41,087 nt of DNA from a virus (taxonomy: Duplodnaviria; Heunggongvirae; Uroviricota; Caudoviricetes). Positions 1-41,087 of this stretch are shown one piece after another. Below the pieces are notes generated by a model, which was not told the origin of the DNA, ran no database searches, and saw nothing but the letters and a program-made list of their open reading frames with translations. The stretch's first letter is position 1, and every line of letters starts with the position of its first letter. Position numbers and translations under genes: made by a program. Location of the stretch: the IMG/VR virus record IMGVR_UViG_3300031949_000413, positions 1-41,087 of that record. One strand, given 5' to 3'.

Positions 1-273
1 TGAACATTCGGACTAGTTCAGGTGACATCTGCATGGGCGGTACTCCATTCCAATTCACGAGCGACTTGGGCATTGAACATTCGGACTAGTTCAGGTGACA
101 TCTGCATGGGCGGTACTCCATTCCAATTCACGAGCGACTTGGGCATTGAACATTCGGACTAGTTCAGGTGACATCTGCATGGGCGGTACTCCATTCCAAT
201 TCACGAGCGACTTGGGCATTGAACATTCGGACTAGTTCAGGTGACATCTGCATGGGCGGTACTCCATTCCAAT
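1..273. repeat. Exact tandem repeat, 73-bp unit, 3 full copies plus a 54-bp partial copy; may continue beyond the window start
   Basis: Units start at 1, 74, 147 and 220 (TGAACATTCGGACTAGTTCAGG...GACTTGGGCAT) and are identical with no spacers. The fourth copy diverges after position 273. Confidence 0.97.
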
Positions 274-292
274 CCACGTGTGGACTAGACAT

Positions 293-321
293 AGTATAAT
301 TTACATAGTTCCGAATGTCAA
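293..321 (-). promoter_or_regulatory. sigma70-type promoter pointing into the 73-bp array
   Basis: Minus strand TTGACA (321-316), 17-bp spacer, TATACT (298-293). Confidence 0.7.
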
Positions 322-341
322 TAAGTAGTATCATAAACGCA

Positions 342-374
342 AACAGGCCCGAATCCCTATAGGTCGGGCCTGTT
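342..374 (-). terminator. Candidate intrinsic terminator after the MTase genes
   Basis: 11-bp inverted repeat AACAGGCCCGA (342-352) / TCGGGCCTGTT (364-374), with a weak T-rich tail on the minus strand (TGTTTGCGTTT). Confidence 0.5.
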
Positions 375-456
375 CCACGCTGGCCGTCCAGTGGGCGTCT
401 GCGTTTGGCCGCTGGCATTGGGTGACAGTCTACCACAAATGCCAATATGGGTAAAC

Positions 457-1326
457 TTAAATCTTATGGAACATCTTACCCTGTATGGGTATTGGCTCTT
501 GGAACATCGGGGATAACTGCGACAGCCTTAAATGGGACTCGCGGATGTAATTCTCACTGATGTCGATACCGATAAAACGACGCCCTAAAGAGATAGCAGC
601 CATTCCGGTAGTGGATATGCCACAGAATGGGTCTAGAATGATGTCACCTACAAATGAGAACAACTGTATTAGTCGTGCTGGAATGTCTATCGGGAATGGC
701 GCTGGATGCAATTTGTCCCTTACGCCGTTCAACTGCCATATTCCCTCAGATACCATATTGAACATCTGGCGACTGATGCGACTGGCCTCTCTGATAGCAG
801 GTTCCACTACTCTCTTACCGGGCTTGCGAAACACTAGGATGTACTCAAAGTTGTTGATGATAGGGATGTCCGATGGGAAAGGATACGAACCCAGCATCAT
901 GGATGCACCACCAGAGGCATGTGCCGACCGTATCTTTTGCCAAATAATGCTACCCTTGTAGTCAAACCCTATACGAACACACTCCTCGATCAATCTGGCA
1001 TGGGTATGTAGGCAGATGTTTCTTCCGATAACCTTTGGCGATACGTGCTTGTCATCTACATTCAGGCACAGCCGACCACCAGCCACTAGCTTGTCATACA
1101 CCAGCCGACATACATCGACCAGAGCATCACAGTATTTGTCCCACGTCTCAGAATACTCTATGTTGCCATTTTGGGTATCATAGTCGATATGGATACTATT
1201 GTAGTACGGTGGAGAGAATACCGATAGGCCAATCGAGCCATCATTTATCTCTTGTAAGATAACACGACTGTCGCCACAGTACAGATCGTAGTTAGTCTCT
1301 TGGTAAGTCGGCGCTATGCCCATCAA
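457..1326 (-). CDS. DNA methyltransferase, beta-class N4-C/N6-A (orphan)
   Basis: FSPPY catalytic motif precedes HPAPFP and the DPFCG SAM-binding motif. Confidence 0.9.
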   Translation of the reverse strand: MMGIAPTYQETNYDLYCGDSRVILQEINDGSIGLSVFSPPYYNSIHIDYDTQNGNIEYSETWDKYCDALVDVCRLVYDKLVAGGRLCLNVDDKHVSPKVIGRNICLHTHARLIEECVRIGFDYKGSIIWQKIRSAHASGGASMMLGSYPFPSDIPIINNFEYILVFRKPGKRVVEPAIREASRISRQMFNMVSEGIWQLNGVRDKLHPAPFPIDIPARLIQLFSFVGDIILDPFCGISTTGMAAISLGRRFIGIDISENYIRESHLRLSQLSPMFQEPIPIQGKMFHKI

Positions 1327-2753
1327 AACATCTTCACCTGTACCGCCGACGTTCGCCCGCTGGCATTATCGGCCAGATACTTATAACTCAAGTCCAGCCC
1401 TACAGCACTACGCTGTAGGGACATGGCAACTTTAACGGTTGTGCCACTACCGACAAAAGGATCGAGAACAATGGACTTACCTGTACCAGTGTTGTCGTGT
1501 TTGCAGGTGGTACGCCAGCCAGTAATCTTTGTGCGTTTCTGATCATTGTACTCTCTACCACTCAGTTTCCTTTGCTTGTCTTTCCGACTAGCGTCCACAT
1601 GCCTAACACCAATATCTACAATTTCAGGCTCGTATGGAGTTTCTTCTACCACCGTCTCCCAGGGAGTATTACATATCTCACAAGTTCTTTCCGAGCTACC
1701 CGCACGCACAAATGGCTCGATCATACTACTAGGAAACGTCGCGTAATGTTTGCCTTCATAGCCTTCCGTGTTGAATACCGATGCCATAATGTCGCCGTCC
1801 AAGTCAGTCAACAGTCCTGTGCCATTATCCCGAATACGGCGCAATTCTTTCAGGAATAACTCAACACCCTTAATGTAGTCGTCTAGTCCCGCTACGAATG
1901 TGTCAGAAGTACGATAAGTACGGCTCGTTTGACTCTTGGCCTTGTCACTACCAAAATACTCACTCATATGGTTTTGCGGGCCGTCTACATAGTCTCTATC
2001 TTCATTCCCATGCCAGCCTGATTGGTTGCGCCTGATACTTTCGCCCTTTAATGGGATGGTAATAGCATGATGATCCCAATAGTAGTGTCTGGACTTAGAG
2101 AATAAGAACCAATACTCGTGAGAGGTGGTGGGGCGATCTTGTTGGCTACCCGGCATCGTGTTCCACTTGAGCCAATTGAACGCCTGTCTCAAAAACCAAC
2201 CATCTTGCTGGAGCGCCATTGCCACTGTCCAACTAACAGGAATAAGGTCTTTGGGCTTGAAGTCCTGCACATCAGTTGGCATTAGTCCGATACTGCCGAT
2301 ATTGGTGTGCTGCTTTGTTCCAGTCCGGTCATACCATGTACCATTGCCATTATATCCCTTCTGAGAGCCATTGTAGCAATCAGCCAAGTTTAGCAATAAC
2401 ACACCATCCTTGCGAAGCACACGTTTGACTTCTCTAAAGACTGCTACAAGGTTATCGGTATATTCCTGTAAGGACGACTCAGCACCAATCTGTGCATCTA
2501 CCCGTTGCGCACCACACAGCCTACATGTTCTGCCAATAGGATCGCGCGACGATCTTTTATTGATAGCCGACTTAGAGCCAGCCATAGACTCACCACGTCG
2601 TATGGCGGTATGTTCACAGTTCGGATCACCGCCCTCCCATCTAGCCGAATCGTATTGGCGCAAGTTGAAATACGGAGGAGAGGTCAAACACATCTGCGCC
2701 ACTCCATCCGCCAGCGGTATCCGTCTTGAATCAGCATTAGCTAGGACAATCAT
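1323..2753 (-). CDS. DNA methyltransferase, beta-class N4-C/N6-A, with Cys-rich insertions
   Basis: TSPPY, HYATFP and DPFVGSGTT motifs; inserts CEH...CRLCG and CEIC...CKH. Confidence 0.9.
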   Translation of the reverse strand: MIVLANADSRRIPLADGVAQMCLTSPPYFNLRQYDSARWEGGDPNCEHTAIRRGESMAGSKSAINKRSSRDPIGRTCRLCGAQRVDAQIGAESSLQEYTDNLVAVFREVKRVLRKDGVLLLNLADCYNGSQKGYNGNGTWYDRTGTKQHTNIGSIGLMPTDVQDFKPKDLIPVSWTVAMALQQDGWFLRQAFNWLKWNTMPGSQQDRPTTSHEYWFLFSKSRHYYWDHHAITIPLKGESIRRNQSGWHGNEDRDYVDGPQNHMSEYFGSDKAKSQTSRTYRTSDTFVAGLDDYIKGVELFLKELRRIRDNGTGLLTDLDGDIMASVFNTEGYEGKHYATFPSSMIEPFVRAGSSERTCEICNTPWETVVEETPYEPEIVDIGVRHVDASRKDKQRKLSGREYNDQKRTKITGWRTTCKHDNTGTGKSIVLDPFVGSGTTVKVAMSLQRSAVGLDLSYKYLADNASGRTSAVQVKMF

Positions 2754-2968
2754 GTGTTAGCCCTGTCGCTATCGCCACAAACCGATAACATATTATGAGC
2801 GCACATCCGAGCTTTGGTTACGTCCTGAATTAACTCCTGTATGGACTGTGCCTCAGAACCCTGTATGCCAATACCGCGATCATCGTCATACATAGATAAC
2901 ACTGCATCAAGATGACTAATAACCCTTCTTAAATTGGCTATTTTGCCTTTAGTATTCATGGTGTCCAT
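2750..2968 (-). CDS. Hypothetical protein
   Basis: 72-aa ORF whose stop overlaps the next start (ATGA). Confidence 0.6.
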   Translation of the reverse strand: MDTMNTKGKIANLRRVISHLDAVLSMYDDDRGIGIQGSEAQSIQELIQDVTKARMCAHNMLSVCGDSDRANT

Positions 2969-2989
2969 ACAGTCCTATAGGAAGAAATT

Positions 2990-3200
2990 CGGCAGTCGGT
3001 ACCATTATCCCGTGTGCCCGTGGAGTCCACACTAGATATGGCGTCGGTGACTCACGTAAACACCATATCCAGCACACGAATTGACGTTTCATCGACAGGC
3101 TGAGCCGCGCCATTGCTGGCAGCAACTGAACTCCCATCTCCACGTCCGTTTAGACTCTCGTCGTAATTCGGCGCGAGTTGGGCTAAATTGATAGCCGCAT
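2990..3200 (-). ncRNA. Putative TnpB omega-RNA / transposon right end (boundaries approximate)
   Basis: Nested stems overlapping the tnpB 3' end: 3032-3044 with 3060-3072, and 3011-3017 with 3072-3078, plus a small GTGG-ACT-CCAC hairpin. TnpB omegaRNAs are known to lie at this position. Confidence 0.5.
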
Positions 3201-4269
3201 TGATGTCTCGGTCTAGCCATGTCCCACACTGTGGGCATACCCAGTCCCGATCCGATAAAGTCAGACCATCGTTCTTGTATCTGCAGACATGACAGAGCTT
3301 GGACGACGGGTAGAAGCGTGGCGCTATGATTAAGTCGCCACCATACCACTTCATTTTGTACTCTAGTTGTCTGCGAATCTCATAGAATCCAACATCCGAT
3401 ATAGCACGTGCCAGATGGTGATTGGCGACCATGCCCGACACATTCAAGTCTTCAATCACAACCGTTTGCTTGGTTTTCGCAATACTGGTTGTAACCTTAT
3501 GAATGAAATCGGCTCGGATATTTGAGATTCTGTAGTGTAACTTGTTTAGTTTTCTGACGGCCACCTTTCTGCGGTTGCTACCGCGCTGTTTTCTCGATAG
3601 CGACTTGTTGAGTTTCCTGAGTTTAAGAGTGTATCGGTTTAGTGGCTTGGGAGCATCGAATGTGTCGCCATCACTCGTCACAATAGCACTTTTAATTCCC
3701 AAGTCCATCCCGACAGTTTCGATCTTGTCTATAGGCTGAATGTCTACTTCACACAGACATGAGATAAACCAGCGGCCACCACGAGTGCTAACTGTGGCAC
3801 TTGTTACACGTGAATTGACCGGGATATATCCATGTTCTTTCAGTTTCAAGACACCAAATTTCTGAATCTGGACAGTGTTATCAGTAATCTTGATAGTCCC
3901 GAAAGTGGTAAACGATCCAACGCCATCACGCTTCTTGCTGAACTTCGGGAATCCGACTTTCTTACCGCGTTTGCCCTGTTTGACACGTCTAAAGAAGTGC
4001 TTGTACGCCTGGTCTAGGTCACGGGCAGCGCCTTCTTCGGTTCGGCTTGATATTTCTGAGTACCATTCGAGGGTTGGCTTGACTTCAGCGCGGAACTTCT
4101 TAACTAGATCGTATGCTGATGGTTTCTTTAGGCCACTTTCCCGTGCGAAAATACACTGGGCCAGCATCCAGTTGTAGACGAATCGACGTGCGCCAGCATG
4201 TTTCCGGCACAGAATCTCCTGTTCCGGTACAAGGTCTAGCTCTACCTTGAATGCTTTCTTAACCATCAT
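3052..4269 (-). CDS. tnpB: RNA-guided endonuclease TnpB
   Basis: N-terminal KAFKVELD...HAGARRFVYNW, RuvC-I GMDLG, RuvC-II VIEDL, Zn ribbon CHVC/CPQC, RuvC-III DRDINAA. Start placed at the ATG at 4269; the ORF track extends to a GTG at 4284. Confidence 0.95.
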   Translation of the reverse strand: MMVKKAFKVELDLVPEQEILCRKHAGARRFVYNWMLAQCIFARESGLKKPSAYDLVKKFRAEVKPTLEWYSEISSRTEEGAARDLDQAYKHFFRRVKQGKRGKKVGFPKFSKKRDGVGSFTTFGTIKITDNTVQIQKFGVLKLKEHGYIPVNSRVTSATVSTRGGRWFISCLCEVDIQPIDKIETVGMDLGIKSAIVTSDGDTFDAPKPLNRYTLKLRKLNKSLSRKQRGSNRRKVAVRKLNKLHYRISNIRADFIHKVTTSIAKTKQTVVIEDLNVSGMVANHHLARAISDVGFYEIRRQLEYKMKWYGGDLIIAPRFYPSSKLCHVCRYKNDGLTLSDRDWVCPQCGTWLDRDINAAINLAQLAPNYDESLNGRGDGSSVAASNGAAQPVDETSIRVLDMVFT

Positions 4270-4279
4270 AAAATAAAGC

Positions 4280-4379
4280 CCCACACTTCTCGCGGTGTAG
4301 ATTGTCTAGGTCTGCGCCGTTTTGCTGAGAAATGTGGGACGGTACTACCACACATGAAAACAGCGCCAGAGCCTAGACA
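4280..4379 (-). ncRNA. Structured 5' leader / left end of the tnpB element with pseudoknot-compatible pairing
   Basis: About 21-bp stem (4357-4379 with 4303-4323). A loop segment at 4327-4338 pairs over 12 bp (one G-U) with 4280-4291. Confidence 0.5.
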
Positions 4380-4384
4380 CCGTT

Positions 4385-4412
4385 ATTATATATCAATAGA
4401 TAATAAAGTCAA
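4385..4412 (-). promoter_or_regulatory. sigma70-type promoter for tnpB
   Basis: TTGACT (4412-4407), 16-bp spacer, TATAAT (4390-4385). Confidence 0.65.
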
Positions 4413-4574
4413 ATAGCCTATAAGTCATACCCTGCTTCCACTTCGATAAGTCCCGGTGGTCGATCTCCAGTCGCCAATAAACCTGCCACCCGTGCCATCC
4501 CTATTTCGTTCCTTTCTTGCCCGGTGTCCCTATCTTAGCACGCTACCACGATAGGAGACAATGAGAAGTTAGTC

Positions 4575-5300
4575 CTAACCGAATAGCGACATCTGCTCGA
4601 CATCATGTGTCTCTGTGCCCGACAGCATAAATAGGCGCTCAATGCGATGATCCTTCTTACCACCTACACACATATCAGTCTTGACTAGCATTTCCTTGAC
4701 ACACACGAAGTCTTGTGGCGCAGAATATTCACTGACGACTACCGTATTGTTTATAGACCACTGTCGCATCACATTCCAAAACTCGTCTGAGTCAAAGTAT
4801 CCAACAGCGTCATAGCCAGTCATGCCGCTATAGGGCGGATCACAGTAAACCAATTCTCCATGTGGTCTGTAATCCCTATAGTCACCGCTACAGAATTTGA
4901 CGCCGACAATGCGACCAGCCTTGTACATAACAGAATTCTTAGCATTACTAACGTAATTGCGAACTTCGCTAGACGCCAATCCCCCAAACCACTTGCCAGC
5001 AAACGAACATCCAAATCCAGCGAATGCTGTTAATGGGTCATTGTCATCTCTGGTATTTTTGACACGCTCATATTCGTCTTCAGACATATCATGTGGCGGT
5101 ATCCATCCATTCTGTAGTGCCTTATACATTGTTATAAGAGCCACATTCGCATCGCTGGCAACACGTGGATTCTTCATGCCCTGTAGTACCCACGCACCAC
5201 CGACAAATGGCTCAAAATAGACCTGTCCGGGCTGGCGAACATGCCACAGAAAGTTGCATATCTGTCGCCACGTTCTCGCCTTGCCACCAAAGTAATGCAT
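4575..5300 (-). CDS. DNA adenine methyltransferase, Dam-like alpha class (orphan)
   Basis: YFGGK, YFEPFVGG and VYCDPPY motifs. Confidence 0.9.
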   Translation of the reverse strand: MHYFGGKARTWRQICNFLWHVRQPGQVYFEPFVGGAWVLQGMKNPRVASDANVALITMYKALQNGWIPPHDMSEDEYERVKNTRDDNDPLTAFAGFGCSFAGKWFGGLASSEVRNYVSNAKNSVMYKAGRIVGVKFCSGDYRDYRPHGELVYCDPPYSGMTGYDAVGYFDSDEFWNVMRQWSINNTVVVSEYSAPQDFVCVKEMLVKTDMCVGGKKDHRIERLFMLSGTETHDVEQMSLFG

Positions 5301-5370
5301 ACGCCCATTATGCCACAGCCCGGCATGGAATGGTATAGCACATTAGTCCTATAAACAAAAATGACGCCTT

Positions 5371-5640
5371 TCAGCGCCACTCTAAGATGTCTCTGTAGTC
5401 AAGTTCTGGCCTCCAATGTGTCTGTCCTGGTCGTATGATGATCGGGTGCGCCAGCTCTTTCCAGGGTTTCCACCAGTTCGCGCATTTTCTGTCAATCACA
5501 AAGTGATACGCATGGGGTGGCTTATATGGCTCTTGGCAGATAGGACAAACCCAACAGTCGCGTTTGTAATCAAACACACGAGCGATCTTGTCACAGTCAT
5601 GCGCCTGGGTGAGAACTGTTCCTTTGGGATAGTGGGTCAT
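5371..5640 (-). CDS. Hypothetical protein with a CPIC motif
   Basis: Part of track ORF 5371-5700; ATG at 5640 chosen. Confidence 0.55.
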   Translation of the reverse strand: MTHYPKGTVLTQAHDCDKIARVFDYKRDCWVCPICQEPYKPPHAYHFVIDRKCANWWKPWKELAHPIIIRPGQTHWRPELDYRDILEWR

Positions 5641-5857
5641 TAGTGTATTCTCGTATGATGTGACGTGCCAGCGCCACATCGCCTTGCAGGTCTCCTTCAA
5701 AACTCTCGGACGCCAACTCCGACAATACTCTGCGTATCTGTCGGCGCACTTCCGTGGCTTCCATCATATAGCCTTTATATGCATCCATCATCGTAAAGGC
5801 TACAATACATATCATTCTGTTCGCTAAGTCTATCTCAGCAGGCTGTCGTAGTAACAC

Positions 5858-5885
5858 TTGACATAACCCAGTCTACAGCCAGACT
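5858..5885 (+). promoter_or_regulatory. Promoter/operator motif copy, antisense to the local genes
   Basis: TTGACA-N16-CAGACT containing the box AGTCT-ACAGCC-AGACT (5870-5885). Confidence 0.5.
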
Positions 5886-5887
5886 AA

Positions 5888-6061
5888 CTAATATGACTCA
5901 ACTGCATACTCGTTGTCCCAATCCTCGCGCTTATTCTCTAGCTCATTCCACAACGACTGTGGCACTTCTTCGTGCGGGTGCTTATTGATCCACCACTTGA
6001 TATAGTTTTCAGAAGCAATGAACTCTTTAAGCTCTTCCGAGACCTTATTTGACTTGTCCAC
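5888..6061 (-). CDS. Hypothetical protein, 57 aa (not in the ORF track)
   Basis: GGAGG RBS and GTG start; MDKSNKVSEELKEF...AVESY*. Confidence 0.6.
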   Translation of the reverse strand: MDKSNKVSEELKEFIASENYIKWWINKHPHEEVPQSLWNELENKREDWDNEYAVESY

Positions 6062-6063
6062 TA

Positions 6064-6264
6064 TTAGCCTCCCTGCTTCTTAATGGCACTCAAGATACTA
6101 ATGGCTATTTGGCGCATCCTGTAATCATAAGACTTATCTGGTTTGTATTTCCCACGCACATAGTCGCCAACATACCAACCAAACCCGTCTGATAACCAAT
6201 ACTCGTTATTCTCCAAAGCCTTAATAACGGCCCGTATTTCTTCTTCGGTAAACTCAGCCATCAA
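6064..6264 (-). CDS. Hypothetical protein
   Basis: 66-aa ORF coupled to the upstream gene (ATGA overlap). Confidence 0.6.
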   Translation of the reverse strand: MMAEFTEEEIRAVIKALENNEYWLSDGFGWYVGDYVRGKYKPDKSYDYRMRQIAISILSAIKKQGG

Positions 6265-7001
6265 TACCCTCCATACAGGCCATTGAGGTAATGTGCTATA
6301 CCCAAATGTTGTCTATCATACTGGTGGATCGCCGGTGCAAACTTTCCATCCACGTACAGCACGCCCTCATCAAACCGATACTGATACAAGCCTGTCGCCA
6401 CACCCAGTGTCCACACTGTATCACCATTAGGATGAATCTTACAGTGCAGTAAGTCACTTCTTACTGCGTAATTCAGCATGGCCTGATCCATCTTGTCGCC
6501 CTGCGTCATCACAAACTGACACCACTGTAGTAGTGATTCGCTATCACCCCAGATCGTTCCGGCACACAGGATCGGGTGTGGCAAACACCTGTCCAGTATA
6601 TCTTGACCATAATACTTTAGCAACCAGTCACCATTAGACTGCATTTCTTCGGCAACTGTTATGGCTTCTTCCGTAACGTGTAGTCCGTCTTTAAGGTAAT
6701 ACTTGATGTTGTCCTGAAAGACAGTATCTCGCGTATCTGCTATGAACACGCGCTCGTACTTTGGCAGTTCATCCACATACCAGTACCAGCGTCTAGCAAA
6801 GAACTGAACAGGGTGAGCCGCTACACCATACACCCATCTTACGCCCCACTCATCCATCTTCTTCTGTTCAGGCTCATCGAACCACTTGGTAAACAATACA
6901 ATATCGTCGTCATAGCCATTACTTCTAAGGCTAACGACAAAGTTACGTATATCAGACCATTTGTATCTTACAGCCGTTCCGAATACAGCAGTATTAGTCA
7001 C
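6261..7001 (-). CDS. Putative GT-A fold glycosyltransferase
   Basis: VFIADTRDTVFQ DxD-like motif, ILCAGTIWG and DQAMLNY, as seen in nucleotide-diphospho-sugar transferases. Confidence 0.6.
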   Translation of the reverse strand: MTNTAVFGTAVRYKWSDIRNFVVSLRSNGYDDDIVLFTKWFDEPEQKKMDEWGVRWVYGVAAHPVQFFARRWYWYVDELPKYERVFIADTRDTVFQDNIKYYLKDGLHVTEEAITVAEEMQSNGDWLLKYYGQDILDRCLPHPILCAGTIWGDSESLLQWCQFVMTQGDKMDQAMLNYAVRSDLLHCKIHPNGDTVWTLGVATGLYQYRFDEGVLYVDGKFAPAIHQYDRQHLGIAHYLNGLYGGY

Positions 7002-7029
7002 GCGACTATACTTTCCACATCGCTAGACT

Positions 7030-7197
7030 TTAGTCGGAAGAAGATACAATACTAGACTCATATTCCATCTGAAGATCAATGTCAACATCCACAAAGCTAT
7101 CGTTCCCAATAGCCTCCAGGTGTTGATGTTCTTCACCATCAGCAGCAATAACGATGAGCGAGATCGGATCACTTTGTAGATTAACTCTGCACTTCAT
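7030..7197 (-). CDS. Small acidic hypothetical protein, 55 aa
   Basis: AAGGA RBS before ATG 7197; this is the C-terminal part of track ORF 7030-7422. Confidence 0.5.
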   Translation of the reverse strand: MKCRVNLQSDPISLIVIAADGEEHQHLEAIGNDSFVDVDIDLQMEYESSIVSSSD

Positions 7198-7219
7198 TTG
7201 ATTTCCTTTCATGGGCAAT

Positions 7220-8290
7220 TTATGGCCCTCGCCACGTCTCCAAGCTCTGTCTAATGTTATCAGCCATCCATGGCTCGATCCTGCGCTGGTCATGACCGTC
7301 TTCAGTGGATAGCGGGCCACATACAAAACCTCGAATGCCTTCCGTCTTGGCCCGACCAGTAAAGTGTGGCAACCCTTCACAGTATTGCGAACCAACCCAC
7401 AACTGCGCCCCGTCTTGAACACGCTTCAGCGCCATTGCCTGCAAAGATGAACTCATATTGAAGTGTGCAAACCCAATCCAATTCACCTGTGTCGGCTTAA
7501 CCCGATCCATAATGATCTTCACAATATCTGGTATCAGGAAGTTGCCAGTTTGCAAACTGTCATGCCAACAGTGAGCCAGCATCATCCATGCCTCACTGCC
7601 ATAGTGTTCTACCAACATAGACTGTTGATGCACGACCTGTTCAACCAGCCTCTCTCTAAGCCACAGCCTTGTCTCTGGATGGCTATTCTCACGCCCAAAC
7701 ACAAAGACACCCGGCCTAACCTGTTCCCAACCCATGAAGTTAGCACCCTCGTTAGCATTAAAAGATGACAGCTTGCCATCAAAGCGGTATCTAGCCCACA
7801 CCTGAAATGCCTCGATAGCCTTTGGATCGAAGTAGCAGGGCGTATATGGCAACAGCGACTCACCGCCATGCGTACCACCTCTAATAACTTGTACAGGATA
7901 AGACCTGTAACGATCAATAGCCATTCTAATAAAGGCGTCGTGGTATGCTTGCGCTTCAGCGTGCCACGGCGAGAAGACACTGTACTCTGGTGAATATCCT
8001 CGGGGAATGCCCTCACCCGACCAGCAGTACCAATCGTCGGGCATACAGGCCGTTACACGGTTTGGTAACAACAACACCTTTAGGCCATTACTTATGCAAC
8101 TGTCCACTAATTCATCTGGCACAGACCAGTCGTAATGGCCCGGTGTCGTCTCAATGTGTATCCACTCTAAATTCCTGAGAACTGTCCTGACGCCCGCCGA
8201 TGCTATAGACACAAACCCATCACGAGTAATGGGCCGGTCTATGATGTCAAATATGATGATATGTTCGTCGTCTGCAATGAAGTTAGCCAT
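7220..8290 (-). CDS. Glycoside hydrolase-like TIM barrel (GH42/GH14-like), paralog A
   Basis: GVRTV..LEWIHIETTPGHYDWS..DELV...GLKV, THGGESLLPY, and AIEAFQVWARYRF..LSSFN. Confidence 0.65.
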   Translation of the reverse strand: MANFIADDEHIIIFDIIDRPITRDGFVSIASAGVRTVLRNLEWIHIETTPGHYDWSVPDELVDSCISNGLKVLLLPNRVTACMPDDWYCWSGEGIPRGYSPEYSVFSPWHAEAQAYHDAFIRMAIDRYRSYPVQVIRGGTHGGESLLPYTPCYFDPKAIEAFQVWARYRFDGKLSSFNANEGANFMGWEQVRPGVFVFGRENSHPETRLWLRERLVEQVVHQQSMLVEHYGSEAWMMLAHCWHDSLQTGNFLIPDIVKIIMDRVKPTQVNWIGFAHFNMSSSLQAMALKRVQDGAQLWVGSQYCEGLPHFTGRAKTEGIRGFVCGPLSTEDGHDQRRIEPWMADNIRQSLETWRGP

Positions 8291-8300
8291 GAAATTCTCT

Positions 8301-8414
8301 ATAGGTGGTAGGGCCGGGCGCTACTCCGGCTTCCCGGCTTATCCCTTGTGCGTTTAGGCCATGAGACCGGGGCCATGATACACGTGTCTGCTTTCCACGT
8401 CGCCCACCACCTAT
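8301..8414 (-). ncRNA. Candidate structured intergenic RNA
   Basis: Closing stem 8301-8314 with 8402-8414; internal hairpins ACGTG/CACGT and GCCGGG/CCCGGC. Confidence 0.45.
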
Positions 8415-8420
8415 CTAAAT

Positions 8421-9428
8421 CTACTTCTTAGGAATCCACTTGTCTACATTGTCTTTAGTGATCGTTAATGTACGCGGAAAGGCGCTGTCAGGAACAGGAA
8501 GGCCATGTTGCTTGTTATACAGCATGTGTAGGCCGATCCACTCTTCAGAAAAAGTATCTTGGCCCATCGTGCCAACAAACGTGCCATCCTTCACAGCCTG
8601 CAAAGTCGCAGGTGGCATATCGGTTGCCAAGAACAACGTCTTGAGTCCTGCCTGTACCTTTTCCTTCCACGGCTGTACCATCTGGCCCGCTGCACCCTCT
8701 GACCACCACAGCAATGTCAAGTCAGGGTGGGCTGATGTATACGAATCCAGCAATGTCGCCGCTGCTTGCACACTGCCATCGAACATACCAGACTCAACCA
8801 CCGTCACGTCTGGACACAGAACCTTGATCTGCTTATTAAACGCATCCATTCGCAACGAGACACCCGCGCCTGGATTTCCAATCGAGCCAACACTGCCCTT
8901 GCAATTGATGACCTTGGCGGCATACGTTGCCGCTTCGATCCCGAACCCGGCATTATCCGTGCCGACAAACCCAGAACGAGTCTTGAATGGGCTGTCAGTA
9001 TTGCCGATAATGATAGTGATGCCCTTCGCTTCGGCCTCTTTCACCAATGGTTCACCAGCAGTGAAATCCATTGCGTACCAGAAAACACCACAAGTGTTCG
9101 GGCTGGAAACCAATTGATCGAGTGTCTTGATCTGTTCAGCCAGATTCGGCTCTAGTGGCCCAACGAAATCAACCTTGACGCCAAGTTCCTTAGCCGCCGC
9201 GCTCCAACCCTCCAGACCAGGAACGTAGAACGGATTGGAATTGTTCGCCGCCAACCAAGAGTAGGTCGTGCATGACGGTAGCACAGTAGAGGCGACTACA
9301 GCCGGGGCTGAAGCTGTAGTCTTATCAGGGATAGACGCAGGCGTAGTCACTCGCCCAACAACCGCACCAACAGCGGCTCCTAACAATGTCACCAACGCAA
9401 CCAACAACTTAAACCTCTTCGTGGTCAT
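8421..9428 (-). CDS. Sugar ABC transporter substrate-binding protein (RbsB-like, type I)
   Basis: NPFY...G...AAKELGVKVDF, FVGTDNAGFG and TMGQDTF..G pattern; N-terminal hydrophobic anchor. Confidence 0.9.
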   Translation of the reverse strand: MTTKRFKLLVALVTLLGAAVGAVVGRVTTPASIPDKTTASAPAVVASTVLPSCTTYSWLAANNSNPFYVPGLEGWSAAAKELGVKVDFVGPLEPNLAEQIKTLDQLVSSPNTCGVFWYAMDFTAGEPLVKEAEAKGITIIIGNTDSPFKTRSGFVGTDNAGFGIEAATYAAKVINCKGSVGSIGNPGAGVSLRMDAFNKQIKVLCPDVTVVESGMFDGSVQAAATLLDSYTSAHPDLTLLWWSEGAAGQMVQPWKEKVQAGLKTLFLATDMPPATLQAVKDGTFVGTMGQDTFSEEWIGLHMLYNKQHGLPVPDSAFPRTLTITKDNVDKWIPKK

Positions 9429-10378
9429 TTCTTCTCTCCTAGATTGTGTGCCATGCGTGGCACATGAATTTTGTTACTGGTCGCATCCAGTATGAGCGCC
9501 AGTAGTAATACCCCGCCGATTAACAACTTCTGCCAATATGGGCTAACGCCTAGAATCGTTGCGGAATTCGTGAGCATATTCATCAGCAATAGACCCAATA
9601 GCCCCGATAGAACATTGCCTCGACCGCCACTCAGGGCACATCCGCCAATGACAGCAGCAGCAATAGCCCGCATAGTCATTCCGTCAACCGCATTCGGGCT
9701 TCCAGAATTGAGTCTCGATGCCAATACTACCCCAATAAAGGCTGATAGTAAGCCCATCATGACATACAGCTTGATCCCAATGCGCTCTACTTGCACTCCG
9801 AACAATCGCCCCGCTTCTGGATTCCCGCCCATGATATGGATATGCCTGCCAAAGCGTGTGAATGACAGAACAACCGCCATCACACCCAGAATGATAACTG
9901 CATACCAGACATAGATACGAATGTCTAGTATTCTAGCCTGTCCAATCACCTGAAAGGCATCTGGGAAACCGAAAGGACTAATCGCTCGTGTCAGGCCATA
10001 GGCAATTCCTGTACTCATCCACCATGTTCCGAGTGTTGCAATCAGTGGGTTGATCCGCAGTCGCATGACGAGCAGGCCATTTATCCAGCCCGCCATACCC
10101 CCGACTGCTAGTGCTACTATAACAGCTAACACCCACGGGACACCGGACACTATCAACTTTCCGCAAACCACACCCGACATTGCTACAACACCATCTACTG
10201 ATAAGTCAAACAGTCGCCCAACTAGCAGAAACGTCAGCCCTGCCATCGCAATGCTCTCTAAGGCCATATTGGAGAACATCGAACTTAGATTAGACCCTGA
10301 CACAAAATTGGGCGACAGCACCGCCATAAGCGCCATGAACGCCACGTTGACAGCCAGCAACCCAGCAATCCTACGCAT
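9425..10378 (-). CDS. Sugar ABC transporter permease (RbsC-like)
   Basis: Multi-TM; FDLSV, INPLIATLG, RFGRHIHIMGGNPEAGRLFG, IAAAVIGG. Confidence 0.93.
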   Translation of the reverse strand: MRRIAGLLAVNVAFMALMAVLSPNFVSGSNLSSMFSNMALESIAMAGLTFLLVGRLFDLSVDGVVAMSGVVCGKLIVSGVPWVLAVIVALAVGGMAGWINGLLVMRLRINPLIATLGTWWMSTGIAYGLTRAISPFGFPDAFQVIGQARILDIRIYVWYAVIILGVMAVVLSFTRFGRHIHIMGGNPEAGRLFGVQVERIGIKLYVMMGLLSAFIGVVLASRLNSGSPNAVDGMTMRAIAAAVIGGCALSGGRGNVLSGLLGLLLMNMLTNSATILGVSPYWQKLLIGGVLLLALILDATSNKIHVPRMAHNLGEKK

Positions 10379-11042
10379 CGAACACCTTGCCGTGGCGCAT
10401 AACAACCACCCTGTCAGCTATACGTCCAACTTCATCCTTACGATGGTTGATCAGCACTACCGACACACCATACTTCTTCAGGCTTCTGATAACTTCCAGC
10501 ACCTTGTCAGCGGACTCTGGACTTAGGCTGGCAGTAGGCTCGTCCATAATCACCAGCCTGGCTTGGAAGGCCATTGACCGTCCAATGGCAACCGCCTGTC
10601 GTTGCCCACCCGATAGAGTCTGTACCAATTGACGCACGTCACTAATATCAATAGCAAGACGCTCGATCAGTAGCCTCGTTTGAACGTCCATCTGCTTGCG
10701 AGCCAGAAAGTTAAATGGCCCATAAGACAGCTCCCGCCCCATGAACACGTTGCCGGTAACATCCAGGTTGTCAGCCAATGCCAAGTCCTGATACACCATC
10801 TCTATTCCCAGCCGTCTCGCATCCTCTGGGCTATCAATCCGACAGGGTTGGCCGTCCATCAGGATATGTCCACCGTCAGCCGTGTATGCCCCGCTCAACA
10901 CCTTCATCAATGTTGACTTGCCCGCCGCGTTGTCGCCTACCAACCCCAGTATCTCGTCGGACTCAATAGACAAGTCCACACCGTCGAGCGCCTTGACTGC
11001 TCCGAACGTCTTGTAGATGTCGAGCATCTCGACTAGACTCAT
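10371..11042 (-). CDS. Sugar ABC transporter ATP-binding protein, single NBD
   Basis: Walker A GDNAAGKST, signature LSGGQ, Walker B IMDEP, H-loop INH. Confidence 0.93.
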   Translation of the reverse strand: MSLVEMLDIYKTFGAVKALDGVDLSIESDEILGLVGDNAAGKSTLMKVLSGAYTADGGHILMDGQPCRIDSPEDARRLGIEMVYQDLALADNLDVTGNVFMGRELSYGPFNFLARKQMDVQTRLLIERLAIDISDVRQLVQTLSGGQRQAVAIGRSMAFQARLVIMDEPTASLSPESADKVLEVIRSLKKYGVSVVLINHRKDEVGRIADRVVVMRHGKVFDA

Positions 11043-11728
11043 AGCCTCGGCTCACTCTTGAGATTCTGAAACGTCCAGCCATTAGGCGTGTTCCGCAAAC
11101 ATGCTATACCAACCATATCCAGCACTTCTTGTGGCGTATAGCCATCCCGCCTTAAATCGAATACCGTCTGAGCGCCGCCCGTCTTGGACATATCGCCATC
11201 CTTCCATCGTAAACGTGGCAGGTAAATGTGCTTTGGCCTCGGCAGGCCGAACCGTTCGCAGTAGTATTGATACAGACTATACTCGCTCAACAAGTCTATG
11301 CCACGAATCAGCAGATTGACACCTTCCATCCAGTCCATGACAACCTTCTCGGCAGTCAACATCGGCGTCAGCGGATAGAGCAATATGTCATTTCCAATCA
11401 GTTCTGGGATAACCTCTGGCGGGTTCTTGTCCAACAAGACATCGGCACGCTTAGACAAATATTCATGTACTTCATCAATGATGTCACTCTGCTTGATCCA
11501 CTTATCTGGTTCAAAGCCTAGCCATTCCAAGTCGTCGCGTTGTCCCTTAAGGATCAGTTCGGTCTTGGCGCGACCTAGCGTGACAAGGCGAATCGGATGC
11601 GAATCATCCCACCGCACAATGAACTTTCCACCCGTCTCGTGTGCAACCGACTCATTGATAAGTCCCGTATAAATATGCCCCAGATGGAGTGGGCCATTAA
11701 CCGAGGTGTTTAGTCTGGTGCTATACAT
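11039..11728 (-). CDS. Minimal glutamyl-tRNA synthetase-like (GluQ-like) HIGH-superfamily enzyme
   Basis: NGPLHLGH (HIGH), FIVRWDD, WLG..PD....QS, D...GV..LIRG.DL, MSKT (KMSKS-like), LRRDGYTP. No anticodon-binding domain. Confidence 0.75.
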   Translation of the reverse strand: MYSTRLNTSVNGPLHLGHIYTGLINESVAHETGGKFIVRWDDSHPIRLVTLGRAKTELILKGQRDDLEWLGFEPDKWIKQSDIIDEVHEYLSKRADVLLDKNPPEVIPELIGNDILLYPLTPMLTAEKVVMDWMEGVNLLIRGIDLLSEYSLYQYYCERFGLPRPKHIYLPRLRWKDGDMSKTGGAQTVFDLRRDGYTPQEVLDMVGIACLRNTPNGWTFQNLKSEPRL

Positions 11729-12653
11729 TGCGCGCCGCTCTCCACTTTGCCATAGACTCTGAAAAGGCGTTGAACATCCAATCTTCCATCTGGCGATACT
11801 TAGTCATGAAATGGATCGGGCCACACAGGAATCCGCGAAAGCCCTCCGCAATAGCCCTGTCGGTGTTTACCAGTAATCCCCTGGCATGTTCCGATCCACC
11901 AAACATTGATAACCCCAGCCGTTGCATATCAGCCAAGTTCTTGTCTTCACCTTTCACATCATTCCGAAACTGGGTGTAGGATATGGCATAGTGTTTGTAG
12001 TCTGGAAACTTGTCACGTGTCGCCTGATAGAGCATTTCAGCATATTCTGTACCGGCTGTTCCTTGATAGTCGAACGCATGATGGAAGCACGTCCACAGCT
12101 CATGACTGTCATGAGCCGAGTAAAAGATAGCCTGTTCTTCGATCAGTATCTTAAACATTGTCTCTATGTATGACCCGTCCAGGCGATACGGATACTTTGA
12201 GTCGTGAGGGAACATCGCCTCCGCGCCATGTGTAGTAGCCCGGAAACACATCACGTCCGGCGCAGACACCTTCTCACAGAACCGAACAATGAAAGCCAGA
12301 TGATATGCCCATCCTTCCGCCAACCACGGCGACAAGACACGCTCTCGAAACTTCCCAACATAGGTCTTACCGTCGAGCATCTTCATGTACCACTCGTCTG
12401 GAAAATACTTCGGGGGTTTGTCATAGGTTGCCCACAGGCACTTCATACCCGCCTGTCGAGTCATCTCAATGGCGCTCTCGGTCTCGCCCCACTCGTAGTA
12501 GCCCATACTTGTTTCAATGCTCCCCCAATATGGGTAACGCACAATTGTCTGAATGCCAATATCGCGCAGACGCTTCAAGTCATCCAGCGTGAACTTGCCG
12601 CCGTACTGGTCTTCCATCAGCAGGATATATTCGTCGTCTTGAATGAACTTCAT
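11721..12653 (-). CDS. Glycoside hydrolase-like TIM barrel (GH42/GH14-like), paralog B
   Basis: GIQTIV.YPYWGSIETSMGYYEWG, THGAEAMFP and GGSEHARGL; clearly similar to 7220-8290. Confidence 0.65.
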   Translation of the reverse strand: MKFIQDDEYILLMEDQYGGKFTLDDLKRLRDIGIQTIVRYPYWGSIETSMGYYEWGETESAIEMTRQAGMKCLWATYDKPPKYFPDEWYMKMLDGKTYVGKFRERVLSPWLAEGWAYHLAFIVRFCEKVSAPDVMCFRATTHGAEAMFPHDSKYPYRLDGSYIETMFKILIEEQAIFYSAHDSHELWTCFHHAFDYQGTAGTEYAEMLYQATRDKFPDYKHYAISYTQFRNDVKGEDKNLADMQRLGLSMFGGSEHARGLLVNTDRAIAEGFRGFLCGPIHFMTKYRQMEDWMFNAFSESMAKWRAARNV

Positions 12654-12693
12654 GATCGGTTCTCTATAGCATCATCAAATGGGTCATGTTCTT

Positions 12694-12996
12694 TCATTTC
12701 GGCAACTCTGCTACTGTTGGCGCTTCTGGAAATGGCATCCAAGCATAAACCCTGTCTGGATATGTCATTCCAACCCAGCCTTCACTTGTAGGACTTATCA
12801 TCTTTTCGTATTCATCCCAGTAGTCATCTTGTACGAACATCTTGCCCGTTGTTACAGTAATACATGACACCCAACAGCGGGCTCTATCTTCCGGCATTTG
12901 ATCTTTACAATATATCCAGCTGCTCACAGTCACTCCTTCACTTGCAACTTGGTATAGGAACTCCATCATAGAATAACTTATTACACCTGGCAACAA
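12694..12996 (-). CDS. DUF551-like phage protein
   Basis: WIYCKDQMPE...VYAWMPFPEAP pattern; start uncertain. Confidence 0.65.
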   Translation of the reverse strand: MLPGVISYSMMEFLYQVASEGVTVSSWIYCKDQMPEDRARCWVSCITVTTGKMFVQDDYWDEYEKMISPTSEGWVGMTYPDRVYAWMPFPEAPTVAELPK

Positions 12997-13014
12997 CTTC
13001 TTGTTCTGTCAGTC

Positions 13015-13677
13015 CTACTTCTTCTTGAGAATTATCCACTTCCACACCTCGCTGATACCTGCTTCAAGTCCAATTCCGAGTACATCCCACTTAACGGTAT
13101 CAATTCCTTCTGTCAGTTCCTCAATGGTGTAGCCACGCACCATAATTGTATTGTCATCAGGCCAGTCCGCCACAGTCGGCGTAATGTGAATCTGTGTCAG
13201 AAACACACCACCCGGGACTAGGATATGCCATGCTTCTTCCAAATACTTCCAGAATGAAACACGGGGCATGTGCTGGTACACTAAATGGCTTACTACAGCA
13301 TCGAAGAATGGGGGTAGGCCAACAAGAGTTGGAGTGCAAACGTAGGAAATGTTAGGACGACTTGCATATTCAAGCGCCAAGTCAATCATATTGTCCGATA
13401 CATCAGTCGCCCATACCGATGTCACCAAGTCAGCCCAGTGCATAGCACATCGGCCAACACCTGTTCCCACCTCTAGCAGTCTCCATTCTGTCTTGACGGC
13501 GATACCAACCCCAGCCAGCGCATCACACATATCTTCAACGTGTTTCTTGCCGGAAGAGTAGAACAGCTCACGACTGCCTTCATACCTATCCAAGATCGCG
13601 CTCCAAGCACCTTTCTCAGTCTTGGCTCTCTCGTCCCAGTCTGCCTTCATCTTGTCCTGTATGGTCACTTTACCCAA
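13015..13677 (-). CDS. Class I SAM-dependent methyltransferase (not a DNA MTase type)
   Basis: LLEVGTGVGR, ATDVSDNMI, FDAVVSHLVYQH and LVPGG motifs. Confidence 0.85.
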   Translation of the reverse strand: MGKVTIQDKMKADWDERAKTEKGAWSAILDRYEGSRELFYSSGKKHVEDMCDALAGVGIAVKTEWRLLEVGTGVGRCAMHWADLVTSVWATDVSDNMIDLALEYASRPNISYVCTPTLVGLPPFFDAVVSHLVYQHMPRVSFWKYLEEAWHILVPGGVFLTQIHITPTVADWPDDNTIMVRGYTIEELTEGIDTVKWDVLGIGLEAGISEVWKWIILKKK

Positions 13678-14471
13678 ACTCCATCCTGATATGTGCGAAT
13701 GTCGGCATCGAATGGAACATTTCGCGGCTCGGTTTCAGGCCACGTCAATTTCCATGTAACACCCTCTGGTATTGGCTTGGCATGAACACCACTCCATACA
13801 CCTTCGTTTAAGAAAGCGTGTCCGCGTTGTAAATAGAGCCTGCTCCGAAATAACATACGATCATGAACAATGTGCCTGTCCCATTGCTTCCTAAAGCCCG
13901 TATAGGCCATGTTTTCATGCCATGCACCTTCCCACTTCACTACACCCGGCCTGTGTATTCTAGCATGAGCCAGCCAATCGCTGTACTCTGGATAGCAATG
14001 TTGCTCATCTCCGACCAGTGTCAGCCATTTAGGACACACATTGGTAACATCTGATGGCAAACCTTCAAGGTATGCCCTAATATCATTGGCAAACTCTAAT
14101 GAACACACTTCATCTGAATCTATCCACACGATCCAATCAGGCTGTTCTTGATCCTGTGACATGCGTTCCAGTATCCAATTGCGCTGGTCGGCTGGACTGA
14201 CAAACGGATGTTCAAAAAGCTTCAGCCACACATCATTCCAAGAACCGCCCAAATACTCGCCGGTTCTGTGATATTTAGTGATCATATTGCGTCTGTCTAA
14301 TAACCACCCGCCAAGTGGCACTGTATGTCTAGGATGATAGCAAATCGTACCACTACCCAGGCCACCATCTACTAGGTATATCTTGTCAGAGAAATATGCC
14401 AACGATGTAAGCGCATCGGGAAGAACTTGCACTTCGTCGGGCTGGCTGATGATGTAGCTGTGAATTATCAT
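13665..14471 (-). CDS. GT2-like glycosyltransferase
   Basis: YLVDGG, QRNWIL, WIVWIDSDE, WEGAWHE. Confidence 0.65.
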   Translation of the reverse strand: MIIHSYIISQPDEVQVLPDALTSLAYFSDKIYLVDGGLGSGTICYHPRHTVPLGGWLLDRRNMITKYHRTGEYLGGSWNDVWLKLFEHPFVSPADQRNWILERMSQDQEQPDWIVWIDSDEVCSLEFANDIRAYLEGLPSDVTNVCPKWLTLVGDEQHCYPEYSDWLAHARIHRPGVVKWEGAWHENMAYTGFRKQWDRHIVHDRMLFRSRLYLQRGHAFLNEGVWSGVHAKPIPEGVTWKLTWPETEPRNVPFDADIRTYQDGVWVK

Positions 14472-14475
14472 GGCT

Positions 14476-14503
14476 AGTATGCGCGTGGACTGTTTATGGT
14501 CAA
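14476..14503 (-). promoter_or_regulatory. Promoter/operator motif copy
   Basis: TTGACC-N16-CATACT with box AGTCC-ACGCGC-ATACT; ATG lies 4 nt downstream. Confidence 0.65.
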
Positions 14504-14707
14504 CTACTTGTTGCGTCTCTGTAACTGATCTCGTCGCTCTTTCAGTAGTCGCTGGTCAGCAATATTGTGTCCGTAGTCGGAGCTCCACCGAATGATCACA
14601 TACATTACTAATCCAACAACCACAATGACTAGCACTATTCCTAGGACTGGCACTAGGCTGGTCAGGTCAATCGACTTCAATGAATCAAAAACATCTTTAA
14701 TAGACAT
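14504..14707 (-). CDS. Small single-TM membrane protein
   Basis: GGAGG RBS; hydrophobic stretch LVPVLGIVLVIVVVGLVMYVII. Confidence 0.65.
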   Translation of the reverse strand: MSIKDVFDSLKSIDLTSLVPVLGIVLVIVVVGLVMYVIIRWSSDYGHNIADQRLLKERRDQLQRRNK

Positions 14708-14725
14708 GGCTAACCTCCATCTCAA

Positions 14726-14902
14726 TCAGCCACAAAACCATGTGTCAGTTTCGTCAGTAGACACCACAATGGGGACATCAGACTCTCCCAGCGACTTGCG
14801 CTGTTCACGACTCATTAGCAGGAATGTCGCCTCGTGAGAATTAGCAAACATGGTTCTGATCTTCTGATCAGCTATATCTTGAATGCTGTCTTTTTTACTC
14901 AT
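14726..14902 (-). CDS. Hypothetical protein, 58 aa (not in the ORF track)
   Basis: ATGA overlap with the upstream stop; MSKKDSIQDIADQK...WFCG*. Confidence 0.55.
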   Translation of the reverse strand: MSKKDSIQDIADQKIRTMFANSHEATFLLMSREQRKSLGESDVPIVVSTDETDTWFCG

Positions 14903-15105
14903 GTCGGCTTCTTGACTTTCTCGTACTCGTATATAAATCGAACGTCATCAACACTTTCATTGCCCGTATATTGGAATGTTCCATTGTTGCGCACCCACAC
15001 CATGTTCCACTTTGGGTCTTTAATGTCATATTTTAGCGAGTCACTATTGAACTCGTAAGTCCTAACCCAGTACGCACCATCTTCAGTCGGGTAGCCTAGC
15101 GTCAT
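14899..15105 (-). CDS. Hypothetical protein
   Basis: ATG 15105 overlaps the stop of the upstream GT. Confidence 0.55.
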   Translation of the reverse strand: MTLGYPTEDGAYWVRTYEFNSDSLKYDIKDPKWNMVWVRNNGTFQYTGNESVDDVRFIYEYEKVKKPT

Positions 15106-15947
15106 GTCAACAGACTCCAATCGACCTCATAGTGGGTCTTGCCTATCAGTCGTTTAGCACACTCTGGCAACAAATCCATAAAAGGCGATGTCTTGCTAGT
15201 CCATCTCTGGTCTGACCACCACTCGTCTTTAGTGGCCTCAATCTTGTCAGCATCAGCCTTGTAATTGCCATACTTCACCGGGTCTGTCCATAGATTTGTG
15301 CCCGCATTTTGTCGCATGGCAATATAATGATCCCTGAAGAAGTCATGCAAATGAACAATCGGCGCTGATGGCTGCACATCGAAAGTCTTGAACCTATACC
15401 ACTTAAAAGTCCAGGCGTCATGCTCGAATGCTGTATCAGGGCGCATCTTGATAAGCTTGAAACTTGAATTGTAGCCTGCGCCCGATTGCCAATCATACGT
15501 CGAAGTATCATTGCCACCTTGGTATTGCTGTGCATTAAATTCAGTGTGCAGAACCTTGAATTTGAATGCCTCGATACCCTTCTGTGCCAAGTCCTGCCAA
15601 TTATACTGCAACCAGTTGTAAAGATGTGGAGAAATAACCTCGTCAGCCTGTAGGTTGAACGCAAATTCAGTTTGTACTTGTGATAGACAAAATTGGCTTG
15701 CTTCTCCAATGGCAGAACCATCAGGCGAAGTGCTAGGCCACACATGCCATACATCCCTAACTTTTAGGCCATACTTGGGACTATTGCAAATGGCCTTCAC
15801 CAACTCAAGAGTATCTGGATCGCTGTTAGGATCAACACACAAAATGGCCTCGTCCACCAAGTCGATAATGGATAATACGCTCTCAAGAGCAGGATAACCA
15901 AGCATACAGACGTTCTTCCACACACACATGGCTGTCAAGCTGTACAC
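15102..15947 (-). CDS. GT2-like glycosyltransferase
   Basis: N...LGYPALESVLSIIDLVDE..L.VD..S.D.T and FAFNLQADE. Confidence 0.7.
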   Translation of the reverse strand: MYSLTAMCVWKNVCMLGYPALESVLSIIDLVDEAILCVDPNSDPDTLELVKAICNSPKYGLKVRDVWHVWPSTSPDGSAIGEASQFCLSQVQTEFAFNLQADEVISPHLYNWLQYNWQDLAQKGIEAFKFKVLHTEFNAQQYQGGNDTSTYDWQSGAGYNSSFKLIKMRPDTAFEHDAWTFKWYRFKTFDVQPSAPIVHLHDFFRDHYIAMRQNAGTNLWTDPVKYGNYKADADKIEATKDEWWSDQRWTSKTSPFMDLLPECAKRLIGKTHYEVDWSLLT

Positions 15948-16022
15948 GCAAGTCCCCCTATATAACTACACCCATACTGCCCATGACATCGAGTTATTTA
16001 TAGAGCCACACCACCAATAAGA

Positions 16023-16280
16023 TCACCTGTTTCTATCTCTGTTGTAACGCACTTGTTCCCTGTATTGATAGGCTCTATCATTTGGATTCATTTCATCAAA
16101 TTCCGTGTCGGGAACGCTATTTGTATACTTTCCATTCCAGTCATGACCACATCTTGCACAAGAATAGTGAATGTATAATTTTTTATCACGATGTGCTTCT
16201 CCATCAGAACCCATAGATACGATGTATGAAGTTCGATGCTCCTCATTGACATTTTCACTGCTGCATAATGGGCATTTCAT
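16023..16280 (-). CDS. Zn-ribbon hypothetical protein
   Basis: CPLC...CARC. Confidence 0.6.
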   Translation of the reverse strand: MKCPLCSSENVNEEHRTSYIVSMGSDGEAHRDKKLYIHYSCARCGHDWNGKYTNSVPDTEFDEMNPNDRAYQYREQVRYNRDRNR

Positions 16281-16287
16281 GATAGCT

Positions 16288-16554
16288 CTACTCCTTCACG
16301 TTTTTCTTCCGCGTCTGTTGGCTCAAGTCCACTTCCTCTGGCACACCCGCCTCACGCTGTTCGACTTTAGCCATAATAGTAAAAGGCGCTAGGCATATCT
16401 CACAAAAGTATGTGGTGATTATAGCGTAGGACTCATCATTGACAACTGGCATGGCGGGCGATGACACAAAGATACGTGTGCCTTCACAGCGTGGACACAC
16501 AGTGGGCCTGGACTTCGGTTGTGGTTTCTTATCCATCAGCCAGCACCATATCAA
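16288..16554 (-). CDS. Zn-ribbon hypothetical protein
   Basis: CPRC...CEIC; start uncertain. Confidence 0.55.
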   Translation of the reverse strand: MIWCWLMDKKPQPKSRPTVCPRCEGTRIFVSSPAMPVVNDESYAIITTYFCEICLAPFTIMAKVEQREAGVPEEVDLSQQTRKKNVKE

Positions 16555-16813
16555 TCTCGTCGCGCAACGTCTTTAGTTCGGCCTTGCTCATGGTTGATAC
16601 ATCCAGCGAGTCTCGCCACACCAACATAGCGGCGGGCCAATATCCAGCTTTCTTAGCATCTCTGATACTGTTCCTAAGAGCAGAAATCTCTTGCGAACTA
16701 TCACTCTTAACAATGAACACCACTATGTCACCCGTGGCTGGCGACACCTTCTTCAGAGCGAACTTAACACGCTGAATCAATCTGCCCTTATCGTTCGGAA
16801 CTGGTCTAGCCAT
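16529..16813 (-). CDS. Hypothetical protein
   Basis: 94-aa ORF in a co-directional run. Confidence 0.55.
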   Translation of the reverse strand: MARPVPNDKGRLIQRVKFALKKVSPATGDIVVFIVKSDSSQEISALRNSIRDAKKAGYWPAAMLVWRDSLDVSTMSKAELKTLRDEIDMVLADG

Positions 16814-16817
16814 TGCA

Positions 16818-17030
16818 CTATATCCTTATTCCCAATCCGTAAATCTCATTAACCAAGGCCACGATTTTACGCGCAATGACTTTGGACACCTTCTTGGTAT
16901 TGAAAGATACACCCATAGCATATCCCTCGGCTGAATATCCACCATTCACAAAGAATGTGCCATCTTCATCCTTCTTAACAGATAACGATACGTCCTGAAT
17001 ACTAGTTGTCACTGACAGCACTCCTGGCAC
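16818..17030 (-). CDS. Hypothetical protein
   Basis: 70-aa ORF in a co-directional run. Confidence 0.5.
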   Translation of the reverse strand: MPGVLSVTTSIQDVSLSVKKDEDGTFFVNGGYSAEGYAMGVSFNTKKVSKVIARKIVALVNEIYGLGIRI

Positions 17031-17177
17031 TCACATACACAGCATCGCTGGTGTCGCTTGTACTGAGAACGGTATATGTCCTACTAGGATCAGAAATCCA
17101 TCCGTGCGGTGCAGACGGCGAGTCATATTGGTAAATATGACCACTCTCTAGGTCGCCACTCGTGGTCTCACCGCTGC

Positions 17178-17378
17178 TCAGAAAGGGCGTACTGCAATCT
17201 CCAACTGGTCGATCTGTCCGAGATATTCTACAGGAATGTCACGCCCAGCCAGCATGATAGCCATCTGACTATCTTTTGCCAGTACAGTAGAGACGCCAAC
17301 TACCATCTTGTCCTTCTGGCCGTCTTTAGCCTGCTGCTCGGTCGGATGCCACAGAATTGCAAATTGAAACAATTTCAT
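17178..17378 (-). CDS. Small phage hypothetical protein
   Basis: AAGGAG RBS; 66 aa. Confidence 0.65.
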   Translation of the reverse strand: MKLFQFAILWHPTEQQAKDGQKDKMVVGVSTVLAKDSQMAIMLAGRDIPVEYLGQIDQLEIAVRPF

Positions 17379-17396
17379 TGCTATTTCTCCTTTGTG

Positions 17397-17921
17397 TCAC
17401 CGTTTAATATACTTGATCTGATCAATAGGACGGTTCGTGCCAAAATACACTTGAACTGGAAAACGCCGTCTGTTAAGATGTGTAGATAGCCCGTAGGCAG
17501 TCAAGCGGTGCATCCCATCCATAACCTCTCCGCGATTTCTGGTGTCAAGGATAAAACACCCACCCAAACTTGACACACGAGATGTTTGAGAAAAACACCC
17601 CAAGTACTCTGCTACTCTAACACCACTTAGACGGCCAGAATACCATTGTTTGCCAGGATGAAAACTTGCGGACTGATACAGAAACTCTGGGTGTTCGTCA
17701 ATGTACCTGATAACACTTGACAGAGGTTCATAGTGGTCTACTCGGTTTGGCAAGTTAGCACAGATGTATATCCTCTTATAGTCGCCAGCATCCAAATTGG
17801 CAATAAACGAATGTACCGCAGTGATGACTATGCCAACATGCGTGTTAATGAGCGGATGATTTCTGTATTCTTCCAGAAGAGACTTGCGCTCGTCTTGATC
17901 TAGCTCCCTGACAATTTTCAT
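17397..17921 (-). CDS. Hypothetical protein, weak ParB/Srx-like DGMHR motif
   Basis: VMDGMHRLTA near the C-terminus. Confidence 0.55.
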   Translation of the reverse strand: MKIVRELDQDERKSLLEEYRNHPLINTHVGIVITAVHSFIANLDAGDYKRIYICANLPNRVDHYEPLSSVIRYIDEHPEFLYQSASFHPGKQWYSGRLSGVRVAEYLGCFSQTSRVSSLGGCFILDTRNRGEVMDGMHRLTAYGLSTHLNRRRFPVQVYFGTNRPIDQIKYIKR

Positions 17922-17929
17922 GTGTCATC

Positions 17930-18319
17930 CTATTCTACAAATCCACTGTCCCCAAACCGCCTGCGTTCGACTTGATACCCGGCACTGCCTAGAATATCAA
18001 CCATTTTATCAGCGGCATCATTATTCCACGAGTGTACATTGATCTTGCCAATTGTCGGCTTATTGGTAACAATCCACCTGGCTACTTCCATGCCACAATC
18101 AGGGCGACTGCTATTGACATATTCCTCTCCGTTCAAGTCGTGGTCTAGCGTTACAAACCCAAACGATCCTGTAGTTTCAAGCAGATGTATAGTACCCTGA
18201 ACTGTGTGTGTGATATACAGATCACCTCCCACAAACGTTCTGGTGGCCGCTAAGCATCGGTATGGGTTGTCGTCCAGAAATAGCACTCTGGCTACCACAT
18301 CCCAGCTAGTATACACCAT
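17930..18319 (-). CDS. Cyclic-phosphate-processing receiver (REC-like) domain protein
   Basis: VLFLDD, VTLDHDL, GMEVARW and INVHSWN..A..M motif order. Confidence 0.7.
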   Translation of the reverse strand: MVYTSWDVVARVLFLDDNPYRCLAATRTFVGGDLYITHTVQGTIHLLETTGSFGFVTLDHDLNGEEYVNSSRPDCGMEVARWIVTNKPTIGKINVHSWNNDAADKMVDILGSAGYQVERRRFGDSGFVE

Positions 18320-18518
18320 TCTTGTTTTCTCCATTGTTCTTGAATACCGATAGGCGTAGTGTTCCTTTAATACGCTGGCGCAACTCGCCCCATGTCGTCA
18401 CATCTCCAACATGCCAAAATTGGCGTGATTCCTGATCTTGTATGCCAATGCAATCATTTACTAACTCCAATACACGCTTAACAGCGTCAATTTCCTTTTG
18501 AGTTGCCTTGCTAGACAT
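18306..18518 (-). CDS. Hypothetical protein
   Basis: 70-aa co-directional ORF. Confidence 0.5.
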   Translation of the reverse strand: MSSKATQKEIDAVKRVLELVNDCIGIQDQESRQFWHVGDVTTWGELRQRIKGTLRLSVFKNNGENKNGVY

Positions 18519-18520
18519 TC

Positions 18521-18766
18521 CTAACCATCCTTAAACCAGCGCGGTTTCGGGAATCTGTCAGTAAACTCATAGCCATTAACTTCTTCAACTTCAAGGTCTA
18601 TGGCCTCCGGCCAGTTCTTAAGAATGTAATCAATGTCATCAGCATACGAGATGACAATAGAGTAAAAACTATCCCCAAGATAACCAGAACACCAATAGGG
18701 ATGCTTAACAGGCCAGTTGAAAGGCCTGTGATCGTCTCCATACGCCTTGAATCTGACTCTTAGCAT
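18521..18766 (-). CDS. Phage hypothetical protein
   Basis: 81 aa; RVRF....DHRP..WP..HPYWCSGY. Confidence 0.6.
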   Translation of the reverse strand: MLRVRFKAYGDDHRPFNWPVKHPYWCSGYLGDSFYSIVISYADDIDYILKNWPEAIDLEVEEVNGYEFTDRFPKPRWFKDG

Positions 18767-18900
18767 TCGAATCCCTAGTCAAGCGAATACTCGGTAACAA
18801 CCTGTATGGCTCTGGGCTTAACGATCTCGCCCCTGATAAGAACATAAGACATCGCCACTTCTACATCTCCTTATTAGTCGCTTTATTGACATTGCACCAC

Positions 18901-19152
18901 CTAAAAATGCTCAACGTATCCATGTGTCACAATGTCATAATAGCCACGCTTATAGCATTTGACACATTGAGCAGTATGGTATCGCTTCTCATTGCCGTGA
19001 GGTGTATTTATTACGGGCGAATCCGCCACTAAACTAAACATCGACTGTGTCCAATCATGATCACATACAGCCTGACAATTGGCTAATAGCTGTTCGCCAT
19101 AGTCCAACATTGCCTTAAATACGTCAGGCGGAAAATTCTCAATCAACCCCAT
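18901..19152 (-). CDS. Hypothetical protein (Cys/His motifs)
   Basis: GAGGA RBS; CDHDW...CVKC. Confidence 0.6.
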   Translation of the reverse strand: MGLIENFPPDVFKAMLDYGEQLLANCQAVCDHDWTQSMFSLVADSPVINTPHGNEKRYHTAQCVKCYKRGYYDIVTHGYVEHF

Positions 19153-19163
19153 AAAGTCCTCAC

Positions 19164-19191
19164 TTCACATAACACAGTCCACACACGGACT
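19164..19191 (+). promoter_or_regulatory. Operator motif copy with perfect arms
   Basis: AGTCC-ACACAC-GGACT (19176-19191), preceded by TTCACA at the -35-equivalent position. Confidence 0.55.
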
Positions 19192-19244
19192 TGCTCGTGA
19201 ATAGTCTAACACCTATAGGGAATGTGAACAATGGGAATTATGTC

Positions 19245-19511
19245 CTAGTGAGATATGCTGTCTCTCCACTCATTAACCGAAAAACAATAACCTTCATGCT
19301 TTATCCTTTTGAACATTACCCATAGATTATATTCGGCAAAGTCATCATCACATAGCGAGTGGAATATAGGCCCATCAGAGAAGAATGCCTGTCCACATTC
19401 GGCACACACATACTCCGTTTGCGATTTGGATATTCTTGCCCAAGTTGTTCCACTACCGCGCATCAAGGCACTAATCAATTCATCAGGTGATACTTCTCTA
19501 ATAATATTCAT
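19245..19511 (-). CDS. Zn-finger hypothetical protein
   Basis: ATG 19511 overlaps the upstream stop; CAEC...HSLC. Confidence 0.55.
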   Translation of the reverse strand: MNIIREVSPDELISALMRGSGTTWARISKSQTEYVCAECGQAFFSDGPIFHSLCDDDFAEYNLWVMFKRIKHEGYCFSVNEWRDSISH

Positions 19512-21268
19512 TTTTGCCACTTTCTCCTGAACAGCTCTCTGTTCCGCTCGACCTTCTCTTCGGTGTCTGGCGATCTGGACTTCGTAGCCCCCTCTAAATG
19601 TCTTAGGCAACTTGCTGGCTGATAGACAACCCGATAACCTTTGGCCTTAGCATCCATACACAAGTCCAAGTCCTCATAATTTAGCCCATCAAGCAACTCG
19701 TCATCGAAATGGAATAACTCACGCCGACATAGCAATGCCGCACCTGTAATAAAGTCTGTCTCTCTCACTTCCGATGCCGCCTGACAATCCAGTTGCATGT
19801 ATAGATAATGATACCCAATGTCTTCTCTATTCCAGTCTATAAGACCGCCCGCGTGCTGTAGCCTGCCATCAGCCGATAGAAGCTTAGGCCCGACAACACC
19901 AACACTCTGATCGTTCAGAACTAGCAACAACATCTCAAGCCAACTCTTGCTGTTGGCTATCACATCGTCATTCAGGGCCATTATCAATGGTGTCTGTACA
20001 AAATCACTGGCGAACTTCATTGCACCACCATAACCCAGGTTCTTACCAGGATAGACAAATGCAACGCTCGGATATTTCTTCTCTAGTGCCAAGTCGTGTT
20101 CCATATCTACATCACCGTTATTGACAACCTTAACGAGCATGTTCGGCGCAGTGGAATGCAATGACTCTAAACATCTCTCTAGCATGGCACAATTGTTGAA
20201 CGTTGGGATAATGGCCGTCACATCCGACTGCTGATACTTTAATGAAGGCAATGTATTTGGCAATGGCTCTATCAGTTGCCCGTCCAGCATATTCTGAACA
20301 CGACGCTTGAACGCTCCGAAGTCCTGCCATGCTCGTGCCCACATCGTCCCGTATTGGCTGAATGCCGCCCACAAATGCCAGTTGTGCGTCAGTTCGATCG
20401 TTATCTGCCCTAACTGGCGCATGTCATCGAAGAGCAATCCAGTCTTATGATCCAACACCACTTCCGGCATTCCCCCCGAACGATATACCAATGGCACACA
20501 GCCCGACGCCGACGCTTCTAAGGGGGAAAGACCCAGATGTTCTTGTGCCGATGAAACTGTCGGCAATGAGATGCCTGTTGCGTGCCAATATAATGAAGCC
20601 CGTCCGTACAATTCGCGCATCTCCTGTTCGTTTGGGTCTACAATAAAGTCTATCGGATAACCCGCCGACATTTCCATCAGGCCATCCAAATAACGATTCT
20701 GCCCCTGCTCAACCGTTCCAGCCAATACCAGTCGCCAACCCGGTAAGTCACCGCGTATCATCCGCATCAATTGAATGAATTGGTTATGAGCCTTGTCTGA
20801 CCATTCGTTTGGCTCTGCAAACCGACTGACATGCAGAATGATGTTCTCTTTGCGAGACGTGTGGTAGTCATCTTCAATGGGAATATAAAGATGTTGCGCG
20901 TCTCTATTCCAACGCGCTTTGACATGGGATGCTGTGTATTGACTATTAGTGTATATCTCAATGCCTTCAGGTGGAGCAGAATACATCGGAAAGAAGACGT
21001 GCATCAGTGTCCGCTTAGCTAACGGTTGCGGGTGTCCGAAATGATCTATTGAAAGAAAAAATTCATAGCCAGACTCTACCCCTGGCCTATACCACCTTAT
21101 CGGTATTCCCTGAAAATATGGCATGATAAGTGGATGAATGGCCGAGCGAACGTACAACGTCACTTCATCTGGGCGGAGTTCCCGCAACGCTCTGACATGC
21201 CAATACACTGCCTTAAACCCGCCACCTTTGGCAAGTAGATGGCTACCTGCATTAACGCCTATATTCAT
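19508..21268 (-). CDS. Fused GT4 (GT-B) + GT2 (GT-A) glycosyltransferase
   Basis: N-half ILHVSRF, EHLGLSPLEA.ASGCVP; C-half AIIPTFN, ALNDD, VVGPKL, YEDLDLC. Confidence 0.88.
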   Translation of the reverse strand: MNIGVNAGSHLLAKGGGFKAVYWHVRALRELRPDEVTLYVRSAIHPLIMPYFQGIPIRWYRPGVESGYEFFLSIDHFGHPQPLAKRTLMHVFFPMYSAPPEGIEIYTNSQYTASHVKARWNRDAQHLYIPIEDDYHTSRKENIILHVSRFAEPNEWSDKAHNQFIQLMRMIRGDLPGWRLVLAGTVEQGQNRYLDGLMEMSAGYPIDFIVDPNEQEMRELYGRASLYWHATGISLPTVSSAQEHLGLSPLEASASGCVPLVYRSGGMPEVVLDHKTGLLFDDMRQLGQITIELTHNWHLWAAFSQYGTMWARAWQDFGAFKRRVQNMLDGQLIEPLPNTLPSLKYQQSDVTAIIPTFNNCAMLERCLESLHSTAPNMLVKVVNNGDVDMEHDLALEKKYPSVAFVYPGKNLGYGGAMKFASDFVQTPLIMALNDDVIANSKSWLEMLLLVLNDQSVGVVGPKLLSADGRLQHAGGLIDWNREDIGYHYLYMQLDCQAASEVRETDFITGAALLCRRELFHFDDELLDGLNYEDLDLCMDAKAKGYRVVYQPASCLRHLEGATKSRSPDTEEKVERNRELFRRKWQK

Positions 21269-21274
21269 AACCTA

Positions 21275-22066
21275 TCACCTTGTTTTGCAGTAAATGTCGA
21301 TGTCGTGCCGAGGTTGTCCGTGTTTCAAGAACAGCGTCGCCAAGTTCCGTTGAATGTTGTCCTGCGTAAACCACCCGCCACTCTGGGGCTGACTGGCATG
21401 TTCGTAGTGCCACACAATAGCCTTCGGTTCGTATATCACATCCAGACCCAACTTCTTAACCGATAGGCATAGTGAAACATCGTCAAACACACCCATGCCG
21501 AATTTGGTGTCGAATCCGCCCACCTTGTCCCATACTTCGCGCCTCACCATCATGCACGCACCTGTCACGGCATTAACCGAGCGCCATGTATTGACGGCCT
21601 TATTCTTGGGCTGCGCCAATGCCATGAAGTGCATCGGGAAGCCATCTACCTCAAAAAATATTCCGGCGTGCTGTACTCGACCGCGCCGATAGGGATCGGG
21701 GTGGTTCTGTGGATACAGTAATAACGCTCCACATACCGCTGCACCAGCATCTAAGTTATTAGCCATTGCTTCGATAGCCCCTGGCGTGGCCTCGGTATCG
21801 CTATTAAGAATGAGAACGTAGGACGCTTCGGTCTTTTTCACACCTCGATTGGTACTCGAAATGAATCCCTGCGGAATGGGATTGCGATACACAGTCACAC
21901 CGTCTAAATTCTTCAATGCTGTCTGTGTCGGCTCGTCCGAGCCATCATCACAGATTAGGATAGAGCCTAAACGTTTCTGATCCCTTAGACTCTGGACACA
22001 CCGAATAGCCATTAGTGGCTGCCCGTGAACGGGAATTACCACATCAACATTGGGCCTTGTCGCCAT
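21275..22066 (-). CDS. GT2 family glycosyltransferase
   Basis: VVIPVH, ICDDGS, ILNSDT, AVTGACMMVR, DDVSLC; AAGGAG RBS before ATG 22066. Confidence 0.9.
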   Translation of the reverse strand: MATRPNVDVVIPVHGQPLMAIRCVQSLRDQKRLGSILICDDGSDEPTQTALKNLDGVTVYRNPIPQGFISSTNRGVKKTEASYVLILNSDTEATPGAIEAMANNLDAGAAVCGALLLYPQNHPDPYRRGRVQHAGIFFEVDGFPMHFMALAQPKNKAVNTWRSVNAVTGACMMVRREVWDKVGGFDTKFGMGVFDDVSLCLSVKKLGLDVIYEPKAIVWHYEHASQPQSGGWFTQDNIQRNLATLFLKHGQPRHDIDIYCKTR

Positions 22067-22250
22067 TACTACTCTCCTTGTCCATTTCCTGTTGCGCAAT
22101 AGTCTCTACCAGCATCGGCCAGCCATTCGGTCTCCAATGGCCCTTCACTTCACCACTAGCCACAACATGCAAATTCACCTTCACCTCATATCTGTAATTT
22201 CCGATAAGGTCTGTGCCAGTACCATCATTTTGAATATTGAGTGTCAACAT
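22044..22250 (-). CDS. Hypothetical protein, possibly leaderless
   Basis: ATG lies 6 nt after the -10-like element of the motif at 22257-22284. Confidence 0.55.
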   Translation of the reverse strand: MLTLNIQNDGTGTDLIGNYRYEVKVNLHVVASGEVKGHWRPNGWPMLVETIAQQEMDKESSNGDKAQC

Positions 22251-22537
22251 TAAATCAGTCTTTGCGTGGACTGGGTTATGTCAACAACATCGGGCTTCGG
22301 CTCTCGTTCTACCCACCATTGACCAGGCACATCATGACTGTGATAGCTCACGTGCTCTAGCCCATAATCAATATAGGGTGTCCAGCCTTCCTTTTTAAGG
22401 GCGTCTTGTAGGCCAATGAATTCCCGATAAGCATATTGGCCTGCTATCACCCTAAAAAGCAACTTGGCCCATAATGGTCGCTGGCGCAGTGCCCGTTCAA
22501 AGTCCAATGCCCATGCTACAATGCCTTCGTTACTCAT
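22250..22537 (-). CDS. Hypothetical protein
   Basis: 95-aa coupled ORF. Confidence 0.55.
   Translation of the reverse strand: MSNEGIVAWALDFERALRQRPLWAKLLFRVIAGQYAYREFIGLQDALKKEGWTPYIDYGLEHVSYHSHDVPGQWWVEREPKPDVVDITQSTQRLI
22257..22284 (-). promoter_or_regulatory. Promoter/operator motif copy
   Basis: TTGACA-N16-AAGACT with box AGTCC-ACGCAA-AGACT. Confidence 0.6.
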
Positions 22538-22862
22538 AGCTATCCCCGACCTTGCGTCTAAATTCCTCTGCCATATTATCCAAGTCTAGCCTCTTCAGCC
22601 ACCCAGTAAGATATGTCACCACTTCTTCATCAGTCATACGTAAAATACGTCCAGCCTCAGCAACCGCGCTCAATACCAATGGCAGCAATTGCTCAAGCTC
22701 CTTATCACGATCTTCCTTAACAGCCTGCTCTCCGCCGAACAATCTACTAAGAGTCAGCCCATAACAACGTTTAGCCATTTCAACTACATATTCATTGATG
22801 ATAGACGACAATCCAATCCTTAGAACTTCAGCATTCATTATACACTTTTCCATTGACCACAT
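22530..22862 (-). CDS. Hypothetical protein
   Basis: 110-aa ORF; start uncertain. Confidence 0.5.
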   Translation of the reverse strand: MWSMEKCIMNAEVLRIGLSSIINEYVVEMAKRCYGLTLSRLFGGEQAVKEDRDKELEQLLPLVLSAVAEAGRILRMTDEEVVTYLTGWLKRLDLDNMAEEFRRKVGDSYE

Positions 22863-22900
22863 TTGTTATCTTATAAACACCAGGACAATAGTGTTTCATG

Positions 22901-23977
22901 TCAGATTCCCAGTGCAACTTCGTACATTCTTCCAGCATCACGATAAAGCGACTCTGCCCATGTATGCCCGTCAGTAGACAGATTGGCACGCAATTTATTG
23001 TCGGAAATCATAGCCTCTATCGTTCTATCCCATTCAGCCGACTTATTATTGACCAGTAATCCGCCGACACCCTCTTTGAACGATCCTAAATTAGATGCCA
23101 CCCACGGAATACCGGCCATGCCTGCCTCTATCTGCTTCAGAAAGCTTCTTCTAAGATCGTATTGTGACGCGATGGGACAAATGTACAAGTCCCAAGACTT
23201 CACTATTTGCGGCCAGGCCTCAAAGGTCGTCCAGAAGTGCATGGAATACCTACCCTGTAGGCCCGCCTTGTCTAACAGAATGGCAATGCGTGGGTCTTTA
23301 TTCTGTAGGTGAATATAGACACGACTGTTGTTCCGACAAACAGTCGCCAGCGCCGGAACAATACCACTATCCCTGAATGACTCCCAGTGCGCGGTGCTTC
23401 CGCCCCATCCGATAATGAAATTGTTATCAGGCGGTCGTTTCCCAAACTTATCCCACAGTTCTGGCGGCGATACGTTTGGGATATATTGGATCGTTGGGCA
23501 AAACTGCCGATAGTCATCAGCCAATAAACGCGAGGGGACTATAGCAGTATCACACATGCGTAGCGTCTGCCTGAATTCAGTCAGGATAGCGCCGACCTTC
23601 TTCGTACCGTCTGACTTTGTGCCAAACTGAAAACTCTTGCCGCCCCTCCACGATAGGGCCGACGCACCGCCTGAAGGAGGCATTAAATGGTAGGCATCAT
23701 CGAACAGGCCCACAACCTTCTTGCCCTGCGCGTGCCACTTGTCAATGTGAGGCCACAACTCGCTCAACAACAATCTTTCGAGTAAGATAACGTCAGCCGA
23801 GTCTACAATCTCTTGGAATTCGGGGTCATACTTCTCTGAGGATAATTCGTAGATGTGGGTAATCACACACCGATGTCCGTTCCTACCATCAAGAATTTTG
23901 GCAGGAATCAAACATCGGTAGTATGAGGTATTCAGTTCGTCGCGCCGATCCGCCACTGCCCACAAAATCGTTGCCAC
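22901..23977 (-). CDS. GT4-like (GT-B) glycosyltransferase
   Basis: YYRC..P, DVILLERL, FDDAYH, IGWGGS..H, SFLKQIEAG.AGIPWVAS. Confidence 0.75.
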   Translation of the reverse strand: MATILWAVADRRDELNTSYYRCLIPAKILDGRNGHRCVITHIYELSSEKYDPEFQEIVDSADVILLERLLLSELWPHIDKWHAQGKKVVGLFDDAYHLMPPSGGASALSWRGGKSFQFGTKSDGTKKVGAILTEFRQTLRMCDTAIVPSRLLADDYRQFCPTIQYIPNVSPPELWDKFGKRPPDNNFIIGWGGSTAHWESFRDSGIVPALATVCRNNSRVYIHLQNKDPRIAILLDKAGLQGRYSMHFWTTFEAWPQIVKSWDLYICPIASQYDLRRSFLKQIEAGMAGIPWVASNLGSFKEGVGGLLVNNKSAEWDRTIEAMISDNKLRANLSTDGHTWAESLYRDAGRMYEVALGI

Positions 23978-23997
23978 ACCTAACTCCCTGTTACAGT

Positions 23998-24207
23998 TTA
24001 CTTGCTGATACTATATGTCGCCTTTGTCACCCACCCATGTAACGGGCATAGCCATGTCTCTCCAACATTGACGTGTGCGCCACACTCGCAGATCGGCAAC
24101 ATGGCTAAATGGTCATCAATGCGCTGTAGCATATCAACCATTTTAGCCATCGTGCGCTGTATGTCAGCCAGAGCATTTACCACATCACGCAGTTCGCCAA
24201 ACATCAC
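23998..24207 (-). CDS. Small Cys-rich hypothetical protein
   Basis: CECG...CPLHG; coupled to the portal stop. Confidence 0.55.
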   Translation of the reverse strand: MMFGELRDVVNALADIQRTMAKMVDMLQRIDDHLAMLPICECGAHVNVGETWLCPLHGWVTKATYSISK

Positions 24208-25943
24208 TCATCACCCTCGTCAACAGCCTCTACAGTCACCTTCTTAGCAGGCTTCTTACCCATCCGATTGCGTTGCTCACCGAGCTTGGTGGGACTGCCC
24301 TTCGGTTGCGTCTGAGACACTTCCTTAGTAACATCTCCTTCAGGGCCAACCACTGTCTGAGAGAATGTGGCCGGTGGAACCCATAAGTCCTTCTTCTTGG
24401 ATTCTTCTTCCTTATTGGATAGCTCTGACTCATAAGTAAGGCCAGCCGCGCTTTGCAATGTTCGGAGTGACAGCGCCCCGCCTTCGTACATCGGCATGAA
24501 GACCTTCTCGACACGCTTTTCCATTTCGAGAATGTTCGGCGCAAATTGTATCCGTAGCTTGGCAAGTGGCTTCTTAGCCCTGAAGGTTCTGTTGGCCCAC
24601 TTCTTCACTAAATACTCGACCCAGCGTGTTACCTGATCAGCCTGATAGCGTGCGCGCTCAATGTATATCATCACGTCCAAGTCACCAGCTCCCCCGCGCC
24701 CACCTGTGCCGCCCAATATACCAGGCATCTCGCCTGATACAACCTCCGCCGTAATACCCATCTTGCGGAAGAATTGTTTTGTAAGATACGATAGATAATT
24801 GCCACCCATCAGGGTGTCTAGGCCGGTAGGCGCATAGACATTCACATTCAACGGCGCATTCCACCACACCAACATACCAGTACGGTTGACATTGATACCC
24901 GACAGGTTGTTGCGAAGTGCATTCAATTGCGCCGGTAATGGCATGTGGTCAGCATCGCCCAAAGAGAATACCCACAACTGATACTTGTAGCCTTCTGTCA
25001 CAGCCCTAATAGCATCCTCATGAACTATGCGCGAAGTCAAGTCCCTAAATCCACGTGATAGCATTGGCATTGAATAGCGCGTCCAATTGAAGTCCCTGTC
25101 CCGAATAGGCCGTAACATTGTGCCATCAAGTGGCATACCAGCACCATCATACGGCGGTGGATTCTCGTTCCAGTGGCGCAGTAATGGGCGGTGCAACGCC
25201 GGTGGCATCCGTGTCTCTATCAACTCTTTAGACCATGCGTTCTCTCCCACATACTCAGAGCCTAATGCAAATCCCCAGTTGTATCCGACATGGACGTGTA
25301 GGGGATATAAATTCAGGATAGTAACCTTGTTCTTGTCGGTCTCATCCCATGCCTCATGCGGGAAAGCTTGTCCATACACGCGCATGGTGCGCCACAATTC
25401 ACTAACAACTTCTTCAATGCCGTTATCAGCCAAGAATCCTTCAATGTCCTCGCGCAGTTCGGTATCGGGGCAATGCACGATCAACTTACGAGAAATGAGT
25501 TCAATCGGAACATCGCAGACATTCGTCGCATCGCCTTCCGTCTGGTAAAAGTGTTCCGCCAGACGCATTCGTGTCTGTACTTGTGGGAGCATGTAATTGG
25601 CTGGGCGCTTCTTATCTGGGTCGGTGGCTAATTGTAGAGCCGCCTTCAGAACATTCTGTAAGCCATTGTAGGGTGTCTTTTCGTCTACTTCAGCATTAAG
25701 GGGGGATGATATGACTTCAAATCTGCCAAACTCGTTCGAGATAGGGGTGTTGTTCCAGAGTGGAATTTCAACCCTGCCACCAAAGTCGTCTTTACCGGAG
25801 AAGTCAGACTTTATGTTGGACTCAATAGCCCGCGCTTTGGATGTCATCTTACCGTCGAGACCAGTCCAGCGCCCCGACTTTGGGTTGAAACCGGCCTGCT
25901 TACCGGAAATGTATCGTGGCTCAATAGCTTTCTTGCGAGGCAT
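24204..25943 (-). CDS. Putative phage portal protein
   Basis: About 580 aa, helical, with a charged low-complexity C-tail; RYSMPML..GFRDL segment; phage context. Start placed at MPRKK (25943) downstream of a strong promoter. Confidence 0.6.
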   Translation of the reverse strand: MPRKKAIEPRYISGKQAGFNPKSGRWTGLDGKMTSKARAIESNIKSDFSGKDDFGGRVEIPLWNNTPISNEFGRFEVISSPLNAEVDEKTPYNGLQNVLKAALQLATDPDKKRPANYMLPQVQTRMRLAEHFYQTEGDATNVCDVPIELISRKLIVHCPDTELREDIEGFLADNGIEEVVSELWRTMRVYGQAFPHEAWDETDKNKVTILNLYPLHVHVGYNWGFALGSEYVGENAWSKELIETRMPPALHRPLLRHWNENPPPYDGAGMPLDGTMLRPIRDRDFNWTRYSMPMLSRGFRDLTSRIVHEDAIRAVTEGYKYQLWVFSLGDADHMPLPAQLNALRNNLSGINVNRTGMLVWWNAPLNVNVYAPTGLDTLMGGNYLSYLTKQFFRKMGITAEVVSGEMPGILGGTGGRGGAGDLDVMIYIERARYQADQVTRWVEYLVKKWANRTFRAKKPLAKLRIQFAPNILEMEKRVEKVFMPMYEGGALSLRTLQSAAGLTYESELSNKEEESKKKDLWVPPATFSQTVVGPEGDVTKEVSQTQPKGSPTKLGEQRNRMGKKPAKKVTVEAVDEGDE

Positions 25944-25974
25944 TATTGACTCCGAACTACACCAATATACAAAG

Positions 25975-26003
25975 AGTATAAGCCCTATGCGCCAATATGT
26001 CAA
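25975..26003 (-). promoter_or_regulatory. sigma70-type promoter for the portal/glycosylation block
   Basis: TTGACA (26003-25998), N17, TATACT (25980-25975). Confidence 0.75.
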
Positions 26004-26018
26004 CTTCGGGTTTCCAGC

Positions 26019-26034
26019 AGTCCGCACGGATACT
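26019..26034 (+). promoter_or_regulatory. Operator box copy in the divergent intergenic region
   Basis: AGTCC-GCACGG-ATACT. Confidence 0.5.
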
Positions 26035-26090
26035 AACTAGCGTACTAAAGTCCTATTGCCCGTTTCTACTTACCGTAATACAATAAGCGC

Positions 26091-26279
26091 ATGGCTAAAA
26101 ACGATCCTATCGTATACCAAAAAGACCCTGACGGAACTTACTCGTCACTCGACTTAACTGAAATGACACGCGACTTCATCAACGAATGTGTCAATGTCTG
26201 GAACGAGCGTCATTCAAGTGAGTCGGTGATGTACTTCGACCCCAAAGGCAATGTGCATTTGCATACTATTAAGGGATAA
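26091..26279 (+). CDS. Hypothetical protein
   Basis: First ORF of the plus-strand block. Confidence 0.55.
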   Translation: MAKNDPIVYQKDPDGTYSSLDLTEMTRDFINECVNVWNERHSSESVMYFDPKGNVHLHTIKG

Positions 26280-26285
26280 CTGGGC

Positions 26286-26618
26286 GTGTTACTCGATCCG
26301 ATCTACGTTCAACAAGTCAACCGATATGTCTACTCATACAATGTCGCGTGCGACTGGGATGGGTGTAACGAAAAGTTCTTGAGTGGACACAAACGCCCAC
26401 CGCACTATTGCCCAACACACCAGAAGGCCAACAAGCAACGTCGTGTCAATGAAGGACACCAAAGAGAATGTATGGGTATCGAAGTGGCTGGCACTGAATA
26501 CGACACTCGACGTTCAGGCAGTGTCAGAGTAAGCATTGACGATATAGCCGACAGTATGCCACGCTGTCCGGTCTGCAAGAAACCAATAAGCGCCCTACAA
26601 GACTGCGAATGTCCATGA
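26286..26618 (+). CDS. Cys-rich hypothetical protein
   Basis: CDWDGC, YCPTH, CPVC. Confidence 0.55.
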   Translation: MLLDPIYVQQVNRYVYSYNVACDWDGCNEKFLSGHKRPPHYCPTHQKANKQRRVNEGHQRECMGIEVAGTEYDTRRSGSVRVSIDDIADSMPRCPVCKKPISALQDCECP

Positions 26619-26971
26619 GTAAGTTTCCCGCCATGCCGACCGAAGTAATAGAGACCATGTCCCGCAGGCCAGTGGACATTGGTAGTCCGTTTGGTAAATG
26701 TGACTTACACCATGCCATCATTAGCAAAGGCATGATTACGGGCCTACCTGATAGAGAGAAGGTCAAGATACACGACCCGCGCAACCTTCTTAAAGTTGAA
26801 CATAGTGTTCACTTGTCAAAACCACTGCCAAGTCCCATACGGGCCGCAAGAATGTTGAGCATGATATATGGGAAGTCTGAAATACTGGAATGGCTAAGGT
26901 CAATTGAGTGGCGCTATGGAATACCGCGCTCAGATATTTCCGAACTTATAAACCAACTGGAGTCAAACTAA
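26609..26971 (+). CDS. Possible HNH-like nuclease
   Basis: CDLHH...NL......H pattern, degenerate. Confidence 0.4.
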   Translation: MSMSKFPAMPTEVIETMSRRPVDIGSPFGKCDLHHAIISKGMITGLPDREKVKIHDPRNLLKVEHSVHLSKPLPSPIRAARMLSMIYGKSEILEWLRSIEWRYGIPRSDISELINQLESN

Positions 26972-26972
26972 C

Positions 26973-27149
26973 ATGACTACGTATGGTGCAGTAGAAATCG
27001 ACAGTCGAGAATATTATGATGGTGGCTACTCATGGCATATCATGTATGACATCTACCGATATGAAGATGGCAAGGCGACTAAAGTTATGAGTAACATCAA
27101 GGACAGCGATGTAACTGATGTCATTACCAAACTGAAAGAGTCAGACTGA
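26973..27149 (+). CDS. 58-aa hypothetical protein, paralog of the next ORF (not in the track)
   Basis: YDIYRYEDG...VTDVITKLKESD. Confidence 0.6.
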   Translation: MTTYGAVEIDSREYYDGGYSWHIMYDIYRYEDGKATKVMSNIKDSDVTDVITKLKESD

Positions 27150-27177
27150 TATTGCGCTATACAGCGCAGTGAAGACC

Positions 27178-27339
27178 ATGCGGCTTGTCAGAATTGGGCT
27201 GTGGCTGCACTACACCTACAATATCTACCGATACGAAAATGACCAGTCGGTTAGACTTGCCGAGAATGTCGTATATGACCATGTGACTGAAGTTATTGAA
27301 AAATTGAAAGAGTCCGAAAAAGACAATCAATATGATTAG
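27178..27339 (+). CDS. 53-aa hypothetical protein, paralog of the previous ORF (not in the track)
   Basis: YNIYRYEND...[12 protein letters not shown]; stop overlaps the recA start. Confidence 0.6.
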
Positions 27340-28357
27340 CATCAAGGATGCCGAAGGGCGTATCACCAAGAAGTTCGGGGAAGGAACGCTTATGCGACTA
27401 GGCGACAACAACATTATCCCCGTTGATGTCATCCCATCAGGCTCACTGGCATTGGATCGAGCACTAGGCGTTGGCGGTATTCCACGTGGGCGCATTACAG
27501 AAATATTTGGGCCTGAATCGTCGGGCAAGACAACTGTGTGCCAACATATTGTTGCCAATGCTCAATGGATGGGACTATCAGCCTACTACATTGATATGGA
27601 ACATGCCCTAGACCTCAAATATGCCGCCGCCTGCGGTGTGAATGTGTCCGATCTGGTAGTATCACAACCAGATAATGGCGAACAGGCGTTAGAGATAGTT
27701 GACACCATGCTTCTCGCAAAAGGCATCGGTGTCATCATCATTGACTCAGTAGCCGCCCTAGTACCTCGCGCTGAGATCGAAGGCGAGATGGGCGACTCCC
27801 ACATGGGCCTACAAGCCCGCTTGATGTCACAAGCCATGCGCAAGATGGCCGTCAAGGTACAACCCAGTAATGCTGCTGTGGTATTCACCAACCAGCTTCG
27901 CATGAAAATTGGAGTAGTGTTTGGAAACCCAGAAGTAACGACTGGCGGTAATGCCCTAAAGTTCTATGCCGCTGTCAGACTGGATATTAGACGTTCGCAG
28001 GCCGTCAAAGATGGTGATGAGCAAACTGGCAATTCCACCAAAGTGCGTGTAGTCAAGAACAAAGTCGCCAACCCATCTGGTGAGGCCAAGTTTGACATCA
28101 TGTTCGGTAAGGGCATTAGCCGACTTGGAGAACTGGTGGATTTAGGTTCAGAACTTGGTGTCATCACCAAAAAAGGCGCATTCTACTCGTATGGAGATAC
28201 CCGTATCGGACAAGGCCGCGATAATGCCCGTTCATTCTTGGAATCTAACCCTGAAATGGCATTAAAGGTAGAACATGCCATTCGAGAGTCATTCAGGACA
28301 AGCACCCTGCCGGTAGTCGAAACACCAACAAAGCCAGAAGAAGAACCAGAACTGTAA
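27332..28357 (+). CDS. recA: Recombinase RecA
   Basis: [10 protein letters not shown]-loop, [31 protein letters not shown]. Confidence 0.98.
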
Positions 28358-28369
28358 TCGAGGTGTAGC

Positions 28370-28600
28370 ATGAGTAAAGAACACGATGACAACGAAGATG
28401 GTAGGCCACACTTCCCGTATCCTCCAATGGGCTACCCGCCTATGATGCGTAGTCCATCAAGCAAACCCAAGCCGTCAAGCGGTGGTGGGCCACTAACACA
28501 GCTTGTCTTAGTTATCTTCGTCGCTGCTGGGTTCATGTCTGGTAAGATAGAAGGCTATATTGCTGCCGCTGTCTTTATAATCATTCTGTCAAGGATGTAG
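28370..28600 (+). CDS. Small membrane protein
   Basis: Pro-rich N-terminus and two hydrophobic C-terminal segments. Confidence 0.6.
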   Translation: MSKEHDDNEDGRPHFPYPPMGYPPMMRSPSSKPKPSSGGGPLTQLVLVIFVAAGFMSGKIEGYIAAAVFIIILSRM

Positions 28601-28608
28601 AACACTAC

Positions 28609-28636
28609 TTGATCATAACGAGTCCACGCGCATACT
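28609..28636 (+). promoter_or_regulatory. Promoter/operator motif copy
   Basis: TTGATC-N16-CATACT; the box is identical to that at 14476-14491; ATG lies 6 nt downstream. Confidence 0.65.
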
Positions 28637-28642
28637 AATACT

Positions 28643-29125
28643 ATGAAATACATAATCGCATCATTCATGCTGGCAATTTCCATATCCATTTCTATATCTG
28701 TTGCAACAGTAGCACTGCGACCTCCAAAGCCATTAAAGGCCATGACATTGCCTGAATGGTATACACCCGCATGTGGCGAGTCCATGCAACGCATCATGTG
28801 GAATGAACTTCGTGGCTCTACCGATACTGAGGCATTCGACTTCTTGGCTACTCAGCTAATACACGAGGCCGATAAGAATGGTAAATGTGTGTTCTGGCCG
28901 CGCTGGACTAAACAGTACCGTGGCAAACTGCCTGATATAACGCAATTCGCGCTGGCATCCGTGCTGTTCGACTATCCCAAACTCAGATGGCCGATGTGCC
29001 AGTTTGTCGGCTCGTTTGGCGACGTGCAGATATGGCTAAACCTACATTGGGTTAAACGAGAACTCAATTCATACGGGTTCTTCAACGATGTCTATGGCAA
29101 TATCTTTGGGGTGAACTGCCAATGA
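28643..29125 (+). CDS. Exported/membrane-anchored hypothetical protein
   Basis: Signal-like N-terminus MKYIIASFMLAISISISVA. Confidence 0.65.
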   Translation: MKYIIASFMLAISISISISVATVALRPPKPLKAMTLPEWYTPACGESMQRIMWNELRGSTDTEAFDFLATQLIHEADKNGKCVFWPRWTKQYRGKLPDITQFALASVLFDYPKLRWPMCQFVGSFGDVQIWLNLHWVKRELNSYGFFNDVYGNIFGVNCQ

Positions 29126-29279
29126 TCACCATCGTTGATGCCAACACCGGTGAGGTTTTTGAGGTTGAATATCCGACAAATGTGTGGCAGGATGCCCACC
29201 TACACCCAAAGTCACCACCAACGCATCCGCAGGAAAATGACACCGTAGAATCAATCTTGGATCGAACAGGATGGCCGGA

Positions 29280-29540
29280 ATGAACATTATCAGTAACTAC
29301 CATCAGAAGGTGGATGTTACCGATAGCCACATTGAGGCTGACTACCGCAAGGCACTTGATAGGCTGCTGGCAGGCGACTATGTGTCCATGAGAGCATTCC
29401 AGGCCAAATACTATGCCAATCCAGTTGCCATGAGTATGGCATCAGATGCCTATGATCAGAAGGCCGAACACGACCAACGAGTATCATTTGAAAATTACAA
29501 GCGCGATCATGGTGGATACCCACCCGGCGAAGGAGCCTGA
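29280..29540 (+). CDS. Hypothetical protein
   Basis: Coupled ORF following a 53-aa ORF at 29122-29283. Confidence 0.55.
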   Translation: MNIISNYHQKVDVTDSHIEADYRKALDRLLAGDYVSMRAFQAKYYANPVAMSMASDAYDQKAEHDQRVSFENYKRDHGGYPPGEGA

Positions 29541-29541
29541 A

Positions 29542-29811
29542 ATGATCTCAGAACAAGACTGGTGTCAGTATGGAACCGGTAGCGAAAATCCATACATCAA
29601 TCCAGATGTGGCTACAGACTATGACAACTTGACGAAAGGGTTTCCGTATGTATGCTACTGTGGACAGCGAACTCACCCGTGCGCTGGCTACACCATATTT
29701 TACTGTGGTGCGTGTCACAAATTATATACATTCCCCACAGCCACGCTCAATAACATTGAGCAGACTATGAAATGTCATAAGTGTACGAAAGTTATTAGCG
29801 TGAAGCCATGA
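29542..29811 (+). CDS. Cys-rich Zn-binding hypothetical protein
   Basis: AAGGAG RBS; CYCG, CGAC, CHKC. Confidence 0.6.
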   Translation: MISEQDWCQYGTGSENPYINPDVATDYDNLTKGFPYVCYCGQRTHPCAGYTIFYCGACHKLYTFPTATLNNIEQTMKCHKCTKVISVKP

Positions 29812-30038
29812 GAGACACAGGCGACCTAAAGGTATGGTTCAGAGAGGACATTCTGCGCATCCTACAGGGTATTGAGGCTGCTTCGTCCAGTGGCCTTACC
29901 GACGACCAGTTCCGAGAAGGGTTTACAATGGCGCTGGTTAGTGTTGGACTGTCGGTGGGCCTTGACCCGAAAGCATATCTGACGCACCGCAATATTGAGC
30001 TAATGCGTCGTCGCATCGAACAATTGCCGGGAGACTGA
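29808..30038 (+). CDS. Hypothetical protein
   Basis: LKVWFREDI..IL.G...FREGF..AL.SV...VG; resembles small proteins I recall from Chloroflexota (unverified). Confidence 0.6.
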   Translation: MRDTGDLKVWFREDILRILQGIEAASSSGLTDDQFREGFTMALVSVGLSVGLDPKAYLTHRNIELMRRRIEQLPGD

Positions 30039-30236
30039 ATGGTACAAACTATCATCACCAACGAACATCCAGTTTACGAAGATGGTCGCCAGCGCATTAT
30101 CTGTGACGTATATCAGGTCTATGATGGTATCCCGCCTAAACAGGTTCCAGTCGAAGGCTGTGCTGGCATCTATCTGGAAGACGCCGAGAAGTTCATCAAG
30201 GCCATGATCAAGGCCCAACTGTCAGGAATTCCCTAA
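30039..30236 (+). CDS. Hypothetical protein
   Basis: 65-aa abutting ORF. Confidence 0.55.
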   Translation: MVQTIITNEHPVYEDGRQRIICDVYQVYDGIPPKQVPVEGCAGIYLEDAEKFIKAMIKAQLSGIP

Positions 30237-30247
30237 AGGAGAATTGA

Positions 30248-30517
30248 ATGTCACCTACCAAGTCCAAAACACCTGCACCCGTTGTACCAGCGCCAAAAGA
30301 AGAAGCACCTAAAGAGAAACCCCGCGACCGCTGGGGCGCGTCCGAAGTATCATGGACTCTCGCCCGCGAAGATAAGCCAGTTGGTGTCCTTATGCGCGAC
30401 AGTGGCGCTATCATTAAGGGCCACCTCGTCGGCGTAGACCGCTATGCTATCTTCGTGGAAACCGAAGATTACGTGGTACACATGATCTTCAAGCACGCTA
30501 TCGGAGAGATGTGGTAA
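30248..30517 (+). CDS. hfq: Hfq-like (Sm-fold) RNA chaperone
   Basis: KPVGVLMRDSGAIIKGHLVGVDRYAIFV...HMIFKHAI aligns by eye to E. coli Hfq [27 protein letters not shown]...QMVYKHAI. Confidence 0.8.
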   Translation: MSPTKSKTPAPVVPAPKEEAPKEKPRDRWGASEVSWTLAREDKPVGVLMRDSGAIIKGHLVGVDRYAIFVETEDYVVHMIFKHAIGEMW

Positions 30518-30525
30518 ACTGAAGC

Positions 30526-30554
30526 TTGACACCCGTTCGCACTAGCTGTATCAT
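30526..30554 (+). promoter_or_regulatory. sigma70-type promoter
   Basis: TTGACA-N17-TATCAT. Confidence 0.7.
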
Positions 30555-30570
30555 AATAGAAAATATGGCT

Positions 30571-30673
30571 GTGCGGGCGGCCTAAAAGCGAGCATAGACG
30601 ACACCCACCTCTGGGTGTCAGGAAACAGGTATATGTTCGCACCTGCCCGCACCTGACATTCAGAGGTGGGTGT
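30571..30673 (+). ncRNA. Structured leader RNA (22-bp stem plus pseudoknot-compatible pairing)
   Basis: 30601-30622 pairs with 30652-30673 (two G-U pairs); 30571-30580 pairs with loop segment 30643-30652. Confidence 0.55.
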
Positions 30674-30703
30674 TGTTTATTTATACTAACCCGCGAGGAT
30701 AAT

Positions 30704-31048
30704 ATGAATCTTAGTATCAAGTATGGCGAGCTATTACCGCCATTAACAACTGATGAATTTGAATCCCTGAAGACCAGCATTAAAAAAGAGGGTGTCCGCG
30801 ATCCAATCATCATTGATGAAAATGGAGTTATCCTAGACGGTCATCATCGCTATAAGATAGACACGAACGCCCCAACAATAGTAATATCAGGGCTGACCGA
30901 TCTTGAAAAGAAAGCCTTCGTCTTCAACTCCAATCTGACTCGGCGCAACCTTAGCCCATTCGCAATAAACAATAAATCATGCACAGAACAAGAGTTCAAG
31001 CAGTGGGCAGAGTTCAAGATGCCCATCAAGTCTTTATACGATGAATAG
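30704..31048 (+). CDS. ParB/Srx-like N-terminal domain protein, probably truncated
   Basis: LPPL..DEFE.LK.SI..EGV.DPI.ID....ILDGHHR...N..RRNL, followed by a short unrelated tail. Confidence 0.75.
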   Translation: MNLSIKYGELLPPLTTDEFESLKTSIKKEGVRDPIIIDENGVILDGHHRYKIDTNAPTIVISGLTDLEKKAFVFNSNLTRRNLSPFAINNKSCTEQEFKQWAEFKMPIKSLYDE

Positions 31049-31592
31049 CAACACCAAGTCTTAATTGTAAGTCTTAGACCGCACAACCAAATAGCCCATG
31101 AACACCCACGCCACAGGTGGATGACTGTGGAGGCTGGCCGGGAGGCCAGTGTTGTCTCTGTTTCACTTCGGCGCATACCGTCGCAGCCAAGGTCAAGCAA
31201 GACATTCGGAAAACCCCGCGTAAATCAAAGCTGCACCCGACGAGTTCTGCCTTCAGTGGCAGTGAATTCAAAATGTCAAGCCCCGTGCAAGGGTGGTCTA
31301 CGTCTGTTTGTTGAATATATCACACAGCAGTCTATTCCAGTATCGGTATTCATAATAATGGTACTCGCGCCAACAGTCTTATCGTTGGCGCGGTTGCGGG
31401 TAGCGCGACGAATGACAGCCCTACAGCACGTAGCAACGAATGCTGTAGCAGAATTCATCGTAGCCTACGATAAAGATGGTGAGCTGAGGGTAGTTTCCTA
31501 AATGGGTAAGGCCGAGACGAATTGCTCGACAGTGCTTAAGGTAGGACAAACGTCCCATAGACACCTATCGGGACATGCGATAAGATAGACAC

Positions 31593-31808
31593 ATGGACAC
31601 TAGAGACATTCGACAATTAGAGCGGATACTTCAGACAGAATTTCCAACGAGTTGCATTCATGTTCGTCCTAATGTTAGAACGGACTTTGTAATTTCAGTG
31701 AGTTCTGGTGAGCCAGAAGAAGTTGTAAAATATATGGCTGAACAAATATTGAGCGACATGGGCTATTCTGAACACTACTGGTCTCAAACTCACTATGGTG
31801 GTGAATGA
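31593..31808 (+). CDS. Hypothetical protein
   Basis: 71-aa ORF. Confidence 0.55.
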   Translation: MDTRDIRQLERILQTEFPTSCIHVRPNVRTDFVISVSSGEPEEVVKYMAEQILSDMGYSEHYWSQTHYGGE

Positions 31809-32062
31809 TGGATACCACAACGAACAAATACTACTTAGAGTTGACGCGCTACGAGGATGAGGCTATTAGACTCTCTACTGCCGGTATGCTTGTTAATGAG
31901 GAACAAGTTATCAGACTCGTAAGAAGCTACCTGCACTTTAATGGCTGGGAACTCTCCAAGATCAAGCGCCTGAGAGAGCTAGCCTTGATGCTCATTCAGG
32001 AGGATGCCAAGACCAAGAAACGGTATGTCGGACACTTGGCAATGGATGAAATAGATGGCTAA
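31805..32062 (+). CDS. Hypothetical protein
   Basis: ATGA overlap. Confidence 0.55.
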   Translation: MMDTTTNKYYLELTRYEDEAIRLSTAGMLVNEEQVIRLVRSYLHFNGWELSKIKRLRELALMLIQEDAKTKKRYVGHLAMDEIDG

Positions 32063-32095
32063 CATCGATCATATCGGTTTGGATCATCATAGACC

Positions 32096-32431
32096 ATGAC
32101 ACGTAACGCCACGAAGGTCAACTGTAGCAAATGTGGCATTGAATTCTACTCTATTGGTACAAATACCTGCCCTAATTGTAGGCGGCTATTTTTGAACGAA
32201 AGGTCATCAGCGAGGTTTAACAGAACAGGTGGCAAGACCTACGACCAAGAAGAACACATTGACCGGGACACACTAAGCCCATTACGGGTAGTGAGAATAG
32301 AGCGCCGATATGGAGTGTGTGACAATGGACATGGCGGGCGTCAAGACCTGATACGCACGCAGGCGACAAGTAACAAATTTCTGTGTGTGTGGTGCAGAGC
32401 GTATGAAGTAACTGACAATATGGAACACTAA
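32096..32431 (+). CDS. Zn-ribbon hypothetical protein
   Basis: CSKC, CPNC, CVWC. Confidence 0.6.
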   Translation: MTRNATKVNCSKCGIEFYSIGTNTCPNCRRLFLNERSSARFNRTGGKTYDQEEHIDRDTLSPLRVVRIERRYGVCDNGHGGRQDLIRTQATSNKFLCVWCRAYEVTDNMEH

Positions 32432-32697
32432 TGGTAATTACCAAAACTCGCACGAAAACCTACACTGTAACAAGTGTTGTGATTGGGTTCGTCCACAAAG
32501 AAGTATGGCTAGTTCGCAGAGAACATGGCCCGTTTGTTTGCTTTCAATGCAGTCGAAAATTTGCTGACATTGACAACGACAAATGGGTGGGATTGGCATT
32601 TACTGATAAAGGCAATAAGCCAGTATGTACGCAATGCGCGCTGAAAATGGTCGAACAAGGTGTTACAGTAAACGACCGCAGAAGCATTGAACGCTAA
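32431..32697 (+). CDS. Zn-finger hypothetical protein
   Basis: CFQC...CTQC. Confidence 0.6.
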   Translation: MVITKTRTKTYTVTSVVIGFVHKEVWLVRREHGPFVCFQCSRKFADIDNDKWVGLAFTDKGNKPVCTQCALKMVEQGVTVNDRRSIER

Positions 32698-32701
32698 ACT
32701 C

Positions 32702-32729
32702 GCTACATAACGGAGTCCACACATGGACT
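32702..32729 (+). promoter_or_regulatory. Operator motif copy with perfect arms
   Basis: AGTCC-ACACAT-GGACT (32714-32729), upstream of an AAGGAG RBS. Confidence 0.55.
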
Positions 32730-32745
32730 TGGAATAAGGAGCGAC

Positions 32746-33057
32746 ATGCTATTAAAGGATCGAGTGTGGAAGAGCTGCCCAACCTGTGGGAGTAACCGAG
32801 AGCTCGTATCGGAAGAAGTGTTTGGGTGCGATCAGTGCCATAAAAAGACGAGCGATGAAGTGTTACAAGTTAATGTATTTTTTAAGAATGATGTTACTGA
32901 CAATTATCACTTCTGCTCGTGGGCATGTGTACTCAAGAAACTAAAACGTCTCAAGTCAGACTACTTCATTGACTTGCCATTATTACACTTTGATGGAGCG
33001 CCCAAAGGCCAGCGGCCAGTAGACTTCTGGAAGGCCATTAAGGAATTCGGAAAGTAA
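32746..33057 (+). CDS. Cys-rich hypothetical protein
   Basis: CPTC, CDQC, HFCSWAC. Confidence 0.6.
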   Translation: MLLKDRVWKSCPTCGSNRELVSEEVFGCDQCHKKTSDEVLQVNVFFKNDVTDNYHFCSWACVLKKLKRLKSDYFIDLPLLHFDGAPKGQRPVDFWKAIKEFGK

Positions 33058-33072
33058 GAAAGGACAACACAC

Positions 33073-33443
33073 ATGGACATTCAAGAACTCATCGAACAAT
33101 ACACCGACTACAAGACCCAATATGCGCTAGAACAGGCGGAATATGAGAAACAGCGGAAACAATTATGGATAAAGTTCGTGCTGAACTGGATACACTCGGT
33201 GTGGAATTCAACCCACGTCTGACATTCGCCAGTGACAATGTAAAGTCGCTCGAAGACAACATCAAGACACAAGTGCTAGAACTGGGCCAGTCTGTTAAGG
33301 GTCGTCGCTGGCAGTTTGTATACTCCAAGCCACGTGTAACCTGGGATGTGAAGAAACTAGACGGCATGATGATCATCGTACCAGAACTGGCGCAGGCCCG
33401 TAAAGAAGGCGAAGCTAGCGTATCGGTTCGGGAAGTCAAATAA
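33073..33443 (+). pseudogene. Frameshifted helical phage protein (two frames joined near 33155-33165)
   Basis: The RBS-preceded ATG at 33073 (MDIQELIEQY...EKQRK) is one base out of frame with 33165-33443 (MDKVRAEL...). Confidence 0.5.
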
Positions 33444-33462
33444 ACCAACAGAGGAGCAATAA

Positions 33463-33834
33463 ATGTCAGCAGCAGTTCTCAACCTATCGGGGTATCTCTC
33501 AAAAGACATCGACGTGCAGTATCTACCTTCTGGCAAGCCAGTTGCCAAGTCATCCATTGCAGTAAACAAAGGCAAGGACGACAAGAAGACAGTGACTTGG
33601 TACAACATTGTCATCTTTGGCATACGTGCCGAGAACCATGCCTTCCTAGCCTTATTGAAGAAAGGTACGGGTGTATTCGTATCGGGTGAACTGGACATTC
33701 GGCAATTTACCCGTCAGGATGGGACACAAGGCACGTCCAACGATGTCACTGTTAGCACATTGGACATTGTGAAGTTCATCGACCAGTCTCAGGGCGGCGC
33801 TCAGGAAGAGCCAACGGAAGAGAACCCGTTTTAG
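33463..33834 (+). CDS. ssb: Single-stranded DNA-binding protein
   Basis: OB-fold pattern L.G.L..D..V.Y..SGKPVA...AVN, WYNIV.FG, LKKG..VFV.GEL..R.F; acidic C-tail EENPF. Confidence 0.92.
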   Translation: MSAAVLNLSGYLSKDIDVQYLPSGKPVAKSSIAVNKGKDDKKTVTWYNIVIFGIRAENHAFLALLKKGTGVFVSGELDIRQFTRQDGTQGTSNDVTVSTLDIVKFIDQSQGGAQEEPTEENPF

Positions 33835-33836
33835 AC

Positions 33837-34067
33837 ATGAAATATAGCACACTGAACACTTGGACGTGTGATGCCACGATTGAGGTTGGAAGCCAGACAT
33901 TAAGGTGCAGATACCCATTCGGACACGTTGGAGACCATTCGGCAGAACTGTTCTGGCCTGATGGTGTAACTACATTCAATTTAGACCCTGATATGGTATT
34001 TGAACTGAAGCCACTCAGCACTACTACCATTATGGCTAATATAACAGTAGAGAAGGGTAAACCATAA
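33837..34067 (+). CDS. Hypothetical protein
   Basis: 76-aa ORF; C...GH.GDH. Confidence 0.55.
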   Translation: MKYSTLNTWTCDATIEVGSQTLRCRYPFGHVGDHSAELFWPDGVTTFNLDPDMVFELKPLSTTTIMANITVEKGKP

Positions 34068-34100
34068 CTTCGCGGGATGTTGGCCGAAAACGAGAGCGCA

Positions 34101-34598
34101 CTATTTAGGTGCGCTCTTGGTGTTGATATAGGCCAAGCCTAGTCCGATAGCGTCAGCGGTGTGTTCTGATACAGGCTCTCCCACCATCCTGGTGGCCGCT
34201 GCTACCATTGCTGGTTTACGGACTTCAGTCTTAGTCTTAATATCTGTAATGCCTGTTAAAGCAACCATTGCCTTATAGGGAGTCATCTCTACTACATCTG
34301 CTTCCCACATTCTGGCCGCCGCCCAGATATGAGACTGTGTGCGTGCTAGTGTCTGATAAGTATGCACTTGGGGTTTTCCCTTGAAGAACTTCATGTAAAT
34401 GGATTCGACCACGACAGTTACATGGCACTCATCCTGTCGTTGTAGAAGTCCTATAGTGACTCCTACCCACTGGCGTAGGTTGTCATAGTCGGGCGGGTCG
34501 GGGTCTATCTCGCCATGCGACTCTAACTTGCCATCAATGAAGATCGCCCTGCCCACGTGTAGGGGCGATTGATCGAATGCGATGACAGCCTCTTTCAT
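34101..34598 (-). CDS. RuvC-like Holliday junction resolvase
   Basis: VIAFDQS, VVVESIY, HTADAIG acidic RNase H-like pattern. Confidence 0.75.
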   Translation of the reverse strand: MKEAVIAFDQSPLHVGRAIFIDGKLESHGEIDPDPPDYDNLRQWVGVTIGLLQRQDECHVTVVVESIYMKFFKGKPQVHTYQTLARTQSHIWAAARMWEADVVEMTPYKAMVALTGITDIKTKTEVRKPAMVAAATRMVGEPVSEHTADAIGLGLAYINTKSAPK

Positions 34599-34612
34599 TT
34601 CGGCATCCTTTC

Positions 34613-34834
34613 CTAGAACCCAAAAGTAGACATCAAGCGATAGTCAGACTCATGCGACTCCACCAGCTCGGACGTGCTAGTCGCATATACTGTATCTACA
34701 ACCCATTGAGCATAGACGATGCCATTTGATTTGATATGAACTAATTTATCGACATGTGCGAACTGGCTCGGTATCCACGCTATGTGGTAGGCATTGTCAT
34801 GTCGCAACAGGCATTGTGTGTAGGTGTGTTTCAT
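34613..34834 (-). CDS. Phage hypothetical protein
   Basis: Lies directly downstream of the motif promoter at 34843-34870. Confidence 0.65.
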   Translation of the reverse strand: MKHTYTQCLLRHDNAYHIAWIPSQFAHVDKLVHIKSNGIVYAQWVVDTVYATSTSELVESHESDYRLMSTFGF

Positions 34835-34842
34835 GTCTTCTC

Positions 34843-34870
34843 AGTATCCGTGTGGACTGTTTATAGTCAA
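34843..34870 (-). promoter_or_regulatory. Promoter/operator motif copy
   Basis: TTGACT-N16-GATACT with box AGTCC-ACACGG-ATACT. Confidence 0.65.
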
Positions 34871-35020
34871 GTAAACTATACACCCTACAGGAACGGCGCG
34901 CAATGTGACTTTCGTACTATTGTCTTATAGGGCAGTTTAGTCGTATGATTGTGACATGAGTACAAAAATATGGACAGCCATCCGAATACCAATTAGAAAA
35001 ACGGATGAACTGAGGTAGCT

Positions 35021-35197
35021 ATGGACATCAACTGTGAAAACACCCGCTGTGTCAAGACCGTCGATATGCACGATGACGCGACCTACTGCCATACGTGCCA
35101 GAAGTATTACTGCGACAGATGTTACGAGTTATATCACGAGTATCATGACATCGACAGTCGGCAAGACCCGAGCTGGGTACTGGCAATGCAGAGGTAA
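35021..35197 (+). CDS. 58-aa Cys/His-rich protein (not in the track)
   Basis: GAGG RBS; CENTRC, CHTC...CDRC...H. Confidence 0.55.
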   Translation: MDINCENTRCVKTVDMHDDATYCHTCQKYYCDRCYELYHEYHDIDSRQDPSWVLAMQR

Positions 35198-35200
35198 ATA

Positions 35201-35368
35201 ATGGGCTGGGTATACTTTTCTATTGGGATCATTATGATAGTCATGAGCGTCATTGGCATTCTTTCGGGGACTAAGGAACACATGGAGAGCAACGTCACAA
35301 GTTTGGTGTTCGTGCTGTGCGGTATCGGTTTCATACTAGCATCTTTAGTTATTATTGACAGAGGATAG
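35201..35368 (+). CDS. 55-aa two-TM membrane protein (not in the track)
   Basis: MGWVYFSIGIIMIVMSVIGIL...LVFVLCGIGFILASLVII. Confidence 0.55.
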   Translation: MGWVYFSIGIIMIVMSVIGILSGTKEHMESNVTSLVFVLCGIGFILASLVIIDRG

Positions 35369-35370
35369 AC

Positions 35371-35646
35371 ATGAACCTACACGACTTGTCCCGTGAAGAC
35401 TTGGAGTTTGTAGCAGGCTGGTTGCTGGCTGGCAATAGCCTATACAAGAAAGGCTCTATCGGTGCTACTAATGCCTATATCGAGTGGCCCGACGATCACT
35501 GGGAATGGATAGCAGTAGACCATGTTTTTGAGACAGCAGAGTATCATACCAGTGCCATCGGCGCTATATTACTTCTAAAGGGCATTCATTATGACTACGA
35601 CAAGATTATGCGTGGACTAGATGAAGTGGAGGCTGGACATGGGTAG
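35371..35646 (+). CDS. Hypothetical protein
   Basis: GAGGA RBS. Confidence 0.55.
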   Translation: MNLHDLSREDLEFVAGWLLAGNSLYKKGSIGATNAYIEWPDDHWEWIAVDHVFETAEYHTSAIGAILLLKGIHYDYDKIMRGLDEVEAGHG

Positions 35647-35893
35647 TGTCACAGTTCTCGAAAAACCTACTCGTGCTTGTTGTGCAACTTGTAGTAATTG
35701 GGGTCTAGCGGCATACTACGTCCATCCGAGTAGTATTGATGGCGATGAGCCGTTCTGCACAGTGCTTAACATTTCTCTCAAGCCATATTTTGGCCCAATG
35801 TCCACCCATGTTACCTGCAAACACTGGCGACTAGAGATGATCGAGACTGATTCCAGAGAGCTATTCGAGCAACTATGTATGGAGGGAGCATGA
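35621..35893 (+). CDS. Cys-rich hypothetical protein
   Basis: CCATCSNW...CKHW; start uncertain. Confidence 0.5.
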   Translation: MKWRLDMGSVTVLEKPTRACCATCSNWGLAAYYVHPSSIDGDEPFCTVLNISLKPYFGPMSTHVTCKHWRLEMIETDSRELFEQLCMEGA

Positions 35894-36081
35894 AGACTCC
35901 TAGACGGTACGCCGACGAAGTGTATCAACAAGTCAAGAAACACACCGAACCCAAGCACGTATGGAACAGCGCCTACCCCGATCTGAGAGACTATATTGAG
36001 GCACAGTTCAAGGACGCTATTGAACAGGCTAGAACTGAGCAGGTGAATCCCACGCCCCCCGCCACTTCCGATCAGGATTGA
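35875..36081 (+). CDS. Hypothetical protein
   Basis: Convergent 3' overlap with the terminase gene; start uncertain. Confidence 0.45.
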   Translation: MYGGSMKTPRRYADEVYQQVKKHTEPKHVWNSAYPDLRDYIEAQFKDAIEQARTEQVNPTPPATSDQD

Positions 36082-37720
36082 CACTACCGCTCCAGCCCAT
36101 TGCAGCAATCACCTCATCGTAGTTTACCTGTTCTGGCTCGCCATAGTGCTCAACTTCTACTATGCAGTCCACTAGGGCGCGGCAGGCATCAACTATCTGA
36201 TCCATTGCTACTTTCCCAACACCCTTAGAGCGTGGTACTTCATATACGGTGTAGCCCGCCTCGGTCTTGCGCTCGATGGTGGATACCAACTCTGACTCCA
36301 ACTCGGAGTCGTAGAACATCTCTAGCCTGACATCGGACTCGGACTTGAGTAAAGAGTTAGCCATGTACCTGCGAAACATCTCAGTCAGGAAATACTTGCG
36401 GCGGGCCTTGATAACCTTGCCGTCCTTACGATGTTGCTGCACTTCAGGATCGGATAGCATTTGCTCCGTGATCAGCTTGCCAGTTATTTGATCGATCTCG
36501 ACCGTGCCACCCTGATTGGTCATCTTAATGTGATTCTCGAACAGGTACTTATTATCAGGCGACAGTAGCATTTGATAGCACTCTGGTGAGTCAATGGACA
36601 ACATCATCATCGTATTTCTTAGCACACTAATTACGAGATATTTTAGCACAGCTAGCTGGTTAGGAAGCCCCACCTGATACAGTGAGATACGGGCATAGGT
36701 TTGCCATGGCCCATTATCAGTCATCTTAACACCTAGAACAAATGTGCTCGGATCGGGTGCAAAACCCCAGTCCCAACCGATGCAGCTCTTTATACACTGA
36801 CATTGCGGAATGCGTAACACAGAAGGCAAAGTTCCGCCCTTGATGGCTGGCTCTATTTCAGAGTTGACCACTCTAGCAATGTATACTGGCAGCTCGGTAT
36901 TCCACGCAATGCTACCGGGCGGGAATGAAGATACAGCCTCGTCGCCCCACTCACCCTTAACTTGTGTGATATAGTCAGGTGAAGTCTTGCCCCCGAATGC
37001 CTCGGTCATTTCCTTGCGGTATTTCTTAGATAACAGGAAGCGTGGGTTGGCTGTCAGCATAGAAAACTTATGCCTAGACCAGCTACGGCCTTCTTTTGTT
37101 TGATCCAGAAGGAAGAACGGTGTCCCACGTACTCCATTAGGCACTCCCGAATATAGCCACTTTGTTTCAGGCATCGCACCACCAAGACGCGAGCGATGAC
37201 AAATTTGATTACCATACTCACACTCATCACCGAAAATAAGAATGGGATGGAGACCGACCATATTCGTATCGGTTCCGCTAGAGCCTTCAATGCGCCCATG
37301 AATAGTAAGGCCGGTCTTTGTTACCAACTTCGGCTTGTCTCCCTTATTCCAAGTGGTGATAAGGCTTCTGAAGAATGGGTTGGCATTGATGTTGGCATAT
37401 AGTCGGTCGATCAGTGGCGTCAGATGCCCCTCAGCAGGCGTGAAGATTAGCACCTCTTCATGACTATCTTCGCTCTTGGGTTGATAGGTGACAATGGTTC
37501 TCATGACGCGACCGATAAGTCCAACTGTCTTTCCGACATTGCGGGATGTGCAAAGCAAGATACGCTTAGAGTTATCACACATCATGGTCTTCTGGGGAAT
37601 AGTCATCTCCATAGACAGATCGGCCTTTTGGAAGCACTTTGAGAATAAGTACCCATCTGCGATCACCATCCCAAGTGCCAATTCGCCCTCATTATCCTCT
37701 ACTTTGTGTTTAGCCTTCAT
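36029..37720 (-). CDS. terL: Terminase large subunit
   Basis: Walker A SRNVGKT, Walker B LIFGDE, coupling SGVP, nuclease IGWDWGF..DP and DQIVDA. Confidence 0.88.
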   Translation of the reverse strand: MKAKHKVEDNEGELALGMVIADGYLFSKCFQKADLSMEMTIPQKTMMCDNSKRILLCTSRNVGKTVGLIGRVMRTIVTYQPKSEDSHEEVLIFTPAEGHLTPLIDRLYANINANPFFRSLITTWNKGDKPKLVTKTGLTIHGRIEGSSGTDTNMVGLHPILIFGDECEYGNQICHRSRLGGAMPETKWLYSGVPNGVRGTPFFLLDQTKEGRSWSRHKFSMLTANPRFLLSKKYRKEMTEAFGGKTSPDYITQVKGEWGDEAVSSFPPGSIAWNTELPVYIARVVNSEIEPAIKGGTLPSVLRIPQCQCIKSCIGWDWGFAPDPSTFVLGVKMTDNGPWQTYARISLYQVGLPNQLAVLKYLVISVLRNTMMMLSIDSPECYQMLLSPDNKYLFENHIKMTNQGGTVEIDQITGKLITEQMLSDPEVQQHRKDGKVIKARRKYFLTEMFRRYMANSLLKSESDVRLEMFYDSELESELVSTIERKTEAGYTVYEVPRSKGVGKVAMDQIVDACRALVDCIVEVEHYGEPEQVNYDEVIAAMGWSGSVNPDRKWRGAWDSPAQF

Positions 37721-37731
37721 GCCCTGCTCCT

Positions 37732-37759
37732 AGTCCACAGCCATACTGTTTATGGTCAA
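37732..37759 (-). promoter_or_regulatory. Promoter/operator motif copy upstream of terL
   Basis: TTGACC-N16-TGGACT followed by an AGGAG RBS; box AGTCC-ACAGCC-ATACT on the plus strand at 37732-37747. Confidence 0.6.
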
Positions 37760-37839
37760 GTAAATTCAGTGTTATCATACGGCAAAATGGCCTGAAGGTC
37801 AACAGTGGGACTTATGGGCTATTCCCTATAGGGCTGGTT

Positions 37840-38616
37840 GTGTGGGATAATGGGCGCATGGCCGACTACAAACTGTACTGTGACGACTGCCAGAATGTCA
37901 TACCCACTCTGGATATGGTCGATCATGTCATTACGGATGTTCCGTACAGTGATGTTACCCATAAAGGGGCACGTACCAATTTAGGTCATCATGGCAAAAA
38001 CAGAGCCATGCTGGTTGGAAAATTACTCAAGTTTGACTCTATCAGCTTTGATGATCTGAGACAGACATTCGACCTGTTAAGCCCTAAAACCAAAAGGTGG
38101 ATCGTGTCGTTCATGGACTGGCATCACATTGCCCTGCTGGAAGCCAATACACCAAAGTCATTGCATTTTGTGCGTTTTGGCGCATGGATCAAACCTAATT
38201 CTGCTCCTCAGTTTACAGGCGATAGACCCTCTACCGGCTGGGAAGGCATTGCTATGTTGCACCGTACTGGTATTAAATTGGCATGGAATGGGAAAGGGCG
38301 CTCGTCAGTGTTCACCTACCCCATCGTACACCAAGCCCATGCTCATAGCGACAACCCGACCGAAAAGCCATTAGCCTTGATGGAAGAACTTATAACACTG
38401 TTCACCAATCCGGGCGACACCATTCTCGATCCATTTATGGGCAGTGGTACAACAGTCGAGGCTGCTATCAGAACTGGTCGCAGGGCTATCGGCATTGAGA
38501 TAGACCGGGAGTGTTTCGATATGGCTGAGAGGCGCATCCAATACGCCGCTATGCAACCCTCAATGAAGTTTGCCAGTCCACTTTCTAACACAGTCCAGTC
38601 AGTGATGTTTGGATAG
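37840..38616 (+). CDS. DNA methyltransferase, beta-class (orphan)
   Basis: ITDVPY (DPPY variant), PTEKPL.LM, DPFMGSGTT; the start may be ATG 37858. Confidence 0.88.
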   Translation: MWDNGRMADYKLYCDDCQNVIPTLDMVDHVITDVPYSDVTHKGARTNLGHHGKNRAMLVGKLLKFDSISFDDLRQTFDLLSPKTKRWIVSFMDWHHIALLEANTPKSLHFVRFGAWIKPNSAPQFTGDRPSTGWEGIAMLHRTGIKLAWNGKGRSSVFTYPIVHQAHAHSDNPTEKPLALMEELITLFTNPGDTILDPFMGSGTTVEAAIRTGRRAIGIEIDRECFDMAERRIQYAAMQPSMKFASPLSNTVQSVMFG

Positions 38617-38649
38617 GACTTAAAGGCTATTGCTGTCATATTTGGGCTG

Positions 38650-38937
38650 ATGTATGATGTTGACATGCGACACGACTATGAGAAGCTACCCAGAAAAGTG
38701 GCACGCAAACATCGCTGTCAGGCGCTCACCGAAAGTGGCGACCAGTGCCGAGACATGGCCGAATGGCAAGTGGATGCTCATTTGGATCAAGAGATATACA
38801 GTGATGGAATCAATTGGATCATGTTCTATCTATGCACAAGGCACTGGCTGACACAGTGGTTATGGGTAGACAAAAATAAGGCCACTGTTACCACATCTCC
38901 AGAATTAAAAACGCCAAAACACAAAGGACGGAAATGA
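38650..38937 (+). CDS. Hypothetical protein (Cys/His motif)
   Basis: RCQA.T..G.QC...LC..H. Confidence 0.55.
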   Translation: MYDVDMRHDYEKLPRKVARKHRCQALTESGDQCRDMAEWQVDAHLDQEIYSDGINWIMFYLCTRHWLTQWLWVDKNKATVTTSPELKTPKHKGRK

Positions 38938-39128
38938 TGGCTAAAAAGAAATTGGAATTTCCAACAGAGCTATTTGTATACATGGACGAAGATAGAGGCG
39001 ACGTGTATTTTGTTGCCAGCGAAACCGAACGCGAGTGCGCCAGTATATACGAAGATCGTATTGTCGGCATCTACGATCTCAGGGAAGTCGGTAAAGTGTC
39101 AGTAAACATTGTCGTGACAACGGAGTGA
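38934..39128 (+). CDS. Hypothetical protein
   Basis: ATGA overlap. Confidence 0.55.
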   Translation: MMAKKKLEFPTELFVYMDEDRGDVYFVASETERECASIYEDRIVGIYDLREVGKVSVNIVVTTE

Positions 39129-39135
39129 AATCATT

Positions 39136-40239
39136 ATGGTCAAGGTAGATCGCAAGGAACTAGCAGGTGTACTAGCGTTTCTGGGCAAGGCCGTACCCGG
39201 TAAGTCAATTCTGCCTATCTTGCAAAGCATTAAAGTTGTGCTGGATGACAGCACACTAGAAATGCAAGCAAGCAACTTGGTAGTACATCTCACTAGAGAG
39301 ATACCGACAGATGGCGATGACCAGTGGGAGACGTGCGTGCCATTTGAGACCCTGAAGGGTATTGTATCAGTTGACTCAGGCAACGAAGTGGGCCTATCTC
39401 TGAAAGGAGACAAGCTAACTGTCACTGTCGGCGCGGCCAAGTCCAACATCAAGTGCCTGCCAGCAGAAGAGTTCCCCTTGGTGGACACGTCGCAATACAA
39501 ACGAGTCGCCACATTCGATGCTCAATATCTAAAGAAATATGTTGAGCGCGTGGCATGGGCGGCATATACTGGTGACGATCAGCCTAACAAGAACTCGGTC
39601 TACTTTGATGCCAGCAATGGGTCATTAGCTCTTGTCGCTCTGGACAGCATTGGACAGCTTGCTATGATTGAGACTGGGCATAAGATAGACGATCAATTCT
39701 CTTTCATCATGCCACTCAAGGCAACAGCGTGCCTGTCAGAACTATACGGACTGACCGACATCCTATTAGGGCAGAACCAAGTAGCATTCGTAGCATCGGA
39801 TATGTCTGTCGTGTCACAGTTGGTAGACGGCGACTATTTTCCTTATAGGGATGTCATTAAAGCCGAATTCACCAGCAAGGCTGTGATGTACCAGACAGAG
39901 TTCGCCAATGCACTCAGACAGGCTGACGTGTTTGCTAAAGACGACGCGCACGTGGCCGAAATGATCGTTGACCCATTGGAGGCGCAAGTAATTGTCGGCT
40001 CACGCCTGACACAGATGGGTGATGGCAATACTCCCATCAAGTGTGTGTCTCTAGTGTCTGACGACAACTTCCCGATCCTATTCAATGCCAACTACATGAC
40101 AAATGCCGTTAGCCATGCTGGGGCAAGGTTTAGCCTTAACATGAATGGGCCGTTAGTGTGGATCGTCATTAGGAGTGACCCGTTCGATGACGGCTGGACA
40201 GGACTGATAGTCCCAATGATCACGAAAGGAGCAGCGTGA
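39136..40239 (+). CDS. dnaN: DNA polymerase III beta sliding clamp
   Basis: K.ILPIL..I, ASNL, EEFP, VALD...LA, SQLVDGDY.PY..VI, FNANY...A; 367 aa. Confidence 0.9.
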   Translation: MVKVDRKELAGVLAFLGKAVPGKSILPILQSIKVVLDDSTLEMQASNLVVHLTREIPTDGDDQWETCVPFETLKGIVSVDSGNEVGLSLKGDKLTVTVGAAKSNIKCLPAEEFPLVDTSQYKRVATFDAQYLKKYVERVAWAAYTGDDQPNKNSVYFDASNGSLALVALDSIGQLAMIETGHKIDDQFSFIMPLKATACLSELYGLTDILLGQNQVAFVASDMSVVSQLVDGDYFPYRDVIKAEFTSKAVMYQTEFANALRQADVFAKDDAHVAEMIVDPLEAQVIVGSRLTQMGDGNTPIKCVSLVSDDNFPILFNANYMTNAVSHAGARFSLNMNGPLVWIVIRSDPFDDGWTGLIVPMITKGAA

Positions 40240-40427
40240 AACTGTTTGCGATCAACCCATTAGGCTATATGCTACCATTGAACTTTATGGCAAGTGACAA
40301 AAAGAACTAGAGCATTGTTGGGAAGACACGTGGCATATACATTGTTGTGTTCAAATATAGGCTGGCAACCGACGAGGAATTAGCTGAGACTACCTATCAG
40401 TTACCCATGCCAGATTTTGGTGTGTAG
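40236..40427 (+). pseudogene. 63-codon ORF interrupted by an in-frame TAG at 40308-40310
   Basis: AAGGAG RBS and GTGA overlap with dnaN; the frame stays open to 40427, 1 nt from the convergent stop. Confidence 0.4.
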
Positions 40428-40428
40428 T

Positions 40429-41085
40429 CTACTCGTTGTCATCGCTGAACTCAGCCAGATCATCCGCGAACTCACTGCCCCCTACTTTGGGGGCAATGCC
40501 TTTTTCTAGCTCTGAGAATAAGAATTTCAAGTAGTTGGTATGGCTGATAGTGAATTCCTTGCCACACTTGGCACACTTCGTCGTGAACGACCACGGCAAC
40601 TCATATGCGAAGTGATACAAGATATGGCCCATACGCAGCTCGACTCTTGCCGGTAATTCTAAGCAATGTGGACATACAATAGCAACGGCCTGCTTGTAGA
40701 TGAACTCTTTGGCCTCTTTGTGTAACTGTGGTAGATAGGTCTCTAGTTCTGACTCTTCTTCAGATACCCGACTCTTGCGATCCAGACCTAAAGAAGTGGC
40801 TAGCTGACGTGCCTCAGCCGACCATGCCTTAGACGAGTCCGATACCGCCTTGAGGTCTTGGGATGAGGCTGTCCCAATAAGCATATTGGCGGCCTTGCGG
40901 GTTGCCATCTCGCTTAACACCGACAGCTCAGCCAATGTTCGTATCTGGCGCTCATCGACTATGGTAATGGACGATGCCTCAATGTCACTACTGTATTGTT
41001 CGATAAGCACCTCTACCCTGCTATTAAATTCCTCTAGGGTAATTTCTAGGGATGGAGTCTTGACTTTCCTGCGCCCTGATGGTGT
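40429..41085 (-). CDS. Hypothetical protein, 5' end beyond the window; possible terminase small subunit
   Basis: The frame is open to the window edge; helical, LATSLGLDRKSR, Zn ribbon CPHC...CAKC; co-directional with terL. Confidence 0.5.
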   Translation of the reverse strand, partial: TPSGRRKVKTPSLEITLEEFNSRVEVLIEQYSSDIEASSITIVDERQIRTLAELSVLSEMATRKAANMLIGTASSQDLKAVSDSSKAWSAEARQLATSLGLDRKSRVSEEESELETYLPQLHKEAKEFIYKQAVAIVCPHCLELPARVELRMGHILYHFAYELPWSFTTKCAKCGKEFTISHTNYLKFLFSELEKGIAPKVGGSEFADDLAEFSDDNE

Positions 41086-41087
41086 AC

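Follow-up and report, generated by a model that had tools for sequence, protein, structure and literature searches.

The window considered here is the whole stretch of 41,087 nucleotides that was analysed. It belongs to the 124-kb genome of an uncultured soil phage, classed in IMG/VR as complete with terminal repeats. A cassette of sugar-related genes lies in this window, and the following features have been assigned to it and to the region upstream:

22901-23977, minus strand: glycosyltransferase (GT), the first of an upstream group that spans 19508-23977
21275-22099, minus strand: GT-A, upstream glycosyltransferase gene
19508-21268, minus strand: GT4+GT2 fusion, upstream glycosyltransferase gene
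13665-14471, minus strand: 268-aa protein, weakly GT2-like, syntenic in locus L008
13015-13677, minus strand: SAM-dependent methyltransferase (Methyltransf_11 at 3e-12)
11721-12653, minus strand: GH-B, GH-like barrel of 310 aa
11039-11728, minus strand: GluRS-like gene, 229 aa, with a PF00749 match
10371-11042, minus strand: ABC ATPase of 223 aa with a single NBD
9425-10378 (ATG start), minus strand: BPD_transp_2 permease, matching PF02653, AraH and phrog_27181
8421-9428, minus strand: Peripla_BP_4 binding protein of 335 aa, with a PF13407 match
8291-8420, minus strand: structured intercistronic RNA element, from its folding energy against shuffles
7220-8290, minus strand: GH-A, 356 aa, paralog of GH-B
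7030-7212, minus strand: possible acidic ORF of 60 aa, an unverified open frame only
6261-7001, minus strand: possible GT-A-fold glycosyltransferase of 246 aa, a lead only, from a DTRD motif and language-model neighbours

Layout and conservation of the cassette

The five genes from GH-B to the binding protein (GH-B, GluRS-like gene, ATPase, permease, binding protein) overlap by 8, 4, 8 and 4 bp on the minus strand, as the initial annotation had described, with the first 8 bp shared by the stop of GH-B and the start of the GluRS-like gene. The listed permease frame begins at a TTG at 10405, and it is the ATG at 10378 that gives the 8-bp overlap with the ATPase gene. The structured gap that was said to follow the binding-protein gene was also recovered; it measures exactly 130 bp, with a minimum folding energy of -51.5 kcal/mol (z = -2.84), and none of 200 shuffles was as stable. 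Its sequence is unique within the genome and a search of Rfam with it gave no match. Of 9 relatives, 7 likewise have stable hairpins behind the binding-protein gene, and the RNA is probably a 3' stabiliser or attenuator. Beyond the gap, GH-A stands in the order originally given, the small ORF is a bare frame for which no homolog was found in related loci, and the GT-like identity of the last gene is a lead only. The product of that gene (6261-7001) has no Pfam or PHROG match; the DTRD motif and Atlas neighbours in viral clusters, some with GT8, GT6 or GT_PLOD families, make a GT-A-fold glycosyltransferase possible.

Upstream of the module, the window contains at least five glycosyltransferase genes and a methyltransferase, and the whole phage has at least six glycosyltransferase-like genes. 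The methyltransferase at 13015-13677 is syntenic with the module in L008 and L041, the weakly GT2-like protein is present in two copies in L008, and the GT-A at 21275-22099 is distantly homologous to a small GT encoded immediately before the GluRS-like gene in other phages. The cassette had been placed on the portal strand; no portal was identified within the window, and the 607-aa ORF at 24204-26027 gave no match in Pfam or PHROGs. A major head protein and an endolysin are encoded on the same strand as the cassette at 79-105 kb of the genome, and the cassette is not adjacent to structural genes in this phage.

The GluRS-like gene was found in 33 fetched loci of several phage types, and it adjoins a GH-like gene in 27 of them, in four different gene orders. 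Five of the six remaining loci are cut by contig ends. Contigs from IMG/VR, Logan, ENA and JGI that belong to unrelated phage types carry the module with its genes in varying order. The cassette is repeated in dozens of other uncultured phages and occurs in no sequenced isolate. The GluRS-like family was found in no record of the deposited-phage collection. The importer is present in 21 of the 33 loci, eight of which have the permease and binding protein and no ATPase. It is missing beside the core in at least six loci whose flanks are adequate. Among the glycosyltransferases, a small GT-A-like gene occurs in 20 of the loci, and 14 have a GT4 gene. The core is made up of the GluRS-like gene, a gene for a GH-like TIM barrel and genes for small GT-A and GT-B glycosyltransferases, and the importer is accessory. 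The most constant member is the GluRS-like gene, which overlaps its neighbours translationally.

Glycan genes also surround the module in other loci. In L014 it is surrounded by DegT sugar aminotransferase, GT17-like, GT2 and GT4 genes, and L033 has a rhamnosyl-O-methyltransferase-like gene. In phages of the L002, L004 and L007 types the module lies between capsid/scaffold and head-completion genes; glycosyltransferases are encoded with structural genes in these three and in about ten related loci, which is not the arrangement in the window. The sole cellular copy was found in an Anaerolineae MAG among YfhO, PMT_2, GT2 and GH94 envelope-glycan genes, and the GluRS-like family occurs in 1 of 401 Chloroflexota genomes. 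As in the loci just named with head genes, the virion glycosylation cassettes of mycobacteriophages have soluble phage GTs encoded beside capsid genes. To our knowledge, those cassettes have not been described as containing an importer, an aaRS-like ligase or a GH-like barrel. Mycobacteriophage glycosyltransferases and virion glycosylation were reportedly treated by Freeman et al. in 2023. Overall, the module is conserved and phage-borne, and apparently undescribed.

Ligase, barrels and importer

The GluRS-like protein matches PF00749 at residues 4-92 (6e-19; 68.5 bits against a cut-off of 23.4) and carries the motifs HLGH at residues 15-18 and DMSKT at 179-183. Its AF2 model (pLDDT 93) is a confident GluRS Rossmann core, and the top matches in a fold search were GluRS (E = 1e-13 to 1e-14); the Rossmann fold and the HIGH and KMSKS motifs place it in the GluRS/GlnRS catalytic superfamily. 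With the residues mapped to 1j09 and compared across the 53 aligned members, H15, G17, H18 and K182 are invariant or nearly so, the family retains R5 and R142 (R205 of T. thermophilus GluRS), and position 41, which anchors the alpha-amine, is acidic in 51 of 53. The pocket differs from that of GluRS in three residues (Y187L, N191K and W209L), with N191 replaced by K or R in 52 of 53 members, and the side-chain pocket of the family is predicted to be cationic. Homology of these residues to GluRS points to a Glu-like substrate, and because the three pocket residues differ the substrate might be another anion. The adenylate intermediate proposed in the initial annotation agrees with the retention of adenylate-forming motifs in the predicted enzyme.

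Canonical GluRS was rejected as an identity, since the acceptor-binding insertion of about 90 aa is shortened to 27-36 aa in all 53 aligned members and the protein ends at residue 229; NCBIfam gltX models scored 43-64 bits against cut-offs of 290-516. The family comprises 62 homolog clusters, all of about 230 aa, and no longer or fused forms were found among the homologs. GluQRS/YadB is, like the phage family, a paralog of the GluRS catalytic domain without the anticodon-binding domain, and it gives the best NCBIfam match, with GluQRS models also matching at residues 129-189. Nevertheless, the best model (NF004315) reached 71 bits against a cut-off of 250 and 4a91 ranked 36th in the fold search, below many GluRS structures, and GluQRS was rejected as well. 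It is about 300 aa long (298 residues in 1nzj, 290 in 4a91) as compared to about 230 aa, it retains the insertion domain that holds the tRNA acceptor, and it acts on tRNA, whereas the phage gene is linked to glycan genes. The phage protein is best described as a predicted, stripped GluRS-type adenylating ligase with the Rossmann core only.

Two described enzymes are instructive. GluQRS, the sole described GluRS paralog, activates Glu and esterifies the sugar-like diol of queuosine (PMC9437257). MshC, a paralog of class I aaRS, makes an aminoacyl-adenylate and transfers the amino acid without tRNA to an amino sugar, alongside the GT4 enzyme MshA of the mycothiol pathway (PMC2922099). It sets a precedent for an aaRS paralog that joins an amino acid to a sugar independently of tRNA (PMC2922099; PMC9437257). 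MshC is CysRS-derived, full-size and cellular (actinobacterial) and the phage enzyme is GluRS-derived, so that the likeness is a mechanistic analogy only.

As had been claimed, GH-A is a true paralog of GH-B (25% identity, E = 5e-30). The AF2 model of GH-B (pLDDT 96) aligned in VIA-align with Z = 19-21, reaching 21 to beta-amylase (GH14) and GH42, and with Z = 19.8 to 7vkw, a chain deposited as a beta-1,2-glucosyltransferase. The GH-like family profile matches GH42 chains through an N-terminal barrel motif (E = 6.7e-8). GH-B has no Pfam or NCBIfam match, and GH-A has weak matches to GH42 (1e-3; 18.9 bits against a gathering cut-off of 21) and GH35. Membership in GH42 was rejected because GH-A falls under the Pfam cut-off, GH-B is unmatched and both are single-domain. 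GH42 enzymes have trimerisation and C-terminal domains that the phage barrels lack. The modelled GH-B is a single-domain (beta/alpha)8 barrel, a distant relative of GH42, GH14 and GH35 outside the Pfam families. The barrel is that of GH42 beta-galactosidases and alpha-L-arabinopyranosidases and of GH14 beta-amylases, with a near-invariant Glu after beta4 (E145, kept in 77 of 80 GH-like relatives; strands assigned from the secondary structure of the AF2 model). Unlike in GH42, the beta7 nucleophile position is variable: E255 is kept in 52 of 80 relatives, with Glu in GH-B and Gln in GH-A, and ordinary retaining hydrolysis is therefore doubtful for part of the family. With single domains of 310-360 aa, scores below the Pfam cut-off and at least 165 clusters at 50% identity, the GH-like barrels are a family of their own.

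The importer resembles the CUT2 systems RbsABC, XylFGH and AraFGH and the CbpA system of C. thermocellum, with the same Peripla_BP_4 and BPD_transp_2 families and an XylG/RbsA/AraG-like ATPase. The permease matches PF02653 (BPD_transp_2) at 6e-35, AraH at 3.6e-59 and phrog_27181 at 2.5e-40, and the binding protein matches PF13407 at 7e-34; the bit scores of the binding-protein and permease families, 118 and 121, are above the cut-offs and place both in CUT2. The binding protein has an N-terminal hydrophobic anchor and a Pro/Thr/Ala-rich linker, and members of its family carry export signals (lipobox or anchor). Among solved chains CbpA (7x0g, 4e-26) is closest to it, ahead of others deposited as sugar- or arabinose-binding proteins, and the best NCBIfam match of the binding protein is a weak one to a rhizopine (inosamine) SBP (3e-8). 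The ATPase is of half the normal CUT2 size, a feature that the initial annotation had not mentioned. It matches the XylG, RbsA and AraG profiles only at positions 1-221 of about 500, and a standard CUT2 ATPase with two fused NBDs (about 500 aa) was rejected for this protein of 223 aa. The Walker A, Q-loop, LSGGQ, Walker B and H-loop motifs are intact; the protein is a single intact half-size NBD, the counterpart of the N-terminal half of CUT2 ATPases. The phage systems differ from CUT2 systems in this one NBD of 221-260 aa, in being phage-encoded and in the lack of a nearby ATPase gene in eight loci. The predicted importer looks functional. Complete sugar importers had been called non-standard phage cargo. 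Complete ABC systems do have precedents in phages: PHROGs includes families that cover the ATPase and permeases of this type. A 2026 preprint has reported complete ABC systems in huge phages.

Proposed function and alternative readings

The likeliest reading is that the cassette decorates a sugar chain with an amino acid. We give a probability of roughly 40% to a glycan-tailoring cassette whose ligase would add a Glu-like residue to a sugar without tRNA. From the observed gene content, conservation, folds, motifs and genomic context we infer a candidate substrate, acceptor, order of steps and virion target. The importer, in which a binding protein tethered to the membrane works with a permease and a half-size NBD (both presumably as homodimers), would raise the supply of a monosaccharide, and host enzymes would activate it. 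The host would have to do so because the phage lacks the usual sugar-activating enzymes; a search of the complete genome found no NTP_transferase, epimerase or GHMP kinase. Glycosyltransferases would build a glycan on an acceptor belonging to the phage or to the envelope. In the source phage this would probably be a virion protein, for example the Ser-repeat protein of 1,442 aa that it encodes; no Ser/Thr-rich acceptor was found near the module in other loci. The TIM-barrel enzymes, one or two GH42/GH14-like barrels per cassette, would trim or transglycosylate the glycan, and a putative sugar methyltransferase often joins the core genes. With ATP, the GluRS-like enzyme would convert an acidic, Glu-like alpha-amino acid to its aminoacyl-adenylate and transfer the residue, tRNA-free, to a sugar hydroxyl or amino group, by analogy with GluQRS on the queuosine diol and MshC on GlcN-inositol. 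The stem-loop after the binding-protein gene would stabilise or attenuate the transcript at that point. The linear pathway proposed earlier, in which a sugar is imported, trimmed, acylated and fed to the GTs, was not supported, and the link from imported sugar to GTs depends on the host since the phage has no sugar-activating enzyme.

The product could instead be a small soluble glycoside-amino acid conjugate of mycothiol-like logic, for which a GT would join a sugar to an imported or host aglycone (cyclitol, sugar), the barrel would process it and the ligase would add the amino acid, with a role in takeover, protection or signalling. A GT4 enzyme with an aaRS-paralog ligase is the mycothiol layout of MshA and MshC (PMC2922099), the best, though weak, NCBIfam match of the binding protein is the rhizopine (inosamine) SBP, and the core occurs without nearby acceptor proteins. 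Up to five or six GTs per locus with methyltransferases suggest an oligosaccharide, however, a place inside head gene blocks would be hard to explain, and the binding protein has ordinary sugar binders as its closest solved relatives; such a conjugate is unlikely.

It is also quite unlikely that the importer and cytoplasmic GH42-like enzymes fuel infection as an auxiliary carbon and energy module in which the GluRS-like gene is a passenger. The importer looks functional from its sequence, and its pairing with a GH42-type enzyme of the cytoplasm is reminiscent of some bacterial loci for galactoside utilisation. Against this, the importer is dispensed with in the adequately flanked loci noted above and the ATPase in eight others, the supposed passenger is the most constant and translationally overlapping gene, binding proteins of this CUT2 type take monosaccharides and no hydrolase would be needed, and the neighbours are anabolic glycosyltransferases. 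The earlier suggestion that host carbon uptake is rewired received no support from any test run.

Sugar activation and transfer without nucleotide sugars would require the HUP-fold enzyme to adenylate an anionic sugar (uronic or ulosonic acid, sugar phosphate) and the barrels to be transglycosylases. The many GT-like genes of a phage without NTP_transferase, epimerase or GHMP kinase, a pocket larger and more cationic than that of GluRS with both Arg kept, the resemblance of the barrel to 7vkw and the variable beta7 Glu all favour it. The acidic alpha-amino anchor nevertheless speaks for an amino acid, nucleotide sugars are available from host enzymes, and we know of no aaRS-type enzyme that activates a sugar, which leaves this route improbable.

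Nucleic acid modification, either GluQRS-like glutamylation and glycosylation of a queuosine-type tRNA base or hypermodification of phage DNA, is very improbable, despite GluQRS being the only described GluRS paralog (PMC9437257) and DNA methyltransferase genes lying close to the module both in this phage and on the contig of one relative. The complete genome encodes neither TGT/DpdA nor QueC, and no thymidylate-synthase-type hydroxymethylase; tRNA genes are absent in 23 of 24 related loci, L017 having two at a distance of about 10 kb; the phage enzyme lacks the acceptor-binding insertion and the GluQRS models score far below cut-off; and the barrel is glycosidase-like, with TGT absent among the listed fold matches. 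Genomic context speaks against glutamylation of queuosine-34 of tRNA-Asp by the predicted enzyme.

A chimeric assembly or decaying, recently captured host DNA, which the initial annotation had named as the outcome that would refute its proposal, is scarcely credible: GC is 0.51-0.53 at 8-11 kb, slightly above the flanks at 0.45-0.49, but the explanation fails because the module is conserved and phage-borne, being carried by 25 IMG/VR loci, with the same genes, order and upstream methyltransferase and GT genes in the independent assemblies L008, L041 and L042, with all reading frames and motifs intact, and with a family nearly absent from Chloroflexota genomes and absent from deposited phages.

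Returning to glycan tailoring, we tentatively suggest, as a proposal that is on balance doubtful, that the GluRS core of about 230 aa, together with the GH42-like protein as its obligate partner, is an enzyme pair specific to phages with undescribed chemistry, either a tRNA-independent aminoacyl:sugar ligase for charged amino acids on virion or envelope glycans or an adenylate-based activation of sugars without nucleotide sugars, fed in many phages by a minimal single-NBD importer. If this is true, both the class of aaRS-derived enzyme and the type of auxiliary pathway in phages would be new.

Gene block and genomic setting

The phage record is a single contig of 124,186 bp from a soil metagenome, the window being its first 41 kb, and the genome is rated complete with direct terminal repeats in the IMG/VR classification. 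The stretch is present in one DNA run, probably its source sample, and the same run listing contains no RNA run with it. All genes of the block described in the initial annotation were found, all on the minus strand, and from GH-B to the binding-protein gene they overlap by 8, 4, 8 and 4 bp in order. The features are as follows.

11721-12653, minus strand: GH-B, glycosidase-like TIM barrel
11039-11728, minus strand: GluRS-like gene, a shortened glutamyl-tRNA-synthetase-like ligase
10371-11042, minus strand: ABC ATPase
9425-10378, minus strand: permease
8421-9428, minus strand: binding protein
8291-8420, minus strand: 130-bp spacer between the binding-protein gene and GH-A
7220-8290, minus strand: GH-A, glycosidase-like TIM barrel
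between GH-A and the 246-aa gene, minus strand: possible 60-aa ORF
6261-7001, minus strand: 246-aa gene

GH-B has 25% identity to its paralog GH-A (E = 5e-30). Upstream of the module on the same strand are a DUF551 gene, a SAM methyltransferase gene and at least five glycosyltransferase genes. The endolysin and the major head protein are also encoded on the minus strand, elsewhere in the 124,186-bp record, and no portal gene was identified within the window. Scans for promoters and terminators gave counts at or below chance. The very start of the contig (window 1-278), beside the reported terminal repeats, consists of a 73-bp unit repeated 3.8 times at 99% identity. Three DNA methyltransferase genes (457-1326, 1323-2753 and 4575-5300) surround the gene of a 410-aa protein (3052-4284, minus strand) that matches the phage 'transposase' family phrog_506 (E = 1.8e-114), and a RecA/UvsX-like recombinase (27332-28357, plus strand; phrog_97, E = 2.4e-82) is encoded at the switch to plus-strand genes.

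The predicted fold of the 130-bp spacer (-51.5 kcal/mol, z = -2.84) is multibranched, with a 12-bp helix closing it. No Rfam family matches the spacer, and no second copy occurs in the genome or in related loci. A strong hairpin of 8-16 bp follows the binding-protein stop codon directly in seven of the nine relatives with a spacer at this place (z = -2.2 to -6.3); their sequences are unrelated and most have no U-tract. Long perfect hairpins directly behind the stop codon of the binding-protein gene occur at L042:6604-6628, L001:13298-13328, L012:15972-16010 and L015:6061-6131 in related loci. Stabilisers or attenuators placed 3' of the binding-protein cistron are known from bacterial ABC operons, and the spacer may be such an intercistronic element, tuning the level of the binding-protein cistron.

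Recurrence of the module

Related contexts were obtained by exact protein look-up plus an alignment-based scan of IMG/VR, which yielded 25 loci with the module, the cassette around the GluRS-like gene; a search of IMG/VR with a single protein as query gave no match. Homologs of the GluRS-like protein form 62 clusters with 36-77% identity, all of about 230 aa and nearly all metagenomic. In a census of 33 loci made with local HMM and phmmer searches, the GH-like gene adjoins the GluRS-like gene in 27; five of the remaining six end at a contig edge within about 1.3 kb, and L031 is the only locus truly lacking a GH-like neighbour. Permease and/or binding protein were found in 21 of the 33 loci and the ATPase gene in nine, with a small GT-A-like gene in 20 loci and a GT4 gene in 14. 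At least four gene orders occur among the loci with the gene set maintained, and this speaks for selection to keep the genes together.

The carriers include relatives of the 124-kb phage (L008, L041 and L042) that have the upstream methyltransferase and glycosyltransferase genes in common with it, an 85-kb contig (L001), Mu-like-head phages (L004 and L007), and SPP1-portal siphoviruses (L002, L009, L010 and L012) in which the module lies between the scaffold/capsid and head-completion genes. One 340-kb IMG/VR viral contig (L017 and L027) carries two separate pairs of GluRS-like and GH-like genes and no ABC genes. On the 85-kb contig, L001:6723-7739 encodes a protein assigned to the Pfam family Tad6, a few kb upstream of the module.

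Neither the GluRS-like nor the GH-like family is present in deposited phage genomes (50,697 records), which also gave no DNA match to the block and no protein match to GH-B; two weak partial protein matches to the GluRS-like query (33-37% identity over at most 45% of its length) do not belong to the 230-aa family. A pattern scan of GTDB genomes with the GluRS-like alignment gave no match, and a search of 401 Chloroflexota genomes matched only the known Anaerolineae MAG and none of the other 400. The copy in this MAG (L006/L034, a 5.2-Mb scaffold; L006:9722-12223) is the only cellular one found. Only the C-terminal half of its GluRS-like protein is recognisable, and a GH-like gene and a weakly GT-A-like gene come after it. 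Envelope-glycan genes (YfhO, PMT_2, GT2 and GH94) are near this copy, and no phage structural families are among the Pfam matches in its flanks.

Components of the module

Residues 4-92 of the GluRS-like protein are matched by Pfam and residues 129-189 also by NCBIfam GluQRS models, so only the two Rossmann-fold halves are recognised. AF2 modelled the protein with confidence (pLDDT 93), and a fold search with the model ranked bacterial GluRS best (E ~1e-13 to 1e-14) and GluQRS 36th. By family criteria the protein is neither a GluRS nor a GluQRS, and as a GluQRS it scored 71 bits against a cut-off of 250. Residues 1-58 and 185-270 of Thermus thermophilus GluRS can be matched one to one with the family profile. 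For comparison, we took the glutamate-binding residues of that enzyme to be R5, E41, Y187, N191, R205 and W209. R5 is kept in the phage family, R205 is kept as the invariant R142, and the alpha-amine anchor E41 is D or E in 51/53; Y187 is replaced by Leu, N191 by Lys/Arg (52/53) and W209 by an invariant Leu. The HIGH motif reads HLGH, and the second Lys of KMSKS is invariant. The linker between the Rossmann halves is 27-36 aa in every member, compared with an insertion of about 90 aa in GluRS, the domain binding the acceptor end. The anticodon domain is absent from the family, and no longer or fused forms were found. Judged from these sequences, the family has an intact machinery to form an adenylate from an anionic alpha-amino acid and has lost the parts that usually hold tRNA. 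GluQRS is the sole GluRS-derived paralog listed in a 2022 review (PMC9437257); the phage family would be a second, beyond that single entry. A complex prediction for GH-B and the GluRS-like protein scored 0.00, which is no verdict and counts neither for nor against pairing.

The GH-like proteins have no Pfam family membership, GH-A showing a sub-threshold GH42 match, and a profile of 20 GH relatives matches GH42 chains (E = 6.7e-8). An exhaustive HMM search found at least 165 GH-like clusters at 50% identity (E <= 1e-30), and those of the listed members that are complete have one domain and about 280-390 aa. In the structural model the chain forms a compact (beta/alpha)8 barrel (pLDDT 96) resembling GH14 beta-amylases (Z = 21), GH42 beta-galactosidases and an alpha-L-arabinopyranosidase (Z = 19-21), and 7vkw, deposited as a beta-1,2-glucosyltransferase (Z = 19.8). 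Of 80 relatives, 77 retain the Glu that follows beta4 (E145). Clan GH-A enzymes usually have their nucleophile after beta7, and the Glu there is retained in just 52 of the 80 and replaced by Gln in the protein GH-A of the window. Hydrolase, transglycosylase and binding roles are all candidates.

Pfam and NCBIfam place both the binding protein and the permease clearly in CUT2. The nearest solved relative of the binding protein is CbpA (7x0g, E = 4e-26), which we take to be a glucose binder; the next best chains were deposited as sugar- or arabinose-binding proteins. A paper on cellodextrin and glucose uptake by C. thermocellum describes CbpA (PMC9601137). In the window's binding protein a hydrophobic N-terminal anchor leads into a linker rich in Pro, Thr and Ala; a comparable linker comes after a lipobox cysteine in six of nine phage homologs. 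Lipobox plus linker is the usual form of binding proteins in monoderm bacteria, and these lipoprotein-type proteins hint at monoderm hosts. The ATPase has a single nucleotide-binding domain (NBD) of 223 aa (221-260 aa in relatives) with the full set of catalytic motifs; unlike the XylG, RbsA and AraG models of CUT2 importers, it corresponds to their first half only. The phage importer is, on its predicted composition, a minimal CUT2 variant of one NBD, one permease and one binding protein. Eight loci (L019, L023-L026, L030, L032 and L033) have the permease, mostly with the binding protein, and no ATPase within several kb, and these phages may rely on a host ATPase. Complete ABC systems have precedents in phages: PHROGs contains families for the ATPase and the permease, and a 2026 preprint has reported such systems, complete and next to PspA, from huge phages.

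Proposed function and significance

The gene content around the module points to glycan synthesis throughout. Directly upstream of the GluRS-like gene, L014:5283-10020 encodes a sugar aminotransferase of the DegT type, an NTP-transferase resembling MobA (weak match) and a GT17-like protein, suggesting an amino sugar as a possible acceptor; this locus also has GT2 and GT4 genes, and L033 has a rhamnosyl-O-methyltransferase-like gene. The reading that we prefer, with a probability of roughly 40%, is that the cassette tailors a glycan, the stripped ligase adding a Glu-like residue to a sugar without tRNA. The residue would pass via an aminoacyl-adenylate to a sugar hydroxyl or amine, the TIM barrels would trim or transglycosylate, and the importer would enlarge the sugar supply. 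No tRNA genes were found in 23 of 24 related loci, and L017 has two about 10 kb from its module. Virion proteins may be the target, given the position of the module inside the head gene blocks of several phages and a Ser-repeat protein of 1,442 aa in the present genome (118146-122474, outside the window); no convincing Ser/Thr-rich acceptors were found near the module in other loci. The complete genome contains no NTP_transferase, epimerase, GHMP kinase or DegT, so phage-encoded sugar activation or amination was set aside, and activation would come from the host or an unknown route. The initial annotation had proposed that an imported sugar is trimmed, acylated through an adenylate and passed to glycosyltransferases; the conserved phage module and the adenylate machinery support it in part, and the importer, present in 21 of 33 loci, would be an optional component.

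MshC provides a precedent for tRNA-free ligation (PMC2922099), and the ligase would share with GluQRS and MshC the logic of an adenylate followed by transfer of the amino acid to a sugar. That the product is instead a soluble mycothiol-like conjugate is improbable, and is the likeliest of the alternatives. A carbon or energy module comes after it, with a small chance, and adenylate-based sugar activation is less probable again. Nucleic-acid modification is very unlikely, weakened by the absence from the complete genome of TGT/DpdA, QueC and a pyrimidine hydroxymethylase (no thymidylate-synthase homolog); the queuosine/7-deazaguanine and hydroxymethyl-pyrimidine DNA ideas were dropped on these grounds. 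A chimeric artefact or recent host capture, which the initial annotation had allowed for, is contradicted by the 62 clusters and the recurrence of the module in different phage types and deserves almost no weight.

Glycan tailoring by the cassette would draw on parts that, by homology, are all from known superfamilies. The stripped GluRS family, the strict GH42-like pairing and the single-NBD CUT2 importer are without description in the literature searched or the family libraries scanned; that the chemistry of the cassette is truly new is less likely than not. The GluRS-like family would be the most reduced GluRS-derived paralog, stripped of the acceptor-binding insertion down to the Rossmann core, and a natural test case for the abilities of a class I synthetase core without tRNA; the single-NBD importer could be a subject for mechanistic and structural studies. 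Every part is a small protein, soluble or easy to truncate, which opens the hypotheses to direct tests in vitro. In some small siphoviruses, a sugar importer and glycan enzymes take up 6-8 kb within the block of head genes, which indicates a strong, unstudied selective role of glycans in uncultured soil and sediment phages.
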